Program-made: the position numbers and the translations under genes
Part shown: piece after piece, positions 1 through 62,434 of the stretch
How the letters are laid out: every line of letters begins with the position of its first letter
Numbering within the stretch: the stretch's first letter is position 1
Notes under the pieces: generated by a model
What the model was told of the DNA's origin: nothing
Database searches by the model: none
The model's input: the letters and a program-made list of their open reading frames with translations, nothing else
From: an uncultured Candidatus Saccharibacteria bacterium
GTDB taxonomy: Bacteria > Patescibacteriota > Minisyncoccia > Minisyncoccales > UBA1441
Direction: 5' to 3'
Length of the DNA stretch: 62,434 nucleotides
NCBI GenBank assembly: GCA_964647465.1
Contig: CAZYFS010000002.1
Span: 1 to 62,434, forward strand

Positions 1-943
1 AATAATCTTCAATTAAACACCCCCACTCTGCCAAAGTAATAATTTCCTTTTCGCTTAAGGAAAAAGTGTTTTTTTGATCTTTAGAAAGACTTACCTCTTT
101 AACTCCCGCTTGTCCATAAACTAATTTTTTTTGTTGATTGCCTAATTTCTTTTTAATAATCGCCGCGTGTCCTTGTTTCAAGGTTGGCTTAAAAACATAA
201 AATTCATCGGGAATTATTCGCCCTCTCACCAACATTTCCCCTAGACCGAAAGCAGAATTAATTAAAACTAAATCAGAAAATCCACTTTCCGTATCAAGGG
301 TAAACATCACTCCAGCAGCACCTAAATCAGAACGTACCATTTTTTGAATCCCTACCGACAAAGCAATCTTCCATCTTGGGAAACCCGCTTCTTCCCGATA
401 AGCAATTGCTCGATCAGTAAATAAAGAAGCAAAACACTTTTTTATTGTCTCGATGAGTTCTTGGTCTCCTCTAATATTTAAATACGTTTCTTGTTGCCCG
501 TGTTGTATGTTTTGTGCGGCAAGGGAATTTTTTGATAAACCCTCGGTTGTTGCCGAAGAGCGAACGGCAACATCAGTATATTTTTCTCGATATTCTTTTG
601 ATAACTTGTGATAATTTTCCAAAATTTCTTCCTGAAAAGAAATCGGAAGGGTTGCTTTTAATATTAGTTTTCTTGCTTGTTGACCAGTCTTCTGTAAATT
701 CTTAATATTATTAACATCTAACCCGGCAAAAATCTCCGCTATTTTATCTTTTAATCCCGCCTCTTCAAAGAAATCAAGGTAGGCCTTTGTAGTCGTTGCA
801 AAACCATTGGGGACATTGATTTTCTTCTTTCTGAAATTGTTATACATCTCTCCAAGAGAAGCATTCTTTCCTCCCACCAGAGAAGCATCTTGATGAGAAA
901 TCTCTTTAAGCCATAAAATATTTTTAAGGGACTTTTTAATCAT
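1..943 (-). CDS. ppsA: phosphoenolpyruvate synthase / pyruvate,water dikinase, N-terminal part (start codon at 943; ORF runs off the window edge)
   Basis: My own minus-strand translation from ATG 943: MIKKSLKNILWLKEISHQDASLVGGKNASLGEMYNN...VAVRSSATTEG...GQQETYLNIRG...DRAIAYREEAGF. These are PpsA/PPDK nucleotide-binding N-domain signatures. It is absent from the ORF track because there is no stop codon inside the window. Confidence 0.8.
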   Translation of the reverse strand, partial: MIKKSLKNILWLKEISHQDASLVGGKNASLGEMYNNFRKKKINVPNGFATTTKAYLDFFEEAGLKDKIAEIFAGLDVNNIKNLQKTGQQARKLILKATLPISFQEEILENYHKLSKEYREKYTDVAVRSSATTEGLSKNSLAAQNIQHGQQETYLNIRGDQELIETIKKCFASLFTDRAIAYREEAGFPRWKIALSVGIQKMVRSDLGAAGVMFTLDTESGFSDLVLINSAFGLGEMLVRGRIIPDEFYVFKPTLKQGHAAIIKKKLGNQQKKLVYGQAGVKEVSLSKDQKNTFSLSEKEIITLAEWGCLIEDY

Positions 944-948
944 AATAG

Positions 949-2310
949 TTAATTTATCAATAGAGCCTTCATGGCTTTAATTGCTCGGTCCGGATCGGGA
1001 TAATTAGGAATATGATTTTTCTGCAAAAGAGCTAATCCCGAAGCACTAATTTCTCCAGGTAAACAAGTAGAAATTATTGGTTTCTGTGGCCATTTGCGCT
1101 GTGCTTCAATTATTACTTTTGCGTTTTGATAGACTTCCGTATTAATTTGCATAGTCTGCATTACAATTAAGCCGTTAATGTTTTTTTGACTCAATAAAGA
1201 TTCTAAGACCACTTTATATCTTTCCGGGGAAGCATCCCCCAAAACATCAAAAGGGTTGTTAAATAAAACAGATGGAGAAAATACTTTTGCTTTTTTTAAT
1301 TTGCGTTTTGTCAATAGTGACAATGATGGAATTTTGATTCCTGCTCGTTCTGAATAATCAGTCGCCAAAACCATCATCCCTCCCGCATTGCTTACTATCC
1401 CGATTCCATTAGCGATTCTAGGTTTCCAGGCTAAAACGCGAACGGCATCTAGCATTTCTTCTAAAGTGCTAACCAATTTTACTCCGCTTTGCTTGAAAGC
1501 AGCTCGATAAATCTGAGCTGATCCAGCCAGAGACGCCGTGTGTAAAAAAGCCATTTGTCTTCCTCTTTCGGTTTGCCCAGCCTTCAAAGCAATTATTGGC
1601 TTGTGATTACTTACTTTTTTAGCAATATCCATAAACTCCCGGCCTTGGCTTATTCCTTCTACGTAAATAGCGATAACCTTAACATCTTCACGATCTCCCA
1701 AATAGCGAATAAAATCAGTTATTGATAAGTCTGCTTCGTTGCCAGAGGAGATTAAATAAGAAAATCCATAATTATATTTTGTTGAATAATCAATAACCGA
1801 GTTAAGGATTGCTCCAGATTGAGAAATAAAAGCAATCTCCCCTACTTTTGGCATTGCTGGAGCAAAGGAAGCATTTAGGTGAGATTTTGGTCTGATAATC
1901 CCTAGGCAATTTGGCCCAAGAAGAGGAATCTGAGTCGATTGGAAAATTTCTAATAATTTTTTCTGTCTTTCCTTTCCCTTTTTCCCTATTTCTGCAAAAC
2001 CAGAAGAAATAATAATTACCGCGCCTACTTTTTTCTGAACACATTGACGAGCTGCTTCTAAAACGCTTTCCCCAGGAACGGCGATGATAACTAAATCAAC
2101 TTTTTCGGAAATATCAAGGACCGAAGAATAGGTGGATATCCCTTTCACTTTTTTTTGATAAGGGTTAACAAAATATATTTTCCGTTGTTTACTCCCAATC
2201 AATAAATTATTAACAATGCCCAAGCCAACTGACCGAGGACGATCAGTTGCTCCGATAAAAGCGACCGAATGAGGATCAAATAAATGTTTAAGATTTTTCG
2301 TCATTGACAA
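949..2310 (-). CDS. acetyl-CoA synthetase (ADP-forming) alpha subunit, CoA-binding/ligase-CoA domains
   Basis: 453 aa. It has an N-terminal CoA-binding Rossmann region (VAFIGATDRPRSVGLGIV) and succinyl-CoA-synthetase-like segments (GPNCLGII, ISQSGA). It overlaps the ATP-grasp partner gene upstream. Confidence 0.75.
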   Translation of the reverse strand: MSMTKNLKHLFDPHSVAFIGATDRPRSVGLGIVNNLLIGSKQRKIYFVNPYQKKVKGISTYSSVLDISEKVDLVIIAVPGESVLEAARQCVQKKVGAVIIISSGFAEIGKKGKERQKKLLEIFQSTQIPLLGPNCLGIIRPKSHLNASFAPAMPKVGEIAFISQSGAILNSVIDYSTKYNYGFSYLISSGNEADLSITDFIRYLGDREDVKVIAIYVEGISQGREFMDIAKKVSNHKPIIALKAGQTERGRQMAFLHTASLAGSAQIYRAAFKQSGVKLVSTLEEMLDAVRVLAWKPRIANGIGIVSNAGGMMVLATDYSERAGIKIPSLSLLTKRKLKKAKVFSPSVLFNNPFDVLGDASPERYKVVLESLLSQKNINGLIVMQTMQINTEVYQNAKVIIEAQRKWPQKPIISTCLPGEISASGLALLQKNHIPNYPDPDRAIKAMKALLIN

Positions 2311-2941
2311 TTATTTTAACGTCAACCGCTTCTACTCTAGTTCCTTGGGCGATAACTGGATTAAGATCCATTTCTTGGATTGCTGGATTTTCAATCATCA
2401 ACGAAGAAAGTCCAACTAAGATTTTCTCTAATTTTTCTAATTTAACCGAAAATCCTCCCCGAAAACCTTTCAAGAGAGGATATCCTTTAATTTCTTTAAT
2501 CATTGACAGGGCTTCTCTTCTAGAAAAAGGCGCTATGCGAAAACTCACATCCTTCATCACCTCAATAAAGATTCCTCCCAATCCAAACATTATCACCGGA
2601 CCAAATTGAATATCTCGTTTAGCTCCAATCCCCAATTCGATTCCTGTTCGCATTTCTTGAAGCAAAAAATCACCTGCTATCTTTTCTTTCTCTGCTATTT
2701 GTTTTAATTCCCGATAAGCCTCTTGGAATTCAGCTTTTTTCTCAATATTTAAACAAACCAATCCTCTTTCGGTTCGATGAGAAATTTGCGGCGAAACAAG
2801 TTTTAAAACAACCGGCTTTTCCATTTTTGAGAAAAGAGATTGCCCCACTTTTTCTGTCTTAAATATTCTCGAAGGAATAACTGGAATGTTATATCGGCAA
2901 AGAAGATCCTGGCTTTCTGAAAAAGTTAATTGCTTTTTCAC
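2288..2941 (-). CDS. acetyl-CoA synthetase (ADP-forming) beta subunit, ATP-grasp domain
   Basis: 217 aa with an ATP-grasp_5-like sequence (VVLKLVSPQISHRTERGLV...FGPVIMFGLGGIFIEVMKDVSFRIAP). It is translationally coupled to the alpha subunit. Confidence 0.7.
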   Translation of the reverse strand: MKKQLTFSESQDLLCRYNIPVIPSRIFKTEKVGQSLFSKMEKPVVLKLVSPQISHRTERGLVCLNIEKKAEFQEAYRELKQIAEKEKIAGDFLLQEMRTGIELGIGAKRDIQFGPVIMFGLGGIFIEVMKDVSFRIAPFSRREALSMIKEIKGYPLLKGFRGGFSVKLEKLEKILVGLSSLMIENPAIQEMDLNPVIAQGTRVEAVDVKIIVNDEKS

Positions 2942-2956
2942 TTCCCTAAAATAAAT

Positions 2957-3976
2957 TTATTGACAGGTTCCCGTTTGTATCCCTTCGCTACTTTCTATTT
3001 CTTGGTCACAAACAGAAGGAGCGTTTCCAAATGCTTCACAAATAGCATCCTTATAACCCTCTGTGCTCCTCTCTCCGTCGTAAATCATCCCATTAACAAT
3101 TAGGGTTGGCGAACCCTGGACATCCTCTTCAAACTTGTATTCTCCATCTCTTTGATGCCTGCTTGGATCTTGAACTGGATATTCTTGATTCGTTAATTCT
3201 ATCTCTCGATCCAACAAAATTGTTCCTTCTTCTTTTTGACATCGCTTTATCTCATCAACATTTAAACCAAGGTCCATAGCAATTGCTTCCCATTCTTCTT
3301 CAACTTTTTCGGCCGTAGTCCTCTTGTTGATTTCATCAACGAAACTCCATAATTTGTCTGATTGATATTCAGCCACGCAAAGTTCTCTGATGTCCTGGTT
3401 AACTTCAGCTGTTCTATGCATCGAACAATATTTTTGCTCAGAACTTAAACAAAAGTCTTCGCTTTGATAATCAGAATAGATAATGTAATGAAGATTAAAA
3501 TCAGCCACCGAGCCCAAAAGATCAACAACTGGCTTCATTAAATCTTCTGCTTGATTCCCGGCGGGACAGAAAGACATAACAAACAAATCAACGACTGGTT
3601 TTTCCGAAAGAGGGATCGTTAGGGGTTTAGGAGGATTCATATCAACAAATTCAGGGAAAAGCAAGTTCCCGTCTTTCGTTATATAAGAAATAAAGTTTTG
3701 GCTATTAACAGAAAGTTTCAAACGATAAAGATCGTCGCGAGTATCTGTGATTTCAAGAACTTCCACAGTCATTTCCTCTGGAGATCCCCCCATTTCTTTA
3801 ATAAAATCAACGACTTTTTTAGAAATGTCTTCCATTGATAAAATATTTGTATCAATTTTCTCTGGTTCTGGTCCAAGATTAATTTTTTCAGCAACTAAAT
3901 ACCCTCCCCCAAGACCGATAAGAAGAACAGCTACAATAGAAATAAGTAAACGCGCATTGAATTTATTCATTGTCAT
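2957..3976 (-). CDS. membrane-anchored extracytoplasmic thioredoxin-fold (DsbA-like) protein
   Basis: 339 aa with an N-terminal TM helix. A Trx-fold active-site-like motif VDLFVMSFCPAG is followed by many additional Cys residues. Confidence 0.5.
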   Translation of the reverse strand: MTMNKFNARLLISIVAVLLIGLGGGYLVAEKINLGPEPEKIDTNILSMEDISKKVVDFIKEMGGSPEEMTVEVLEITDTRDDLYRLKLSVNSQNFISYITKDGNLLFPEFVDMNPPKPLTIPLSEKPVVDLFVMSFCPAGNQAEDLMKPVVDLLGSVADFNLHYIIYSDYQSEDFCLSSEQKYCSMHRTAEVNQDIRELCVAEYQSDKLWSFVDEINKRTTAEKVEEEWEAIAMDLGLNVDEIKRCQKEEGTILLDREIELTNQEYPVQDPSRHQRDGEYKFEEDVQGSPTLIVNGMIYDGERSTEGYKDAICEAFGNAPSVCDQEIESSEGIQTGTCQ

Positions 3977-4023
3977 GATTTTAAATTAATAATAATAATT
4001 CTTGATGCTTATTTATGACGATG

Positions 4024-5220
4024 TTATCTCATTATCTTATTTAATAATTGATCTTGTTCAACTATCCCCCATTGTCCATCTTGACAATTCCTTTCTCCAA
4101 AACGAGCGATAGAATCTTTTGACTCTTTCTTCCCCCAAACAAGAAAGGGAATCAAATCCGCCGAATGCTCTTTTAATTCACAGGGGGTACAATGATCAGC
4201 GGTAATTATAACAGTTGCATTAGATAAAGCGAATAATTGTTTTATTTGTTCATCAATTCTCTCGATAAATTTCATTTTTGCGAAACATTCCCCATCATGG
4301 CCAAATGTATCTGTTGCCTTCACGTGCAAAAAAACAAAAGAATATTCCTTTTTTTGAAGAATTTCAACCGCTTTAGCAAATTTCCCGACAAGATTGGTAT
4401 CAAATCTACCAGTAGCCCCCTTAACTTTAATTCTTTTCATTCCGATAGATAAAGCTATTCCCCCGTAAAGATCTCCCCCGGCAATAAAACACGCTTTTCC
4501 TGGATATCGAGAATTAAATTTAGGCATAGACTTAAGCTCTCCTCCTCCTCTCAATAAAAGATAGTTCGCTGGAGGAAGATTATTTTTCTCTCGCCGCTTA
4601 TTAAAGGGAAGCTGTTTTAGGATTTTATGGGCTTGTCCTAAAAATTCATTTAAAACTAGCGCTGTAAATTTTGACTCTGCCTGATTGTCAAGGGGAGCAA
4701 TAATAGATGGACAAATGCCTGTTTGATGCAAATCGTTGCCATTAACACGACAAGAAATTCCCGGCCCTCTCATTATTATCGCTAAACGATGAGCAATACC
4801 CGGAACTAAAATAAATTCTATTCCTTTGATTTTTATTCCCGAGAGCGCTTGAATGAGTTTCTTTGTTTTTAAAATCCGGCCAGCCCTCCGATCAATAATT
4901 TTTGCAGTACCGTCGATTGTCGCCCAATTCCCCCGCCAAGCAACATCTCCCTCTTTAAGCTTTGCGCCCATTCCAACGGCTTCAAAAACTCCTCTACCTA
5001 AATTCCATTTAGTTAAATCATAGCCAAATAAAGAAAGATGAGCTTCATGAGAAGTTGGAAATTGGCCACTATAGACCGGCTGAATCAAACCACAGCTTCC
5101 CTCTTCAACCATCTTATCAAGCTCAGGGGTTTTTGCCGCCTCGAGAGGGGTTTTATTTCCCAAAGCAGACACAGGTCTATCTCCCATTCCATCTAAAATA
5201 ACTAAAAGGGTCTTTCTCAT
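4024..5220 (-). CDS. apgM: cofactor-independent phosphoglycerate mutase, archaeal type
   Basis: 398 aa. It has the LLVILDGMGDRP metal-binding N-terminus and the C-terminal HVKATDTFGHDG ... ITADHCTP motifs typical of the ApgM/metalloenzyme superfamily. Confidence 0.8.
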   Translation of the reverse strand: MRKTLLVILDGMGDRPVSALGNKTPLEAAKTPELDKMVEEGSCGLIQPVYSGQFPTSHEAHLSLFGYDLTKWNLGRGVFEAVGMGAKLKEGDVAWRGNWATIDGTAKIIDRRAGRILKTKKLIQALSGIKIKGIEFILVPGIAHRLAIIMRGPGISCRVNGNDLHQTGICPSIIAPLDNQAESKFTALVLNEFLGQAHKILKQLPFNKRREKNNLPPANYLLLRGGGELKSMPKFNSRYPGKACFIAGGDLYGGIALSIGMKRIKVKGATGRFDTNLVGKFAKAVEILQKKEYSFVFLHVKATDTFGHDGECFAKMKFIERIDEQIKQLFALSNATVIITADHCTPCELKEHSADLIPFLVWGKKESKDSIARFGERNCQDGQWGIVEQDQLLNKIMR

Positions 5221-5224
5221 GAAA

Positions 5225-6475
5225 TTAAATTTCTTTTTCTATCGCTAGTAAGCGATTATACTTAGCCACTCTTTCTCCTCGAGCTGGAGCTCCCGTTTTA
5301 ATGAAATCGACCCCCAAGCCTACAGCTAAATCAGCTATGAAATCGTCATTAGTCTCTCCGGAGCGATGGGAAACAATCGTCTTCCATCCATAGCTTTGGG
5401 CTAAGTGAGTTGCTTCGATTGTTTCTGTTAGAGTCCCAATTTGATTTGGTTTTAAAATAACACCATTAACGGCTTTCTCGCGATAAGCTTTTTGAATACG
5501 CCCTGGATTGGTTGTCAAAAGATCGTCACCGACAATCCCGATTTTTTCTCCCATCCGCGAAAGAATTTTTTGGAAATTGGCCCATTCTTCTTCTCCAAAA
5601 GGATCTTCGAGAAATTCAAAAGAATATTTACTAATCAATTTCTGATAAAAATCAAGCAGCTCTTCGCTGTTTAGAAAAGAACCATCTATGTTGTAACCCT
5701 TTTCTTTTTTAAACTCGCTAGCCGCACAATCTAAGGCAAATTTAACTTCCTTAGAAGAGTTAACCGCCGTTATTGCCATCGCTATAAAATTCAAGGCATC
5801 TTCTGTTTTCTCTAAAGACGAGGGAACAAATCCTCCTTCATCTCCAATGTTAATAGCAGATACTCCCAAATTATCTTCTAAAATCTTTTTAAGATTATAA
5901 TAAATTTCCGCTCCCAATTGTAAATTATCATGGAATTTCTCAGCTTGGGGAACAATCATGAATTCCTGAACAGTTAATTTGCCTCCTGCATGCTTCCCTC
6001 CATTAAGAAGGTTGAAACAAGGTCGAGGTAAAAAAAACTGTCGAGAAGATTTCCTCCATCGAGAGATATATTGCCATAAAGGAATATTTTTTTCGTCGGC
6101 GGCGGCTCGACAAATTGCCAAAGAAACCGGAAGGATAGCATTCGCCCCTAACTTTGATTTATTGCTTGTCCCATCTAATTCAATAAGCAATTTATCTAAT
6201 TTTCCCTGCCCCCCCACGCTCTCTCCTATTAATGCCGGATTAATAATTTCGTTAACATGTTGAATGGCCTTAGTAACTCCCAAGGACTTGAATCCTTCTT
6301 CTCCGCCATCTTTCAATTCAATCGCTTCTGCGCTCCCCGTTGAAGCACCACTAGGAGCTGAATCAATATATTCCCCGCGATTGGTAACCAGCTTAACTTC
6401 AACTGTCGGTTCTCCTCTTGAATTTAAAATTTCTCTTGCCGAAATTGATTTTATTTTTGCTAATTTGGTTAACAT
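5225..6475 (-). CDS. eno: enolase
   Basis: 416 aa with canonical enolase motifs (SRGEPTVEV, GDDLLTTN, ILKPNQIGTLTE, SHRSGETNDDFIADLAV). Confidence 0.95.
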   Translation of the reverse strand: MLTKLAKIKSISAREILNSRGEPTVEVKLVTNRGEYIDSAPSGASTGSAEAIELKDGGEEGFKSLGVTKAIQHVNEIINPALIGESVGGQGKLDKLLIELDGTSNKSKLGANAILPVSLAICRAAADEKNIPLWQYISRWRKSSRQFFLPRPCFNLLNGGKHAGGKLTVQEFMIVPQAEKFHDNLQLGAEIYYNLKKILEDNLGVSAINIGDEGGFVPSSLEKTEDALNFIAMAITAVNSSKEVKFALDCAASEFKKEKGYNIDGSFLNSEELLDFYQKLISKYSFEFLEDPFGEEEWANFQKILSRMGEKIGIVGDDLLTTNPGRIQKAYREKAVNGVILKPNQIGTLTETIEATHLAQSYGWKTIVSHRSGETNDDFIADLAVGLGVDFIKTGAPARGERVAKYNRLLAIEKEI

Positions 6476-6477
6476 AA

Positions 6478-7359
6478 TTAATCAATTTCAGAAAAATATT
6501 TTTGCCATTCTTTTTCATAGCCAAAACTATTTAAAATCAAAGACGCCTCAGCTTTTCGCCAATTTCTCAAAGAAAGAAGATCAAAGTTTCTTCCCTTAAC
6601 TTCATATCCATAAATAGGTTTCCCTGCTTGCAACATTGAATTTAAAACTTTTTCAAGCGTAAGATTTTCTGGACATTCCATCTCTTTTTTCACTTCTTTA
6701 GCAAATTCTAAAACTTGATTTGTCAAAATACAACGACCAGCAAGAGTAAAAACTTCTTCTCCCTTAAGATCGTTTTCTTCTGAATTTAATTCACGAAGCT
6801 TATAGACCTTTTGAGCGATCTTTTCAACCTTAACCACGGCTTGTTGGGGATTAATCTTACTAGCGGGAATTCGCTTTAAACCAATAATTGGACGCTCCGA
6901 AGCATGGAAAACTTTGATCAATTGTTTTAGTGAAGGAGTTTCCCCAAAAATCAAATCCCTTGAATTAGTAACGGCGAAAGCTTTTTTCTTGATAGAATTC
7001 TTAGCTTGCAAAATTGCTGATCCATCAGATAAAATTTTATCAGAGAAAGCAAAATTAAACTTCACTTCTTGATATCTTTGATGAAACAAATGAAAAGTTT
7101 CCTTTAATTTGCTATTTTGCACCTGAAGAGATTTCTCTATTTTATGCTCAACATTAAAATAATTTAAAATATTCTTTTCCTTGCTCGGACCAACAAAGGT
7201 TATTTCATTAATTCCTGATTGGACAGCTTCATCAACTAAATATTCAATTAATGGCCGGCCAGCTAAGGACCACAATTCAAAAGGAACTGTTTTAATCAAA
7301 GAAGAGAAACCAATTTGAGATCTTTGCAAGGGAATAATAAGATTTTTGATCTCTGTCAT
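6478..7359 (-). CDS. UTP-glucose-1-phosphate uridylyltransferase-like nucleotidyltransferase with a degenerate signature
   Basis: 293 aa with GalU-like length and layout (RPLIEYLVDEAVQSGINEITFV). The N-terminal PAAGxGTRxLP signature reads IPLQRSQIGFSSL instead. Confidence 0.5.
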   Translation of the reverse strand: MTEIKNLIIPLQRSQIGFSSLIKTVPFELWSLAGRPLIEYLVDEAVQSGINEITFVGPSKEKNILNYFNVEHKIEKSLQVQNSKLKETFHLFHQRYQEVKFNFAFSDKILSDGSAILQAKNSIKKKAFAVTNSRDLIFGETPSLKQLIKVFHASERPIIGLKRIPASKINPQQAVVKVEKIAQKVYKLRELNSEENDLKGEEVFTLAGRCILTNQVLEFAKEVKKEMECPENLTLEKVLNSMLQAGKPIYGYEVKGRNFDLLSLRNWRKAEASLILNSFGYEKEWQKYFSEID

Positions 7360-7377
7360 AAGATAATTAGGTTAAAA

Positions 7378-8583
7378 TCACTTTTGTCGTAAAAAGGCAG
7401 GCACGTCCCATTTTTTCTCTTTGTTAGTTTTTTGAAACTCAGTATCTTTGTTCATTTTTTTGATATCAAGAGCTGAACGACGTATTACCTTAATTTTTTT
7501 CACTTCCTTTTCCTTTGAAGGTATTTTCTCTTTTTTCTTAGAAACAATTTTCTTTTTTTCTTTCTTTCCCTTTTGGTTCTTCTTTGTTGGCTTTTTCTCT
7601 TCTGATTTTACTTTTCTTTTCTCTTCTGTCATTGCCATGAGAAAGACCTCTATTTTTTTATTAAAGTTATTTTTTCGCGACAAACCAAAAATAATTTTTG
7701 CCAATGGATTAAGTTCCTTAATCTTAGCGCTAATTTCTTCGATCTCCGCCATTTGTAAATCAGGACCTCCGATAATATTAAACAATACCTTCTTAACTTC
7801 CTTTAGGTCGTTAACCAAAAAAGGATGATGAATGATTTGTTCTTGAATTTTCTTAATGCGATCATCCCCTTCGGCAATAATTGTATTAAAAAATATATTT
7901 TTTTCTTTTCCTTTCAGTATTGTTTTAAAATCGGCAAAATCAATATTAATTAATCCTGGCGAACGAATAGTTTCCAATAATGTTTTCAGATTCTTAACCA
8001 AATCTTGATTAATTGCTGACAATGATTTCGTGAAAGAAGTTTGTTCACTTACAACTGAAAAAATCTTTTCGTTAGAAATAATCACGTGAGCATCTAGGAA
8101 TTTTTCTGTTTCTTTGATAGCTCGTTGAGCTATTTGCCGTCTTTTTGCCCCTTCAAATTCGAAAGGAAGAGTAAGGATTCCTAAAGTCAATGCCTTGCTT
8201 TTCTCTGCCGCCTGAGCAAAAACTGATAAAGCTCCTGATCCTACTCCCCCACCAAGACAAGATATTAAAACTAGAAGATCAGCCGATTTGAAAAGATTGT
8301 CGATTTTATCTTTTTCCTGATTTGCTAAGTTTTTAGCTAAAACAACATTCATCCCTGTTCCTAATCCGTGAGTCTCTTCTTCTCCAAAAGAAAAAACCTC
8401 TACGTTAGTAGTGGCCACTCTTTTTAGATTGACATTATCGGTGTCAGCTATTAAAAAATTTACTTCCTTTAATTGACGACTAATTTCTGTAACTATTGAA
8501 CTTCCGCCACCTCCCAAACCGACAATTTTGATCACAATTCCCTTAGCCCGATGTAAATAATTCTTGTTTTTACTTTTAGACAT
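7378..8583 (-). CDS. ftsZ: cell division GTPase FtsZ with a long Lys-rich C-terminal tail
   Basis: 401 aa with tubulin signatures (VGLGGGGSSIV, GLGTGMN, GGGVGSG). The C-terminal ~80 aa are K/E-rich. The stop codon is TGA. Confidence 0.9.
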   Translation of the reverse strand: MSKSKNKNYLHRAKGIVIKIVGLGGGGSSIVTEISRQLKEVNFLIADTDNVNLKRVATTNVEVFSFGEEETHGLGTGMNVVLAKNLANQEKDKIDNLFKSADLLVLISCLGGGVGSGALSVFAQAAEKSKALTLGILTLPFEFEGAKRRQIAQRAIKETEKFLDAHVIISNEKIFSVVSEQTSFTKSLSAINQDLVKNLKTLLETIRSPGLINIDFADFKTILKGKEKNIFFNTIIAEGDDRIKKIQEQIIHHPFLVNDLKEVKKVLFNIIGGPDLQMAEIEEISAKIKELNPLAKIIFGLSRKNNFNKKIEVFLMAMTEEKRKVKSEEKKPTKKNQKGKKEKKKIVSKKKEKIPSKEKEVKKIKVIRRSALDIKKMNKDTEFQKTNKEKKWDVPAFLRQK

Positions 8584-8676
8584 AAAACCATTATTTAAAT
8601 TCAGTATACCATAGAATAAACCAAAGAAATAAAATTTAATTTATTTTCCATTTTTTTCGATGGAAAACATTAAAAA

Positions 8677-8712
8677 AGAAGCGAGAAAATAATTACTCTC
8701 GCTTCTTTTTTG
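8677..8712. terminator. bidirectional intrinsic terminator-like hairpin between tRNA-Gln and ftsZ
   Basis: The 10-bp stem agaagcgaga/tctcgcttct has A-runs before it and T-runs after it, so it reads as hairpin plus U-tract on both strands. Confidence 0.5.
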
Positions 8713-8744
8713 AACTTTTGCTCTAATTGCATAATAATTATGAG

Positions 8745-8815
8745 TTGGAAGGGCAGGATTCGAACCTGCATTAATGGAGCCAGAATCCATCGGCCTACCA
8801 TTAGCCGACCTTCCA
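8745..8815 (-). tRNA. tRNA-Gln (anticodon CTG)
   Basis: The reverse complement TGGAAGGTCGGCTAATGGTAGGCCGATGGATTCTGGCTCCATTAATGCAGGTTCGAATCCTGCCCTTCCAA folds as a cloverleaf. The anticodon loop is TTCTGGC and the T-arm is GGTTCGAATCC. CCA is not encoded. Confidence 0.85.
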
Positions 8816-8824
8816 ATAATTACA

Positions 8825-9733
8825 TTATTTTAAATATTTTCTAACAGCTAAAAATGTTGAAACTACCCCCGTTCCCACTCCAGCAATTAATTGAATTGAA
8901 ATCAAAGATAGTAAATTTTGTTTTAGGTAGATCCAAGCATTATAATTAGGCAAAATAGCCTGTAAGCGAGGACCAAAGAAATAAATAAGAGCGAACAAAA
9001 CTAAATTTGCCAGAATCATTCCAAATAATCCATATAAAACTCCTTGAATTATAAAGGGCATTCTTGTAAACCAGTTGGATGCTCCAACCAATTTCATAAT
9101 CTCTATTTCGCTTTCCATCGAACGAATCGCCAAACGCACAGCACTAAAAGCAATCAGAACAATCAAGACTAATAAAAGCACACCAATAATTCCTCCGATT
9201 AGATTAATTCGAGCCGTTATTGCAAAAATCTTTTTAATTACTTCCTGGCGATTAAAATAATCAATTTTATAAATCAAACCTCCAAAATTATCACTCAAAT
9301 AATTGGCAACTACCTGATATTGACCTTCTTCTTTTACTTGAATGTCTAAAGAGGCCCGAAAAGGGTTTTCGCCAATTTGCTCCAGGGCTTGTTGATAAAT
9401 TAAATCCCCTTTATGCATTATCGTAAAATCTTCCCATGCTTCTGCCGAAGAAATATATTTTATTTCCTGAATTACTTCTGGAAATTCAAGTTTCGCCTGA
9501 TCTTTGATGTTCTCAATTTCTCCTGGTGAAGTATCGCGAGTAAAATAAGCAGCTAGACTAACTTGCTCTCTTACTTGAGTAACTAAAGCCTGGCTTGCTC
9601 CTTGAAATGAGAACAAGAAGCTTGCCAAAAGAATAACGATAGCAACAATCAAAGTAGCGACACTACTCGCCTCTTTATTGCTAAGGAAACTGCGCCATCC
9701 GAAGTTTAAAGTTCGTCGCCAGAAAGTAATCAT
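8825..9733 (-). CDS. ftsX: cell division permease FtsX
   Basis: 302 aa with FtsX topology (one TM, a periplasmic domain, three C-terminal TMs). It lies directly downstream of ftsE. Confidence 0.85.
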   Translation of the reverse strand: MITFWRRTLNFGWRSFLSNKEASSVATLIVAIVILLASFLFSFQGASQALVTQVREQVSLAAYFTRDTSPGEIENIKDQAKLEFPEVIQEIKYISSAEAWEDFTIMHKGDLIYQQALEQIGENPFRASLDIQVKEEGQYQVVANYLSDNFGGLIYKIDYFNRQEVIKKIFAITARINLIGGIIGVLLLVLIVLIAFSAVRLAIRSMESEIEIMKLVGASNWFTRMPFIIQGVLYGLFGMILANLVLFALIYFFGPRLQAILPNYNAWIYLKQNLLSLISIQLIAGVGTGVVSTFLAVRKYLK

Positions 9734-9742
9734 AAATTATAA

Positions 9743-10435
9743 TTAAAAGGTAAACTTACTATCTTTTTCATCTCTAATAATTTTCCCTTGACGCAGAGCA
9801 ATTTTTCGCCCTTCCGTTTGCGAAATAACATCTTTGTCATGAGTAGCAACGATAACTGTCGTCCCTAATTGATTAATTTTTTTGAATATCTTAATTATCT
9901 CCCAGGTGTTATAAGGATCAAGATTCCCACTCGGTTCATCGGCGACAACTAATTTTGGTTGATGAATTAATGCTCGAGCAATTGCCAATCGTTGTTTTTC
10001 TCCTCCTGAAAGCTCGCAAGGATAATTATCTTTTTTATCTCTTAATCCAACAATGTCCAAAACACGAGGAGTATCACGATTAATATCTTGATCGCTAGCC
10101 CCAACAACAATTAACGCGTAAGCAACATTTTGATAAGCGGTTTGTCTTGGCAAAAGCTTATAATCTTGATAAACCACGCCAATCTTTTGACGTAATTCTG
10201 ATAATTCTCGAGCCGACATTTGGTTTACAATTTTTCCTTCAAAAAAAACATCCCCCCTGGTTGGGCGCTCTTTCCCCACTAATAAATTAATAAGAGTTGT
10301 TTTTCCTACTCCCGAACGTCCAACAATAGTGATAAATTCCCCTTCTTGAATTTCAAAATTAATATCTTTTAGGGCAACCGAACTACGCGAGTATATCTTA
10401 CTAACTTGATCAAATTTAATTATTGGTTTAATCAT
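9743..10435 (-). CDS. ftsE: cell division ATP-binding protein FtsE
   Basis: 230 aa ABC ATPase with Walker A GRSGVGKTT, signature LSGGEKQR and Walker B LVVADEP. Confidence 0.9.
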   Translation of the reverse strand: MIKPIIKFDQVSKIYSRSSVALKDINFEIQEGEFITIVGRSGVGKTTLINLLVGKERPTRGDVFFEGKIVNQMSARELSELRQKIGVVYQDYKLLPRQTAYQNVAYALIVVGASDQDINRDTPRVLDIVGLRDKKDNYPCELSGGEKQRLAIARALIHQPKLVVADEPSGNLDPYNTWEIIKIFKKINQLGTTVIVATHDKDVISQTEGRKIALRQGKIIRDEKDSKFTF

Positions 10436-11541
10436 TTAATCTAATTTCAGCTTCGATAAACTTTTCTAATGACCCATCTAATACTTCATCTATCCGCGAT
10501 GTTTCTACTTTAGTCCGATAATCTTTAATCATTTGATACGGCTGAATAACATAGGAACGAATTTGTTTCCCCCAAGCGGCCTTTGGATCTTCCTTGAACT
10601 TCGCTAAAGTCTTTCTTTCTTTCTTTTGTTCAGCCTGGTATAATCGTACTTTTAACATTTTCAGAGCCTGGTCACGATTTGATCCTTGCAACCTTTCTGA
10701 TTGACAACTTGCTGTTATCCCCGTCGGCAAATGAGTAATTCTGATCGCTGACTCCCTTTTATTAACATGTTGTCCGCCTGGGCCAGAAGATCGAAAAGTA
10801 TCAACTCTCAAATCTTTAGAATCAATTTCAATCTCAGCTTCTTTCTCTCGAGTAAGCTCTGGTAATACCTCCACCAAGGCAAAAGAAGTGTGCCTTAGAT
10901 GCTGTTCAGAAAAAGGAGAAATTCTTACTAACCGATGAACTCCCGACTCGCGCTTTAAATATCCATAAGCATAACGACCATCAATTTCCATTACAATCGA
11001 CTTTAAAGCTGTCCGGCTCTCTGGCCCACCTGGTTCTCCGAAAGAACAAGCTAATATCTTTATCTTAAAGCCAGATCTTTCCGCATATCGTTGATACATT
11101 CGAGATAGCATTGCCGTCCAATCTTCTGCTTCCCGTCCACCAGCTCCCGAAAAAATAGATAAGATAGCCTTTCCTTTGTCATATTCTCCCGTTAATAAAT
11201 ATTTAACTTGTTCTCGATTAATTCTTTTCGCGATTCCCTTTATTTCTTCCTGTAATTCGTTATCTATTCCCTGATCTCGATCTTCTTCTGATAGCTGATT
11301 CAACTTTTTAATATCTGTTAGTTCTTGTTCTAATTTTTCTAATCCTTCTACTTCCGATTTTAAATTTGTTAATTCTTTTTTAATTTCAATCGCTTTCTGT
11401 GGATTATTCCAAAGATTGGGTTCAGTGATTTTAATTTTTAGTTCTGCGATTTTATTTTTTTTAGAAGATAAGTCAAAGACAGTCCATTAATTTTTGGAGA
11501 GATTCCTGCATTTGATTGATTTTTGTTTCAAAAGAAACCAT
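10428..11541 (-). CDS. prfB: peptide chain release factor 2, expressed through a programmed +1 frameshift
   Basis: The ORF-track segment 10428..11303 carries SPF and GGQ (SGPGGQHVNK). My translation upstream from ATG 11541 gives MVSFETKINQMQESLQKLMDCL, then the in-frame TGA. Shifting +1 at CTT TGA C continues DLSSKKNKIAELKIKITEPNLWNNPQKA... in frame with the downstream ORF. Confidence 0.9.
11472..11478 (-). promoter_or_regulatory. prfB +1 frameshift site CTT TGA C
   Basis: The heptamer CTTTGAC on the minus strand is 21 codons after the ATG. CTT is codon 22 and TGA is at 11475..11473. Confidence 0.85.
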
Positions 11542-11587
11542 AAAAAACTTTATTTAATGTTACCATATTATCTTCGGAAGATAAAAG

Positions 11588-11660
11588 AGCCGAGAGCGGG
11601 ATTCGAACCCACGACCTGGCGCTTACGAAGCGCCCGCTCTACCAACTGAGCTATCTCGGC
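11588..11660 (-). tRNA. tRNA-Thr (anticodon CGT)
   Basis: Reverse complement: GCCGAGATAGCTCAGTTGGTAGAGCGGGCGCTTCGTAAGCGCCAGGTCGTGGGTTCGAATCCCGCTCTCGGCT. The acceptor stem is GCCGAGA/TCTCGGC and the anticodon loop is TTCGTAA. Confidence 0.9.
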
Positions 11661-11671
11661 CACGAACAAAG

Positions 11672-11743
11672 AGCGGTAGACGGGAGTCGAACCCGCGATC
11701 TTCTGCTTGGGAAGCAGACGCTCTACCACTAAGCTACTACCGC
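11672..11743 (-). tRNA. tRNA-Gly (anticodon CCC)
   Basis: Reverse complement: GCGGTAGTAGCTTAGTGGTAGAGCGTCTGCTTCCCAAGCAGAAGATCGCGGGTTCGACTCCCGTCTACCGCT. The acceptor stem is GCGGTAG/CTACCGC and the anticodon loop is TTCCCAA. Confidence 0.9.
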
Positions 11744-12147
11744 TAATTAAATAAAAACTTAATCTTTCCAAATAATTTTCTCCAAAATCCCAGCTCAGCT
11801 AATTCCTCTTCCTCTATTATTGAAGTATTGTTTTGGATTAAGAAAGAAACCGTTTTTTCCCCGGGCTTTTTTAAATCTAACTCTTCCTTCCCAACCCGCT
11901 CTAAATAATCAATATCTTTAGTTTCTTCAATCTGCTTGGCTAATTTGTCTTTTTTCTCTTCCAAGTCCTCCAATTGAATTTGTAGAGTAAGAACTCTTTC
12001 CTCTAGGGTAATTCTTTGATGCTTGGCTCGTAAATTCATTCGTACCAACAAAACTACTAGCAATAAAATGATTGCTACACTTACTATCAAAAGGATCAAT
12101 TTGGCTATTGATCGACTTTTTTTTCTTCTTGTCTTTCGATAATACAT
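11743..12147 (-). CDS. FtsB/DivIC-like septum formation initiator (single TM plus coiled coil)
   Basis: 134 aa with a basic N-terminus, one TM helix (IAKLILLIVSVAIILLLVVLLV) and then a coiled coil (LQIQLEDLEEKKDKLAKQIEE). The family assignment rests on architecture only. Confidence 0.5.
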   Translation of the reverse strand: MYYRKTRRKKSRSIAKLILLIVSVAIILLLVVLLVRMNLRAKHQRITLEERVLTLQIQLEDLEEKKDKLAKQIEETKDIDYLERVGKEELDLKKPGEKTVSFLIQNNTSIIEEEELAELGFWRKLFGKIKFLFN

Positions 12148-12169
12148 CTTTTATTTTATCACAAAAAAA

Positions 12170-13981
12170 TTATTTTTTGTTTTCTAGCATTTGGAAAAAT
12201 ATTTTTGATGGGATCTTAACCTTCCCTGTTTTTCCTAATTCTTTTTTCCCTTTCCTTTGTTTTACTAACAACTTCTTCTTTCGAGTGTAATCACCCCCAT
12301 AAATCGCTTGTGTCACGTTCTTTCCTCTAGCTTTTATTGTTCGACGAACAATGACTCGACCCTCGCTCTGAATTTGAATAGGAACAGCAAATTGTTGAGA
12401 AGGTAAAAGTTCATAAAGTTTATCTGCGATTTTTTGAGCTTCTCGATAAGCACGATGACGAGAAACAATCCTTGATAAACTTTCTTTTTTCTCTTTGGCA
12501 ATAAAAATCTCCAGCTTCGTTAAATCTCCCGGACAATAATCAGTAAAATGAAAACCGAAAGAAGCATGTCCTTGAGTTATGCTCTTTAATTGATCGTCAA
12601 ATCCTGAAATAATTTCTCTTAAGGGAACACGATAAATTAAAAGATAAGTTTTTTCCTGAAGATAATCTTGCCTACAAAAATTTCCCTCAAGGGTACTCAG
12701 CAACTGCATCACTTTCCCTAAGTATTCAATTTTTGTTACAATAGCCAGTTCTACCCACGGTTCTTCAATACTTTTAATGTTTCCTTGAGCTGGCCAATCA
12801 GCAGCTGAATTCACTTTAACCTCTTCTCCACTGGCAAGCTTTAGAGAGTAACTAACCATTGGAAAAGTAATGACTAAATCAAGGCCAAAATCTTCTTCTA
12901 GGCGACGAACTGTAATTTCTGTGTGTAATAATCCGAGAAAGCCACAACGAAAACCTCTCCCTAGACCTTCTCTTTTTTCCGGAACAAAAGTTAAAGAAGG
13001 ATCACTAAGCTTTAATTTTTCCAAGGAAGTCTTGAGAAGATTAAAATCTTGATCACCAGAAACATATAAACTACTAAAAACTACCGACATCGGTTCATGA
13101 TATCCTGGCAAAGGTTGAGGAGGAGAAAGTTTAAGTTGAGATTCTAAGATTATAGTTTCGCCAACATTAACAATTTCTGGATCCTTGATGCCCGTTGCGA
13201 GATAGCCTATCTCTCCAGCAACTAATTCCGGACACGATTGACGATCAGGCTTAAAATATCCCACCTCTTTCACTTCTGCCTCTTTTTGGGCTGCCAACAA
13301 ATATATTTTATCACCAACCTTCACTTTTCCATTCACAATTCTAATATAGGCAATCACTCCCTGGAAAGAATCGTATTGAGAATCAAAAATCAAACACCGA
13401 AAAGGGTTTTTTAGATCTTTTTCTTCCGGGGAAGGAAAAAGAAGAATTATTTGCTTTAACACTTCTTCGGTCCCCCATCCTTTCTTAGCAGAAATTTCTA
13501 AAACACTGTCTTGATCAACTTTCAAAAGGATAGCTAACTCTTTCTTTGCCTTTTCTGTTTGTGCTTGCGGAGAATCAATCTTATTAATAACCGGTAAAAT
13601 AATTAAATTTTGTTGCTGAGCTAATCTCAGGTTAGTAATTGTTTGAGCTTGAATTCCTTGGGTTGCATCAACCAATAAGACGGCTCCTTCTACTGCTGCT
13701 AGCGCTCGCGAGACTTCGTAGGCGAAATCAGTATGCCCAGGAGTATCAATTAAATTAAGGACGTAGGATTGTCCAGCAAATTGATATTTCATTTGAACAG
13801 GATGCATTTTAATAGTAATTCCCTTTTCCTGCTCTAGATCCATCCGATCAAGATATTGATCATGCATTTTTTTTGGAAGAATTGTTCCCGTTTTTTCTAA
13901 AAGACGATCAGCGAGAGTAGATTTCCCGTGATCAACGTGACTAATAATTACAAAGTTTCTAATCTTATCTCTCGACAACAT
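12170..13981 (-). CDS. lepA: elongation factor 4 (LepA)
   Basis: 603 aa with the GTPase motifs IISHVDHGKSTL and DTPGH, plus the LepA C-terminal domain. Confidence 0.95.
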   Translation of the reverse strand: MLSRDKIRNFVIISHVDHGKSTLADRLLEKTGTILPKKMHDQYLDRMDLEQEKGITIKMHPVQMKYQFAGQSYVLNLIDTPGHTDFAYEVSRALAAVEGAVLLVDATQGIQAQTITNLRLAQQQNLIILPVINKIDSPQAQTEKAKKELAILLKVDQDSVLEISAKKGWGTEEVLKQIILLFPSPEEKDLKNPFRCLIFDSQYDSFQGVIAYIRIVNGKVKVGDKIYLLAAQKEAEVKEVGYFKPDRQSCPELVAGEIGYLATGIKDPEIVNVGETIILESQLKLSPPQPLPGYHEPMSVVFSSLYVSGDQDFNLLKTSLEKLKLSDPSLTFVPEKREGLGRGFRCGFLGLLHTEITVRRLEEDFGLDLVITFPMVSYSLKLASGEEVKVNSAADWPAQGNIKSIEEPWVELAIVTKIEYLGKVMQLLSTLEGNFCRQDYLQEKTYLLIYRVPLREIISGFDDQLKSITQGHASFGFHFTDYCPGDLTKLEIFIAKEKKESLSRIVSRHRAYREAQKIADKLYELLPSQQFAVPIQIQSEGRVIVRRTIKARGKNVTQAIYGGDYTRKKKLLVKQRKGKKELGKTGKVKIPSKIFFQMLENKK

Positions 13982-13983
13982 AA

Positions 13984-15621
13984 TTATTTTTTAAATTCAG
14001 CTAATAATGATTTCTTGATCATTTTAAGTTCAGAAGACCTTAAGACCCAACTGCTTAATATATAAACTATTACTCCCCCCCCACCAGCGATTAAAGTCTG
14101 TTTTAATAACCCTAACAAGGTTTCCATGTCAACGATTAAGGCCGTCTTATAAAGGAGAAAATAGGTTACTCCGGCCATAATTAGAGTAGATAAAAATATT
14201 TTCACCGCCGAGATAGTAAGTTTTTTGAAAGGGATGCTTTTTAATTTCCTCTGCAACGCATAAAATAACGAGAAGAATTGAATTATCCCAGAAAAAGAAA
14301 AAGCTAATGGCAAGGCGATGATTCTGATGTCGGCAATTCCTGAAAGTTTCAACCAATTGCTAATCCAGATTTGCAAAGGATATCCGGGTTTAAGCCCCTC
14401 AACCATCAAAAGAGCAAACCCGATCCCCAAAAGAATAACAAAGACATTGATTAAGGCCGGAGTTTTAGTATCACGAAAGGCTCCAAAAGCTTTAGAAATC
14501 AAGGTAACTAAGGCTTGAGAGAATACACCTAGAGCAAAAACCCCCAAGCAAGCAGCTGTCAATCGCGTATCTCGCCAACCAAACTGACCAGCTCCCAGAA
14601 TAATTCTTACTAATTGTGCTCTAAGAATAAAGAAAAGAACACCAGCGGGAATGATCAAAAACAATATCTGGGAAAATGTTTTTTGAAAACTGTTTATGAA
14701 ATCGTCTTTTCTTTTTCGCGCAAAAGACAAAGAAAGAATTGGAAAGGCAGCCGTAGCAAAAGAAGCTCCAATTAAACGAATAAGGGCCTGACTAAAATCA
14801 GCCGCTAAATTATAAACGGCAATGCTCCCTACCGCTAAAGTTGAGGCAACGGCCGTAAAAACGAGAAGATTAATTTGAGAAGCAATTACTCCAAGAGCAC
14901 GAGGGCCCGCCAATTTTATTGACTTTTTAATTTGAGCATAACGCCAATTGATTTTTAAATTTAGCCGGAATCCTAAAGATAAAAGAGCTGGAATTTGCAA
15001 AGTTAAATGCAAAAAACCACCCAAGACAACCCCCCAAGCTAATCCCATTAAGCCACAGTAAGGAACTAAAAAGATAATTCCTAAAATAATTCCTATATTA
15101 TAAACCAAAGGAGCAAGGGAAGTAATTAAAAAACGATGAAAATATTGCAAAACACCACTCAAAACCGTACTTAAAACCAAAAAGATTGGATTAAGCAACA
15201 TTATTCTCATCATTAAAATAGCTGTTTTTTGTTCGACCTCTTTAAGCCCTGGGGCTATCGAGGGAATTATCCAAGGAGCAGCAACCATTAAAATAAGAGA
15301 AAGAACAAACAAGAAGACCAAAAACAAGTTAAGAATTGCCGAAACAAAATTCCATCCTTCTTCCTTCGAACGCATTCGACATTCGCTAAAGAGAGGAATA
15401 ATCATTACTGATATTGCTCCTGTAATCAAAACGGTAGAAATAAAACTAGGAATTCGAAGAGCTGTAAAATAAATATCAAGTTGACTTCCCGCTCCAAAAT
15501 TAGTAGCCAACAGTCTATTCCTGATTAGACCCAAAAAGGAGCTTGCTAATCCCGCAAAAGTCAAGATAAAACCCGCACTGCTGATGCTCTTTGCCCGATG
15601 ACTCAGAATTTTGTTAATCAT
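13984..15621 (-). CDS. murJ: lipid II flippase MurJ/MviN
   Basis: A polytopic membrane protein of the MurJ family. I place the start at Met28 of the ORF-track product (MINKILSHRAK...), because codons 1-27 (15622..15702) overlap the 3' part of the RNase P RNA. Confidence 0.85.
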   Translation of the reverse strand: MINKILSHRAKSISSAGFILTFAGLASSFLGLIRNRLLATNFGAGSQLDIYFTALRIPSFISTVLITGAISVMIIPLFSECRMRSKEEGWNFVSAILNLFLVFLFVLSLILMVAAPWIIPSIAPGLKEVEQKTAILMMRIMLLNPIFLVLSTVLSGVLQYFHRFLITSLAPLVYNIGIILGIIFLVPYCGLMGLAWGVVLGGFLHLTLQIPALLSLGFRLNLKINWRYAQIKKSIKLAGPRALGVIASQINLLVFTAVASTLAVGSIAVYNLAADFSQALIRLIGASFATAAFPILSLSFARKRKDDFINSFQKTFSQILFLIIPAGVLFFILRAQLVRIILGAGQFGWRDTRLTAACLGVFALGVFSQALVTLISKAFGAFRDTKTPALINVFVILLGIGFALLMVEGLKPGYPLQIWISNWLKLSGIADIRIIALPLAFSFSGIIQFFSLFYALQRKLKSIPFKKLTISAVKIFLSTLIMAGVTYFLLYKTALIVDMETLLGLLKQTLIAGGGGVIVYILSSWVLRSSELKMIKKSLLAEFKK

Positions 15622-15661
15622 GCTTTTGTTAGAATAGCTTAATTCTTTCAAAAAAACAAAA

Positions 15662-16002
15662 ATTCCAGCTGGTGATAAGCCGAATTCTGTTTTTGTGATC
15701 ATTTATCTGGATCTAACGTTACCGTTAGATTCGAGCGAGCTACCTTAGAAAAATCTAAATTTGCTCTTGCATCCAAGTAAGGATTTAGCCGTTTCACCTT
15801 TAATGTCACCATTAAAGCTCTCCTTTAAAAGGAGCTATTCTTCTTTCGAAAAATAGCGTCTCTGTTCGCACCTCTATTCAGTTAAATTAATAACCAAACG
15901 ACGGCCGTTAGCCGCTACCCTTCTCCTCAAAAAAATGAGGGGATGTTCGGACTTTCCTCACCATAAATCACTTTATGGCGCGATCACTTCACCAGCCAGA
16001 AT
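15662..16002 (-). ncRNA. rnpB: RNase P RNA, bacterial type A
   Basis: The minus strand reads ATTCTGGCTGGTGAAG...CCATAAAGTGATTTATGG(P3)...GAGGAAAGTCCGAAC...GGGTAGCGGCTAACGGCCG...GGTGCGAACAGAGACGC...GGTGAAACGG...GGATGCAAGAGCAAAT...ACAGAATTCGGCTTATCACCAGCTGGAAT. The 5' and 3' P4 strands are both conserved (AAGTCCGA / TCGGCTT). The P1/P2 pairing GCTGGTGA/TCACCAGC is present. Confidence 0.9.
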
Positions 16003-16041
16003 AGTGTAATTATGGTAAGTAATTGTTGTTTTGTCAAATGA

Positions 16042-16479
16042 TTAAAAAAGACTAGAGGAATTTTTTTGATCTAAAGCCTGATTCACTAGTTGATCGGCTT
16101 CTTTGTTTTCTTCTCTAGGAATTAATTGAAAAATCACTTCTTTGAAATCTGTTTTTGCATTCCAAAGTTTTAAAAACAATGGTTGAATCCTTTCATTAAG
16201 AACCTTATAACGTCCGTTCACTTGCTCAACCAAAAGTTGAGAATCTGATCGAAGTTCTAAAAATGCTAATTTGGCGTCTTTTTTGCCAAGAAGAAGTTTC
16301 GCTTTTTGAAGAGCAAGAATAGCTGCTTGATATTCTGCTTCGTTATTGGTGGCTTTTCCTATGCATTGTTTGTACTCTTTTATTTTTTTTGAGTCAGCAA
16401 ATTTTATAACAACACCAACAGCTGCTGGCCCAGGATTCCCCCTTGCTCCACCATCAACACTAATCAATAGCTTGGTCAT
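16042..16479 (-). CDS. rnhA: ribonuclease HI
   Basis: 145 aa with the RNase H DEDD residues in the contexts DGGARGNPGPAA, NNEAEY, SDSQLLV and KEADQLV. Confidence 0.85.
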   Translation of the reverse strand: MTKLLISVDGGARGNPGPAAVGVVIKFADSKKIKEYKQCIGKATNNEAEYQAAILALQKAKLLLGKKDAKLAFLELRSDSQLLVEQVNGRYKVLNERIQPLFLKLWNAKTDFKEVIFQLIPREENKEADQLVNQALDQKNSSSLF

Positions 16480-17632
16480 GATTTTTTAATAAACAATTTT
16501 TAAATTGATTAAGTTTAGAGTTTTTAACTCGAAATCCAGAAGCAGGAGCATGCCCCCCAAAAGTAATTAATAATTTAGAGCACTTTCTCATTAATTCAAC
16601 GCTATCAACATTCTTGGGACACCGAACCGAACCGGTACTTTCTTCTTCCCCTTGATGATAAACAAAAATCGGGCAACCATACAATTTCACTAATCGAGAA
16701 GCCGCCGACCCCAACGCTATTGGCGACCAAAATGATTCCCCACCAAAAACAAGAGGCGGATTTTTTTCTCCTTCTAATTTTTCCTGAATAGTGGCAACAA
16801 TTTCATCTCTAGCTCGATGTTTTTTCACTAAATTAATTTCTAAACGTTTTACTATTCGGCGAATTTTTCCCTCTTGAGAAGTTGATAATGCTAAAAAAAC
16901 ATCAGCTTTATGAGAAGATGATGATATCCGACTAGCTCCCAACAAAGAAATGATTTTCGTTGATAAATATAAAATAGATGGACTCTCTTCGGCGAATTTT
17001 TCTTCTAGAATTTGCAAAGCAAGTCTATTAGTAGTTGGCAAACTATTCAATCCCCTGACAACGATATCTGCATTATCTTTTTCTTGTGGCATCATATCAG
17101 CAATCACCGAAAGGCTGGCCAATTCAACAAAACTCCGATCAAAAAAATCATATTCAGGATCTTCTCGAAGCAATAATTGAGCCACTTTATAACACAATCC
17201 TCCCGCTGTCATTTCTTTAAAATCGTATTCATCATCTTCCTGTTTCGGATCAATAATCAAAGAAGCCGGAGGAAGTTTCTCCGGAATTTTATGATGGTCA
17301 ATTACGATTACTTCAAAGCCCTGTTTATTTGCTAAAGTGATTTCTTTATAATTGCCGATTCCGAGATCAACCAAAATTAATAAAGCAGGAGAACGAGAAG
17401 CTAAAAACTTCAAAGCTGGTTTATTTAAACCATAACCGTCAGTTGCCCTGTCAAAAAAATAACAATAATCAATTTCGCCACCCAGGCGTTCAATTGCCTC
17501 TTTTAAAATAATCACTGATGTTGCTCCATCAACATCACTATCCCCATAAAGAATAATCTTTTCTTTTTTCTTAACAGCTTGTTTTATGCGTTCAGAAACT
17601 TCCGCTAAATTTTTGATCTGCTTTGCCATCAA
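16460..17632 (-). CDS. DHH-family phosphoesterase, short RecJ-like exonuclease
   Basis: 390 aa with the DHH motifs GDSDVDGATS, LVDLG and VIDHHK. Confidence 0.7.
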   Translation of the reverse strand: MMAKQIKNLAEVSERIKQAVKKKEKIILYGDSDVDGATSVIILKEAIERLGGEIDYCYFFDRATDGYGLNKPALKFLASRSPALLILVDLGIGNYKEITLANKQGFEVIVIDHHKIPEKLPPASLIIDPKQEDDEYDFKEMTAGGLCYKVAQLLLREDPEYDFFDRSFVELASLSVIADMMPQEKDNADIVVRGLNSLPTTNRLALQILEEKFAEESPSILYLSTKIISLLGASRISSSSHKADVFLALSTSQEGKIRRIVKRLEINLVKKHRARDEIVATIQEKLEGEKNPPLVFGGESFWSPIALGSAASRLVKLYGCPIFVYHQGEEESTGSVRCPKNVDSVELMRKCSKLLITFGGHAPASGFRVKNSKLNQFKNCLLKNHDQAID

Positions 17633-18759
17633 AGATTATTTCCTTCTTGATTTTTCTCTTCCAAAACCTTTATCCCTGGCAAAGAACCCCTCAGGAATAA
17701 TTCCATCATCGCTATCCCTCCCTTAGAAAGAAAAGACATTTTCTTTGCTAAATCAAATTCATTCAAGAAATCAACCGTTGATTTTCCTCCAACTAATTTA
17801 AAACTATTTTCGTTACGAGTTATTGCTAGGGCAATATCTTTCGTTCCATGATTAAATTTAGGCAACTCATGCATCCCTAATGACCCATGCCAAATTATCG
17901 TTTCTGCTGTTTTAATAATATTCGAAAATAGTTTTACTGTTTCTGGCCCAATATCAAAAATATCTTCTTCTTTTCTAAGTCCGCCAGGACCAGCAAGGCG
18001 AGTATAAATATTTGGAAAATCTCGAGGAGCAACAACTACATCAACCGGAAGATGTAATTTAAGATTAGTTAGTTCAAGTTGTTCAACGACTTGTACTGTT
18101 TCCTCGTCAGGCCAATTTTTCCCGATTGACATTCCTTTCACTCGCAAAATGACTTCGGCTATTTTTCCTCCCACCAAAACATAGTCAGCTTTAGTTAAAA
18201 ATTGGTGAACAAAAGAAATCGAAGGAACAATAGAATTCCCTCCAATAATAACAACTATTGGTGATTTTCTTTTCTCTCCAATAGTTTTGATTTCTTCCAT
18301 CAATCCAAACCCAGCAAAACTCGGCAAAAAAGAAGGAAGTGCTATTATTGACGCATAATTTTGGAGAGAGGGTTCAAAAGCATCATTGACGAAAATATCA
18401 CCTAATTCAGCTAAGGAATGAGCAAACCCCTTGTCTCCATTAATCTCCTCTGGATAACGAGAAAGATTTTCCAAAAGAATCAATTTATTTTGAGAATTTT
18501 TAATCTGTTCTTTGGTTTCTTCTTCTAAAAGAGAGGAGAAAATGAAATCAACGGGTTCGTTTAATGCTTTGCTTAATTTGTTCGATGTTAATCCTAAGCT
18601 TTCCTTAGGATTTTTTAAGGAGCCCAAGATTATTACTTGGGATTTTTGAGATAAAGCATACTCCAAGGAAGGAAGGCATTTTTCAAAAGGAGCCTCGAAG
18701 TCTATTCTTAGTAAAACTTTCTTTCCGAGAATATTGATGTCCTTAAAATTTTTTATCAT
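17629..18759 (-). CDS. phosphoglycerate kinase homolog with degenerate substrate-binding motifs
   Basis: 376 aa, colinear with PGK (VLLRIDFEAP, FVNDAF, DIGPETV, SKGGIAMMEL). The canonical SHLGRP, GTAHRAH, GGAKVSDKI and GGGDS motifs read GSLKNP, EPSLQNY, GGNSIVPSI and GGKST. Confidence 0.65.
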   Translation of the reverse strand: MIKNFKDINILGKKVLLRIDFEAPFEKCLPSLEYALSQKSQVIILGSLKNPKESLGLTSNKLSKALNEPVDFIFSSLLEEETKEQIKNSQNKLILLENLSRYPEEINGDKGFAHSLAELGDIFVNDAFEPSLQNYASIIALPSFLPSFAGFGLMEEIKTIGEKRKSPIVVIIGGNSIVPSISFVHQFLTKADYVLVGGKIAEVILRVKGMSIGKNWPDEETVQVVEQLELTNLKLHLPVDVVVAPRDFPNIYTRLAGPGGLRKEEDIFDIGPETVKLFSNIIKTAETIIWHGSLGMHELPKFNHGTKDIALAITRNENSFKLVGGKSTVDFLNEFDLAKKMSFLSKGGIAMMELFLRGSLPGIKVLEEKNQEGNNL

Positions 18760-20305
18760 CGATATTAATTGTTTCTCCTGGTTTAATTTCTTTAAGGGAA
18801 GATGATTTCTTCTCTTTTAATGTTTTCGACAAAAGACCTTTTAAATTCGAATTCCCTTCTTTCTCTTCTTTTTTTTCATTCTGTTCTTCTCTCTTTATTA
18901 CAGCAAGACATTTTTTACAATAAACTGGTCGATTGGGGCTTGGTTGAAAGGGAATTTTCACTCTTTTATTGCATCGGTTGCAAGTTGCCTCATAGAGTTT
19001 ATCGGAAGAATCAGAGTTAGGAGTAGAAATATTTTCTGCCCATCTTTTTATCTTGTCTTCAACAATGCTTCGATCTGTTCCATATCTCTCCTGAGAACTT
19101 TTGATAATCTTTTCTTCATTATCAATTAAGGGAAAAGGAGTGGGAGGTAAAGTTTCTGCTGAAAAAGCTTTTCCGGCTATTCCATCAATCATTAACTTAA
19201 GGTAAATCTGAAATTTATCTAAGTTTACTAAGTTTCCTGCATCAAACTCTGGCGTCATTTCTTTTTCAAGATATTCAGCGTCTTCTGCTCCAACTCGAAA
19301 ACTTATCAATGTTCCAATATTGCCAAAAACAGCATCCCTGACATTGTCTTCCATTTGAGAAATATATTGATGAGCAATAATTAAATTTAAACGGTATTTT
19401 CTCGCTTCAGAAAGGATATCGATAAAAGATCCCGTAGCAAAATTTTGGAATTCATCAACATAAAGAAAAAAATCTTTCCTTTCTTTTTCTGGTATATCAA
19501 CTCTCGACATAGCCGCTAACTGTAATTTTGTCACAACAAGGGCTCCTAAAAGCTTAGAAGCGTCTTCCCCTATTCTTCCTTTTGACAAGTTAACGATAAG
19601 TATTTTTCTTTCATCCATGATCTTGCGAATATCAATCAGCGTTTTAACTTGTCCAATAATATTTCTTATTAATGGGGCAGAAATAAGCTGTCCAATTTTA
19701 TTCTGGATAGCTGCAGTTGCTTCAACCTCATATCTTTCGCTGTAACGAGCAAATTCATTAACCCAGAAAGACCTTATTACTGGGTCCGTCACCTTGCTTA
19801 AAACTTTTTGGCGATAATCAGCATTAGCCAATAACCTATTAATCCCCATCAGAGTTGATCCAGGATACTCCAAAAGGGCAAGAATCGCATTATTAAGAAT
19901 ATATTCCATTCGTGCACTCCACACGTCGGGCCACATTTTTGCAAAGACTCCCATCAGCCCGCTAGCCACTAAATGTCTTTGCTGAGAATCAACATGCTCC
20001 ATGACATTAAAGGCAATTGGATGATCTATATCACCTGGATTAAAATAAATAACATCATTGAGACGATTGGAAGGAATAAATTTTAGCAATTCCTCTGCTG
20101 CTTCCCCATGAGGATCAACAAAACCAACTCCTCGTCCAGCTTGAATATCTTGAATAACAAGATTTTTTAATAATTCCGTCTTCCCCACCCCTGTCTTTCC
20201 AACAATATACACATGCCGACGACGGTCATTCGGCTTAATTCCAAATTTCCTTTTTTCTCCTCGAAAAGTAGTCTTAGCAAAAAAATTAATATCCCCTTCA
20301 GGCAT
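18743..20305 (-). CDS. VirD4/TraD-like (type IV coupling protein family) P-loop ATPase with a C-terminal CxxC-x17-CxxC zinc ribbon
   Basis: 520 aa with Walker A GKTGVGKT, VDPHGE, Walker B LYVDEFQNF and AHQYISQ. The C-terminus CNRC-NKRVKIPFQPSPNRPVY-CKKC has exactly 17 residues between the two CxxC pairs. Confidence 0.7.
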   Translation of the reverse strand: MPEGDINFFAKTTFRGEKRKFGIKPNDRRRHVYIVGKTGVGKTELLKNLVIQDIQAGRGVGFVDPHGEAAEELLKFIPSNRLNDVIYFNPGDIDHPIAFNVMEHVDSQQRHLVASGLMGVFAKMWPDVWSARMEYILNNAILALLEYPGSTLMGINRLLANADYRQKVLSKVTDPVIRSFWVNEFARYSERYEVEATAAIQNKIGQLISAPLIRNIIGQVKTLIDIRKIMDERKILIVNLSKGRIGEDASKLLGALVVTKLQLAAMSRVDIPEKERKDFFLYVDEFQNFATGSFIDILSEARKYRLNLIIAHQYISQMEDNVRDAVFGNIGTLISFRVGAEDAEYLEKEMTPEFDAGNLVNLDKFQIYLKLMIDGIAGKAFSAETLPPTPFPLIDNEEKIIKSSQERYGTDRSIVEDKIKRWAENISTPNSDSSDKLYEATCNRCNKRVKIPFQPSPNRPVYCKKCLAVIKREEQNEKKEEKEGNSNLKGLLSKTLKEKKSSSLKEIKPGETINIDDKKF

Positions 20306-20373
20306 AATAAAAACTTAACTGATCCATCATAGCACATCTTCCCTCGGGATTGAATTTAGAGCAAAAATACTTT

Positions 20374-21678
20374 TTATTCTTGATCGGCAACCGGCAAGTT
20401 GAGAGGTGGCTCCCCTTTAGACATTCTAATCCTTTCCAGAGAAGGAGCTGGCGCAGCAATTTTCCCAGGAAAATGAAAAATAGTTGCTAATTCTTCCGTA
20501 TTCAAAACGAACGTCCCTCCTCCTTTTGGGAAAAGCGGGGGTAATCTTTTAATGTAATGCCAAAAAAGATCGCGTTTTTTAAAGTAAATTCTCTGTTCTT
20601 TGTGGGGAGGATAATAAACTGTCGTCACCATCCAAGGTCTAAGTCCATTTAATCCTTCCGTCGAAAGCCCAACAAAAAAATTGATCGGCACTTTAATTCG
20701 TGGCTTAAAAAAGTTTTCTTTCTTCCCTAGATAAAGAAAACGAATTGTACATTGAAAACCATATTTAGCAATTTTATCTTCAATAGCCTCAATTACTCTA
20801 TTTTCCGCTGACGTAAATTCCATCATCGAAAAATTTTTCTTCTCAACAACTGCTTCTTCTGATCCTTTCCAAAGGAATAGAGTTTCGAAGACCTGACGCA
20901 GAATAGATTTTCTCTTCTCGTCACTAGTTCTCTTTGTTAATTTATCTCTCAATCCTCTGCCTCGACTAATCCAATTATCTTCCTTGTCAGTAATGGGTTT
21001 GGCAACAATCTGAATCCACAGTTGCTCTCCTTTTTTCATCATTGCCATTCCTTCTAATAAGGAAGCTAGCGGATCTACTCTTTTTTCTTCTTTGGCTTCT
21101 GGGCTTTTCTCAAAAAATTGTTCGTAGGTTTTTATTGGATAACTATCCGCTCTATTCAACCGATAATTACATCCCCAAATTTTCCACTCTCGATTAGGTA
21201 ATTTTTGCGGAACTTGTTGAGTGTAATCAGGAAAATCAATAATTTCAACCTCTGGATATTGTGAATAAATAATAGATTTTATCATTTCTTCAAGAGCAAT
21301 CGGAGAGCGAATTAAAAAATGAATCTTTCCATCTATTCCAACAATTTCTAAAGAAAAGTTTAACAAAAATTTTCCATCGATCCATTCTTCTTTAAAATTA
21401 GAAGGATCATAAACCGACCAAAGATGGGAAAAAACTTGTTCCATCGCTTTGATTGGTCTTTTTACTTCCTCGGGAAGTTTTATCTCAAGAAGTTTATATT
21501 GAGCGCGTTCTGCCCCCCAACGATTTTGAATACGCCATTTATACAAAAAACGCCAAGAAGGAAATAAAAAAAAGGGCAGGGCAATCCACCACCACAATTT
21601 AATCATTTGCCCAACCCAATAGAAAGCAACAAACAGACTTTGACCGATGACCGGAAAAGAAGGTCCTAATCCAATCAT
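20374..21678 (-). CDS. membrane protein of unknown function (2 N-terminal TM helices plus a large soluble domain), partner of the VirD4-like ATPase
   Basis: 434 aa with two hydrophobic helices in the first ~45 aa. I recognise no catalytic motif. It is tightly packed between the HTH gene and the ATPase gene. Confidence 0.5.
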   Translation of the reverse strand: MIGLGPSFPVIGQSLFVAFYWVGQMIKLWWWIALPFFLFPSWRFLYKWRIQNRWGAERAQYKLLEIKLPEEVKRPIKAMEQVFSHLWSVYDPSNFKEEWIDGKFLLNFSLEIVGIDGKIHFLIRSPIALEEMIKSIIYSQYPEVEIIDFPDYTQQVPQKLPNREWKIWGCNYRLNRADSYPIKTYEQFFEKSPEAKEEKRVDPLASLLEGMAMMKKGEQLWIQIVAKPITDKEDNWISRGRGLRDKLTKRTSDEKRKSILRQVFETLFLWKGSEEAVVEKKNFSMMEFTSAENRVIEAIEDKIAKYGFQCTIRFLYLGKKENFFKPRIKVPINFFVGLSTEGLNGLRPWMVTTVYYPPHKEQRIYFKKRDLFWHYIKRLPPLFPKGGGTFVLNTEELATIFHFPGKIAAPAPSLERIRMSKGEPPLNLPVADQE

Positions 21679-21679
21679 T

Positions 21680-22708
21680 TTAATTAATTGACTTTAGTTG
21701 ATAAGAACCTTTCTGATTCCGAATAAATTGATTGCTACGATTAAGGTTAAGCAAGATCGTGCTTCTTTTCACTAAACGGCGCTCAAGAACCTTATCAATA
21801 ATCTCATCGGCAGATAATAATCGCTTGCTTCCTTCTAAAACTCGAGCAATGACGTTCTCAACAGTTCCTGATTCATATCCCCATTCCCTTAAGGCATATA
21901 ATCCTCGCCCGATCAAAACAAATCGGTCGGCACGGATTAATTCGTTGTGAATCGTTTGAACTAAAGCTTCTCTTTGATTATCTTCCTCTAAGTCCCATTT
22001 TTTTATAAAAAGATTGATTAACTTTGCCACTTCCGCAAAATGTAAGGGAGTATTCTTTTCTTTGAAAACCAAATACGCTTTATCTTTTAGTTTTTTTGGC
22101 TTCACTTCCGGCCATTCAATTAAGCCAAAATCACCACCAATTCCTTTTTCTATTTGGCGAGCAATTTGCAGACAAGACAACAGAAGATCAACATCATCAA
22201 TAGTTCCTTTAGTAATAATATCTTTTGGCGACAAAGAATGATTTTCTTTTTCTAGTTGCTCAACGACATTTTTAATTATTTCCTGAACATCGGTAGCATT
22301 CCCCTCTTCCAACTCCCAAAAGGGATAGGTCTCCTTGCTTACTTTATTTCTTTTAAATTGAGGAGCTAAAACAAGAAAAAAGAACACCTCTGCCTTATTG
22401 TTTTTACCACCAAGATCTTCCAGTAACAAATCTTCGCTTGCCACTTTTCCTTGTTTTTCTAAGTAAGAAATAATTTGTTTGATTGCTAGCGACCGTTCTG
22501 GTAATTTTTGTTTTCGCAATTTTTCCAAACCAGCCTCTTCGATTTGTCTAATCCTTTCCCGAGTAACCCCAAAGTCTGTACCTATTGATTCTAGTGTTTT
22601 TCTTTCGGTATTCTCTAATCCAAAACGTTCCCGCAAAACTTTTTGTGTTCGGGAAGGTAGTAATCGAAAAACGCTCTTTTCAATTTCAAAATAATTATTA
22701 TTTGCCAT
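21680..22708 (-). CDS. DNA-binding protein: sigma-70 region-4-like HTH plus HARE-HTH-like domain
   Basis: 342 aa. The N-terminus [27 protein letters not shown] is a sigma70 r4 signature. The central [13 protein letters not shown]...[18 protein letters not shown] resembles HARE-HTH. Confidence 0.6.
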
Positions 22709-22773
22709 TATTCTTACTTATTAAAGCACAATAAAAATTAAAATCAAGATAGAATAGCATTTCTCGAAAAATT

Positions 22774-24480
22774 TTATTTTTGAGTGCTTCTTAATTTATA
22801 GCGCATTATCTTCCCTATAATGTTCTTTGGAAGATTTTCTACGAATTCAACCTCTCGAGGTATTTTATAATAAATGAGTTTTTCTTGACAATATTTTATT
22901 AATTCTTTAGCAGTACACTTAATATTTTTTTCCAGGACAACAAAAGCTTTTAGAGTTTGTCCATAATATTCGCTATTTACGCCCACAAAAGCCACTTCTT
23001 TTACTTTCGGATGATTAGTTAAAATATTCTCCACTTCCGCTGGCCAAATTTTTTCTCCACGGGAATTAATCATATCGTCTAATCTTCCTTTTAGATAGAT
23101 TCGTCCGTCATCGCTAATCCACCCCACATCTTTGGTATAAAACCATCCATCTTTTAAAACTTCCTTTGTTTTTTCTGGTTTTTGCCAATATCCTTTAAAA
23201 ACTTGTGGTCCCTTAATTATAATTTCTCCAATTTGCCCAACATCTAAAAATTTTCTTTCTTTTTCTTCCAAACTAATGACCTTAATGTCTGTATCAAAAA
23301 CGGGAATTCCGGGAGATCCAGGTGCTTTTTGGTAATTCTCTCTAATGGGATCCATTGTGATAATCGGCGAAGTTTCTGAAAGCCCATAACCTTCTAGCAG
23401 GACAGCTTGTGGGGCCATTTCTTTTATCTTAATAAAAGTCTCTTCTGGGATAGAAGAAGCTCCGCTAGTACAAACCCTTAAGCAGCTTAAATCATACTTC
23501 TTCTTGTCGTTTTCCCAAGTTCGAAGCATCCCCTGATACATTGCCGGGACTCCAACAAAAGCCTGAATTTGATTCTTTTTAATCGCAGCAAGCGCGCTTT
23601 TCGTATGAAATTGAGGTTGAAGATATATCGTTGACCCCTGATAAAGAGCAAAAAACAAAACTGTTGTTAGCCCATAAATATGAAAAAAGGGCAAGACGCC
23701 CAAAAAAGAATCCATTTTTAATCCTTCTGTCCATTTTCGCGAAGTTGCCACCACAGAGAGAAGATTAGAATAAGTCAACATTACCCCTTTTGGTTTCCCT
23801 GTTGTTCCGCTGGTATAAACCATTAAGGCTGTGTCTTTTTCTAGATCCCCATCTCTTTTTTGATAATCGGAAGATTGGCTATCTTCGATCAACTTCACAA
23901 AAGAAAGAAAGTTATTTAAATTATGCTCATTTCTCTTTCTTGCAAAATAATTGGGTGCTTCTTTAATTAAGGAAAGCGATTTGAGATAAGAAGGAAGGTA
24001 ATCAGAAATATTTGTAAGAATTATTTGTGTGTTCAATTGTTGATCAATTCCTTTTAGTTTCCCAGCAAAACGCTTTAAAGAAATAACGAAACGAGGAGAA
24101 AAATCTTTCAAAACATATAATAATTCTTCACTAGGATAAAGAGGATTTAAAGGCACTGGGATTGCTCCCGCTTTCATCGTTGCTAAAATTCCTATTATAA
24201 TTTGAGGACAGTTAGGAAGTAAAAAGGCGACCCGGTCGCCTTTTTTAATATCTAAATCTTGTAGTTTTTTCGCCAAACGATCAGAAAGGTTTTTTAATTC
24301 TTGATAAGAAACCTTGTAACCATAAAAATCAAGAGCTGTTCGACGAGGATGTTTTTCTGCCATCTCATCAAAGAAGTAGTATATGGGATGATTAGAATAA
24401 TCAAGAGAAACGTCCTTTCCTTTAGGATAATATTGGAACCACGATTCTTCCTTTGATGTATTATTCTTATTCTTAATCAT
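22774..24480 (-). CDS. AMP-dependent acyl-CoA synthetase/ligase (FadD-like)
   Basis: 568 aa with the AMP-binding motif YTSGTTGKPKGV, plus GYGLSETS and the C-terminal GKIMRYKL. Confidence 0.85.
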   Translation of the reverse strand: MIKNKNNTSKEESWFQYYPKGKDVSLDYSNHPIYYFFDEMAEKHPRRTALDFYGYKVSYQELKNLSDRLAKKLQDLDIKKGDRVAFLLPNCPQIIIGILATMKAGAIPVPLNPLYPSEELLYVLKDFSPRFVISLKRFAGKLKGIDQQLNTQIILTNISDYLPSYLKSLSLIKEAPNYFARKRNEHNLNNFLSFVKLIEDSQSSDYQKRDGDLEKDTALMVYTSGTTGKPKGVMLTYSNLLSVVATSRKWTEGLKMDSFLGVLPFFHIYGLTTVLFFALYQGSTIYLQPQFHTKSALAAIKKNQIQAFVGVPAMYQGMLRTWENDKKKYDLSCLRVCTSGASSIPEETFIKIKEMAPQAVLLEGYGLSETSPIITMDPIRENYQKAPGSPGIPVFDTDIKVISLEEKERKFLDVGQIGEIIIKGPQVFKGYWQKPEKTKEVLKDGWFYTKDVGWISDDGRIYLKGRLDDMINSRGEKIWPAEVENILTNHPKVKEVAFVGVNSEYYGQTLKAFVVLEKNIKCTAKELIKYCQEKLIYYKIPREVEFVENLPKNIIGKIMRYKLRSTQK

Positions 24481-24567
24481 ATTATCTCCAATTAATGGGA
24501 TAATTTATTTTACCGATAATTGACAAATAAGCAAATGATTTTTATCTTTTAAAACAGAAAACTAAGA

Positions 24568-25470
24568 TTATTTCCGTTTTTTCAAAAGATAGCAACTAGC
24601 TAAAAGAGGGCTAGCCAAGAAAAACGACGAGTAAGTTCCAGAAATAATTCCGATAATTAATGCTAAAGCGAAAAAGTGAAGAGCAGTTCCTCCAAAGAAG
24701 AAAATAGACAAGAGAGCCAATAGGGTCGTTAAAGAAGTATTTAGCGATCGTTTCAGGGTTTGATTAAGACTAATATTCACAGTATCAAAATAATCTTTCC
24801 CTATTCCTTTAAGTAAATTCTCTCTAATCCTATCGAAGACAACAACTGAATCATTAACCGAATAACCAAAAACAACCAGCAAAGCAGTGATAATTGAAAT
24901 ATTGATCTGAATTCCATATAGCTCTCCAATAACAACAAAAACTCCCAAGGCTATAAGAACATCGTGCAATAAAGCTATTAAAGCCGCGAAGCCATATTGC
25001 CAACTAGGTAAAGGATGGGCAATTTTACGAAATGCAAAACTAATATAAAGAAGAATTATAATCGTCGAAAGAATAACTACTGTTCTTGTTTTTTGATTCA
25101 ATTCTCGTCCAATAATTGGGCTAATTGATTCAAAGTTAATTGATGCTTTATCGATCTCTCCTAATTCTTCTAATGCGCCAATAATTTCTGTTTTATCTTC
25201 CTGGCTAACATTACGACTATTAATCTGAACCGTCATTTCTTTTTCTCCAATCAATCGAACATTAACTGCTCCCGAAACAGTTTCAGACAAGGCTTCTCTT
25301 GCTGCCTCCGCTGTCGGTTGTCCATCAAGATATTGGAAAGTTAAAGCACCCCCTCCTTGAAAATCAATTCCCCAATTTAAACCAAAAATAATTAAACCAA
25401 TAATACTACCTCCCACCAATAGGAAAGAAAAAAGATAATATATATTTTTAAATTTCAGAAAATTTATCAT
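24568..25470 (-). CDS. secF: protein translocase subunit SecF
   Basis: SecF family with a C-terminal 6-TM bundle. I place the start at MINFLKFKN (ATG 25470), directly after the secD stop. The ORF-track extension to 25515 overlaps secD. Confidence 0.9.
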   Translation of the reverse strand: MINFLKFKNIYYLFSFLLVGGSIIGLIIFGLNWGIDFQGGGALTFQYLDGQPTAEAAREALSETVSGAVNVRLIGEKEMTVQINSRNVSQEDKTEIIGALEELGEIDKASINFESISPIIGRELNQKTRTVVILSTIIILLYISFAFRKIAHPLPSWQYGFAALIALLHDVLIALGVFVVIGELYGIQINISIITALLVVFGYSVNDSVVVFDRIRENLLKGIGKDYFDTVNISLNQTLKRSLNTSLTTLLALLSIFFFGGTALHFFALALIIGIISGTYSSFFLASPLLASCYLLKKRK

Positions 25471-25471
25471 C

Positions 25472-27133
25472 TTATTGCCATAACTTTTTAATTTTTGCCA
25501 GTCTCGTATTCTCAAATAACCTTAATAAGGTTGGAGTCACCCATAAGGCAGAAAAAACACTTACTAAAACCCCCAAGGACAAGGTAATTGAAAAACCCTT
25601 AATAAAACTCGTCCCGAACCAAAACATTATTATAGCAACTAATAATGTTGTCATGTTTCCATCACGAATTGAAGGCCAAGCCCGTTTAACCCCGGCATTG
25701 ATAGCTTGTTTTAGCTCTCGCCCCTCTTTTAATTCTTCCTTCATTCTTTCGAAAATAAGAATATTCGCGTCAACAGCCATTCCAATAGAAAGAATTGCTC
25801 CTCCAATTCCCGCTAATGTTAAAGTAACTGGAATAAATTTAAAAAGAGCAAGGATAATCATGGCGAAAACCGCTAGAGCTAAACTAGCCAAGAAACCAGG
25901 AAAGCGATAAAAAATTAACATGAAAAGAACCATCGCCGCTAACCCGATCAATCCCGCCCACAAAGATTGATCCAAAGAAGTTTTTCCCAAGGTTGGACCA
26001 ATTGTTTTCTGTGATATCAATTCAATTGGAACTGGCAAAGCTCCGCTTTTTAAACGATTAACTATCTCTTTTGCTTTTGTTATATCTAAATCTCCAGTGA
26101 TCACGGCCTTCCCCCCGCTAATTTTATTTTCAACGGTTGGGGCATACAAATCAGTATCGGTAATCTCACCATCTCCGTCGGTGTCAACAATCGCTTTCCC
26201 GTCAAGGAAAATTGCTAATGGCTGTTTAATATTACGAGCAGTAATTTCTTCAAATATTTTTGCTCCTTCTTCGTTAAAACTGAGTTCTATTTTTGGCGAT
26301 CCAGTTGTTTGATCAAAAGCAACAGTAGCTTTATCTAAATAACGACCAGTTAACCCTGTTGTTTTCCATAAAGGAAGAAATTCTTCCGCTATTTTTGTCT
26401 TAATCAAAATATGACTTGCTTTTATTTCCTCCCCCTCTTCTCTTTCTCCTGTTTTTTGAATAAGATGATAACCAAAATCACTTTTAATTAAATTGTCTGT
26501 TATTTCCCCTTCTTCTAGAGCAAAAGCCGCTTCTTCGAATTCAATAACCATTGCTCCTCGACGAAACCATCCCAAATCTCCTCCTTTTTCTTTTGAACCA
26601 GGATCTTCCGAATATTCTTTTGCTAAAGTAGCAAAATCTTCTTCTCCTGCTCTTATTTTTTCCAATACATCTACTGCTCTTCGTTGGGCAGCTTGATTAT
26701 AAAAATTTAATTCTTCTTCTCCTTCGGGAGCTAAATCTTCTGTGGAAGTTCTTTCTTTGAATTCTAAAACCGGTGTTTCTCCTATTTGTTGTAAAGCTTC
26801 ATCTATGTTTTTAATTCCGGGTAATTCTACAATCAATCGAGGATTGGTTCCTCCTGTTTTTGTGAACACTCTTGGTTCAGCAATACCAAAAGCATTTATT
26901 CTTCGCTCAATTACGTCTCTTATCCCTTCTAGGGCACTATCTTTGTCTTGCATAGAAACTTCTGAAACGTCTGCTTCGTAAATCAATCTTGCTCCTCCCT
27001 GCAAATCTAGCCCATATTTGAAATCCTTCTCTGGTAATCCAGGAAAAGACCAAGAAAAAGGAAAAATAACGCTAATTAAAAAATAAATTAGCACAGTTAA
27101 GATAACAACAGAAAAAACTTTTTTACTCAGCAT
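25472..27133 (-). CDS. secD: protein translocase subunit SecD with an inserted parvulin-type PPIase-like domain
   Basis: 553 aa with SecD motifs ([40 protein letters not shown]-terminal TM bundle). Residues ~145-247 carry a PpiC/parvulin signature ([41 protein letters not shown]...FGYHLIQK). Confidence 0.9.
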
Positions 27134-27141
27134 TATGAAGC

Positions 27142-29658
27142 TTAGGTTCTTAATTTTACTTTAAAAATAGTTCTGGTAACAATTGATTCCCATCTTAACA
27201 TAAAATTTTGAAACATTCTATGTCCTTCTGTTTTATATTCAACCAAAGGATCTCTTTGCCCATAAGCCCTTAGGCCAACTGATTGTTTAAGAGAATCCAT
27301 ATTATCAAGATGCTGCACCCAGAGATTATCTAGCATTTTTAACAACACTAGCTTGCTCACATCTCGCCATTTCTCTTCTCCAATTGTCTTCGTTTTTTCT
27401 TGATAAATCCTATTCCCTATCTCATCTAAATATCCGATCATTCCCTTCTTGCGATCGATTTCTTTTTGAGATGATAATTTAACTAAATTCAAATTGACAT
27501 CTTCATTGATAGAGAAAATGGCTTTTGCTTCTTCGGCAATTTCTTCTAAATTCCATTCTGAAGATAACTCTCCTTTTGCGTGAAATTCAACAAGTCGCAG
27601 AATCTCCTTTTGGGTAATTTTTTCTAATTCGATTTGTCCTTTTTTTGAATCTCTGAAATCTTCCATTATTTTAGTTCTTTTCTGATAAATCGCCTGACGA
27701 TGCTTATTAACGACATCATCATATTCTAATAATCTTTTGCGCATATCAAAATTCATTCCCTCAATTCTTCGTTGAGCTGATTCAATAGCCCGCGAAACCA
27801 TTTTATTTTCAATTGCTTCCTCCTCTGGAAAATGAAATTTCTCCATTAAACTTTCCATTCTCTCTCCTCCAAATTGTTTGATCACATTTTTCGCTTCTGG
27901 AAAAACATCACTCTTGAGAGAAATGTAAAACTGCGAAACTCCTGGTTCTCCTTGCCGCCCTGATCGTCCCCGCAATTGATTATCTATTCGCCGAGCTTCA
28001 TGTCTTTCGGTGCCTAAAACGAAAAGACCACCCAGATCAACGACTTTTTGATGTTCTTCTTCTGTCGAGGGATTCCCGCCCAAAACAATATCCACTCCTC
28101 TACCAGCCATATTTGTCGCCACAGTAACCCTCCCTTTTTGTCCCGCCTGGGCAATAATCTGCGCCTCTTGTTCGTGATTTTTGGCATTAAGAATTTGAAT
28201 AGGAATCCCTTCTCTCTTTAATATTGCATTTAAATACTCATTTTTTTCGATCGAAGTTGTTCCAATTAAAACCGGTTGACCCTTTTGATGTAACTCTTTA
28301 ACCTTTTCTACGATTGCACGAAGCTTAACTTCTTCTTTCCCGTAGATTTTGTCAGCGAGATTTTTCCTAACCATCGGCTTATGCGTAGGAATAACCTTAA
28401 CATCTAGGTTGTAAACTTTATCAAATTCTTCGGCAGCGCTTAGGGCCGTTCCAGTCATTCCTGCTAATTTTGGATACATTCGAAATAAATTTTGAAAAGT
28501 AATTGTGGCGAGGGTTTTGGCTTCCGGTTTAATTTCTACTCCTTCTTTTGCTTCAATGGCTTGATGCAATCCCTCTGAATAACGCCTCCCCGGCAACAAA
28601 CGCCCTGTGAATTCATCGACGATCATAATTTGATTATCCTTGACAACATAAGCTTCGTCTAGTAAAAACAATTCTTTCGCCTTGATCGCTTGACGAATAT
28701 GATGAAGATAATTTTCATTCTGGGGATCATATAGATTTTCGATACCAAGGCTTTTTTCTGTTTTTTCTATTCCTTCTTCAATTAAGTTGATTGTTCGCAT
28801 TTTGCGATCTACATTATAATCCCCTCCACTCTTTAAACGTTCAGCTAGCTTTACAAAAAGAGGATAAAGTTTTCCTCCTCCTGTTTCTGGTTGAGAAATA
28901 ATTAAAGGAGTTCTTGCTTCGTCAATTAAAATGCTATCTACCTCATCAATAACAGCATAAGAAAAATCTCTTTGTGCTTTTTGTTCTTGGCTCACCACCA
29001 TATTGTCGCGAAGATAATCAAAACCAAATTCATTGTTAGTTCCATAGGTAATATCAGCATGATAGGCCTGACGACGAGAACAAGGACGAAGATAATCTGT
29101 AACCACCTTAAAACTTCCTAACTCATCTCTGGTTTTATCGTCTTGATTGCCATCCTTGCTATAGGTTGAATCATAAAGAAAAGATTGCTGATGATTAATT
29201 GCTGCAACCTTTAATCCCAAAAAGTTATAAATTTGTCCCATCCAAACAACATCTCTTCGAGCCAAATAATCATTAACCGTCACCACATGAACTCCTTTCC
29301 CGCTTAAGGCATTTAAAGAAATGGGCAATGTTGCTGCTAAAGTTTTTCCCTCCCCTGTTTTCATTTCAATAACTTTTCCATGATGCAGAGCAATCCCTGC
29401 TTGCAATTGACAATCATAATGTCTTTGCCCCAAAGTTCGCTTCGCTGCCTCTCGGCCCAAAGCAAAAGCCATCGGGAGAATTTCTTGAAAGGCTCCTTTT
29501 TCTGCTGCTGGACGAAGAGTTGCAAATTCTTCTTTTATTTTTTGATCAGAAAAAACACTGAGCTTTTCTTCTAAAGCATTAATTTTTTCGATCAAAGGTT
29601 GTATCTCTTTTAGGTATTTCTGGTTTGGATCACCAAATATCCGACTCCGCCATGCCAT
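27142..29658 (-). CDS. secA: preprotein translocase ATPase SecA
   Basis: 838 aa with the DEAD-like motor motifs [29 protein letters not shown] and [10 protein letters not shown]. Confidence 0.97.
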
Positions 29659-29661
29659 AGA

Positions 29662-30102
29662 TTATTTTTTAGTATCTTGTTTTTGAAAAGCACGATTTTT
29701 GATATTCTTCCACGATCGCGACCCTTTTACTAAAAGCGAATAACGACGAAATTTATGCTCCCATCCTTCTCTTTTTAATTTCTTGTACGCTTTGTCAATT
29801 ACTTTATATAAATTAGAGCCGGAAGTATTGATTGTAATCTCTTGCCCAAAAAGAGAAAGATCAACTTCTACTTTGAATTTTCCTTCTTTGGAAGTTCGTT
29901 TTCTCTTCTTTCCTTTTGGAGGATAAATATTCGCTTCTTCTATTTTAATTCGCGCTTCAATTTCGATATTCTTCTTCCCCTCTTTTTCTAATCGTTTAGA
30001 TAAAGGAGAAAAATAATCATCTAATTTCTTTGTCTTTTTTTCAAGATAACTACGAATCGCTGGAGTTATTTTAAAATCAGGAGCAAAAATAGTAAATTTC
30101 AT
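29662..30102 (-). CDS. hpf: ribosome hibernation promoting factor / RaiA-like protein
   Basis: 146 aa. The N-terminus FKITPAIRSYLEKKTKKLDDYF is typical of the sigma-54 modulation/HPF family. It lies immediately downstream of secA. Confidence 0.65.
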   Translation of the reverse strand: MKFTIFAPDFKITPAIRSYLEKKTKKLDDYFSPLSKRLEKEGKKNIEIEARIKIEEANIYPPKGKKRKRTSKEGKFKVEVDLSLFGQEITINTSGSNLYKVIDKAYKKLKREGWEHKFRRYSLLVKGSRSWKNIKNRAFQKQDTKK

Positions 30103-30165
30103 AATTTTTATAAAAATAAGCTAATTCCAAAATAACATCTTCTTATCCATTAATCAATTATAAAT

Positions 30166-30200
30166 AAACAGGTCTTGCTTTTTTAAAGCAAGACCTGTTT
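30166..30200 (-). terminator. intrinsic terminator downstream of the hyperacidic small ORF
   Basis: A perfect 15-bp inverted repeat aaacaggtcttgctt / aagcaagacctgttt with a 5-nt loop. The minus strand continues TTTATTTAT. Confidence 0.65.
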
Positions 30201-30225
30201 TAAAGATAACTAGTTAAAAAGGAAA

Positions 30226-30381
30226 TTATTCGCCTTCCTTCTCTGAATCATCATCTTCTGAATCGTCATCTTCTGAATCTTCTTCTTCTGAATCTTCTTC
30301 TTCTGAATCTTCTTCTGTGCTATCTTCTTCTACTTTTTCTTCTTCTTCTGCTTTTTCTTCTGTTCCAAATTCTTCTTCCAT
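30226..30381 (-). CDS. hyperacidic 51-aa protein (not in the ORF track)
   Basis: My translation is MEEEFGTEEKAEEEEKVEEDSTEEDSEEEDSEEEDSEDDDSEDDDSEKEGE followed by TAA. It has its own strong terminator, and there is no competing ORF on either strand. Confidence 0.4.
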   Translation of the reverse strand: MEEEFGTEEKAEEEEKVEEDSTEEDSEEEDSEEEDSEDDDSEDDDSEKEGE

Positions 30382-30498
30382 GATAATTAAAATTTATTAC
30401 TGACAGGGACAGTCGACCACTCTGACCACTTCCAAAATCATAATAATCAAGGTATAACATCTGCCTCTTTTTGTCAAGTGGTTTTTTGAAATGAAGGT

Positions 30499-31374
30499 CT
30501 ACAAAAATTCAATTTCTTTCTCTAGAATAACATTAAACTTTTCTTTAACTTTTTTTTGAATCAAAATTATTAGCCTTCGAACATCTTCGCTTTTTGCCTG
30601 ATCTAAATTTATAATGAAGTTAGCATGCTTTAGGGAAACCTGTGCCTGCCCTATTTTTCTGCCTTTTAACCCCGCCTCTTCGATTAATTTCCCAGCTGAT
30701 AATTCTGTTGGATTTTTAAAAACACTTCCTGCTGAAGGATAATGAGGTTGAGCGAGCTGTTTAAGTTGTCGATTCTTTTCTGTGGTAATCGCAATTTCTC
30801 TAGCGTTTCCTTTCGCTAATTTCAGAACAATCGAAAGAACAATTAAATTATGATTTCTCCGAAAAATACTATCTCTATAATCAAACTCGCAATCCTTAAG
30901 AAGATATTTTTTCTTCTTGAGATTTCCTTGATCTAAAATCATCACCTCTTTTACTAATTTCGCCATTGAGCCATCGAAGGATCCAGCGTTTCCTCTAATC
31001 GCTCCTCCAATTGTTCCAGGAATTCTCACTGCCCACTCTAATCCAGAATATTCTTTTTGTTCTGCTTGATGAACTAGCAAGGACAGAGAAGCTCCTGCTT
31101 GTCCAAAAACTTCATCTCCTTCCCAGCGAAGTTCGGAAGCTTTAATCTGAATAATCAGACCCGGATATCCTTTATCAGAAATTAATAGATTACTACCTCC
31201 CCCTAAAATAAAAATAGGAAGAGCCATGCTTTTTGCTTTTCTCAAGTTTATTATTAAGTCATCCTCAGAATAAACTTGGCAAAAATACTTTGCCCTTCCT
31301 CCAATCTTGAAACTGGTGTGTTCTTTTAAACTAACATTTCTTTCCCAGTTATTCTCATCAAATTTTTGTTTCAT
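30499..31374 (-). CDS. murB: UDP-N-acetylenolpyruvoylglucosamine reductase
   Basis: 291 aa with FAD-binding PCMH-type motifs (HTSFKIGG, ILGGGSNLL, GTIGGAIRGNAG) and the MurB C-terminal domain. Confidence 0.9.
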   Translation of the reverse strand: MKQKFDENNWERNVSLKEHTSFKIGGRAKYFCQVYSEDDLIINLRKAKSMALPIFILGGGSNLLISDKGYPGLIIQIKASELRWEGDEVFGQAGASLSLLVHQAEQKEYSGLEWAVRIPGTIGGAIRGNAGSFDGSMAKLVKEVMILDQGNLKKKKYLLKDCEFDYRDSIFRRNHNLIVLSIVLKLAKGNAREIAITTEKNRQLKQLAQPHYPSAGSVFKNPTELSAGKLIEEAGLKGRKIGQAQVSLKHANFIINLDQAKSEDVRRLIILIQKKVKEKFNVILEKEIEFL

Positions 31375-31404
31375 GGTTAAAGGAAATTATCTTCCCTGAA
31401 TGTT

Positions 31405-33150
31405 TTAAGAATTAGAAGATTCAATAATTTCCTCCGAAGAAAACAATAATCGATTAACTTCTTTCCTTGTTTGTGGACCAAAATAACCTGTCCCTTTGCT
31501 TAGGTTTAGAGGTTCCAATATTTCTTTGGCATATTTTTCCTGAAATCGACTAACCGCCTGTTGGGTTAAATCTGAGAAATTACCCGTAATTAATCCATTA
31601 GGGAAAATATCACCTCCCTCAACCTTTAGAAAAATTTGTAATGCCCTGACTTGATCACTATCTTTTATCCCAAGATAGAGATTCTCTCCGAATGATTCTA
31701 TTTCTATTCCTTCTTGCTCTATTAAGACCGTAATAATTTTACCTTTCAAGATAACAATTTCTTCTTCAAGAAGTCGAATCCGCTTCCTAAGCTCTTCTAT
31801 CATTCTCATCTGTTCTAATCGAGGATCGGCTGTCGCTTCCCAAGAAAAAGGATATTTATTTTCTTGCCCGTTAAATCCAGAAACTTTGCTTTGAATCGAA
31901 GGAAGAATTGTGACTGAATACTTTTCTGAACCAAAACCAGGAATAAGAAGTTCTCCTTTTTGATATTCATCTAAAGAGAGAAATTTTATTTCCCATTCCC
32001 CTTCCCTATCCTTGATAACATAAGGAATATTAAATAAATTTTCTGAACTTCCAATAAATTCTATGCGCAAATCTCCTTCTCCTCCAATGAATCTTATCCA
32101 TTTTAGTGACCAATTCCCGATTTCCCCATCGGCTGAAAGTTGGCTCTTTTTGCGTAAAGGCAAAAAGTTAGTCTCTGGAATAACGTGCAAATCCTTTAGG
32201 GCTTGATTGAGATAGCAATATTTTGTATCTAAAGAACAGTCATTAATATAAACTGCAATTCCCCAATCAGTAAAAATTTGAGCAAAATCTTCTTTAAATC
32301 CATTTTTAATTAGCGCTTGGTTTATTGAAGCAATTCCCGATGCCCCTGATTGAAGAGAGTCTATAAGAATTTCTTTCCCATAATGTTCAGTCAAATATTG
32401 AGTAAAGAGATTCAATCCTCCGTAATCTTCTACTTTATCTGTCCAACCAACGATAGAATCAGAAGAATTATGAAGAAAAATCTTCGTTCTTTTTTGCAAA
32501 TTACTCCCTTCGTAAATCTTATCATATCCCGTCAGAGTCGAAGCATATTCAGCCCTTGCCTCATTAAGCCAAGTCTCCTCTGAGATTCCCCTTAATTTCT
32601 CTTTTTGGTTAAAAGTAATTAAATGAGTGAATTCATGAGCCACTAAGCTTTTGATATAATGCCCCATAAGAAAATCGACATTCACATAGATCATCTCCCG
32701 AACGTTAGAACGTGGATTGTAAAGACGAGGATACTCGTCAACAAATCGAAAATACCCTCCCACCCCCTCTTTCATGGGATAAAGCAAGATTGTTATTCGA
32801 TCATCTTTATCAATTCCCGGATTCCATTCTTCTCCATAGCTAGATGTTAAAACCGGATAAATATTATCATCGAATTCTCTCGCCAAAGAAGCTAGATAAT
32901 GGTCAGCTTTCCTCTGATCTTCTTCGGTTAACTCACTCCACCATTGATCGCTAACGTAAAAATAGGCTTTTTCTGAGATTTGTCTTTGGGTTGCTGACAC
33001 TTCTCCCATTCTTTGAATATTGTACTGAGGATCAACAAAGAAACTTCTCTGATCATCCGGCAAATCAGCAAAAGAAGAAACTGGCAAAACCAGCAAAGAT
33101 AATATAAAAACAATTAAAGAAATTGCTGATCTTTTTTTTGAAAGAGACAT
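31405..33150 (-). CDS. secreted HExxH zinc metallopeptidase-like protein with a C-terminal peptidoglycan-binding domain
   Basis: 581 aa with a signal peptide, the VAHEFTHLI (HExxH) motif and a coiled-coil linker. The C-terminal PG_binding_1-like repeat reads VRALQIFL...GNFSDLTQQAVSRFQ...GYFGPQTR. Confidence 0.6.
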   Translation of the reverse strand: MSLSKKRSAISLIVFILSLLVLPVSSFADLPDDQRSFFVDPQYNIQRMGEVSATQRQISEKAYFYVSDQWWSELTEEDQRKADHYLASLAREFDDNIYPVLTSSYGEEWNPGIDKDDRITILLYPMKEGVGGYFRFVDEYPRLYNPRSNVREMIYVNVDFLMGHYIKSLVAHEFTHLITFNQKEKLRGISEETWLNEARAEYASTLTGYDKIYEGSNLQKRTKIFLHNSSDSIVGWTDKVEDYGGLNLFTQYLTEHYGKEILIDSLQSGASGIASINQALIKNGFKEDFAQIFTDWGIAVYINDCSLDTKYCYLNQALKDLHVIPETNFLPLRKKSQLSADGEIGNWSLKWIRFIGGEGDLRIEFIGSSENLFNIPYVIKDREGEWEIKFLSLDEYQKGELLIPGFGSEKYSVTILPSIQSKVSGFNGQENKYPFSWEATADPRLEQMRMIEELRKRIRLLEEEIVILKGKIITVLIEQEGIEIESFGENLYLGIKDSDQVRALQIFLKVEGGDIFPNGLITGNFSDLTQQAVSRFQEKYAKEILEPLNLSKGTGYFGPQTRKEVNRLLFSSEEIIESSNS

Positions 33151-33306
33151 TGGCTTTTTAAAGAGAAATTTTATTTAACGTTTCTTTATTTTATCACAAT
33201 ATGATTTGAAAACAAAAATGCCTCTCTCGACCTATCGCAAGCGACAAGTCAAAAGAAGCACTGTTATGTTAGCAAGTCTTGATTTTTTGTCAAGACTGTC
33301 AATTCT

Positions 33307-33696
33307 CTATTTTGGTGAGTCTGACTTTTTTGGCAAACTTGGTGTCTTCACAACCGCTAGAATAGATTTAATACTCACTATTAAACCAGCAGCTGATAGG
33401 AAAGAAATGAAGTTTTGAAGCATTGCCTGAATTGTTTCCGAGAAACTGCTCCCTGCCATTCCAATCGCCTGCAATCCACCGACTCCAACTAATAGCAATA
33501 TTGCTAAAGCAAGCAAGAAAGAACTGGTTTCTTTTCTTCCAATATTCAAAAATCCGACAATCAGCCCTAAGATAAACAAAGTAACAGGAACCCAAGTTAC
33601 TATTCCGGCAAATCCAGCGAAGATGGCTAAAATCAAACCGATAACGAAAGACCAGGCTCCTATTTCCCTTAAAGAATTTTGGTTGTCCATGTTCAA
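33307..33696 (-). CDS. small integral membrane protein (about 4 TM), unknown function
   Basis: 129 aa, strongly hydrophobic, with no recognisable motif. Confidence 0.45.
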   Translation of the reverse strand: MNMDNQNSLREIGAWSFVIGLILAIFAGFAGIVTWVPVTLFILGLIVGFLNIGRKETSSFLLALAILLLVGVGGLQAIGMAGSSFSETIQAMLQNFISFLSAAGLIVSIKSILAVVKTPSLPKKSDSPK

Positions 33697-33773
33697 TATT
33701 TAATTTACTAATAAAAAGAATCGACCTTTAAATTTAACTCTGTCTCATGTAATTTCCTCAAAGCTAACTAACT

Positions 33774-34787
33774 TTAGTCAGCCGGCTTAAGCCCAATTCC
33801 CTTCTCCTTCGTTCGTTTCCAGAAAGTTAAACTAGTTTGATGATGCACTCTTTGAATTAAATCGTAATCAGTGGTCATTAAATCATAGACTAAGTTAAAG
33901 ACCATGCCTGATTGTCCAAACTTTTTAAAATTGACTTGACTATTTTCAGCTAAATCAATTTCCTCCATAACTTCAGTTGCAATTACTGCCACCTTATTAA
34001 CATCATCTGCTTCTGAACTATAATCTAAAGCAAACGGGAGAATCATCTGAATTTTTTTCTTGTCACTATAATTACGTAAAATTTTGCTAGTTAAAAGATA
34101 GTTCGGGATTATTATATCTTCTCCTTGAGGAGCTCGGATACATGTTGTTCGAAAACCTATCTTCTCTACCCTCCCCTGATCTTCACCAATAGCAATAAAC
34201 TCTCCTTTTTCAAAAGGACGATTTAAAAAGATAATCAAAGAAGAAAACAGTTGCGATAAAGTGTTCCTTACGGCAAAAGTTATAACCAACCCACTGATTC
34301 CTAGACTAGTAAGAAAAACAGAGGTATTGTATCCCCACACCGGAAGAATATACAATATTACCCCTACCCAAGCAACTATCTGAATCAATTTCCAGAAAAA
34401 AGCAATTGAAGTATGTCTTTTCCTTTCTTGTCGATTGGTTGGCGCCTGATTAGAAATATGACTAGCAATCCGCCCTATAAACCAAGCAACATAAATACTA
34501 AGCAAAGAAACAAAAATCCGACTGATGATTCCATCCATAGTCGGAAATAGAGAAACTGTTTTGCAACTAACATAGATCGAAACAATAATGCTGGGAAACC
34601 AACTCCCCTTTCTAATTGTCCGAACAATTCCTTGAATTAGGTGAACCTTAGTTTGCTTTGTTTTCTTCTTAACAAAATGAACAATCAAAAGAGAAAAAAC
34701 TTGCAAAAATATCCAGCAACTTAGGAAAATACCAAAGGCAAAGAAATATTTTGGAAAATTATTAACGATATTTAATAAAAAAGACAC
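33774..34787 (-). CDS. mechanosensitive ion channel, MscS family
   Basis: 337 aa with N-terminal TMs and the MscS beta-domain motif RPFEKGEFIAIGEDQGRVEKIGFRTTCIRAPQGEDIIIPN. Confidence 0.8.
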   Translation of the reverse strand: MSFLLNIVNNFPKYFFAFGIFLSCWIFLQVFSLLIVHFVKKKTKQTKVHLIQGIVRTIRKGSWFPSIIVSIYVSCKTVSLFPTMDGIISRIFVSLLSIYVAWFIGRIASHISNQAPTNRQERKRHTSIAFFWKLIQIVAWVGVILYILPVWGYNTSVFLTSLGISGLVITFAVRNTLSQLFSSLIIFLNRPFEKGEFIAIGEDQGRVEKIGFRTTCIRAPQGEDIIIPNYLLTSKILRNYSDKKKIQMILPFALDYSSEADDVNKVAVIATEVMEEIDLAENSQVNFKKFGQSGMVFNLVYDLMTTDYDLIQRVHHQTSLTFWKRTKEKGIGLKPAD

Positions 34788-34808
34788 AACAAAATTATTT
34801 AATATAAT

Positions 34809-35054
34809 TTACTCTTTCTCTTCCGAGTAATTATTCGTGTTATTTTCTTCCTCAAATTTAGAAATTTTATTCTTTGGTTTTTTATTTCTTCCTAAAGCCA
34901 AGAAAAATCCGCCTAGTATTAACGAACCTACTATCCCAATTAGATATTGATATTGGTTAACGATAATTTCTCGGCCAACAATTAACCCTAAACCAAAACC
35001 GATTAATAGGGTTCCAAGAATCGATAACAATGGTTTTAAAAAACTCTCATTCAT
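34809..35054 (-). CDS. small 2-TM membrane protein, unknown function
   Basis: 81 aa with two hydrophobic helices and a charged tail. Confidence 0.4.
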   Translation of the reverse strand: MNESFLKPLLSILGTLLIGFGLGLIVGREIIVNQYQYLIGIVGSLILGGFFLALGRNKKPKNKISKFEEENNTNNYSEEKE

Positions 35055-35082
35055 TATTGATTAATTATAGCTTTATTTTGTT

Positions 35083-36045
35083 TTATCGTCTACCTGAAAG
35101 TTTTCTTAAATCTTCACTGGGACAAAAAACCTCAAAAAATATCACTCCGTCAAAATGCTTTGAGCCCTGCTGGATCAGATAATCTTGAAAAGAAACTTGA
35201 ATAACCTCCCCTTTTAATGAACTGGCGTGGATAAATTTCTCTCCTTCAAATAAGAATCCTTCATGGACCACATCCAATCCTTGTTCTATCGTTGCCTCTC
35301 TGACAAAAGCTACGCCCAAAGCAAAGGGTAAAGTTTCCAAGAAATTACTTCTCTGACAATATTCAATGGGAATATATTTTAAAAGCCCTTGCTTCTCCCA
35401 GTCTATATCGACGATTCTTTTCCCTTCGTTCCCTTTCTTATTTAAAATAATTTCTGCTTCTTCAATTAACTCTGGATCAATAAGCTGTTCAGTGACATCT
35501 TTAAAAAATAAAGAAACTTTATTGCGATCCGTAGTAAAGTGCAAACGATTATAAAAAGAAATATAATCCGATCGATAATTTATTTGTGCCATCTTTGCCA
35601 AAGCCTCTTCCGCGCTTTGCGAACAAAGCAAGGCAGTATTAGTGAGAACAAAGGCCGTGCAATCGGTAAAATCTAACCGAAAGATAGGATCAAGATCTAT
35701 TCCTGACTCTTCTCCCAAACAACCGAGTTTATAAGGGGTGCCCAGCCGAAGAAAAGAAATAACCCACAATCTATCTTTCTCTAAAGGAAATCTCTGTTTT
35801 AGTTCTAAAAGAAATTCCGTGATTTCTTCTTGGTTTCGATAATGAATCTTCGATTGTTCTTCTATCCATGCTTGATTAATTTTCTCGTTATCAAAATCTG
35901 CTGAAATCTCTTTTTTTTCTTTCGTTTCTACTGGAGAAATATCTATCGACGAGCTTGAAAAAATACGAAGAATTCCACCCACAATCATTAAAAGAAAAAA
36001 GAGGAGCAGAATATTTTTTTCTCTTTTTTTAATACTAGCTAACAT
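35083..36045 (-). CDS. DUF1460-like (amidase-like fold) protein with an N-terminal anchor
   Basis: 320 aa. GTPYKLGCLGEE...LDFTDCTAFVLTNTALL resembles the DUF1460 core. The assignment is from memory only. Confidence 0.45.
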   Translation of the reverse strand: MLASIKKREKNILLLFFLLMIVGGILRIFSSSSIDISPVETKEKKEISADFDNEKINQAWIEEQSKIHYRNQEEITEFLLELKQRFPLEKDRLWVISFLRLGTPYKLGCLGEESGIDLDPIFRLDFTDCTAFVLTNTALLCSQSAEEALAKMAQINYRSDYISFYNRLHFTTDRNKVSLFFKDVTEQLIDPELIEEAEIILNKKGNEGKRIVDIDWEKQGLLKYIPIEYCQRSNFLETLPFALGVAFVREATIEQGLDVVHEGFLFEGEKFIHASSLKGEVIQVSFQDYLIQQGSKHFDGVIFFEVFCPSEDLRKLSGRR

Positions 36046-36342
36046 TCTTTTATTTTACCTAGAATTATCAAGAAATAAAAACAAAAATTTCTCTCCCCCT
36101 GTTTCTGTAGCAATTATTTAACCGAAAATGTTTTATTTTTTCCGATCTTCGAACATCACTTTGACCACATTTCCAATCAAGAAGAATGGCGTAAACATTT
36201 TTAATATTTTTTCGGCGAATTCGTCTATAGACATAAGATTATAAAGCTTACAAAAGATTAGAGCTTATTGTATTCTCATTTTTCTAAAAAAGCAAACAAC
36301 TCAAGCAATTCCTTGTTGTAATTTCATAATTAATTTATGTCG

Positions 36343-36377
36343 CTAAAAATAGAAGCCCTATCGATTTCTCGACAGGG
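36343..36377 (-). terminator. intrinsic terminator after the tRNA-binding protein gene
   Basis: The hairpin ccctgtcga-gaaa-tcgataggg on the minus strand is followed by CTTCTATTTTTAG. Confidence 0.5.
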
Positions 36378-36409
36378 ACTTATTCTATCTATTTCTTCAA
36401 AAAAATAGA

Positions 36410-36724
36410 CTATCTAATTTTTGTTCCAGGTGGAACTTCCTCGTCTGGCTTTAAAAGCACAGGCCCTTGACTGTTTGCTGCCAATATCATTCCTTGACTC
36501 TCTATTCCTAAAATAATTCTTGGCTCCAAATTCGTTATCACCACCACTTCTCGATCAATAATTTCCTCGGGTTGATAGAATTCACTTAAGCCAGCAACTA
36601 TTTGTCTTTCCTCTTCTCCAATATCCACAATTAGTTTCAATAGTTTTCGAGAATCCGTTATTTTTTCAGCATGCACAATCTTTCCTATCCTTAAATCCAT
36701 TTTTTGAAATTGTTCTAAATCCAT
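36410..36724 (-). CDS. tRNA-binding domain protein (CsaA / EMAP-II-like OB fold)
   Basis: 104 aa. DLRIGKIVHAEKITDSRKLLKLIVDIGEE...QIVAGL...ILA is the classic tRNA_bind domain. Confidence 0.8.
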   Translation of the reverse strand: MDLEQFQKMDLRIGKIVHAEKITDSRKLLKLIVDIGEEERQIVAGLSEFYQPEEIIDREVVVITNLEPRIILGIESQGMILAANSQGPVLLKPDEEVPPGTKIR

Positions 36725-36758
36725 TGTGTTTTATTAGAGATTTACTTCCTTTGCTCGA

Positions 36759-37571
36759 TTAAAGTAATTCGTAGGTTATTCCAACCTCGACTCGAATCTT
36801 GTTTTCTCCTATTTCTATTTCTGGAACGATGGAATCAGTAGATTCCTGAGACGTTGGCATGGCTCCATAAAGACGACTCATGAAATAAGGAGTCGCTGCT
36901 TGCTCTCGAAAACTCACTATCGGGCCAAGACGCACCCCTAATTGACTAGCAAGACTTTGCGCTTTTTCTTTTGCTTGCTGAATGGCCTCTTCTCTGGCTT
37001 GAATTTTAAAGGCTTCTTCTTCGTCAACCAATAACTGCAAATCTCCTATTTGATTAGCTCCCGCTTCCGTTGCACATTGAATAATTGATCCAATTTTCGT
37101 TAGATCTCTAATTTTAACGGTAAGTTCTTGCTGAACTTCGTAACCAACTAAAATTCTTTCTCCTTCCGGAAAGATAGATGACTCTGACTTCTGCCATTCA
37201 TAACGAGGATAAACGTTAAAAGTTTTTGTCTGCAAATCTCCCTCAACTACTTCTCCGACTTTCACTGCTTCAATGATTTTATTCATTTTCTGGCTATTCA
37301 GTTCCATCGCCGCCGCTACCGTCTTTGCTTCAGTTTTAACCATAAGATCAATTAATGACAAATCAGGCTTCGCATAAACTTCTCCCTCTCCGTTTACCGT
37401 TATTGTATTAACAGGAATCAATTCTTTCCCGATATAACGACCTTCTTCAACTTTGTTTTGAATTTCCACAACAAAAAGGACGATCGTGACAAAAATAAGC
37501 ACAAAAATAAGGCCTGTTAATGCCAAGCTCATCTTTTTATTTCTGTTGAGAATGCTTTTAATGTTATTCAT
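36759..37571 (-). CDS. SIMPL (DUF541) domain protein, membrane-anchored
   Basis: 270 aa with an N-terminal TM helix and the ITVNGEGEVYAKPDLSLIDLMV start typical of SIMPL domains. Confidence 0.7.
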   Translation of the reverse strand: MNNIKSILNRNKKMSLALTGLIFVLIFVTIVLFVVEIQNKVEEGRYIGKELIPVNTITVNGEGEVYAKPDLSLIDLMVKTEAKTVAAAMELNSQKMNKIIEAVKVGEVVEGDLQTKTFNVYPRYEWQKSESSIFPEGERILVGYEVQQELTVKIRDLTKIGSIIQCATEAGANQIGDLQLLVDEEEAFKIQAREEAIQQAKEKAQSLASQLGVRLGPIVSFREQAATPYFMSRLYGAMPTSQESTDSIVPEIEIGENKIRVEVGITYELL

Positions 37572-37633
37572 TTTAATTAATATTTAGTTAATAACAATTA
37601 AACAAATCATCAATCGACCTTTAGTATGATACT

Positions 37634-38467
37634 TTATTGAACTAGAGCTAATAACCCTGGATTAACTAATAACACTATCCCTAAAACAATCATTGCTATC
37701 CCCCCGATTAGTTTGATAATCTGCATTTGTTTTTTCTTAATTTCCCCTCCATGAAAGAAACAACCAAATAACAAAATCACAATCGCCAAGGGAATAATGT
37801 AAATCATGTTATAAAGCATAAGATAAAAATAATAAGAAAAACCGCCCAGTAATGTTTTTTGAGAAAGAACATTTGTAAAAATAATAGGCCAGCCAGCTGT
37901 GCAAGGTAATTCGATCAAAGAAGCAAAGGCTGCTAAAATCACCGAGGAAAGAATCAGGGCCGGAAAAGTGCCGTGCTGGATAATTGATTTAACTTTATCT
38001 ATTTTCTTCATCAAGGGCAATTTGTGCTTTTCTTGAATCATTAGAGTAACTCCTTTCCTGAATGCGAAAATTTCCTTGCAATTAATCAACCCTGCTCCAA
38101 TAGCCAAGATGGCAATAGTTATCCGTAAAGGGTTAATAAAACCAACTAAGCGAAAAAAATTCAGCCAAGCAACCATATATAGTAAATAAGAAAGCCCTGT
38201 CACGAAAAGAAAAATTGCTCCTACTAAGAAAATCTTTTTTCGATTATTAGAAACCGAAAAGAGCAATCCCAGCAAAAATGTAACTAACCACATCGTGCAG
38301 GGATTAAATCCGTCAATAAGGGCAATAACGAGAGTAAATACTGGCAAAGAACAAGAAAATCCTAATTCCTTAAAATAGTTTGGGTCTGCTTGCCTAGCTA
38401 AAATAAAAATTCCGATAAAGAAACCTAATAATATAAAAATAGCAATTTTTGATGTTCTTTTACTCAT
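37634..38467 (-). CDS. CcdA/DsbD-like transmembrane thiol-disulfide electron transporter
   Basis: 277 aa polytopic protein with two intramembrane Cys motifs (DGFNPCTMW and ELPCTAGWP). Confidence 0.55.
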   Translation of the reverse strand: MSKRTSKIAIFILLGFFIGIFILARQADPNYFKELGFSCSLPVFTLVIALIDGFNPCTMWLVTFLLGLLFSVSNNRKKIFLVGAIFLFVTGLSYLLYMVAWLNFFRLVGFINPLRITIAILAIGAGLINCKEIFAFRKGVTLMIQEKHKLPLMKKIDKVKSIIQHGTFPALILSSVILAAFASLIELPCTAGWPIIFTNVLSQKTLLGGFSYYFYLMLYNMIYIIPLAIVILLFGCFFHGGEIKKKQMQIIKLIGGIAMIVLGIVLLVNPGLLALVQ

Positions 38468-38477
38468 GAATTAATAA

Positions 38478-39368
38478 TTAATTGTGTTGTCTTCTTTTTC
38501 TTCGCCACGAGAAAAAAGAAATTATAGTGATAAAAGCGATAATCGCTCCGCAAATATAAATAAGCCCCAATCGACAACTAGGGCAAATGTCTTTCTCTTC
38601 CTTTGCTTCTCCAGCAAAAGGAACATCTTTAGCTGGAAGATTCTCTCCGTTCCACCGGAAAAGCCATCCTCCAATTTTAACGGCATTTTCAAAAAAGATT
38701 TCACCATCCGAAACTGGAACTGATTTAGATTCGATAATTGCATAATCCAATTGTTCGAGGATCAAAGCAGGATTCTCTTCCGTTAAAAACAATCTTAAAG
38801 AATCGTTCGAAACGCTTCCCCCTTCTTCTTTACAAAGAACCCTATTTCCTCCCCAAAAAGAAGGATGCCCTTCTAGTCCGCTTATATCCAGTTGCCCGAA
38901 AGGAATAGACGTTCCGTTAGCTAAAGCACATGTTCTTTCCCTTTCTTGAAGAGATTCTTGAAAAAGAGTATCTGCTTCTAAGACTTCAAATCGTCCATAA
39001 GCCTTTTTGCTCTCGCCTATTAAGAGCAAAGGAACTGCAACGGAAGATCCCTCTAAATAATTTTGATAATATTCTTCGGCTATTGGATTATTTTCTTTAT
39101 CAGCAAGAGGTGGTTCTACCAAGGGGTAAAAATAAGGACGGTATTCTACGATAACAATATTCCCTTCATGGGAAGGCAATAATTCTTGGAATAAAAACTG
39201 GTCGGCAATAGCACAATTAGAGCAACCAAGAGCAGTAAAATAAACAGCACAAACCGGATCCGTTGCTACTAGTTCCTCGTTTTGCGCCACAATCGTTGAA
39301 CTCAAAATTAAAAAAAGAAAAAGAGATAAAACTGCCGTCTTAACAATAAAACTTTTTTTGATTAACAT
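38478..39368 (-). CDS. secreted thioredoxin-like CxxC protein with a C-terminal TM anchor
   Basis: 296 aa with a signal peptide, the FTALGCSNCAIAD (CxxC) motif and a C-terminal hydrophobic helix plus an RRKRR stop-transfer. It is adjacent to the CcdA-like gene. Confidence 0.5.
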   Translation of the reverse strand: MLIKKSFIVKTAVLSLFLFLILSSTIVAQNEELVATDPVCAVYFTALGCSNCAIADQFLFQELLPSHEGNIVIVEYRPYFYPLVEPPLADKENNPIAEEYYQNYLEGSSVAVPLLLIGESKKAYGRFEVLEADTLFQESLQERERTCALANGTSIPFGQLDISGLEGHPSFWGGNRVLCKEEGGSVSNDSLRLFLTEENPALILEQLDYAIIESKSVPVSDGEIFFENAVKIGGWLFRWNGENLPAKDVPFAGEAKEEKDICPSCRLGLIYICGAIIAFITIISFFSWRRKRRQHN

Positions 39369-39570
39369 TTTGAATATTGTTTTTAAATTTAAACTAAGGT
39401 CTCTAGTTTTTATGATGCTACCACTTCTAGGTTGCTTCTATTATCCCCGCTTTATCGGCTGGACTCCCAGGAATAACAGTTAAATCAGTTGCCGTCCATC
39501 TTTTGCTAGTAAAGAAGCCTCTTCTGCTGCCTTGAAACATGTGGCATAAAATCAATAGAAAGTTAGAGAA

Positions 39571-40665
39571 TTAAGAACGCTTACCATTCTTGGGTAATCG
39601 GGCATCCTTTTTCGAAAGAAGAATTGTCTGAGTTGGGTAGGCAAAATTAATCCCCTCTTTTTCTAGTTTTTTCTTAAGAGCAAGATTTATTTCTTGTTGA
39701 GCATCCATATAGAGACCATAATCCGGAATCAACATATAATAAACTACTTTAAATATTAGAGCTGATTCCCCTAGTTGAGAAAAATGCACCCTGTCAATCT
39801 CTATTGACTCAATTTCCTTCATAATATCCTTCACCATGTCAGGAATCTTCTCTAGTTTTTTTGCCGAGGTATCATAAACAACCCCAAAAGAAAACTCTAT
39901 TCTTCTCTTCTTCATTTTCCGATAATTTTTGATGCTCTTTTCAACCAACTCTTGATTAGGAACAACTAATTCCTCTCCCTGTAATGTCTGAAGGCGCGTT
40001 GATTGAATTCCTATCTTTTTGACCATCCCTGTTTCTTTGCCAATAGCAATAAAATCTCCTGTTTCAAAAGGCTTATCAAAATAAATCGAAAAACAGGAAA
40101 AAACATCGGTTAAAATTCCTTGAAGAGCAAAGGCTATAGCTACTCCTCCTATTCCCAACCCAGCAATCAGAGTAGTTACCTTAAAGCCTAGATTTTGGAG
40201 AAGGATTAAAATAATTACTATCCAAAGAGTTATTTTTATTACCCGGCCTAACAAAGAGACAATCGAATGATCCATTCCCTTTTCCCCGTTTCTTTTCTTC
40301 TTTGCTAAGACCACCATGCCAACATCTACTAGGGCTTGCAAAATCCTTATCATATAATAAGCGGCAACAATCAGCAAGATATAAGAAAAATATTGATTAA
40401 CTTGATTAGATAAATAAAGAAAACGAGAACCCACCCATAACGAAAAACATAAATGAAAAGGCCATTTCAATAAATTAACAATTTTAACGAACGTTTCTAT
40501 CACCTCAAGGTCTTTTTCCTCCCCTATTCGCCGAATTTTCCTAACTACAACACTCTTGAATAACTTAATTAAGATAATAGTCATTATTAAAACTCCGCCA
40601 GCGATAAAATACTTCTCAAGAGTATTACCCGCAAAATTATATTCTAATATTTGAAAAAAATTCAT
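39571..40665 (-). CDS. mechanosensitive ion channel, MscS family (paralog of 33774..34787)
   Basis: 364 aa with KPFETGDFIAIGKETGMVKKIGIQSTRLQTLQGEELVVPN. Confidence 0.8.
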   Translation of the reverse strand: MNFFQILEYNFAGNTLEKYFIAGGVLIMTIILIKLFKSVVVRKIRRIGEEKDLEVIETFVKIVNLLKWPFHLCFSLWVGSRFLYLSNQVNQYFSYILLIVAAYYMIRILQALVDVGMVVLAKKKRNGEKGMDHSIVSLLGRVIKITLWIVIILILLQNLGFKVTTLIAGLGIGGVAIAFALQGILTDVFSCFSIYFDKPFETGDFIAIGKETGMVKKIGIQSTRLQTLQGEELVVPNQELVEKSIKNYRKMKKRRIEFSFGVVYDTSAKKLEKIPDMVKDIMKEIESIEIDRVHFSQLGESALIFKVVYYMLIPDYGLYMDAQQEINLALKKKLEKEGINFAYPTQTILLSKKDARLPKNGKRS

Positions 40666-40774
40666 ATAATTATCTTTAAATTACGCCTAAGCAGTATAAC
40701 AAAATCTTTCTAAAATTCAAAAAAGTTTTTTAAAATCTTCAATAGGATTAATTAAGCTCTCTTCATTCATCCCC

Positions 40775-40803
40775 TTGACAAATACAACAAAACATTTTAT
40801 TAT
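40775..40803 (+). promoter_or_regulatory. sigma70-like promoter for the plus-strand secreted-protein operon
   Basis: TTGACA (40775-40780), a 17-nt spacer, then TATTAT (40798-40803). It is followed by the SD AAGGGGG at 40823-40829. Confidence 0.45.
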
Positions 40804-40831
40804 TAAGAAATGTTCATTACAAAAGGGGGCG

Positions 40832-41128
40832 ATGATGAATCGTTTTGCTCTAGCAGCATTGCTATTGATGTTGTCGATATTGGGAATAATCACCTTGACG
40901 ACTGGAGCCCAAGCTTTCTATCGGATAGAAGCGGAAACACAGGGCCCATCACTAACACTAAGACATGTTCCCGTCTCTCAACCTCTCTCGGAAAATTCTG
41001 CTGAATCGAAGAGTCGCTTTGGGGCGATAGGAGTAGTTTTCATTGATATTGGTGTTCTGCTCGGTTTAGCAAATGTGATGGGATTTTTTGATACGAAGAA
41101 AAGCGTTACAAAAAGGAGGGCGCTATGA
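40832..41128 (+). CDS. small secreted/anchored protein, unknown function
   Basis: I place the start at ATGATG 40832, 2 nt downstream of the AAGGGGG SD (40823-40829). The 98-aa product has a signal peptide (MMNRFALAALLLMLSILGIITLTTGAQA) and a C-terminal TM helix. Confidence 0.5.
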   Translation: MMNRFALAALLLMLSILGIITLTTGAQAFYRIEAETQGPSLTLRHVPVSQPLSENSAESKSRFGAIGVVFIDIGVLLGLANVMGFFDTKKSVTKRRAL

Positions 41129-41940
41129 AAAAGTGTCTTGTTGGAATGGTGTTGTTGTTAGTAGTAATCTCGTTGGCGATTGGAGCTCAATCCTCTCTCC
41201 GATTTGATGTAATACCGAACCTTCCGATGGTGAGAGAATCAACTAGTTTCATTTCTTGGTTCACCCCTGACTACGATATCCACTGGAGCGTAAACAACGT
41301 CCCAGCCGGAATCGGACAAAAGATCGAATACACTTTTCCTTCGATGGGAACATATGCGATCGTCATGGAAGTTTTCCGGGAATCCCGTTTGATTTACATG
41401 GAAGGGCGAATGGTGCAGACGCAATACTCGCCGCCGGGATACAATCCTAGTCCGCCGAAAACAGTCTCGATGACAATTGTCAGCACTCTGTCTCCTCCCC
41501 AGTTCGATGTGATGCCGCATTTTCCGACAGTGGGAGAACCAACCAGCTTTATTTCTTGGTTCACCCCTGGCTACGATATCCACTGGAGCGTAAACAACGT
41601 CTCAGCCGGAGTCGGACAAATAATCGAATATGTCTTTCCTTCGATTGAAACATATTCGGTTGTAATGGAGGTTTTCCAGGGGCCGAATCTGATTTACACG
41701 GAAGAACGAGCGGTGCAGACACAGTATTCACCGCCGGGATACAATCCTAGTCCGCCGGAAATCCCTTACGTCCCTCCAGAAACCCCCTATGTTCCGCCGG
41801 AAACTCCTTATGTTCCGCCGGAAACTCCTTATATTCCTCCGGAAATCCCCGATGTTGATCTGGGAGGTTTCTCCCCCACATCATTAGTGGGATTGCTCTT
41901 TCTCATCCTCGGTGCTTTCTTGTTGTTGCAGGAACAATAA
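41125..41940 (+). CDS. cell-surface protein: signal peptide, two tandem PKD-like domains, a PPETPYV repeat stalk and a C-terminal TM anchor
   Basis: 271 aa with two ~100-aa repeats (FDV.P..P.V.E.TSFISWFTP.YDIHWSVNNV.AG.GQ.IEY.FPS..TY..VMEVF...LIY.E.R.VQTQYSPPGYNPSPP). These are followed by 5 x PPE(T/I)PY(V/I) and then LVGLLFLILGAFLLL. Confidence 0.6.
   Translation: MKKCLVGMVLLLVVISLAIGAQSSLRFDVIPNLPMVRESTSFISWFTPDYDIHWSVNNVPAGIGQKIEYTFPSMGTYAIVMEVFRESRLIYMEGRMVQTQYSPPGYNPSPPKTVSMTIVSTLSPPQFDVMPHFPTVGEPTSFISWFTPGYDIHWSVNNVSAGVGQIIEYVFPSIETYSVVMEVFQGPNLIYTEERAVQTQYSPPGYNPSPPEIPYVPPETPYVPPETPYVPPETPYIPPEIPDVDLGGFSPTSLVGLLFLILGAFLLLQEQ
41200..41757 (+). repeat. tandem 300-nt intragenic duplication (two PKD-like modules)
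   Basis: The identical 22-mer ccactggagcgtaaacaacgtc occurs at 41280 and 41580. The flanks are colinear with substitutions. Confidence 0.85.
41753..41857 (+). repeat. 5 x 21-nt tandem coding repeat (PPETPYV)
   Basis: The units are ccgccggaaatcccttacgtc, cctccagaaaccccctatgtt, ccgccggaaactccttatgtt, ccgccggaaactccttatatt and cctccggaaatccccgatgtt. Confidence 0.9.
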
Positions 41941-41953
41941 CGAAAAACCGCAT

Positions 41954-42012
41954 GCCAGTCCTTCTGTTTAGCCATTATGTGGCAACGGATCGACTGGCGT
42001 TTTTTATTTTAG
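41954..42012 (+). terminator. terminator-like structure after the surface-protein gene
   Basis: The arms gccagtc (41954-60) and gactggc (41992-98) pair, with an inner gcca/tggc stem. GTTTTTTATTTT follows. Confidence 0.4.
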
Positions 42013-42027
42013 AATAACAATAATTTA

Positions 42028-42570
42028 CTAAGCTTTTTGTTTTTTTGCTAAAAGTTTTTCTACTACCAAGCCGTCAATAATTGAAAACAGTATCATATAG
42101 ATAGTAAGCACCAAAACAAAAGGAAAACCAAAATAATAAATCATTATTGGCAAAAAAGGCGCTTTGACTGCTCGACTATTAAGAAAAGCAACAATTAAAG
42201 AATCTTTCGTTCCTTTTTGTCGCAAATCATGAAGCAAAGGATGCCATAAATATATTGGCCCGGCCGACAAAATTCCTCCGATAATCATGAGAATCCAACC
42301 TTTGTATCCCGAAGATGTTCCCAAAACACGAACAACTCTTCTTGGACTGAAAAACAATTTTGAAACAAGAAGCAAAATAAAAACTGTAGCAAGCACTGGT
42401 ATGATCTTAAGAAGAAGTCCGCCAAAAACCGAAAATATTTCCAGAGCTAAAGAAAAATTAAAAAGAGATATCATCAAATAGACAAATGAGACCACTGACA
42501 AAAAAATCCACCGGCCATTGTTTCGAACAATTATTTTTATCTGTTTTTCTTTCTTTTCTTCTTTTCTCAT
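42028..42570 (-). CDS. integral membrane protein (putative permease half)
   Basis: 180 aa with ~4 TM helices. It overlaps the upstream membrane gene by 4 nt, which suggests a two-gene permease. The family was not determined. Confidence 0.45.
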   Translation of the reverse strand: MRKEEKKEKQIKIIVRNNGRWIFLSVVSFVYLMISLFNFSLALEIFSVFGGLLLKIIPVLATVFILLLVSKLFFSPRRVVRVLGTSSGYKGWILMIIGGILSAGPIYLWHPLLHDLRQKGTKDSLIVAFLNSRAVKAPFLPIMIYYFGFPFVLVLTIYMILFSIIDGLVVEKLLAKKQKA

Positions 42571-43037
42571 AAAACAAAAGATAAAGTTAAAGCCGTCAGA
42601 GCAGCAATGATCATCGCCGTAACAAAACTAACTATATTCCGAGTAATAGCAAATTTTTTACCAAAGAGCGCTGATTCCATCGGTAATTGAACAATCCCAA
42701 CACTTACCCAAGCTAAAATAAAAGCAGTTACTGCCATTAAATTGACTCCCTGTTTCAATAATTCTCCTCCAATAATATAACCAACTATCGGGCTTCCAAT
42801 AGCAATGCTTCCCAAGGTTGTTCCAAGAAATAAATTTAAGACTTCTTTCCCTGGAGAAAAAATACGAAGATAAAAACTAGAAGGAATCAAAACTATCGAA
42901 AGACTGACAAGTAGCAACATTCCTAAGATATAGGGAATTGTTCTCTTGAACGTTCCGATCGTCTTTCTAAAACACTCTTTAAGTTGTTTAGAAAAATCGA
43001 AATATTTTGGTGTTTTTAAAAAATTAAGAGGAAACAT
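42567..43037 (-). CDS. integral membrane protein (putative permease half)
   Basis: 156 aa with ~4 TM helices. It is translationally coupled to 42028..42570. Confidence 0.45.
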   Translation of the reverse strand: MFPLNFLKTPKYFDFSKQLKECFRKTIGTFKRTIPYILGMLLLVSLSIVLIPSSFYLRIFSPGKEVLNLFLGTTLGSIAIGSPIVGYIIGGELLKQGVNLMAVTAFILAWVSVGIVQLPMESALFGKKFAITRNIVSFVTAMIIAALTALTLSFVL

Positions 43038-43485
43038 TTTTATTTTTAATATTTTGAGCTAATTTTTTTAATTCGACAATATCTTTTGATGGCCCAAGCT
43101 GCGTTGATAAATAACCTGGGTAATTATCAAAAAATATTTTTTGGGGTGATACTGTCTCTACAAATTTTTCATCTAAACCAAAAAGCGGGTAGAGTTTAAG
43201 ATGAGCATGGTTCACGCTTACTCCTTCCATAACCATTGCCACTCTTTTAACTTCTAGCCCTTGGCGTAAAAAACGCGCGACTTCTTTTGTCGCTAGCATA
43301 AATTGCTCATACTCTTTATTAGGCATGGTAAAAACATCGGAATCGTAATGTTTTTTTGGAATAACTAAAGTCATTCCCTTGACATTAGGATTAGAATCAA
43401 GTATCGCCATAAACTCCTCGTTTTCCCATATCTTTGCTGAATCAATTTCTCCTCGGACAATTTTGCAAAAAATACAATCTTCCAT
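43024..43485 (-). CDS. HIT-family nucleotide hydrolase/transferase
   Basis: 153 aa with CIFCKIV at the N-terminus and the histidine triad variant VNHAHLKLYP. Confidence 0.8.
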   Translation of the reverse strand: MEDCIFCKIVRGEIDSAKIWENEEFMAILDSNPNVKGMTLVIPKKHYDSDVFTMPNKEYEQFMLATKEVARFLRQGLEVKRVAMVMEGVSVNHAHLKLYPLFGLDEKFVETVSPQKIFFDNYPGYLSTQLGPSKDIVELKKLAQNIKNKNVSS

Positions 43486-43553
43486 ATTTAATATCTTTTA
43501 AAATATATATTACAAAGAATAGGATCAAAAATATCTTTAATTTTTTTCCTGAA

Positions 43554-44477
43554 TTAATTTCGTAAAAAATTAGAAATACTTTCTGCTGCGATCGCTCCTT
43601 CCGCGCAAGCAGTAATTGCTTGGCGAAAATTATTTGAACCGGTAGTGATATCCCCCGCACCCCACACTCCCAAGAGACTAGTTGACATATCCGACCGAGT
43701 TTCAACATAGCCATGATCATCAACTTTTAGTCCTAGCTGGGTAGACAACAAGATATTCGGAATAGATCCTATCTCAACAAATAAACCATCCAAATTTAAA
43801 ACATCTTTTCCTTTGTGAGGTTTACTCATCTCTACCCCCCTGAGACAATCATCGCCTAATAATTCTTTTATTTCAACATCAGGAATAATTTCAATCTTAG
43901 GATTCTTTTCCGCTTGCTCTATCCAAACAGAGTCTCCTTTCAGTTGTGACCCTCTATGTAGCTGGTAAACCTTCTCTGCTATTTCTGCTAAATAAAGAGA
44001 GGCAGTAGTGGCAGCATTCGCACCACCAACGACCCCAACTACTTTATTTTGATAAAACATCGCGTCACAAGTCGCACAATAAGAAATCCCTCGACCTGTG
44101 AATTTTTCTTCTTTCTCTAGTTGAAGTTTTCGGCGCTTACTCCCAATAGCCAAAAGAATTGTTTTTGCCTTGAACTCCTTGCCAGATTCGGTAGCAACAA
44201 GAAAATAATCATTTTCTTTCTTTAAAGACTTAACACTATCCATTATCATTTCTGTATTAAGTTTCTCAACTTGTTTTTTCATTTTTTCCATTAAATCCAT
44301 TCCACTGATTTCTATTTCCGAAGGATAGTTACATACCTTATGAGCCTCCGTTAATGTTCCTCCCCAAAGTTTGCTGATAATAAGGTGCTTTAATTTAAAA
44401 CGAGAAGCATAAAGAGAAGCTGTATATCCAGCTGGACCACCACCAATAATAATTAAATCATATTGTTCCTCTTTCAT
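43554..44477 (-). CDS. trxB: thioredoxin-disulfide reductase
   Basis: 307 aa with FAD-binding GGGPAGYTA, the redox CATCDA motif, NADPH-binding GGANAA and GDIT. Confidence 0.9.
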   Translation of the reverse strand: MKEEQYDLIIIGGGPAGYTASLYASRFKLKHLIISKLWGGTLTEAHKVCNYPSEIEISGMDLMEKMKKQVEKLNTEMIMDSVKSLKKENDYFLVATESGKEFKAKTILLAIGSKRRKLQLEKEEKFTGRGISYCATCDAMFYQNKVVGVVGGANAATTASLYLAEIAEKVYQLHRGSQLKGDSVWIEQAEKNPKIEIIPDVEIKELLGDDCLRGVEMSKPHKGKDVLNLDGLFVEIGSIPNILLSTQLGLKVDDHGYVETRSDMSTSLLGVWGAGDITTGSNNFRQAITACAEGAIAAESISNFLRN

Positions 44478-45703
44478 AGGTTTCCTCTTAGTTTTTCCGC
44501 TATTAAAATTCTTCTAATCGCAAGAATGTAAGCTGCTGTTCTTAGGTCTATTCCCCCTTTTTCCTGATGAAGAGCAAACACTTTCTGCCAAGATCGTTGC
44601 ATTTTCTCTGTTAATAATTTCTCTAAATAATTTCTATCTAAAATATTCCCTGTTTTGTTTTGAGCCCACTCAAAGTAACTACAAATTACTCCCCCAGCAT
44701 TAGCTAAAATATCAGGGATTATCAACGTCCCTTTTTTCGCTAACCGTTGATCTGCTTGATAATTAATCGGACCATTGGCAATCTCTACAATGTAATTAGC
44801 TTTAATCTGATCGGCATTTTTTTCGGTAATTTGATTTTCTAGAGCTGCTAAAACCAAGATATCAACGGGCAATTCCAATATTTCTTGATTATTAATTTTC
44901 TTTTCTTCCTCCAATTGTCCTCCGACTGAACCCGTTTGTTCTTTAATTTTTTCTATTCTTTCTACGTCCAATCCATTTTGATTATAAATCCCCCCCTGGC
45001 TATCACTAACTGCCACCACCTTAAAACCTGCCTCAAAAAGCATTTTTGCTAAATTAGCTCCTGCATTACCAAATCCTTGAACCGCCACTTTAATCTCTTT
45101 CTCCCCTGCCATTAATTCTTTAGCCATTTCTTGGATTACAATAAATCCTCCTTTGGCGGTAGCTGTTGCTCGAATAGCACATCCTTGTAGCTCCAATGGT
45201 TTACCAGTAATCATTCCTGGTTCATGTTTGTTCGTTTTCTTTTCGAACTCATCTAACATCCAGGCCATGATCTGAGAATTGGTATAAACATCAGGAGCCG
45301 GAATATCAACGTCTTCTCCTAGAACTTCATAAAAACTGTCGATGTAGGCTCGACTAATTTCCTCTATTTCTTCTGTCGTCTTTTCTTTAGGATTAAATTG
45401 GATTCCCCCTTTTGCTCCTCCGTAAGGTAATTCCGCCAAAGAAGTTTTTAAACTCATCCAAAAGGCAAGAGAAACTACTTCATCTTCTGAAACGTTTGGA
45501 TGAAATCTAATCCCACCTTTCCCCGGTCCCAAAACATCATTGAAAAGTATTCTCCAGGCAGAATATTCTTTCCCATCAACTTTTAATTGAACTTTTTTGA
45601 TTCTCTTGGGCTCTAACAATAATTTAATTTCTTTTTCTTCTAATCCTTCTATTGCTCCCACTTCTCTAATCCGTTTTTTAATATCATCAAAAATTTTAGC
45701 CAT
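44474..45703 (-). CDS. gdhA: Glu/Leu/Phe/Val-family amino acid dehydrogenase (glutamate dehydrogenase-like)
   Basis: 409 aa with the catalytic-region motif PYGGAKGGI and the Rossmann motif VQGFGNAG. Confidence 0.85.
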   Translation of the reverse strand: MAKIFDDIKKRIREVGAIEGLEEKEIKLLLEPKRIKKVQLKVDGKEYSAWRILFNDVLGPGKGGIRFHPNVSEDEVVSLAFWMSLKTSLAELPYGGAKGGIQFNPKEKTTEEIEEISRAYIDSFYEVLGEDVDIPAPDVYTNSQIMAWMLDEFEKKTNKHEPGMITGKPLELQGCAIRATATAKGGFIVIQEMAKELMAGEKEIKVAVQGFGNAGANLAKMLFEAGFKVVAVSDSQGGIYNQNGLDVERIEKIKEQTGSVGGQLEEEKKINNQEILELPVDILVLAALENQITEKNADQIKANYIVEIANGPINYQADQRLAKKGTLIIPDILANAGGVICSYFEWAQNKTGNILDRNYLEKLLTEKMQRSWQKVFALHQEKGGIDLRTAAYILAIRRILIAEKLRGNL

Positions 45704-45706
45704 GCT

Positions 45707-46045
45707 TCAATTTTCTCCAATTACCTCTTCTATTTCTCCTTGCAATGTTTCTTTCGCCCTTAATCCAACAAATTCTTTGATTACTTCTCCCCCTTTGAAC
45801 AACTTCATATTCGGAATACTTTGCACTTGATAATTCGTTGCTAATTGTTGATGAACAGGATTTGCAATATCCAGCTTAGCAAATTTGACCTTTCCTTCCA
45901 TTTCTTCGGCCAAAGCCTCAATCCCGGGAGCCATCATAAGACAAGGCTGACACCAAGGAGCCCAAAAATCAACAAGAACTGGAATATCCGACTCTAATAC
46001 TTCCTTAGCAAAATTTTGATCGTTTAATTGAATTGCTTTTGACAT
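45707..46045 (-). CDS. trxA: thioredoxin
   Basis: 112 aa with the WAPWCQPC active site. Confidence 0.9.
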   Translation of the reverse strand: MSKAIQLNDQNFAKEVLESDIPVLVDFWAPWCQPCLMMAPGIEALAEEMEGKVKFAKLDIANPVHQQLATNYQVQSIPNMKLFKGGEVIKEFVGLRAKETLQGEIEEVIGEN

Positions 46046-46082
46046 ATTAATTAGTTTAAATTATAACGAAATTAATTTTAGA

Positions 46083-46778
46083 CTATCTAACAATACACCT
46101 ATTAACATATTTATGTTGAAGAATTAAATGTTTTAATTTTTCTAACTCCTCGGTTGTTTTTGATTTCTCTTTTGCAAATTCTTTTTTTAATGTTTTTGTT
46201 CTTACAAATTTTTGTAGAACATAAAGTTTTGCTCCTGAGATTAAACTAGCTATCTTGATAATATCTTCATTAGTTAAAAGAGATTCTACTATCGTCGTTC
46301 GAAATTCATAATCCAAACCTGACTCCATTATAAGTTGAATGCTTTCTTTTATTTTTGTTAAATCAATCTTCGAAGCAGTTACCATCCGATATTTTTCCAA
46401 AGGAGCTTTGACGTCCATTGCCAAGTAATCAACGATCTTTTTTTTGAGAGCTTCTCGAATCACATCTGGGGAACTTCCATTAGTATCCAGTTTAATTAAG
46501 AATCCCATTTCTTTAATTTTTTCCAAGAAGGCCAAGAGATCTTTTTGCAGAGTTGGCTCACCCCCCGTTATTTCTACGGCATCCAGTTGACCTATTCTCT
46601 TTTCCAAAAAAGAAAAAATCTCTGTTTCGGGAATAGGAGGACCAAATTTTTGAGGATCAACCAATTCAACGTTATAACAATAAGGGCATCGAAAATTACA
46701 ACCCTGTGTAAAAATAATAGCACATATTTTCCCCGGGTAATCAATCAATGAAAACTTTTGAAATCCACCGATAAGCAT
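46083..46778 (-). CDS. nrdG: anaerobic ribonucleoside-triphosphate reductase activating protein (radical SAM)
   Basis: 231 aa with CNFRCPYC (CxxxCxxC). It lies directly downstream of nrdD. Confidence 0.9.
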   Translation of the reverse strand: MLIGGFQKFSLIDYPGKICAIIFTQGCNFRCPYCYNVELVDPQKFGPPIPETEIFSFLEKRIGQLDAVEITGGEPTLQKDLLAFLEKIKEMGFLIKLDTNGSSPDVIREALKKKIVDYLAMDVKAPLEKYRMVTASKIDLTKIKESIQLIMESGLDYEFRTTIVESLLTNEDIIKIASLISGAKLYVLQKFVRTKTLKKEFAKEKSKTTEELEKLKHLILQHKYVNRCIVR

Positions 46779-48868
46779 TACTTTAACTTAAAAGTTTTTC
46801 TTTCTTTAAATTCTTCTTCTTTCCCTTTATTCCATTGGCTAACCGGCCTTAGATAACCAACAGACCGGGAATAAACTTCTGTTCTTGCTCCGCATTCGGG
46901 ACAAATGGGTTGATTCCCTGATAAATAACCATGAGTGGGGCAAATACTAAACGTCGGAGTAAAAGTAAAATAAGGAAGATGATAATTATCACAAACTTTC
47001 TTAACTAAATTTTTAATAACCTCTCCATTGTTCACTCTTTCTCCAGCAAAAACATGAAGGACAGTTCCTCCGGTATATTTTTGTTGAATCTTATCCTGTA
47101 AATCTAGAGCCTCAAAAACGTCATCTGTGTAGTTTACTGGCAACTGAGTAGAATTCGTATAAAAAGGTTCCGCTCCTTTTTGATATTCTTCTTCATTGCC
47201 ACAAATGATATCAGGGATTTGTTTTTTATCTTTTAGAGCTAAACGATAAGACGTTCCCTCTGCTGGCGTTGCTTCAAGATTATAATTATTGCCGGTCTCT
47301 TTTTGGAACTGAATAAGTTTTTTTCTCATGAAATCGAGAACATCTAGTGCAAAAGTTCTTGATTTTAGATCTCCCATATTCTTTCCGAAAAGATTTAGAG
47401 TAGCTTCGTTCATGCCAATCAAGCCAATGGTAGAAAAATGATTTTTCCAATAAGAATCAAATTTTTGTTTAGCCGCCCGGAGATAAAATTTAGAATAAGG
47501 ATAGAGGTTGTCATCTGTCAATCTTTCTAAAACTTTTCTTTTAATCTCTAAACTATCTTTAGCTAGAATCATAAGTTTCTCCAGCCCCTTGAAAAATTCA
47601 TCTTTATCTTTAGAGAGATAACCTAAACGAGCCATATTGATTGTCACCACGCCGATTGATCCTGTTTGAGGATTAGCCCCAAAATAACCACCTCCCCTCT
47701 TCTGTAATTCCCTCAAATCTAACCTTAAGCGGCAACACATGCTTCGAACATCTTCTGGTTCCATATCTGAGTTTACAAAATTGGCAAAATAAGGTATTCC
47801 ATACTTTGCTGTAGCTTCCCAAAGATAATTTAATTGTTCGTCATCCCAATTAAAATCTTTCGTAATATTGTAGGTAGGAATAGGAAAAGTAAACACTCTC
47901 CCCTTGGCATCTCCGGCCAGCATTACTTCAAGGAAAGCCTGGTTTAACATATCCATCTCCTTCTGGAAATCACCATAGGTTTCCTTTTGTAATTCTCCTC
48001 CGATAACAACTGGCTGATCCTTGTAAACCGGAGAAGGTTTTAAATCCAAAGTGATATTAGTATAAGGAGTCTGAAAGCCCACTCTAGTTGGTACGTTAAT
48101 GTTAAAAACAAACTCTTGTAAAGCTTGTTTTACTGCCGGATAATCTAAATTATCAAATCGAATAAACGGAGCCAATAAAGTGTCAAAATTAGAAAGAGCT
48201 TGAGCTCCAGCCGCTTCTCCTTGAAGAGTGTAGAAAAAATTAACAACTTGTCCAAGAGCTGCTCGAAAATGTTTAGCCGGTTTGCTTTCTGTTTTGCCTG
48301 AAACCCCTTGAAATCCTTGCTTTAATAAATCTTGTAAATCCCAGCCAACGCAATAGACAGAAAGTGCTCCTAAATCATGAAGATGAAAATCTCCTCTTTC
48401 ATGGGCTTCACGAATTTCAGAAGGATAAATTTTACGCACCCAATAGATCTTGCTAACTTCTGAAGCTAAATAATTATTCAGCCCTTGTAGAGAAAAAGTC
48501 ATATTACTATTCTCTTTTATTTGCCAATCTTGACCACTTAAATATTGCTCTACTAAATCAACTGACATTTTATCTTTCATCTCCCGTAATCGAGCATGTT
48601 GTTCTCGATAAAGGATATAAGCCTTAGCTGTTTTACGATAAGGAGAGGATAAAAGAACTTCCTCTACTATATCTTGAATTTCTTCGACAGTGAGAACTTC
48701 ACGATCGATGACTTGTTGGGTTAAATTCACTACTTGAAGCGTTAGTTTCTGAGCTGCTTTCTCATCGAATTCTCCCGTAGCTTTTCCTGCCTTGCTTATT
48801 GCTTCAGTAATTTTCTTTAAATCAAATTTTACTACTCGGCCATCTCTTTTTTTGATCTTTTGAAACAT
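46778..48868 (-). CDS. nrdD: anaerobic (class III) ribonucleoside-triphosphate reductase
   Basis: 696 aa with an ATP-cone N-terminus (KRDGRVVKFDLKKI), a C-terminal Zn ribbon (CPTHG...CPECG) and the glycyl-radical motif RSVGYLRP. Confidence 0.95.
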   Translation of the reverse strand: MFQKIKKRDGRVVKFDLKKITEAISKAGKATGEFDEKAAQKLTLQVVNLTQQVIDREVLTVEEIQDIVEEVLLSSPYRKTAKAYILYREQHARLREMKDKMSVDLVEQYLSGQDWQIKENSNMTFSLQGLNNYLASEVSKIYWVRKIYPSEIREAHERGDFHLHDLGALSVYCVGWDLQDLLKQGFQGVSGKTESKPAKHFRAALGQVVNFFYTLQGEAAGAQALSNFDTLLAPFIRFDNLDYPAVKQALQEFVFNINVPTRVGFQTPYTNITLDLKPSPVYKDQPVVIGGELQKETYGDFQKEMDMLNQAFLEVMLAGDAKGRVFTFPIPTYNITKDFNWDDEQLNYLWEATAKYGIPYFANFVNSDMEPEDVRSMCCRLRLDLRELQKRGGGYFGANPQTGSIGVVTINMARLGYLSKDKDEFFKGLEKLMILAKDSLEIKRKVLERLTDDNLYPYSKFYLRAAKQKFDSYWKNHFSTIGLIGMNEATLNLFGKNMGDLKSRTFALDVLDFMRKKLIQFQKETGNNYNLEATPAEGTSYRLALKDKKQIPDIICGNEEEYQKGAEPFYTNSTQLPVNYTDDVFEALDLQDKIQQKYTGGTVLHVFAGERVNNGEVIKNLVKKVCDNYHLPYFTFTPTFSICPTHGYLSGNQPICPECGARTEVYSRSVGYLRPVSQWNKGKEEEFKERKTFKLK

Positions 48869-48901
48869 ATCTATTTATTTAGTAGTGATTAAAAACATTT
48901 C

Positions 48902-48928
48902 TGTCGACAAACGATTTTGTCGACAAAA
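48902..48928. promoter_or_regulatory. two TGTCGACA palindromes (candidate operator) in the nrdD 5' region
   Basis: tgtcgaca occurs at 48902-48909 and 48918-48925. The second copy extends to the perfect 14-nt palindrome ttttgtcgacaaaa (48915-48928). The sites lie 34-60 nt upstream of the nrdD ATG. Confidence 0.35.
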
Positions 48929-48930
48929 AT

Positions 48931-48959
48931 ATCATTACACCTTCGGCGTAAGCTTGCAA
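48931..48959 (-). promoter_or_regulatory. candidate nrdD promoter
   Basis: The minus strand reads TTGCAA, a 17-nt spacer, then TG-T-AATGAT (an extended -10-like element). The palindromes lie immediately downstream. Confidence 0.35.
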
Positions 48960-49050
48960 ATTTGTTCCTCTAAACCCCCCGAAAAATATAGAAGAACGAA
49001 AGAGCAGGAAAATCCCTTGGGAAAATTAGAAACTAAAATCATTTTTCTCC

Positions 49051-49085
49051 TAAATACAAAAAGCTCCGGCAAAACTTACCGAGAC
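49051..49085 (-). terminator. second terminator-like hairpin downstream of gmk
   Basis: The minus strand reads GTCTCGG-taagttttg-CCGGAG followed by CTTTTTGTATTT. Confidence 0.4.
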
Positions 49086-49171
49086 CTTTTATCTTCATTT
49101 CAAAAACGGTCTTTAATTTCTTAAAGAAAATTACGCCATAAACTTTTGTCAACTACACTCCCCTCCTATCA

Positions 49172-49207
49172 ATAAGAAAGATGACCGACCTCGAATCTTG
49201 AGGTCGG
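49172..49207 (-). terminator. intrinsic terminator of gmk
   Basis: The 8-bp GC-rich stem ccgacctc/gaggtcgg has a 7-nt loop and starts 5 nt after the gmk stop. The minus-strand tail is TCATCTTTCTTATT. Confidence 0.5.
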
Positions 49208-49211
49208 CTTC

Positions 49212-49862
49212 TTATTTTCGATTGGTTTCTTTTTTGAATGAGGCTTCGCAACGAGTCACGCGAATTCTCTCACTGATGATGATCGATGCCAGTTCTTGAA
49301 CAGCCGTATCTAGATCGTCATTGATAATCAGAAAATCGAAACAAGGTAGTTCCTGCATCTCGCCTTTAGCAACCTCAAGGCGGCGTTGGATCTTCTCCTC
49401 GTCTTCGGTATTGCGCTTGCGAAGGCGAGATTCGAGTTCTTTGGTTGAAGATGGTGTCAAAAATGCGTAGACAAACTTGGTTGCTCCCATATCCTTTTGC
49501 CGAAGCGCCTTAGCGCCCTTAACTTCAAGATTCAGGATGACATCGAGTCCTCGCGAGATGAAGTCGTTAATCTGTGAACGAGATGTCCCATAGTGGTCAT
49601 CCAAATACTTTACATGCTCGAGAAAATCGCCTTCTTTAATTCTTTGAACAAACTGCTCTCTCGAGATGAAGACATAGTCTTCTCCATTCACTTCAGAGGG
49701 ACGACGAGGCCGAGAGGTATAAGACACGGAATAAATGAGCCCTGGAAGCATCGCCATGACGCGATCAATGACCGAATTCTTTCCCGCTCCCGATGGACCA
49801 ATAACAACAATTGCCAATCCACTGCCAATTCCCTTCCGACTATCAGCTAAACTATTCGACAT
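49212..49862 (-). CDS. gmk: guanylate kinase
   Basis: P-loop GPSGAGKNSV plus TSRPRRPSEVNGEDYVF. I place the start at ATG 49862 (MSNSLADSRK...), 10 nt downstream of the SD AAGGAG. The ORF-track TTG extension to 49895 is probably spurious. Confidence 0.9.
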   Translation of the reverse strand: MSNSLADSRKGIGSGLAIVVIGPSGAGKNSVIDRVMAMLPGLIYSVSYTSRPRRPSEVNGEDYVFISREQFVQRIKEGDFLEHVKYLDDHYGTSRSQINDFISRGLDVILNLEVKGAKALRQKDMGATKFVYAFLTPSSTKELESRLRKRNTEDEEKIQRRLEVAKGEMQELPCFDFLIINDDLDTAVQELASIIISERIRVTRCEASFKKETNRK

Positions 49863-49955
49863 TTTGCAGCTGCTCCTTGAATTGTTCAACAGCAAGTTTC
49901 ATCTTTTTTGTTTTAATTATTTCTCCCTTCTCTAGAAAAACTAATTAACCGACTC

Positions 49956-50726
49956 TTATTTCTTTTCTATCTGACTTTTTAAGAACTCCTTTCCGCCCAT
50001 TCCCTCGAAGGCCCTTAGAATCTCTAAGGGAATAGCGAAGATTATTGTATTTGATTGATCGGAACTTATATCGTTTATCGACTGAAGAGTTCTTAAGTGA
50101 AGTGCTCCAGTTGTGCTCGATAAAGTTCTGGCTGCTTTCGCCATATTGTCGGCGGCCATTGCTTCCCCTTCTGCTTTAATAATCATTGCTCTTTTTTCTC
50201 TTTCCGCTTCTGCCTGCTTAGCAATCGTTCTTTTCATCTTATCTGGCAAGATGATATCTTTTAATTCAACGTTATTGACTTTAATTCCCCAAGGATCGCT
50301 CGCTATATCAATGATCTTTCTAATGCTTTCTGAAACTCTATCGCGCTGCGAAAGAAGTTCATCTAAATCAACTCGGCCAACTGCATCGCGCATCGTTGTC
50401 TGGGCCAATTGACTAATAGCATAATAGAAATCTTCTACTTCTAAAATAGCTTTCTCCGCTTCTGTCACCTTATAGTAAATAACAGCGTTGACGTTTACTG
50501 AAATATTATCCTTCGTAATCGCTTCTTGATTAGGAACATCAACTACCTTTACCCTTAAATCAACTTTTTTATAAGATTCAATAACTGGTAAAACTATTCG
50601 CCAGCCGGGACTCATTAGTCCAGCATATTTCCCCAATCTAAACTTGACTCCTTTTTGATATTGATTGATTTGGCGCAAAGAAGACAAAAGAACAAAAATA
50701 ATTACTCCTATAGTTGTCCAAAACAT
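49956..50726 (-). CDS. SPFH/band-7 (stomatin-like) membrane protein
   Basis: 256 aa with an N-terminal TM helix, the SPFH core (VDLRVKVVDVPNQEAITKDNISVNVNAVIYYKV) and AEAEREKRAMIIKAEGE. Confidence 0.85.
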   Translation of the reverse strand: MFWTTIGVIIFVLLSSLRQINQYQKGVKFRLGKYAGLMSPGWRIVLPVIESYKKVDLRVKVVDVPNQEAITKDNISVNVNAVIYYKVTEAEKAILEVEDFYYAISQLAQTTMRDAVGRVDLDELLSQRDRVSESIRKIIDIASDPWGIKVNNVELKDIILPDKMKRTIAKQAEAEREKRAMIIKAEGEAMAADNMAKAARTLSSTTGALHLRTLQSINDISSDQSNTIIFAIPLEILRAFEGMGGKEFLKSQIEKK

Positions 50727-50828
50727 ATTTTATTTTATTAATGATAAATTCTACTCTCCTTTAATCTTACTACAACAAACAAACAAGGCAACTAGACTTA
50801 AATAGATTCCCTCTCATTTAAACAATAA

Positions 50829-51275
50829 TTACTCTTCTTTCTTTATTTCTTTTTTGATAGTTAACCAATGATAAAGATACAAAGGAAAGCCGATTAAAAT
50901 AAGAGCAAAGGCTCCGGCAGCTGTTCTTTGTCTCTCAATCGCTTTAATATCTTCTGCGCTTACTTGGCTTGTTTTTTGCTCTTGATAATCTTCCAGCCAA
51001 CTCCCCAAAAGGATTTGTTGTTCCTCGGAAAGATCAGATTCGTTTTGACAAGCTTCTGCTATTTTTTGGATATCATCGGCTGTTGTTTCGTCAACCGACC
51101 CCTTCAGTCCCATTAAAGGGATGGCTTGCCGGTAGGTTTCCTCCTCAGCCATTGGGAAAACATACATTCTCAATCCAAGACCAACTAACTGTACTGCTCC
51201 GGTGGTTAGAAGAGTTAATCCAACCAAAGTAAAGAGATAGAGATAAATTGTTCGCACCAAAGGATGTCTTTTCAT
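50829..51275 (-). CDS. membrane protein, unknown function
   Basis: 148 aa with one N-terminal and one C-terminal TM helix flanking an acidic loop. Confidence 0.45.
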   Translation of the reverse strand: MKRHPLVRTIYLYLFTLVGLTLLTTGAVQLVGLGLRMYVFPMAEEETYRQAIPLMGLKGSVDETTADDIQKIAEACQNESDLSEEQQILLGSWLEDYQEQKTSQVSAEDIKAIERQRTAAGAFALILIGFPLYLYHWLTIKKEIKKEE

Positions 51276-51306
51276 GTTGTTTATGTTTTATTAATTAAAG
51301 ATATAT

Positions 51307-52374
51307 TTAAACTCCACTTCTAATTATGATAACATCCCCATCCTGAATAAGATAATTCTTTCCTTCCATTCGGACCAACCCCTTTTTCTGAGCTGACGAG
51401 AATCCTCCGCTCGCCAAAAGTTCTTCCCATTGAATAACATCTGCCTTGATAAAGTTTTTCTCGAAATCAGTATGAATCACTCCTCCGGCTTGAGGAGCTG
51501 TCGATCCTTTTTTAAGCGTCCAGGCTCGAGCTTCATCTGGCCCAGTCGTAAAAAAAGTTATTAAATCTAACAAAGAATAGGTTTTTCTCACAAAAGTATT
51601 GACGTTCAGTTTCTCTGCTATCCCAAAAGATATTCTTTCCTCTAAAGATAAATTGGCTCCATCAAATTCAGTTAAAATATCCATCACGAGATAGGGCCAT
51701 TTATTCTTTTCGAAAACATCAATGACTTTCTTGTCTATTTCTTCTTCTTTCCCGTTTAATAAATAAAGACGTTGCTTTAAAGTAAGCAACTGATATTCCT
51801 TTAAGATTTTTTGTTCGCGATCATTAAAAACCTCTTCCGATAAAATCCCTCCTTTATCAAGGATAGCTTGAGCCTTTCTCAACGCCATTAATTCTAGTTC
51901 TTCTTCTTTATCGTTTGTTTTTGCTTTTTTTGCGATGGCGTTGATCCTTTTTTCTAAGGTTACCAAATCTTTAAGAGCCATTTCCGTATCCAAAATTTCT
52001 TTGTCGCGCAAAATATCAATACTCGGTTGAACATTGATAATCTGGTCATTAACAAAAGCCCGCAAAACATAAACAATCATATCCACTTCACGAACGTTGG
52101 CTAAGAACTTATTTCCCAGTCCCTTTCCTTTGCTTGCTCCTTTAACTAAGCCCGCGATATCAACAAACTCTATGACTGTATATATTTTCTTCAACGAATG
52201 AGCCAAAGCTGCTAATTTATCCACCCTATTGTCGGGAACCATTACTGTCCCGACATTGGGATCAATCGTACAAAAGGGATAATTAGCCCTATCGATTTCT
52301 TTCCTGGTTATAACTTGGAACAAGGTTGATTTTCCAACATTAGGTAAACCAACGATTCCGATATGAAGTGGCAT
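51307..52374 (-). CDS. ychF: ribosome-binding ATPase YchF
   Basis: 355 aa with GIVGLPNVGKSTLF, DIAGLVKGAS and the C-terminal TGS/YchF domain (RAWTLKKGSTAPQAGGVIHTDFEKNFI). Confidence 0.95.
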   Translation of the reverse strand: MPLHIGIVGLPNVGKSTLFQVITRKEIDRANYPFCTIDPNVGTVMVPDNRVDKLAALAHSLKKIYTVIEFVDIAGLVKGASKGKGLGNKFLANVREVDMIVYVLRAFVNDQIINVQPSIDILRDKEILDTEMALKDLVTLEKRINAIAKKAKTNDKEEELELMALRKAQAILDKGGILSEEVFNDREQKILKEYQLLTLKQRLYLLNGKEEEIDKKVIDVFEKNKWPYLVMDILTEFDGANLSLEERISFGIAEKLNVNTFVRKTYSLLDLITFFTTGPDEARAWTLKKGSTAPQAGGVIHTDFEKNFIKADVIQWEELLASGGFSSAQKKGLVRMEGKNYLIQDGDVIIIRSGV

Positions 52375-52440
52375 TAATTTAAATTTTAATAACTTTCTTT
52401 ATTCTAGTCCTTTTTTCTTTTTTTCTCAATCATTATAATA

Positions 52441-52468
52441 AAAAAAACGAACACTAAGTGTATGTTCG
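52441..52468 (-). terminator. intrinsic terminator after the Gly-rich small ORF
   Basis: The minus strand reads CGAACA-tacacttag-TGTTCG followed by TTTTTTT. Confidence 0.55.
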
Positions 52469-52507
52469 ATTTTTAGAAAAAAACTTCTCTCGTCTCTACT
52501 ATCAAGA

Positions 52508-52678
52508 TTAATCCTCCCTTATCCCGGCACCACCGGTAGAATCATTAGGACCAGAAAAACAACCCAATAGCTGACCTCCTCCTGAACTATCTCTGGGACC
52601 AAGAAGATAAACTCTATATCCACCACCACCGTCACCGTCTTTGGGTCCAACATTTTTAATGTGATTTATTATTTTCAT
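52508..52678 (-). CDS. 56-aa Gly-rich peptide with three GPxD..GGG repeats (not in the ORF track)
   Basis: My translation is MKIINHIKNVGPKDGDGGGGYRVYLLGPRDSSGGGQLLGCFSGPNDSTGGAGIRED followed by TAA. It has its own terminator, and a TATAAT lies 8 nt upstream of the ATG. The triple in-frame repeat argues for coding. Confidence 0.45.
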   Translation of the reverse strand: MKIINHIKNVGPKDGDGGGGYRVYLLGPRDSSGGGQLLGCFSGPNDSTGGAGIRED

Positions 52679-52712
52679 AATTAAGTATTATAAATTTTAA
52701 GAATTATTGAAT

Positions 52713-53030
52713 TTATTCTTCCAATTTTACAGCCGTACCATAAACTAAAAGCTCGGCTGCTCCAGTAAGAATCTGAGAAGTAGTAAAGCGAACGCAAACA
52801 ATTGCATCAGCTTTCATCTCTTCCGCATCTTTAGTCATCCTTTCAATGGCTATTTCTCTCGCTTCTTCTAGGGCTTCAGTATATTCTTTAATCTCGCCAC
52901 CTACTATCCCTCGTAGACCCGCAATAATATCTTTGCCAAGATGCTTGGCTCTAATCGTACTCCCTCGGACTAAACCTAAACTTTCCTTGATTTCTTTCCC
53001 TATAATTTGGTCAGAAGTTGTAATTATCAT
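52713..53030 (-). CDS. YbjQ/UPF0145 family protein
   Basis: 105 aa. MIITTSDQIIGKEI...VRGSTIRAKHLGKDIIAGLRGIVGGEI...A...VYGTAVKL is the canonical UPF0145 pattern. Confidence 0.8.
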   Translation of the reverse strand: MIITTSDQIIGKEIKESLGLVRGSTIRAKHLGKDIIAGLRGIVGGEIKEYTEALEEAREIAIERMTKDAEEMKADAIVCVRFTTSQILTGAAELLVYGTAVKLEE

Positions 53031-53224
53031 GATTTTTTTTCTTTAATTCTTTCTCTAACAAGAGAAATTAAAATAATAATGATTCCTAAGAAAATTGTTA
53101 TAATTGCCCACTTAACTACAATCGGGATTGTTAAATCTTTTAGAAATTCAGCCAAACCAAAACCGATTAGAGTCAAAAAACCGACCGAAAGAACTCCTAC
53201 TCCTAAAATATTCCAGATCTTCAT
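53027..53224 (-). CDS. small 2-TM membrane protein
   Basis: 65 aa, hydrophobic. It overlaps the ybjQ-like start by 4 nt. Confidence 0.4.
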   Translation of the reverse strand: MKIWNILGVGVLSVGFLTLIGFGLAEFLKDLTIPIVVKWAIITIFLGIIIILISLVRERIKEKKS

Positions 53225-53298
53225 CTTTTAATCGTAATAAAAATTAAGAAAATACTAATCTCATCTAAAGGGTTTTAATCTCTTGAATTATCCTAAAA

Positions 53299-53763
53299 TT
53301 AGGACTTGGCTTTTACTGATTTCTTTTCTCTATTCTTTATCAACAAGATAATACTTCCTATCGTTCCAACACAAAAAGCAATTGGGCAAACAATTATTGT
53401 CAACAGGAAAAACCCCATTGTGAATGTTTTCTCCAACAAAAACAATAAAACATCCAAGAAAATTGAATTACTCGTTATTGTGACTAAGGCATAAAAAAGA
53501 CTATGCAAAAAAAGGTAGATAAAAAAACTCGCTGAGGAAATTCCCGTTAACATTAAAAAACGTCGGGTATTTCCTTTTGTTTCGCTTTTTTTAGTTAAAA
53601 ATATTAAAATTCCTCCGACTAAAGAGGAGATTATCAAAGGAATCGAAGACACCCAACCTAGTTGAGTAGAATCTCCAATCGAGAGAATAAAAGCCTGACC
53701 AACAACAAGAAAAGCTGTTGCCACCTGAAGCCAAAATACAAACAATAAGGATCTCTTTATCAT
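53299..53763 (-). CDS. 4-TM membrane protein, unknown function
   Basis: 154 aa, hydrophobic. Its first 41 codons (53641..53763) lie inside the duplicated segment. Confidence 0.5.
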   Translation of the reverse strand: MIKRSLLFVFWLQVATAFLVVGQAFILSIGDSTQLGWVSSIPLIISSLVGGILIFLTKKSETKGNTRRFLMLTGISSASFFIYLFLHSLFYALVTITSNSIFLDVLLFLLEKTFTMGFFLLTIIVCPIAFCVGTIGSIILLIKNREKKSVKAKS

Positions 53764-53813
53764 TAATTTATTTTACCAGAAAAACAATTTCTTGGATAGG
53801 ATAAATTTCTGTT

Positions 53814-54125
53814 TTAGTTAAGCTCCCCTTTTTGTTCTTCGGTTGAATTTGTTTTAACAATTTTAATCGCCCGTCCTTCGATTAAAGCACGAGTTATTTT
53901 TTTATAAGCCGAAGATAAGATCCTCTGCAAGGTACTTTGAGAAGTATTCATTTTCTCGGCTACCGCTTGTTGATTTAGATTTTCTATATTTTTTAGCCTC
54001 AAAGCTTCTATCTCTTCCGTCGTTAGTTCGGTTACCTTGAGATGCATCATCGGAACTCCTAAGGGTTTAAAATAAGTAATGTCCGGAGAAAAACTAACTC
54101 TTCGACAAAGTCTCGGTCTTGACAT
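53814..54125 (-). CDS. DUF134 (UPF0251) family predicted DNA-binding protein, copy 1
   Basis: I place the start at MSRPRLCRRVSFSPDITYFKP (the DUF134 N-terminal signature). A sigma-r4-like HTH follows (LTTEEIEALRLKNIENLNQQAVAEKMNTSQSTLQRIL). The ORF-track start at 54167 adds 14 unlikely residues. Confidence 0.75.
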   Translation of the reverse strand: MSRPRLCRRVSFSPDITYFKPLGVPMMHLKVTELTTEEIEALRLKNIENLNQQAVAEKMNTSQSTLQRILSSAYKKITRALIEGRAIKIVKTNSTEEQKGELN

Positions 54126-54154
54126 AATAATTAATTGTTCAAAGAAAAAGATTT

Positions 54155-54181
54155 CCCGACTCCTCAAATTAAGAAGTCGGG
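54155..54181 (-). terminator. intra-operon terminator/attenuator-like hairpin between the DUF5320 and DUF134 genes (also at 55408..55434)
   Basis: The minus strand reads CCCGACT-tcttaatttgagg-AGTCGGG followed by AAATCTTTTTCTTT. Confidence 0.4.
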
Positions 54182-54192
54182 AATAATCTTTT

Positions 54193-54459
54193 TTATTTCT
54201 GGTTCTCTATTTCTGCTAAGCGCTCTTTGATTGCTTTCAATTCTTCTTCCAAGGAAGTTGCTTCATCTGTCAACATTTCGTTTTCTTCTCGGCGAGTGAA
54301 AAATCGGCGACCAAGTCTTGGTCCATAACCGTATCCACTACCGTATCCAGCTCCGTATCCTCCTCCGTATCCTCCTCGAGCACCTGCTCCACAGGGACCT
54401 ACTCCTCGTCCAGTTCCTGCTCCTAATCCAGCAGGTCCAGATCCATCAAATCTTGGCAT
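54193..54459 (-). CDS. DUF5320 family protein (Gly-rich N-terminus, coiled-coil C-terminus), copy 1
   Basis: 88 aa. MPRFDGSGPAGLGAGTGRGVGPCGAG...GYG repeats...LEEELKAIKERLAEIE matches my recollection of DUF5320. Confidence 0.7.
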   Translation of the reverse strand: MPRFDGSGPAGLGAGTGRGVGPCGAGARGGYGGGYGAGYGSGYGYGPRLGRRFFTRREENEMLTDEATSLEEELKAIKERLAEIENQK

Positions 54460-54520
54460 AATTGTTTTATAGTTTTAATTTTTTCTTAATAGTTCGACTT
54501 TTATAATAACTATTATAATG

Positions 54521-54549
54521 AGTATATACCCACAACAATATCTTGTCAA
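54521..54549 (-). promoter_or_regulatory. sigma70-like promoter of the DUF5320-DUF134 unit (copy 1; identical copy at 55774..55802)
   Basis: The minus strand reads TTGACA, a 17-nt spacer, then TATACT. The imperfect palindrome TTATAATA-AC-TATTATAA (54501-54518) lies 2 nt downstream of the -10 element. Confidence 0.5.
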
Positions 54550-54623
54550 GTCCCAATTGTTCTATTTTTAATTTATTACTTTGCCAAGAATTAGCTTTTC
54601 TTTTAAAGCTTTTAGCTTTTTTA

Positions 54624-54815
54624 CTACTCCAAAGTAATAGCTGCAACGGGACAAGCTTTTATCGCTTGTTCTATGCATTCAGCATCCGCATTTTTAACTT
54701 TTGATTTTCCGTCAATGATTTCAAAGCCTTCTGGGCATACACTTTGGCAAGCACCACAGCCAAAACATTTGGTTCTGTCAATTTTTACTTTTTGATTTGT
54801 TTTATTATTTTCCAT
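54624..54815 (-). CDS. small single-cluster 4Fe-4S ferredoxin, copy 1
   Basis: I place the start at MENNKTNQKVKIDRTKC. The cluster motif is CFGCGACQSVCP plus the distal CP (KACPVAAI). Confidence 0.75.
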   Translation of the reverse strand: MENNKTNQKVKIDRTKCFGCGACQSVCPEGFEIIDGKSKVKNADAECIEQAIKACPVAAITLE

Positions 54816-54839
54816 AATTAAAATTTTAATAATACACAA

Positions 54840-55016
54840 TTAATAACCTAATCTCTGTTTTGAATTTATGTCTAAAAAAATAACTCGTGCTTTAATCGAA
54901 GACACCCAACCTAGTTGAGTAGAATCTCCAATCGAGAGAATAAAAGCCTGACCAACAACAAGAAAAGCTGTTGCCACCTGAAGCCAAAATACAAACAATA
55001 AGGATCTCTTTATCAT
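54840..55016 (-). pseudogene. duplication-generated chimeric fragment: the first 41 codons of the 53299..53763 membrane gene fused to junction sequence
   Basis: 54894..55016 is identical to 53641..53763. The reading frame continues through the junction as ...GWVSSIKARVIFLDINSKQRLGY, then a stop (58 aa). Confidence 0.7.
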
Positions 55017-55066
55017 TAATTTATTTTACCAGAAAAACAATTTCTTGGATAGGATAAATTTCTGTT

Positions 55067-55378
55067 TTAGTTAAGCTCCCCTTTTTGTTCTTCGGTTGAA
55101 TTTGTTTTAACAATTTTAATCGCCCGTCCTTCGATTAAAGCACGAGTTATTTTTTTATAAGCCGAAGATAAGATCCTCTGCAAGGTACTTTGAGAAGTAT
55201 TCATTTTCTCGGCTACCGCTTGTTGATTTAGATTTTCTATATTTTTTAGCCTCAAAGCTTCTATCTCTTCCGTCGTTAGTTCGGTTACCTTGAGATGCAT
55301 CATCGGAACTCCTAAGGGTTTAAAATAAGTAATGTCCGGAGAAAAACTAACTCTTCGACAAAGTCTCGGTCTTGACAT
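55067..55378 (-). CDS. DUF134 (UPF0251) family predicted DNA-binding protein, copy 2
   Basis: Identical to copy 1. Confidence 0.75.
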   Translation of the reverse strand: MSRPRLCRRVSFSPDITYFKPLGVPMMHLKVTELTTEEIEALRLKNIENLNQQAVAEKMNTSQSTLQRILSSAYKKITRALIEGRAIKIVKTNSTEEQKGELN

Positions 55379-55445
55379 AATAATTAATTGTTCAAAGAAA
55401 AAGATTTCCCGACTCCTCAAATTAAGAAGTCGGGAATAATCTTTT

Positions 55446-55712
55446 TTATTTCTGGTTCTCTATTTCTGCTAAGCGCTCTTTGATTGCTTTCAATTCTTCT
55501 TCCAAGGAAGTTGCTTCATCTGTCAACATTTCGTTTTCTTCTCGGCGAGTGAAAAATCGGCGACCAAGTCTTGGTCCATAACCGTATCCACTACCGTATC
55601 CAGCTCCGTATCCTCCTCCGTATCCTCCTCGAGCACCTGCTCCACAGGGACCTACTCCTCGTCCAGTTCCTGCTCCTAATCCAGCAGGTCCAGATCCATC
55701 AAATCTTGGCAT
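55446..55712 (-). CDS. DUF5320 family protein, copy 2
   Basis: Identical to copy 1. Confidence 0.7.
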   Translation of the reverse strand: MPRFDGSGPAGLGAGTGRGVGPCGAGARGGYGGGYGAGYGSGYGYGPRLGRRFFTRREENEMLTDEATSLEEELKAIKERLAEIENQK

Positions 55713-55876
55713 AATTGTTTTATAGTTTTAATTTTTTCTTAATAGTTCGACTTTTATAATAACTATTATAATGAGTATATACCCACAACAATATCTTGTC
55801 AAGTCCCAATTGTTCTATTTTTAATTTATTACTTTGCCAAGAATTAGCTTTTCTTTTAAAGCTTTTAGCTTTTTTA

Positions 55877-56068
55877 CTACTCCAAAGTAATAGCTGCAAC
55901 GGGACAAGCTTTTATCGCTTGTTCTATGCATTCAGCATCCGCATTTTTAACTTTTGATTTTCCGTCAATGATTTCAAAGCCTTCTGGGCATACACTTTGG
56001 CAAGCACCACAGCCAAAACATTTGGTTCTGTCAATTTTTACTTTTTGATTTGTTTTATTATTTTCCAT
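55877..56068 (-). CDS. small 4Fe-4S ferredoxin, copy 2
   Basis: Identical to copy 1. Confidence 0.75.
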   Translation of the reverse strand: MENNKTNQKVKIDRTKCFGCGACQSVCPEGFEIIDGKSKVKNADAECIEQAIKACPVAAITLE

Positions 56069-56140
56069 AATTAAAATTTTAATAATACACAATTAATAAC
56101 CTAATCTCTGTTTTGAATTTATGTCTAAAAAAATAACTTA

Positions 56141-56806
56141 TTAATATAAAATTTCGATACTGGAAACATCAAAATTCTCGTATCCTCTGTGAATTATTTT
56201 CATCCCCAAAAAGAGCGGCTTAGTATTATCTGCCATTATTTCTAAAAAATAAAATTTCTCTTCGTTTTCAAAAAGTTTTGCACTACAGTCGTTCGAAATA
56301 GTTAGTAGACTTAAAGTAAAAACGTTATTCGTTTTTTGAACAGATCCAATATTAAAATCTTCTTCTTTTCTAGCAGAGATATTCGGAAGGGGCTTCTCCT
56401 CTTTTTTGACTTGAGAGGATTTTCTATGAGATAGCGGTAGATTTATTCCATCTTTCTCTTCGGCGTCCTTAATCTTCGCTCTTACGTTTTTTGCTGAACT
56501 AAATCCCACATTTTTAATATTCAGATCATATCCTTTCTGCTCCTCCTCGCCATTGTCTTTTTGAGTTAACTCCTGTTTAATCATTGGGCGAAATATGGGC
56601 ATAAAGAATGATTTTCTTATTAACGATTGAAATGCGATTCCCGCAACAGCTAGAAGAGCAATGCTTATAATAATCCACTCAACTCCCTTTCCTAAAAGAA
56701 ATAAGATAAGCGGAATCGAACATAATATTACCAATAAGAAAAATGGGTAATATTTTTCTGAACTATGTTCTCTTATAAAAAATCCTACTAATTCTTTTTG
56801 TTTCAT
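56141..56806 (-). CDS. membrane-anchored protein, unknown function
   Basis: 221 aa with two N-terminal TM helices, a K/E-rich linker and a C-terminal ~70-aa domain with no motif I recognise. Confidence 0.45.
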   Translation of the reverse strand: MKQKELVGFFIREHSSEKYYPFFLLVILCSIPLILFLLGKGVEWIIISIALLAVAGIAFQSLIRKSFFMPIFRPMIKQELTQKDNGEEEQKGYDLNIKNVGFSSAKNVRAKIKDAEEKDGINLPLSHRKSSQVKKEEKPLPNISARKEEDFNIGSVQKTNNVFTLSLLTISNDCSAKLFENEEKFYFLEIMADNTKPLFLGMKIIHRGYENFDVSSIEILY

Positions 56807-56890
56807 GGTTTCTATCTTATCAAAAAATTAATAATAAGAAAATAACAACAAGCATCGGAAAAGAATATTTCAGCGAAAAAGTTTTTGAAT

Positions 56891-58150
56891 TTACTTCGGG
56901 GAATAATATTTCTTTTCCATTATCTCTTTAGGAAAATGACTTTGCTCAACTTTGCCTTTTGGAAATTCATGAGCATATTTATAACCTTGCCCATATCCTA
57001 ACTTCTTCATCAAATTAGTAACTGCGTTTCTTAGATGCAAGGGAACACCAAAAGATCCTTTCTTGGCATCTTCCTTGGCCATCAAAAGAGCAGTATAGGA
57101 AGCATTGCTCTTAGGAGCTGTCGCTAGATAGGTTGTTCCTTGGGCTAAATTAATCTGAGCCTCAGGCATTCCAACGAATTCAATCGCTTGGAATACAGCA
57201 ACCGCCACTTGAATAGCTTGGGGATCAGCATTCCCAATATCTTCTGAAGCGAAAACAACCATGCGCCGAGCAATGAATCTTGGATTTTCTCCTGATTCTA
57301 CCATCCGCGCTAACCAATAAAGAGCTCCGTTAGGATCAGAATCTCTCAAGCTTTTAATGAAAGCCGAAATAACATTGTAATGTTGCTCTCCTTTCTTGTC
57401 ATAACTCCAGGCATACCTCTTAAGAATAGAAGAAATTTCTTCTGGCTTGATTGTCTTCCGCTTTTCGCTTTTCAGGTAACTAGTTACGAACTCTAGGGCG
57501 TTTAGGGCCACTCTCGCATCACCACCAGCAAAATGAATAATTTTCTCCAAAGATTGATCAGATAGTTGTAGCCCAAAAGAACCAAGACCTTTTACTTTGT
57601 CTTTGATTGCTCTTAATAGAATCTTCCGTAAGGCAGGAGAATCAAGAGGTTTTAAAACAAAAACTGCTGAACGGGAAAGCAAAGGAGTAATGACTTCAAA
57701 AGAAGGATTTTCTGTAGTCGCCCCAATTAAAATAATTGTACCGTCTTCAACATGAGGAAGAAGAGTATCTTGCTGGGCTTTATTGAAACGATGAATCTCA
57801 TCAAGGAAAAGAATTGTTTTCTGCTTTTCATATTTTAAGCGTTCTTGAGCTAAGGCAATCGTCTCCCTAACTTCTTTAACGTTCGTAGACACGGCGGAAA
57901 ACTGGACAAAATAAGATTGCGTCTCGCAAGCAATAATTCTAGCTAAGGTTGTCTTGCCTGAGCCGGGTGGGCCCCAGAAAATAAAAGAAGACAATCGATC
58001 ATCTTGAATTATCTTTCTTAAAGGGCTTCCCTTCCCTACTAATTCTTCCTGGCCAAAGAAAGCTTTGAAATCCGAAGGACGCATCCTTTCGGCTAAAGGT
58101 GCATTTTTCTCCTTTATATCCTGATGGGCTTGATCAAATAAATCTACCAT
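56891..58150 (-). CDS. rarA: replication-associated recombination protein A (AAA+ ATPase RarA/MgsA)
   Basis: 419 aa with Walker A GPPGSGKTT, Walker B LFLDEIHRFNK and the MgsA C-terminal domain (ISAFIKSLRDSDPNGALYWLARM). Confidence 0.9.
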   Translation of the reverse strand: MVDLFDQAHQDIKEKNAPLAERMRPSDFKAFFGQEELVGKGSPLRKIIQDDRLSSFIFWGPPGSGKTTLARIIACETQSYFVQFSAVSTNVKEVRETIALAQERLKYEKQKTILFLDEIHRFNKAQQDTLLPHVEDGTIILIGATTENPSFEVITPLLSRSAVFVLKPLDSPALRKILLRAIKDKVKGLGSFGLQLSDQSLEKIIHFAGGDARVALNALEFVTSYLKSEKRKTIKPEEISSILKRYAWSYDKKGEQHYNVISAFIKSLRDSDPNGALYWLARMVESGENPRFIARRMVVFASEDIGNADPQAIQVAVAVFQAIEFVGMPEAQINLAQGTTYLATAPKSNASYTALLMAKEDAKKGSFGVPLHLRNAVTNLMKKLGYGQGYKYAHEFPKGKVEQSHFPKEIMEKKYYSPK

Positions 58151-58286
58151 AGTTCATCTTTATCTTAAGCTTTGAAAATGAAATAAGCAAGGGTAATTTT
58201 AGCTCCATTAATTAATGAGAATAATTGCATTGCATGGGAGAAATTACTTGTTTTTTTATCGACTTGCTTAATTATGATTTAAGGGC

Positions 58287-58314
58287 TTGATTTAAAAACG
58301 GCATCTGCTACAAT
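58287..58314 (+). promoter_or_regulatory. sigma70-like promoter of cspA
   Basis: TTGATT, a 16-nt spacer, then TACAAT. This leaves a ~100-nt 5' UTR before ATG 58423. Confidence 0.45.
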
Positions 58315-58422
58315 CACTCTGTTAGATATTTTAAACTCATTAAAAATCTAATGCTTGGGTAAGGACGGAAAATAAGTCGACTTTCTAGTTATTACTATAG
58401 GCTAGTCATTTAATCATAATTT

Positions 58423-58620
58423 ATGCAAGGAACCATCAAAAAGTTGACTGATAAAAACTTTGGTTTTATAGCTCAAGAAGATAGCGAGCAAGATTTATTC
58501 TTTCACGCTAACGAATTAGCAGGAATTGAGTTCAGCGACTTGAAAGAAGGTGACGCAGTTACTTTTGAAGTGAAAGACACTCCAAAAGGACCAGCTGCAG
58601 TAGAAGTTAAAAAAGCTTAA
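58423..58620 (+). CDS. cspA: cold-shock protein (CSD)
   Basis: 65 aa with the RNP1-like motif KNFGFI and the RNP2-like motif DLFFH. Confidence 0.9.
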   Translation: MQGTIKKLTDKNFGFIAQEDSEQDLFFHANELAGIEFSDLKEGDAVTFEVKDTPKGPAAVEVKKA

Positions 58621-58644
58621 CTCACTTTCAATCAAAATAAAGCA

Positions 58645-58672
58645 AAAAGCCACTCTTCGGAGTGGTTTTTTG
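58645..58672 (+). terminator. intrinsic terminator of cspA
   Basis: The stem CCACTC-ttcg-GAGTGG is followed by TTTTTT. Confidence 0.7.
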
Positions 58673-58881
58673 GTTTATGCCTATAATTCTCCGAACCATG
58701 AACAGAATCTGAACTTTTTTTCAAAGAAAATCCTAAATAATTAGCTTCACCATATCATCGTCCTCACTCTTCGAGCAACTGCCCAACCAAAAATACGGCT
58801 TGTTTATATCCGTCATCGTTTTTCCATTTCTCCGTAAATTATAGCGCCATATCTGTGAGTCCTATTGTTAATAAGTTGTAT

Positions 58882-58910
58882 TTGCATTTTCGAAATAGTT
58901 TCAATATAAT
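58882..58910 (+). promoter_or_regulatory. near-consensus sigma70 promoter of the LexA-methyltransferase fusion gene
   Basis: TTGCAT (58882-87), a 17-nt spacer, then TATAAT (58905-10). The palindrome TTTCGAAA (58889-58896) sits in the spacer, and a second TCGAAA is at 58922-58927. Confidence 0.55.
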
Positions 58911-58967
58911 GTTATTGTAGTCGAAAGTAATTAGAAAATCCAACCTAAGAATTTTCAAGACGAAAAT

Positions 58968-60509
58968 ATGGTCACAAAAAGACAAAAAGAAGTTTTAAAT
59001 TTTATTGAGAAATACAAAAAGAAGGAAAGCTATGCTCCCTCTCTTGAAGATATAAAAAAACATTTGAAACTTTCTTCCGTTTCTACCGCTCATTACCATA
59101 TCAAAAAACTGGAAGGGCTTGGTCTATTGCGAAAAGGCGAACATCAACCTCGCTCAATGGTGACAACAAGAGAAAAACAAATGATGAGTGTTCCAATTAT
59201 TGGAACAATCTCTGCTGGACGACCAATTGAAGCTATAGAGTTTTCAGACGGTGCGGTTTTAATGGACAAACGGAGTTATAGCACAAATGATAATTTTTAT
59301 GCCCTGCGAGTGACTGGCAACAGTATGATTGATGAGGGTATTTTTGACAAAGACATTGTAGTAATAAAAAAACAAGCTAGTGCAGAAAACGGACAAACAG
59401 TCGTAGCAATTATTGACGATAATCAAGCAACCTTAAAAAAACTTTATCATTTAGAGAACAGATTTAAACTTGTGCCTGCAAATCAAAACATGTTGCCGTT
59501 TTACAGAAAGGAAGTTGAGGTACGTGGGGTAGTTGTAAAAATAATTAGAAATTTAGAACCACAAAAAAAATTACGGACTTTGGATTTATTTGCTGGAATT
59601 GGTGGAATAAGACTTGGCTTTGAAAAAGCCGGATTTGATACTGTTTTCGCAAATGATTTTGAGAAACAATGCAAAGCAACATATGACGAAAATTTTGATA
59701 CTTGTAAACTTGTTGTCGAGGACATAACAAAAATAGAGCCTGAGGATTTACCAGAATTTGATTTTTTGCTTGCTGGTTTCCCATGTCAGCCATTTTCTGT
59801 TGCAGGATATAGACAAGGATTTAAAGATGAAAAAGGACGAGGTAATTTATTTTTTTATATAGCAAGAATTATCAAAGAAAGACAACCCAAAGGCTTTTTG
59901 CTAGAAAATGTAAAAAATTTAAGAGGTCATGACGGTGGTAAAACATTTGAAATTATTGAGCAAACATTAAAAGATCTCGGCTATCATTTAAAATCAAAGA
60001 TTTTAAACAGTATGGAATATGGAAATATTCCACAAAACAGAGAGAGAATTTATATAGTTGGTTTTAAAAACAAAAAGCATGCAGACAATTTTATCTTCCC
60101 AAAGAAAAAAAAGCTTGTCACAAAAGTAACTGATTTATTGGAAAAAAATGTTTCCGAAAAATATTATTACAATGGAAAGCCATTGTATGAAAGAATAAAA
60201 AATGATGTAAAAGAAGAAGGAAAAGTTTATCAATGGCGCAGAAAGTATGTGCGTGAAAATAAAAGCGGCGTTTGCCCAACACTAACAGCAAACATGGGAA
60301 CAGGGGGGCATAATGTACCAATCATAAAAGACAAAAAAGGAATTAGAAAACTAACTCCTCTTGAGTGTGCTCGTATTCAAGGTTTTCCAATGAATTTCAA
60401 ATTACCAGATTTGGCAGATTCTGCTTTGTATAAACAGTTTGGCAATTCTGTAACTGTAAGTGTAGTTGAAGCGGTAGCAAGAGAGATTAAAAAGGCTATC
60501 AATAGTTAA
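58968..60509 (+). CDS. fusion protein: LexA-like repressor (wHTH plus S24 autopeptidase) joined to a DNA (cytosine-5)-methyltransferase
   Basis: 513 aa. Residues 1-~197 are LexA-like: RQKEVLNFI...STAHYHIKKLEGLGLL, the cleavage-site context GTISAGRPIEA (A83-G84), the GNSM serine (S119) and TLKKL (K157). Residues ~203-513 are Dcm-like: motif I LDLFAGIGG, IV GFPCQPFS, VI LLENV, VIII QNRERIYIVGF and X QFGNSVTV. Confidence 0.85.
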   Translation: MVTKRQKEVLNFIEKYKKKESYAPSLEDIKKHLKLSSVSTAHYHIKKLEGLGLLRKGEHQPRSMVTTREKQMMSVPIIGTISAGRPIEAIEFSDGAVLMDKRSYSTNDNFYALRVTGNSMIDEGIFDKDIVVIKKQASAENGQTVVAIIDDNQATLKKLYHLENRFKLVPANQNMLPFYRKEVEVRGVVVKIIRNLEPQKKLRTLDLFAGIGGIRLGFEKAGFDTVFANDFEKQCKATYDENFDTCKLVVEDITKIEPEDLPEFDFLLAGFPCQPFSVAGYRQGFKDEKGRGNLFFYIARIIKERQPKGFLLENVKNLRGHDGGKTFEIIEQTLKDLGYHLKSKILNSMEYGNIPQNRERIYIVGFKNKKHADNFIFPKKKKLVTKVTDLLEKNVSEKYYYNGKPLYERIKNDVKEEGKVYQWRRKYVRENKSGVCPTLTANMGTGGHNVPIIKDKKGIRKLTPLECARIQGFPMNFKLPDLADSALYKQFGNSVTVSVVEAVAREIKKAINS

Positions 60510-61372
60510 AGCTTAACAAGAAGCTCCTTCCAGTCTTCGTCGGAATTATGCAACTTACTTGCTGATTTTACATATCTGTGTCCATTGCTAAATTCTTGCC
60601 TTGGAATTTTAGTAACCTTTTCTAATTCATCTACATATACAAAGCCACAGATCCACACAGGGACACTTTCTAGTTTTTCAATTTTTTTAAAATTAGAATT
60701 TTTTTCAAAAAACTTTCTAACTTTTCCAAAAAAGGAGTGTTCTCGTAGAATTCTAAATAGATGATCGCTAGGCAAGCCAACTCTTGCAAAAATATAGACG
60801 TCACTTTTACGATTACTTAACTCCACTTCATTTGCTCCAAGAACAAGAAAGGCATTTTTCATTTTACTAGCCTTCACGCCAACTCCAAGATTTGGTTGTC
60901 TAAAAGTATTGCCATCTTTAATTTTATCAAAATCCTGTGGTGTTATTTCCCCTGGATGAACACTTTCGTCTAGCTCGATGTCCGTTGAAAATTTTTGTGA
61001 TAAAAAATTCTTAACTGCGTGTTCAGCCAATATACCAAGAATTACATCGTCAGTAGCTTGCACTTCGGTTCTTTGGCCTCTTATGCCATTTAGTGATAAT
61101 CCGCCATAAACCATTTTAATTGCAAATTCAAAACAAGCCTCATATTCTGCCATGGTTAAATTAACGGTCCTCTCTTCTTTTGAACGCTTCCAAGAAGATA
61201 GAAAACTTTTATTAAAAGACCATCCCCCTCTTATCTTTTTGCCAATAATTTCTTTGCTGGCTTTATGATAATTATCAAATTCCTTTTCAGTAATTCCAAG
61301 AAATTCTATGGCGCTTTTTCTGCTTAACTTATCATGAACTTCAGTTGCGGAGGCTTTTTTCATACATTTCAT
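60506..61372 (-). CDS. putative type II restriction endonuclease with an N-terminal excisionase-type HTH
   Basis: 288 aa, convergent with the methyltransferase gene and overlapping it by 4 nt. The N-terminus AIEFLGITEKEFDNYHK...KIRGGWSFNKSFLSSW is HTH_17-like. The core has a possible PD-(D/E)xK arrangement (AEHAV...PQDFD...GVKASK). The nuclease call is by context. Confidence 0.5.
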   Translation of the reverse strand: MKCMKKASATEVHDKLSRKSAIEFLGITEKEFDNYHKASKEIIGKKIRGGWSFNKSFLSSWKRSKEERTVNLTMAEYEACFEFAIKMVYGGLSLNGIRGQRTEVQATDDVILGILAEHAVKNFLSQKFSTDIELDESVHPGEITPQDFDKIKDGNTFRQPNLGVGVKASKMKNAFLVLGANEVELSNRKSDVYIFARVGLPSDHLFRILREHSFFGKVRKFFEKNSNFKKIEKLESVPVWICGFVYVDELEKVTKIPRQEFSNGHRYVKSASKLHNSDEDWKELLVKL

Positions 61373-61377
61373 TCTAC

Positions 61378-61410
61378 CAAAAAAACCACCCCTATTACAA
61401 GGTGGTTGGG
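61378..61410 (-). terminator. terminator-like hairpin plus U7, 6 nt upstream of the endonuclease start codon
   Basis: The minus strand reads AACCACC-ttgtaataggg-GGTGGTT followed by TTTTTGGTAGA and the ATG. Confidence 0.45.
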
Positions 61411-61502
61411 ATTGCTCCCTCTATTAAACGCATTTAGAACTATAAATTGGAAAGAAATTAGGGAAGAAATAAGAAAATTACAGCCTATTCCGGCGAGAAC
61501 TC

Positions 61503-61541
61503 AAATAAAAAGAGTGGGCTCCAATCGTCTGATTGAAGCCC
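61503..61541 (-). terminator. intrinsic terminator of the NUDIX gene
   Basis: The minus strand reads GGGCTTCAAT-cagacg-ATTGGAGCCC (9/10 bp) followed by ACTCTTTTTATTT. Confidence 0.6.
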
Positions 61542-61552
61542 CTTCTTGTGCA

Positions 61553-62005
61553 TCATCGCACTTCCTTAAAGACATCGAGCGGGTACGGATCCCCTGTCAG
61601 CCAGTCCATCAGGACTCTGGCAGAATACTCTGGCCGGTAGAGCTGATTTGACGCAAGCAGAGCCCGCACTTCTTTTCTGGAGAACCAACGAATCTCGGCA
61701 ATCTCGGCGATTCGAGGATTTTCCTCTCCACCCACGATACAACCAGCAAATACGAAAGCAATCCTTACCGCTCCTTCCTTGGGGCGATTATACACCCCTA
61801 CTAGGCCAAAGAGAGTTATCTCATAGCCCGTTTCTTCTTTTGTCTCTCGCTTGGCACCGTCCAGAATCACTTCCCCTGGCAAGAGGTGCCCAGCTGGAAT
61901 ACTCCATTTTCCGCCTTTTTCTTCAACTTGCCTCACACAGAGAAGTTTGCCATTGTTCTCTATGCAAACACCGACAGATACACCCGTAGTAGATTCACTC
62001 GTCAT
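61553..62005 (-). CDS. NUDIX hydrolase
   Basis: 150 aa with the Nudix box GHLLPGEVILDGAKRETKEETGYE and the strong SD AAGGAGG upstream. GC is about 50% by spot count. Confidence 0.85.
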   Translation of the reverse strand: MTSESTTGVSVGVCIENNGKLLCVRQVEEKGGKWSIPAGHLLPGEVILDGAKRETKEETGYEITLFGLVGVYNRPKEGAVRIAFVFAGCIVGGEENPRIAEIAEIRWFSRKEVRALLASNQLYRPEYSARVLMDWLTGDPYPLDVFKEVR

Positions 62006-62030
62006 GGAGCCCTCCTTTTAACGATAATTT

Positions 62031-62058
62031 ATCTTACCATTTTTATGGATAATGTCAA
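62031..62058 (-). promoter_or_regulatory. sigma70-like promoter of the NUDIX gene
   Basis: The minus strand reads TTGACA, a 16-nt spacer, then TAAGAT. Confidence 0.45.
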
Positions 62059-62350
62059 CAAAACCCTCTTGGTCATGTCTGTGTTTTTTGGTCACTCGAA
62101 CTAAGCACTAGCCTGCTCCCCTAGTCGGTCCAGAACTTTTAGAAATCAAGCCCCACAAGAGCTTTTGGGATGATTTCGCGGGATCAATTTAATGCCTCTC
62201 GATCGGAGCATTTTAACCTAAAATGAGACAAATGAGACGCTACTGTTTAATCCAATAAATAATTCTTTCGAAATGCCTCGTTCCTTTCTCGTGCACGCCT
62301 TTTCCAAATAACTTGTTCGCGAATTGTTTTATTCTATCTAGCATAATAAA

Positions 62351-62434
62351 TTACTTAAATTTTAAATATCTAATAATCGCTGCGAAATTATTCGATTTTC
62401 CACACCATTCTTTTGGTTTTTCGTCCATCAATTG
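62351..62434 (-). CDS. 3' end of an unidentified gene entering from the window edge
   Basis: The open frame from the edge reads QLMDEKPKEWCGKSNNFAAIIRYLKFK followed by TAA. It is too short to assign a function. Confidence 0.3.
   Translation of the reverse strand, partial: QLMDEKPKEWCGKSNNFAAIIRYLKFK

Follow-up and report, generated by a model that had tools for sequence, protein, structure and literature searches.

Gene content and structure of the locus

The window (the whole 62,434-nt stretch of DNA that was analysed) contains a block of 1245 nt that is present twice, head to tail, with 8 nt between the two copies. The unit comprises an intergenic leader, genes for a 4Fe-4S ferredoxin, a DUF5320 protein and a DUF134 protein, and the 41 opening codons of a gene for a membrane protein. 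The features referred to below are the following (strand given where one applies):

53299–53763, minus strand: intact membrane-protein ORF, 154 aa; the left breakpoint falls between codons 41 and 42
53641–54885: unit copy 1, identical to 54894–56138 and to the single copy in the related contig L001
53641–53648: native 8-nt microhomology AATCGAAG at the left unit end, inverted relative to 53876–53883
53814–54125 (second copy 55067–55378), minus strand: DUF134 helix-turn-helix protein (Pfam PF02001, E 2.9e-19; NCBIfam PRK04217)
53876–53904 (copy-2 equivalent 55129–55157): internal template site, in copy 1 of the DUF134 gene
54193–54459 (second copy 55446–55712), minus strand: DUF5320 protein, 88 aa (Pfam PF17253, E 1.9e-12)
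54624–54815 (second copy 55877–56068), minus strand: 4Fe-4S ferredoxin, 63 aa (Pfam Fer4_13/Fer4_15)
54840–55016, minus strand: chimeric ORF, 58 aa; first 41 codons of the membrane ORF plus 17 codons through the junction
54873–54901: 29-nt junction string TAAAAAAATAACTCGTGCTTTAATCGAAG, made up of the 13-nt microhomology, the 8-nt filler and the 8-nt microhomology
54886–54893: 8-nt templated filler CGTGCTTT at the duplication joint
54894–56138: unit copy 2, the upstream copy on the minus strand
56126–56138: native 13-nt microhomology TAAAAAAATAACT at the right unit end, an inverted repeat with 53892–53904

On the minus strand, copy 2 starts 2 nt past the stop codon of a 221-aa ORF, while copy 1 is the downstream copy and is followed by the rest of the 154-aa membrane ORF, which is intact. 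The ferredoxin gene is also called as 63 aa in other assemblies. The DUF5320 gene has a promoter-like site of its own (54549–54521) and a 14-bp terminator-like hairpin (54183–54153) in a promoter and terminator scan. The DUF134 protein is related to sigma-70 region 4, and its gene holds the template site. A literature search on DUF134 and DUF5320 yielded no functional information, and for the proteins of the unit NCBIfam offers nothing past “hypothetical protein” and a sigma-70-like helix-turn-helix. No replication initiator is encoded by the unit, no recombinase domain was found in it or in the approximately 20 kb around it, and the gene tables list no transposase or integrase among the neighbouring genes.

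The ORF map agrees with a preliminary description of this DNA, which had claimed that the rearrangement doubles three genes and creates a 58-aa chimeric ORF at 54840–55016. The same 58-aa ORF is called by JGI's gene caller in four other assemblies. A 52-aa version, called in assembly Ga0307992 and looked up with M and with L as its first residue, has no recorded match; since the junction of that contig is identical, this length is merely another start call.

Direct comparison within the window found 0 mismatches between 53641–54885 and 54894–56138, and the head-to-tail repeat does not continue for even one further matching base at either end. The perfect 1245-bp tandem repeat and its 8-nt spacer CGTGCTTT are thus as first reported, and so are the further claims that the junction is an inverted segment from within the DUF134 gene and that 13 nt and 8 nt of it exist natively at the right and left unit ends. 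The junction string TAAAAAAATAACTCGTGCTTTAATCGAAG is the exact reverse complement of 53876–53904 and of its copy-2 equivalent 55129–55157. The filler by itself is the reverse complement of 53884–53891. This stretch fills the space between the two microhomologies exactly; the left breakpoint is 235 nt away and the right one about 980 nt. Neither the 13-nt match TAAAAAAATAACT nor the 8-nt match AATCGAAG extends by another base, and the 13-mer occurs at the unit ends, inverted at the internal site, and nowhere else. From these partial 13- and 8-nt matches there has arisen a perfect 29-bp inverted repeat with arms 227 and 968 nt apart, which dominates the predicted RNA fold of 54860–55170. In a repeat search it was the sole 100% complementary inverted repeat of at least 25 nt in the window, all others reaching at most 81%. 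By chance, the 13-mer followed after up to 30 nt by the 8-mer should turn up 1.5e-5 times per window. The collapsed sequence has it once, with a gap of exactly 8 nt; chance is thus no explanation for this bridging arrangement.

The single-copy state in related strains

Related genomes, in which the preliminary description had proposed to look for the single-copy state, do hold it: at least nine independent assemblies of about 99% identical strains, from Ace Lake and elsewhere, carry the block once (ERZ27316532, ERZ27316679, ERZ27317826, ERZ27316756, ERZ27316221, Ga0075125, Ga0307928, Ga0207997 and Logan SRR5459189). In these strains both microhomologies, of 13 and 8 nt, are already in place, as is the unchanged internal template, and the single-copy contigs lack the filler CGTGCTTT. 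As the site at 53876–53904 is unchanged in strains without the duplication, it is ancestral and the donor of the filler. Beyond these close relatives, a scan of GTDB species representatives returned no match to the 29-mer junction. Judged by its RarA protein (63% identity), the nearest of them is a MAG of Candidatus Paceibacterota in which the gene order is not conserved.

The breakpoints themselves have little in common in direct orientation. A comparison of the 400 nt on either side of each found no direct match longer than 11 nt, and this one was out of register. Simple joining of the two would have involved 0 nt of direct microhomology, and the strongest match between the regions is the 13-nt inverted repeat. 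Homologous unequal crossing-over was rejected as the source of the duplication, there being no long direct repeat at the breakpoints and an 8-nt filler at the joint. A recombinase- or cassette-type duplication (IS, transposon or integron cassette) was likewise set aside, with no recombinase domains in about 20 kb and a left end that cuts into a gene.

Recurrence of the junction in other assemblies

An identical junction is found in Ga0400661 and Ga0400660 (Taynaya Bay, 11 m), in Ga0400659 and Ga0400658 (Taynaya Bay, 5 m) and in Ga0307992 (Ellis Fjord, 60 m, 0.1 µm fraction), and a 128-nt junction probe matched unchanged in all five contigs concerned (L004, L005, L006, L007 and L016). The four Ga04006xx assemblies represent just two DNA samples, each assembled twice, where we infer the pairing of each Taynaya Bay sample with its second assembly. 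In the two 5-m assemblies the junction lies on loop contigs of 1253+127 and 1253+125 nt, which close on themselves with exact terminal overlaps of 127 nt (L006) and 125 nt (L007). A further contig, Ga0307990_1006645 (Ellis Fjord, 60 m, 3 µm fraction), ends precisely with the unit's final base, which is what an unresolved graph branch should produce. The comparison assemblies are short-read metaSPAdes assemblies of Illumina data, with sample identities as given in PMC8620254. The start of the loop contigs was considered as a sign of an isolated high-coverage cycle and discarded: both start beside position 54652/55905, where the variant base would change Cys55 of the ferredoxin to Phe, and a polymorphism or error at that position is enough for a graph vertex there.

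The preliminary description had held the duplication to be real rather than an assembler artefact, and the recurrence of the joint bears this out. Perfect repeats of 1.2 kb are well-known grounds for suspicion in metagenomic contigs, and the polymerase chimeras of multiple displacement amplification likewise join inverted segments at microhomologies, so that a joint of this form might also come from amplification or library construction. However, a mis-join in the graph would need k≤13 at one switch and k≤8 at the other, whereas the junction requires at least 19 21-mers and 134 127-mers that are lacking in single-copy sequence. An assembly-loop artefact would draw all of its junction k-mers from the single copy or be confined to one assembly, whereas the same 128 nt recur in at least three physically separate samples from two water bodies, taken on differing dates and filters. 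As regards amplification, the consulted portion of PMC8620254 describes biomass taken on filters and mentions no such step. Since the junction recurs in separate samples and needs novel 21-mers, a graph artefact or an in-vitro chimera is close to refuted, and we regard either as extremely improbable. A second reading would place the junction on a multi-copy 1253-bp circle (the unit plus 8 nt), or in a highly amplified array, maintained beside a single-copy chromosome in both basins. A short-read de Bruijn graph cannot tell these from a two-copy tandem duplication, 1245 nt being beyond the span of any read in these data sets (metaSPAdes, Illumina). Moreover, stand-alone contigs of unit plus junction that close on themselves are what a circle would give, and the MEGAHIT contigs with the same flank haplotype are single copy. 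Yet loop contigs are normal output for an unresolved tandem duplication too, and the unit holds only the ferredoxin, DUF5320 and DUF134 genes and a gene fragment, with neither a replication initiator nor a recombinase. Its left end cuts the membrane gene at codon 41, unlike a cassette boundary, and a non-replicating pop-out would be diluted away rather than reach assembly depth in three samples. The circle or array is accordingly very unlikely, and a genuine chromosomal tandem duplication, segregating in a natural Paceibacterota (CPR) population of Antarctic basins of marine origin and formed by microhomology-primed template switching, is a reading that we hold with good confidence.

Age and frequency of the duplication

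The identity of the copies had been taken to mean that the event is very recent, and this claim does not stand. No sampled strain has a confirmed SNP in the unit, even where the flanks differ by 1–2%; its sequence is the same across all other assemblies, save one mismatch at the sixth base of the loop contig L007. In addition, the A-U-J-U-B path in short-read assemblies is a heuristic loop traversal. If the window, too, comes from a short-read metaSPAdes assembly, as is probable, then the loop is one graph edge walked twice and the copies are identical by construction. Thus, the identity of the copies was probably forced by loop traversal. The duplication allele is common to two basins, which lie about 2 km and about 14 km from Ace Lake, and hence it is not a just-arisen event.

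As for its frequency, two MEGAHIT contigs (L009 and L011) that carry the Ellis Fjord flank haplotype, apparently from the same population, run straight through the block as a single copy. MEGAHIT prunes paths of low local coverage, which implies that the junction is a minority path in those data sets. The junction contigs carry three haplotypes of the neighbouring 221-aa gene: that of the window, one defined by positions 56524/56565/56816 and one by 56786/56808/56812, of which the latter two also occur on single-copy contigs. Flank SNPs were tried as a test of a single junction-bearing lineage and dropped as uninformative, since short-read contigs do not phase them with the junction: even the nearest are separated from the unit by at least 386 nt and from the junction by over 1.6 kb.

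Proposed formation and alternative routes

To judge by the scar alone, the duplication is best explained by a RecA-independent route, with either snap-back synthesis or a pair of template switches, each primed by microhomology. In this scheme, a 3' DNA end would come off its template just after copying one end of the block and pair, through the 13 nt (or, in the mirror version, the 8 nt), with the inverted site within the DUF134 gene. That site might be presented either by the opposite template strand at a fork or, following fold-back, by the strand itself. There the end would be lengthened by no fewer than the 8 nt CGTGCTTT before it came off once more and paired with the block's far end by means of the remaining microhomology; a second copying of the block would follow. 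Neither long homology nor a recombinase or transposase would be called for. This is in essence the mechanism first put forward, namely two switches via the complementary strand of the DUF134 gene, and it gains support from the single-copy sisters, which hold both microhomologies and the template, and from breakpoints that share no usable direct homology. For the carriers we infer a copy number of two or more, as well as the order of the switches, the strand and the replicative or break-repair context.

The final sequence, taken by itself, would fit a replicative double switch, break repair with snap-back synthesis and a remodelled tandem inversion duplication alike. A real duplication might thus have come about by another route, either as a tandem inversion duplication at the 13-nt inverted repeat followed by a microhomology deletion that would leave just 8–29 nt of the inverted middle copy, or through unequal repair of a double-strand break, involving both sister chromosomes and snap-back synthesis. 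An inverted remnant between a 13-nt and an 8-nt microhomology is exactly the residue to be expected of it, and suitable inverted repeats are common, with 18 of at least 13 nt within 1.3 kb in 61 kb of this AT-rich genome. Against it, such a route takes one step more than the direct double switch, and no intermediate with a longer inverted segment was seen among about 15 related contigs, so that we consider it unlikely. It is just as doubtful that the same junction arose repeatedly, with the bridging site in the DUF134 gene as a hot spot and homologous recombination reversing the event, which would yield a reversible dosage polymorphism. In RecA-proficient bacteria, frequent collapse is to be expected of perfect direct repeats as long as 1.2 kb, and the three haplotypes of the 221-aa gene, two of them shared with single-copy contigs, are what recurrent origin and collapse might produce. 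However, these SNPs are unphased with the junction, recombination between strains or repeated loss from one origin accounts for the haplotypes equally well, and switching in two steps, across 230 and 980 nt, is not likely to happen often.

Comparison with known rearrangements

Tandem duplication by a double template switch may be set beside several established classes of rearrangement. Quasipalindrome template-switch mutations are described by the Ripley model, and their hot spots in E. coli were studied by Lovett's laboratory. That quasipalindrome-associated mutations occur by template switching is documented (PMC7202029). As in that class, a nascent 3' end would here have copied an inverted partial repeat and turned an imperfect inverted repeat into a perfect one, of 29 bp. 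In the classical events, however, distances between the arms range from a few to tens of nt, and the strand goes back to where it started, leaving a small patch and an unchanged copy number, whereas here the arms are 227–980 nt apart and the return, 1245 nt back, leads to a duplication.

Closer in outcome is FoSTeS/MMBIR, with which the locus shares breakpoints without long homology, microhomology at each switch (13 and 8 nt), a net gain of copies and a short joint insert templated, in inverted orientation, from nearby sequence. It differs in its small scale (1.25 kb), in a mechanism deduced from the scar only and in being a natural polymorphism of an uncultivated CPR bacterium rather than the product of a selection experiment or a patient's rearrangement. 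In the literature on this class, template-switch errors are transient moves of the polymerase to another template close by (PMC7954356), and template switching at stalled forks is a non-homologous-recombination route to bacterial tandem duplications (bioRxiv 10.64898/2026.05.22.727201). The event would be best explained as a member of the FoSTeS/MMBIR and quasipalindrome template-switch class, of which the mechanism is already known.

Salmonella tandem inversion duplications start by strand switching at short inverted repeats. Amplification begun in this way has been described (PMC4689423, PMC11790251), and these duplications and yeast ODIRA (origin-dependent inverted-repeat amplification) have in common with the present locus both the switching and the inverted material at the joints. 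Unless remodelled, their products hold a full inverted middle copy (an inverted triplication), whereas here the inverted part is just 8–29 nt long and the two full copies run in the same direction; no full inverted middle copy lies between the direct copies. RecA-dependent unequal crossing-over between IS elements, rrn operons or REP sequences gives a similar head-to-tail product that recombination can collapse. In contrast to the present locus, with its 11-nt out-of-register match as the longest direct one and its 8-nt filler, it depends on direct repeats tens to thousands of nt long at both ends and leaves no filler.

Thus, no new mechanism or system is revealed here, and what can be seen is a known replication-error mechanism in a natural setting. 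The locus is a clear case from nature in which the mechanism of a duplication is written into its junction, with the unduplicated ancestor known from sister strains, and the 29-nt junction provides a ready marker by which the persistence of such duplications, as against their collapse, may be followed in existing metagenomes. In terms of the biology of these organisms, it indicates that wild populations of this one CPR bacterium, with its reduced genome, gain variation in gene dosage through microhomology-primed template switching.

Structure of the duplicated unit and its joint

The two copies of the 1245-nt unit at 53641-54885 and 54894-56138 are without a single difference on direct sequence comparison, and their identity ends exactly at the borders of the unit, with not one base more to the left or the right. 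They are separated by 8 nt, CGTGCTTT, and the 29 nt across the joint, TAAAAAAATAACTCGTGCTTTAATCGAAG at 54873-54901, are the exact reverse complement of 53876-53904 within the DUF134 gene and of its copy at 55129-55157. The comparison bore out every detail of the arrangement claimed in the preliminary description, i.e., tandem 1245-nt copies, an 8-nt spacer and a 29-nt inverted junction. A repeat finder recovers the junction and the internal site as the only perfectly complementary inverted repeats of at least 25 nt in the 62-kb window. The 13-mer that opens the junction has no occurrences other than those at both ends of the unit and an inverted one at the internal site. From composition, this 13-mer followed after a short gap by the 8-mer that closes the junction is expected ~1.5e-5 times per window; the collapsed sequence contains it a single time, the gap being exactly 8 nt, and the arrangement is far outside chance.

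Every gene at the duplicated locus lies on the minus strand, in the following transcription order:

56891-58150, minus strand: RarA/MgsA ATPase gene, the first
56141-56806, minus strand: 221-aa ORF without a family match, the second, preceding the doubled unit
Unit, minus strand: the whole intergenic leader, the right end of the unit lying 2 nt past the stop codon of the 221-aa ORF
Unit, minus strand: 4Fe-4S ferredoxin, 63 aa
Unit, minus strand: DUF5320 protein, 88 aa
Unit, minus strand: DUF134 protein with a helix-turn-helix of the sigma-70 region 4 type
Unit, minus strand: first 41 codons of the membrane ORF
54840-55016, minus strand: chimeric ORF of 58 aa across the joint, comprising the 41 membrane-ORF codons and 17 codons past the joint
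53299-53763, minus strand: remainder of the 154-aa membrane ORF, after the doubled unit
Downstream of the membrane ORF, minus strand: a 65-aa ORF, then a YbjQ-family gene, then a YchF GTPase gene

No gene was destroyed by the duplication. The 58-aa chimeric ORF, also claimed at the outset, is corroborated by the exact protein being on record in four other JGI assemblies. A further product of the joint is a perfect inverted repeat of 29 bp whose arms are 227 nt apart; for a transcript over the upstream DUF134 copy and the joint, these arms pair as a long stem in the predicted minimum-energy fold (-86.3 kcal/mol, z = -4.6), and this stem would lie ~60 nt upstream of the downstream ferredoxin start. 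The DUF5320 gene has its own promoter-like site near consensus (TTGACA, 17 nt, TATACT; 54549-54521) and is followed by a 14-bp terminator-like hairpin (54183-54153). Hence, at least this gene has the look of an independent transcription unit, and its dosage would double in fact. The same gene contains a 12-nt periodicity (54310-54389 and 55563-55642) encoding a Gly-Tyr-rich stretch (GGYGGGYGAGYGSGYGYG), a slippage-prone tract inside the unit.

The single-copy state and the origin of the joint

Exact-protein look-ups and a pattern scan, followed by alignments, yielded about 15 contigs of other assemblies whose identity to the window is 97.5-100%. The RarA protein has its nearest GTDB species representative in a Candidatus Paceibacterota MAG at 63% identity, and the window has a G+C content of 34-41% with a G+C skew of one sign over nearly all its length; from this match and composition, the lineage is an uncultivated CPR/Patescibacteria bacterium without a close reference genome. 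A single unit copy is read through both breakpoints in the MEGAHIT k141 contigs of ERZ27316532, ERZ27316679, ERZ27317826, ERZ27316756 and ERZ27316221, and is likewise found in the Ace Lake contigs (Ga0075125 and Ga0307928), in Ga0207997 and in a Logan contig of SRR5459189. Thus, the comparison with related genomes that the preliminary description had called for recovers the single-copy state in sister strains. In one such contig, L001, the single copy equals the unit of the window without a difference, its boundaries match the outer boundaries of the repeat exactly, and the internal 29-mer is present. Therefore, the 13-nt and 8-nt microhomologies and the template are older than the duplication, and only CGTGCTTT and the second copy are new. 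Pre-existing sequence accounts for the joint base for base.

We infer the switch steps from this scar. The 3' end at the right end of the unit (...TAAAAAAATAACT) would anneal to AGTTATTTTTTTA at 53892-53904, be extended on the inverted template via CGTGCTTT and AATCGAAG, anneal through AATCGAAG to the left end of the unit, and then copy the unit a second time; the mirror order, 8 nt before 13 nt, would give an identical product. The parental strand opposite, at the same fork, could have served as the inverted template; so could a fold-back of the same strand, given that the 13-nt partner lies on it ~970 nt upstream. The G+C skew and the orientation of the genes point to the minus strand as the leading one at this locus, leaving either nascent strand as the possible switcher. 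The originally proposed core mechanism, template switching via the inverted DUF134 site, holds, with microhomologies and template already in place in single-copy strains. An AT-rich quasi-palindrome (54794-54853 and 56047-56106), whose 37-nt arms overlap and are 76% complementary, extends across the ferredoxin start codon at 20-90 nt from the unit's right breakpoint, and is conceivable as a replication stall site beside the first switch point.

No homologous recombination substrate exists between the breakpoint regions (+/-400 nt), the longest direct match being 11 nt and out of register; with no long direct repeats at the breakpoints, homologous unequal crossover was rejected. These regions match each other best in the 13-nt inverted repeat, and joining end to start directly would involve zero microhomology. 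A mobile-element event was likewise rejected: no transposase or integrase was found near the duplication, and its left end cuts the membrane gene at codon 41. Tandem inversion duplication or inverted triplication as such was set aside for want of a full inverted middle copy. No other known route fits the joint, though an identical final sequence is expected from a tandem inversion duplication that a deletion subsequently trimmed, and from break repair involving snap-back synthesis; however, these require more steps, and no intermediate is seen among the contigs checked with the junction probe.

Recurrence of the joint and the question of artefact

A 128-nt probe centred on the joint finds an unchanged match in five contigs. 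Three, i.e., Ga0400661_000343 (22 kb), Ga0400660_0004265 and Ga0307992_1004825, carry the full flank-unit-junction-unit-flank structure. The other two, Ga0400659_031271 (1380 nt, exact terminal overlap of 127 nt) and Ga0400658_0053759 (1378 nt, terminal overlap of 125 nt), are a unit and junction closed on themselves, and their terminal overlaps are the signature of a k=127 graph cycle. That the two-copy array is instead a small circle or an amplification to high copy number is judged quite unlikely. The last base of a sixth contig, Ga0307990_1006645, is the last base of the unit, a branch point of the graph with unit-to-junction and unit-to-flank edges.

For a de Bruijn graph to mis-join the sequence through the internal site, k could not exceed 13 at one switch and 8 at the other. 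The junction has 19 21-mers and 134 127-mers that are missing from both strands of the single-copy sequence, and reads must therefore have supplied them. Chimeras made at random in vitro would not give one and the same two-step joint at assembly depth in libraries that are separate and come from different sites. Thus, that the junction is an assembler mis-join or an in-vitro chimera is highly improbable, and the early claim that the duplication is real is upheld by the novel k-mers and the identical joint in separate samples. According to PMC8620254 and its supplementary tables, the samples are filter-collected biomass assembled with metaSPAdes throughout: 3300039187 (Taynaya Bay 11 m) and 3300038912 (Taynaya Bay 5 m), both 28 Nov 2014; 3300039186 and 3300038786, re-assembled from uncorrected Taynaya Bay reads; 3300031601 (0.1-um fraction) and 3300031645 (3-um fraction), Ellis Fjord 60 m, 8 Oct 2014; and 3300031227, Ace Lake 24 m, 27 Nov 2013. 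With the re-assemblies assigned to depth by matching contig types, an inferred pairing, the junction is present in no fewer than three DNA samples, physically separate and drawn from two basins, in addition to the window.

Age and polymorphism

The duplication had been called very recent on account of its zero divergence; this dating is undercut on three counts. Over ~5.6 kb including the unit (~50515 to 56146), no strain has a confirmed SNP, one contig-end mismatch apart, and this holds even in Ace Lake strains that are 1-2% different elsewhere, so that zero differences in 1245 nt carry little dating information. The window is probably a short-read metaSPAdes assembly like the comparison assemblies, as a MEGAHIT-type assembler could not emit such a repeat, and a 50-200 kb contig of the same collection with the 154-aa protein is probably the window's own; in a short-read graph the unit is one edge walked twice, the copies are identical by construction and the traversal number is an estimate. 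Finally, the allele is common to Ellis Fjord and Taynaya Bay, separate basins ~14 km and ~2 km from Ace Lake, respectively (PMC8620254), and is thus old enough to have spread, or has arisen repeatedly.

In L009 (ERZ27316679 k141_271865) and L011, MEGAHIT contigs that have the flank haplotype of Ellis Fjord, a single copy is read straight through, and the first base of L009 is that of the metaSPAdes contig that stops at the unit boundary. As MEGAHIT prunes paths of locally low coverage, this suggests that the junction is a minority path in these data, and hence that the locus is polymorphic rather than fixed. Homologous recombination is expected to collapse direct repeats that are perfect over 1.2 kb and to bring back the exact ancestral sequence, which fits the coexistence of both states. 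A Taynaya Bay 5 m loop contig from uncorrected reads (L007) has at position 6 a G to T change on the coding strand (54652 / 55905) that would turn the cluster-ligating ferredoxin Cys55 into Phe; the corresponding corrected-read contig (L006) begins at 55904, adjoining this site. The change could be a real in-unit variant, possibly a copy difference, or a contig-end or oxidative sequencing error.

Elsewhere, SNPs between near-identical strains are clustered in short tracts (49204-50505, 47252-47624 and 56369-56711), with ~70 in 1.3 kb that cover the guanylate kinase and Band_7 genes, and 30 in one Ace Lake contig within the 221-aa ORF. Several contigs end at the edges of such tracts, and together these suggest imports by recombination or alleles that coexist. 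The stretch 46200-54885, to one side of the unit, is 100% identical to L009 over 8686 nt, while the other side has 9 substitutions and one 1-nt gap over 7.5 kb, reflecting either strain-mosaic contigs or recombination across the locus.

Other loci in the window

A 513-aa ORF (58968-60509, plus strand), called in sister contigs too, fuses a complete LexA (DNA-binding domain and S24 autopeptidase; TIGR00498, E 3.5e-48) to a C5 cytosine DNA methyltransferase (TIGR00675, E 4e-101); such an architecture is unusual and could tie methylation to the SOS response. At 41125-41940 (plus strand), a secreted or anchored protein of 271 aa contains an older internal 300-nt tandem duplication (repeat 41186-41761), with two ~100-aa domains, 80% identical in DNA, followed by PPETPYV-type proline-rich repeats. 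At 30242-30316, a 15-nt repeat (TCTGAATCNTCNTCT) in four to five copies, 87-100% identical, presumably encodes an acidic or serine-rich stretch on the minus strand.

Biological significance

Carriers would have the ferredoxin, DUF5320 and DUF134 genes in two copies or more, and their chimeric 58-aa ORF would retain the N-terminal hydrophobic segment of the membrane protein; a fixed twofold dosage is unproven, and a selective benefit is conjecture. The joint has the testable features by which microhomology-mediated template-switch duplications are recognized: long homology is absent, each switch has its microhomology, and the inserted bases are an inverted copy of a template. It resembles quasipalindrome-associated template-switch mutations in that an imperfect inverted repeat is made perfect, but differs from them in range and in yielding a duplication. 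The published accounts of these classes that were found cover E. coli, yeast and primates, along with tools for classifying bacterial duplications; no literature report of this locus or lineage was found. The duplication is a well-documented addition to a known rearrangement class and is no new kind of system, and its value lies in the ancestor, the product and the population context being available together.

Follow-up and report, generated by a model that had tools for sequence, protein, structure and literature searches.

In restriction-modification (R-M) systems, the methyltransferase must precede the endonuclease and methylation must never lapse. Known solutions to this timing problem are controller (C) proteins, methyltransferases with a short helix-turn-helix (HTH) domain, and antisense RNAs, and all of them, to our knowledge, are closed loops without signal input. 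C proteins are small dedicated regulators of ~80 aa with a Cro/CI-type HTH that time methyltransferase and endonuclease expression, occur in operator-specificity groups, and mainly activate the endonuclease gene. Among the described systems closest to the locus analyzed here are the SsoII-type enzymes (M.SsoII, M.Ecl18kI, M.EcoRII, M.MspI, M.ScrFIA), C5 methyltransferases whose N-terminal extension binds DNA at the promoter of their own gene and thereby adjusts the ratio of methyltransferase to endonuclease (PMC3874152). More generally, methyltransferases with N-terminal HTH domains autoregulate, the convergent promoters of the EcoRI system interfere, and unbalanced R-M activity induces SOS (PMC3874152). 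Because they have no protease, the SsoII-type extensions are without signal input. With an intact LexA covalently attached to its methyltransferase, a type II system would have a damage sensor of its own, and hence a direct route by which DNA damage, self-inflicted or external, could adjust methylation relative to restriction.

Three further systems offer points of comparison. In Alphaproteobacteria, a LexA dimer binds a direct-repeat box, GTTC-N7-GTTC, with an 11-bp period (PMC8565304). Lambda CI, SetR of SXT, and phage LexA-like repressors are self-cleaving repressors that let a mobile element sense the host RecA signal; these are free-standing and control lysis, excision, or transfer genes. 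In type I restriction alleviation (EcoKI; PMC11109961), DNA damage or recombination leads to temporary, ClpXP-dependent protection of unmethylated host DNA, by proteolysis of the restriction subunit.

Here, the window is the whole stretch of 62,434 nt from an uncultured Candidatus Saccharibacteria bacterium (Patescibacteriota; GCA_964647465.1, contig CAZYFS010000002.1, positions 1-62,434, forward strand). An earlier note had read one of its ORFs as a complete LexA fused in frame to a complete Dcm-type enzyme, and profile matches bore this reading out. The gene (58968-60509, + strand; ATG at 58968, TAA at 60507-60509) encodes 513 aa, in which LexA_DNA_bind (residues 3-62, E 4e-13), Peptidase_S24 (76-190, 1e-25), and DNA_methylase (203-509, 1e-96) were all matched in Pfam. 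The protein scored 163.9 bits against the NCBIfam lexA equivalog TIGR00498 (cutoff 110.95), covering model positions 4-202 of 203, and 339 bits against the NCBIfam dcm model TIGR00675. The fusion of a LexA repressor and a methyltransferase in one gene is confirmed. The AlphaFold model comprises three folded units with a floppy linker and is otherwise uninformative.

The LexA module resembles LexA of E. coli and Thermotoga maritima (MEROPS S24) in its full-length match, winged helix, hinge, Ala-Gly site, Ser/Lys dyad, and residue numbering. Its winged-helix DNA-binding domain (58968-59162, + strand; residues 1-65; PF01726) carries the recognition helix S39-T-A-H-Y-H-I-K-K-L48, and the S24 autopeptidase and dimerization domain follows (59193-59555, + strand; residues 76-196). 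The predicted self-cleavage site, Ala83-Gly84 (codons 59214-59219, + strand), Ser119 (59322-59324), and Lys157 (59436-59438) aligned by phmmer with A84-G85, S119, and K156 of E. coli LexA. The residue numbers given in the earlier note were exact (I81-S82-A83-G84, G117-N118-S119-M120, T155-L156-K157-K158), and alignment showed the cleavage site and dyad it had described to be intact. Among 119 full-length homologs (509-540 aa, 67-91% identity; NCBI, JGI, ENA, and Logan assemblies), Gly84 and Ser119 were invariant (119/119) and Ala83 and Lys157 were each retained in 117. The same four positions were also invariant in 58 more distant fusions to other methyltransferases. Confidence for the S24 part of the AlphaFold model was only moderate (pLDDT 50 to 70), and the 310-aa C-terminal extension that distinguishes the fusion from LexA could hamper dimerization or cleavage.

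A short linker between the two parts had likewise been proposed correctly. Residues 197-203 (59556-59576, + strand) were the most variable stretch of the protein, where homologs were 39% identical to the window protein, and the AlphaFold model was least confident there (pLDDT <50 at residues 196-200). No conserved internal Met was found at the junction among homologs, so the methyltransferase would be made only as a fusion. The C5 cytosine methyltransferase domain (59577-60506, + strand; residues 204-513) has all of the motifs first noted: I, LDLFAGIGG (205-213); IV, GFPCQPFS (270-277), with the catalytic Cys273 (codon 59784-59786); VI, ENV (313-315); VIII, QNRERIYIVGF (356-366); and X, GNSVTV (492-497). 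They occur in canonical order (PF00145, TIGR00675) and were invariant among the 119 homologs. PADLOC matched the domain to MTase_II (1e-122), and M.HhaI was the closest solved structure to this part of the protein (E 9e-63).

Tail-to-tail with the fusion lies a 288-aa ORF (60506-61372, - strand) whose stop overlaps the fusion stop in the palindrome TTAA (60506-60509). Its residues 95-213 matched the PADLOC REase_II model PDLC03411 (E 4e-9), making it a candidate type II restriction endonuclease. All 358 of its homologs are unnamed, and it had neither a Pfam match nor a significant full-length PDB fold match in Foldseek. Its AlphaFold model was good (pLDDT 83), with PDB similarity limited to an N-terminal MerR/excisionase-like winged helix. 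Because a significant full-length fold match was lacking, the endonuclease call draws on PADLOC and on gene position. An abutting convergent gene accompanied the fusion at 79 of the 80 C5 loci and at 26 of the 30 loci with fusions to other methyltransferase classes, and this slot was filled by seven unrelated families, five of which had endonuclease matches; elsewhere it holds Bsp6I-like, NgoFVII-like, and PDDEXK_5 enzymes. The R-M setting that had been supposed for the fusion was thereby substantiated, and the methyltransferase with its adjacent candidate endonuclease is a predicted type II R-M cassette. The interval 60506-61553 contains no HTH_3 controller gene of the C-protein type, whereas some relatives (L001, L005) combine the LexA fusion with a gene for a C-like HTH protein that lies upstream of their endonuclease gene.

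Comparison with related loci by blastn delimited a conserved cassette of promoter and operators, fusion gene, and convergent endonuclease gene (58864-61330). Homology begins at ~58864-58866, just 5' of the -35 hexamer, and ends at ~60499-60511 in relatives with other endonucleases or at ~61327 in those with the same endonuclease. The flanks are unrelated housekeeping genes encoding CspA (58423-58620) and a NUDIX protein (61553-62005), and base composition showed no clear difference between cassette and flanks.

The best sigma-70-like site in 58300-61900 (10/12 matches) lies directly upstream of the fusion gene (58882-58910, + strand), with a -35 hexamer TTGCAT (58882-58887), a 17-nt spacer, and a -10 hexamer TATAAT (58905-58910). 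The spacer is filled by a putative operator, O1, a direct repeat TTCGAA-N5-TTCAAT with a period of 11 (58889-58905, + strand; PWM score 18.4 bits at 58886-58907). A second pair, O2, TTCTAA-N5-TTCGAC, is inverted relative to O1 and covers the expected transcription start and 5' UTR (58920-58936, - strand; 24.4 bits at 58918-58939). The same O1 and O2 layout recurs in six relatives (L001, L005, L008, L011, L020, L028). Across related loci, the direct repeat TTC[GT]NN-N5-TTC[GT]NN was found in 77 of 80 upstream regions, and the operator ended at most one base from the TAnnnT (-10) hexamer in 65 of 80. A palindromic Gram-positive-type LexA box, CGAAC-N4-GTTCG, was sought in 58880-58970 and is absent. 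The direct repeat, 11-bp period, and TTC core are instead those of the alphaproteobacterial LexA box, although the half-site is TTC[G/T]NN rather than GTTC, the clade is another, and three specificity classes track the recognition helix. A DnaA box is precisely placed in most promoters of these genes and reads TGTGGATAA in the relative L055.

Recognition helix and half-site covaried across 139 non-redundant loci, independently of methyltransferase class. Helices of the type x-H-[E/Q]-H accompanied the half-site TTCGG in 85 of 88 loci and x-H-K-H accompanied TTCGC in 14 of 15, while x-H-[F/Y/H]-[H/Y] was paired with TTCTA or TTCGA in all 34. This covariation supports binding of the direct-repeat operator by the cis-encoded LexA domain, and a conserved candidate operator overlapping the promoter does lie in the region (58880-58970) for which the earlier note had suggested footprinting. 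Like the SsoII-type enzymes, then, the fusion is a C5 methyltransferase with an N-terminal domain predicted from covariation to bind its own promoter. It differs in having a 200-aa LexA and S24 module in place of a short (~70 aa) HTH, a direct-repeat in place of an inverted-repeat operator, and convergent genes with overlapping stops where the SsoII-type genes are divergent. Because the operator fills the promoter spacer and a second pair lies over the transcription start, the fusion would repress its own synthesis, as LexA does from an operator overlapping its own promoter. Comparison with hundreds of relatives likewise indicates that the LexA part would shut off the promoter of its own gene. 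One helix residue, that between the two histidines (Tyr43 in the window protein), tracks two operator bases, a simple recognition code, and the LexA modules offer both naturally occurring pairs of cleavable repressor and operator that are orthogonal to one another and a clean system in which to study LexA dimers on direct repeats.

Our favored reading, which we hold to be somewhat probable, is of an autorepressed methyltransferase released by S24 self-cleavage, probably in response to RecA on single-stranded DNA, with the balance shifting to protection. When the cassette enters a naive cell, its methyltransferase promoter would be free of repressor and would fire first. Since the two genes abut and leave no room for a terminator, its transcription would run antisense into the endonuclease gene, and methylation would therefore precede restriction. 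Accumulated fusion protein would then shut its own promoter, allowing the endonuclease gene to be expressed. No operator was found at the endonuclease promoter in the PWM scan of the window or in regex scans of the flanks, so any control of the endonuclease would come from the convergent geometry. An S24-activating signal, most likely RecA on single-stranded DNA after damage, including breaks made by the system's own endonuclease at unmethylated sites, would cause the fusion to cut itself at Ala83-Gly84, releasing the DNA-binding domain and derepressing the promoter. Methyltransferase output would rise, supplied both by freshly made fusion protein and by the S24-methyltransferase fragment, while convergent transcription would concurrently lower endonuclease expression.

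Overall, damage would thus trigger a shift toward protection, a type II counterpart of type I restriction alleviation that would act through transcription, by self-cleavage of a methyltransferase-fused repressor rather than by ClpXP proteolysis of a restriction subunit. It would likewise resemble the use of lambda CI and SetR by mobile elements, except that here the repressor forms a single polypeptide with the enzyme under its proposed control. No recA or second lexA was found in the window or in any flank examined; RecA, the presumed co-protease, is assumed for this genome from what is generally known of Patescibacteria. Coupling of R-M control to an S24-activating signal, as the earlier note had suggested, gained comparative backing in the conserved site and dyad, the candidate operator, and the candidate endonuclease neighbor, whereas self-cleavage, its trigger, and its outcome are parts of the model that we infer. 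More methyltransferase during phage-induced damage would weaken defense, which counts against the protection model, and if the S24-methyltransferase fragment were degraded like E. coli LexA fragments, the outcome would be the opposite of protection.

That opposite outcome is the core of one alternative, in which damage or infection triggers suicide: cleavage would mark the methyltransferase, as an 'antitoxin', for degradation or inactivation, and the stable endonuclease would go on to cut DNA that is newly made and unmethylated, killing the damaged or infected cell much as in abortive infection or post-segregational killing. Among the 119 homologs, 73 have Ala at position 82, and after the predicted cleavage the C-terminus would read Ile-Ala-Ala in most, resembling the Val-Ala-Ala end that targets the N-terminal fragment of E. 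coli LexA to ClpXP. Such a degron, however, would sit on the DNA-binding fragment and not on the methyltransferase fragment, and loss of the repressor would simultaneously derepress new methyltransferase synthesis. R-M systems do behave as toxin-antitoxin modules (PMC3874152), yet the Vsr repair gene found upstream of the fusion in 10 loci and the broad chromosomal spread of the architecture fit long-term maintenance. We regard suicide as unlikely.

Quite unlikely, too, is a constitutive autoregulator, in which the LexA module is a dimeric DNA-binding domain that holds the methyltransferase at a steady level as in SsoII-type enzymes, with S24 serving dimerization and never being cleaved in vivo. 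Of all elements of the favored model, the autoregulatory operator has the best support, and it would serve this reading equally; moreover, neither RecA nor SOS genes were found in the vicinity. Dimerization alone, however, needs neither Ala-Gly nor Ser119 and Lys157, and these residues are invariant or nearly so in the 119 close and 58 distant fusions, which span six methyltransferase families.

It is very improbable that the fusion is the organism's general SOS repressor, carrying a methyltransferase and controlling recA, uvr, and polymerase genes elsewhere. The score above the NCBIfam lexA equivalog cutoff, the NCBI name of the homologs, 'transcriptional repressor LexA', and the lack of another visible lexA in the 62-kb window would all suit that role. 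The distribution of operators would not: O2 was the best PWM score in the window, the next outside the promoter reached 13.7 bits and lay within an ORF, and no further convincing sites were found by the PWM scan of the window or by regex scans of 1.29 Mb of flanks. TTCGGN-N5-TTCGGN had 57 matches in those flanks, of which 54 were at the fusion promoter by called starts, two more were at fusion promoters in loci whose start had been called too far upstream, and one was elsewhere. No SOS repair regulon was visible in the window or the 1.29 Mb of flanks. Because the operator is, in the sequence covered, all but private to the fusion promoter, the protein is better seen as a dedicated R-M controller than as a global SOS repressor, unlike LexA itself and within a mobile R-M cassette. 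The genes upstream of the fusion are also variable (60 families in 71 loci, including recombinase, toxin, and defense genes), a distance tree separates the fused LexA modules from ~60 standalone LexA proteins, and diversified operator specificities are hard to square with a conserved regulon. Many Patescibacteria proteins bearing the LexA name would be R-M components, which matters for reconstruction of the SOS network there.

The chance that assembly or sequencing error joined separate lexA and dcm genes is negligible: the architecture is rare in cultured organisms, but at least 120 protein clusters drawn from independent assemblies share this in-frame fusion, as do no fewer than 80 species-level genomes of Patescibacteria, which rejects a frameshift or chimeric join. 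All three domains were in a single frame in each of the 119 full-length homologs, and in the best 80 loci from species-level genomes the matches ran from residue 1 or 2 through 510-513 in 80 of 80. The fused form was absent from 72,556 plasmid (PLSDB) and 50,697 phage GenBank records. Among the best 80 IMG/VR viral-contig matches, identity was at most 68% and covered the methyltransferase part alone, without the LexA module; the unfused orthologs on viral contigs begin exactly at the linker. A phage origin was rejected on the basis of these viral-contig matches and the phage records.

The architecture is very widespread in uncultured Patescibacteria but not characterized, in that no description was found in the searchable literature. 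The earlier note knew of no such fusion as an R-M control mechanism, and this held within that literature, which includes the 2013 review of R-M regulation (PMC3874152) and outside which lies a study of the SOS network in Patescibacteria (Sanchez-Osuna et al. 2017). Members of this one LexA clade are fused to N6_N4_Mtase, D12/Dam, Eco57I, N6_Mtase, MmeI, and C5 enzymes, and at L168, L214, and L218 the LexA has a gene of its own immediately 5' of a methyltransferase gene. By fusion or by such a position, the module accompanies at least six DNA methyltransferase families that are unrelated to one another. Such fusions and adjacent genes support a functional linkage of LexA and methyltransferase in the Rosetta-stone sense. 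We tentatively propose, at somewhat less than even confidence, that Patescibacteria turned an SOS sensor into a portable R-M control module: a dedicated clade of self-cleaving LexA with at least three operator specificities, fused or operon-linked to these methyltransferases, in which a RecA signal, including one from self-restriction, would cut off the repressor and transiently raise methylation over restriction. With the DnaA box in most promoters, protection would be tied to both damage and replication initiation.

As to the sites that the window enzyme may protect, the partner endonuclease families (Bsp6I-like, NgoFVII-like) suggest a predicted methylation target of the GCNGC or GCSGC type. 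Site avoidance was no guide to specificity: GCNGC was only mildly under-represented in the window (observed/expected 0.80), to a degree similar to several unrelated palindromes.

The fusion is encoded by a single ORF at 58968-60509 (+) specifying 513 aa, as the earlier note had proposed from the sequence, and Pfam recovered the three domains described there in order: LexA_DNA_bind (residues 3-62; E 4e-13), Peptidase_S24 (residues 76-190; E 1e-25), and DNA_methylase (residues 203-509; E 1e-96). The NCBI lexA equivalog model was matched end to end (163.9 bits; cutoff 110.95), the dcm model scored 339 bits, and the nearest solved methyltransferase structure was M.HhaI (E 9e-63). The residue numbers assigned to the cleavage site and catalytic dyad were exact, with A83-G84, S119, and K157 falling on A84-G85, S119, and K156 of E. 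coli LexA. A search of 5.8 billion proteins returned full-length homologues (509 to 540 aa, 67 to 91% identity) in 119 of the 120 clusters listed, all from independent assemblies and each carrying the three Pfam domains. The architecture also recurred among 496 relatives from a one-genome-per-species scan, the best 80 of which aligned from residue 1 or 2 to residues 510 to 513 (63 to 88% identity) and came from Paceibacteria, Moranbacteria, Uhrbacteria, Shapirobacteria, Kaiserbacteria, Nomurabacteria, Giovannonibacteria, Staskawiczbacteria, and further Patescibacteria lineages. Across the 119 homologues, the cleavage site (A83, 117/119; G84, 119/119) and dyad (S119, 119/119; K157, 117/119) were retained, the methyltransferase motifs PCQ, ENV, QNRER, and GNSV did not vary, and the seven-residue linker was the least conserved part. 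No Met was conserved at the linker, so the methyltransferase would be producible only as a fusion. In the target-recognition region, identity to the window protein was 83%, pointing to a single specificity family-wide. Judged by this pattern of conservation, the fusion is under selection. Some Patescibacteria-type fusions carried unrelated MAG labels, including Promethearchaeota Loki_b32 (locus L083), Gammaproteobacteria (L013, L016, L028, and others), and Bdellovibrionales (L020, L043, and L084), probably reflecting binning or labelling error and not true host range.

The LexA-S24 module was not confined to C5 methyltransferases. Searching residues 1-200 alone against 1.84 billion representative proteins gave 156 matches with E < 1e-30; among the best 150, 58 proteins were at least 260 aa long, each with LexA_DNA_bind and S24, and in nearly all of these the module was N-terminal. 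Their remaining domains were diverse DNA methyltransferase types: N6_N4_Mtase (31), D12/Dam (7), Eco57I (7), N6_Mtase (5), MmeI_Mtase (4), C5 (3), and TaqI_C (2). Partners thus came from six or more mutually unrelated families of DNA methyltransferase, in proteins of 270 to 890 aa (proteins P0121-P0260; loci L166-L219), and A83, G84, S119, and K157 were kept in 58/58 fusions. The fused modules formed one group in a distance tree, with methyltransferase classes mixed, separate from ~60 standalone LexA proteins. In 80 metagenome loci fetched with the module, the same operator type preceded every fusion class, and a convergent abutting neighbour was present in 26 of 30 of these fusions. Unfused pairs also occurred, in which a LexA-like gene of 196 to 207 aa was followed after 0 to 30 nt by one or two same-strand methyltransferase genes (L168, 773-3887; L214, 1465-3181; L218, 1726-4599); the fusions may descend from such pairs, or the pairs may have arisen by splitting of fusions. 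On viral contigs, the same C5 methyltransferase (62 to 68% identity) lacked the LexA module and started exactly at the linker. Module proteins, named 'transcriptional repressor LexA', 'DNA adenine methylase', or 'hypothetical protein' in databases, came from Patescibacteria almost throughout, with one from an Omnitrophota MAG.

Alignment of the 150 nt 5' of the gene from 80 non-identical loci revealed a direct repeat, TTC[G/T]NN-N5-TTC[G/T]NN with a period of 11 bp, in 77/80 upstream regions. The repeat ended no more than one base from a TAnnnT -10 hexamer in 65/80 loci and therefore occupies the 17-nt -35/-10 spacer. In the window, the top sigma-70-like site of the region comprised a -35 TTGCAT (58882-58887) and a -10 TATAAT (58905-58910) with a 17-nt spacer (+), overlain by operator O1, TTCGAA-N5-TTCAAT (58889-58905, +; 18.4 bits by a PWM derived from related operators); a second, inverted pair, O2 (58920-58936; 24.4 bits), lay over the expected transcription start. 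The best PWM match elsewhere in the window reached 13.7 bits and was within a coding region. Of 57 copies of TTCGGN-N5-TTCGGN in 1.29 Mb of flanking DNA, 54 were at the fusion's own promoter by start calls, two were at the same promoter with the start codon called too far upstream, and one was elsewhere. Comparison therefore supports an operator private to the fusion promoter. A perfect DnaA-box 9-mer (TGTGGATAA / TTATCCACA) was also found 5' of the -35 in 46/80 C5-fusion promoters, accounting for 46 of its 83 copies in 1.24 Mb. It was positioned ~45 to 60 nt 5' of the -10 (L003-L085, L166-L220; e.g. L055, 'CTGTGGATAACTACCGCTTTGAAT...'), with 11 to 15 nt (mode 13) between its 3' end and the first operator half-site in 35/42 cases. 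The box likewise preceded fusions to other methyltransferase classes and was absent before distant standalone lexA genes and from the window. Its placement suggests that DnaA or replication feeds into methyltransferase expression.

Across 139 non-redundant loci, the LexA recognition helix covaried with the half-site: x-H-[E/Q]-H paired with TTCGG in 85/88, x-H-K-H with TTCGC in 14/15, and x-H-[F/Y/H]-[H/Y] with TTCTA or TTCGA in 34/34. The window protein has the helix A-H-Y-H and half-sites of the TTCGA/TTCTA type, one of them deviating (TTCAAT). Because the same pairs recurred with C5, N4, and N6 methyltransferase partners and in unfused relatives, the covariation reflects more than shared descent of one gene family. 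No other evidence available speaks as strongly for the repeat being read by the cis-encoded LexA domain and not by a host factor, and comparison of loci supports binding of the repeat by this domain and repression of its own gene. In Alphaproteobacteria, LexA binds direct repeats of the same period, GTTC-N7-GTTC (PMC8565304). Standalone LexA genes on high-GC soil metagenome contigs (L226-L245; 42 to 44% identity to the module) had the direct repeat TTCGCT-N5-TTCGCC within their own promoters, so the direct-repeat LexA box predates the R-M-linked clade and is more widely distributed; L235, among those in which no repeat was found, adjoins a dinB-like gene.

Downstream, a gene encoding 288 aa (60506-61372, -) is convergent to the fusion, the two stops overlapping in the palindrome TTAA (60506-60509). 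This protein had no Pfam match and 358 homologues, every one unnamed, and matched a PADLOC type II restriction-enzyme model (E 4e-9), making it a candidate endonuclease; its AlphaFold model was of high confidence (pLDDT 83) and resembled PDB entries solely in an N-terminal MerR/excisionase-like winged helix. Convergent, abutting neighbours were found in 79/80 related loci and fell into seven families mutually unrelated by BLAST: Bsp6I-like (23 loci; Pfam RE_Bsp6I 1.6e-12, PADLOC REase_II 7e-31), the window type (13 loci; REase_II 4e-9), PDDEXK_5 (11 loci; Pfam 6e-9), NgoFVII-like (6 loci; Pfam RE_NgoFVII_C 1.4e-13, REase_II 1e-110), a ~349 aa family (5 loci; REase_II 5e-4, the model shared with the window type), and families of ~354 aa (12 loci) and ~281 aa (9 loci) that yielded no endonuclease evidence. 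Bsp6I recognizes GCNGC and NgoFVII recognizes GCSGC, and the resemblance of partner families to these enzymes points to a methyltransferase target of the GCNGC family. DNA-level homology with relatives started at ~58864 and ended at the overlapping stops, or at ~61327 where the relative had the same endonuclease. The nearest methyltransferase relatives (L005, L020, and L174; 81 to 83% DNA identity) matched the window only up to the junction, the endonuclease of L005 belonging to a different family, and stop codons also overlapped at equivalent junctions in L001-L085. Methyltransferase and endonuclease modules have therefore been shuffled, with the tail-to-tail junction as the swap point. Upstream neighbours differed by locus, with 60 families among 71 loci, apart from a Vsr mismatch-repair gene that recurred in 10; its presence is consistent with active formation of 5-methylcytosine. 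Other flanks held recombinases, toxins, and Fic and DpnI-like genes; the window cassette lies between cspA and NUDIX genes in an ordinary chromosomal stretch with RarA, RNase P RNA, and tRNAs.

The mechanism we propose starts from what is directly observed, namely the domain make-up, the intact catalytic and cleavage residues, the operator within the promoter, and the convergent candidate endonuclease gene. In a new host, the unrepressed promoter would allow the methyltransferase to be made first and, as there is no space for a terminator, would also transcribe antisense across the endonuclease gene. Autorepression would follow, permitting endonuclease expression. Activation of the S24 domain, for which RecA on single-stranded DNA is the most plausible signal, would then lead to cleavage at A83-G84, freeing the promoter and moving the balance back towards methylation. 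R-M imbalance induces SOS and, in EcoRI, convergent promoters interfere (PMC3874152); hence, the loop would sense self-restriction. The nearest functional analogue is ClpXP-dependent alleviation of type I restriction (PMC11109961). We regard autoregulation by the fusion as very likely and its competence for cleavage as likely, with RecA a fairly probable trigger, and give slightly better than even chances to the whole chain of autorepression, S24 cleavage, and a shift to methylation.

Alternatively, cleavage could act as a suicide switch by eliminating the methyltransferase. Cleaved E. coli LexA bears a ClpXP tag, and the DNA-binding fragment here would end in a similar Ile-Ala-Ala; this end is on the wrong fragment, however, and we consider such a switch unlikely. 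Retention of the S24 domain for dimerisation alone is hard to reconcile with the invariant Ala-Gly, Ser, and Lys, and is improbable. That the fusion is a global SOS repressor is very doubtful: the operator is private within the 62 kb of this genome covered, the cassette has a mobile context, and the fused modules form a clade of their own. An assembly artefact, the least credible explanation, is ruled out by independent in-frame homologues with all three domains. We would file the fusion as an autoregulatory methyltransferase bearing a signal-responsive, self-cleaving repressor. No LexA-methyltransferase fusion was described in the searchable full text, which did not extend to the paper on the SOS network of Patescibacteria, or in a dedicated review of R-M regulation (PMC3874152). 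Neither GenBank phage records nor PLSDB plasmid records contained the fused form, which explains why experimental work missed it.

Elsewhere in the window, G+C rose from ~0.35 to 0.47 at 61300-62434 (contig end), where no Rfam family matched and several long ORFs on both strands overlapped the NUDIX hydrolase gene (61553-62005, -). A cluster unrelated to the fusion (55067-56092, -) comprises genes for a putatively DNA-binding DUF134 protein, a DUF5320 protein rich in glycine and tyrosine, and a 4Fe-4S ferredoxin. A 221-aa ORF (56141-56806, -) separating the ferredoxin gene from that for RarA had no Pfam or PADLOC match and has an apparently hydrophobic N-terminal half, as in a membrane protein.
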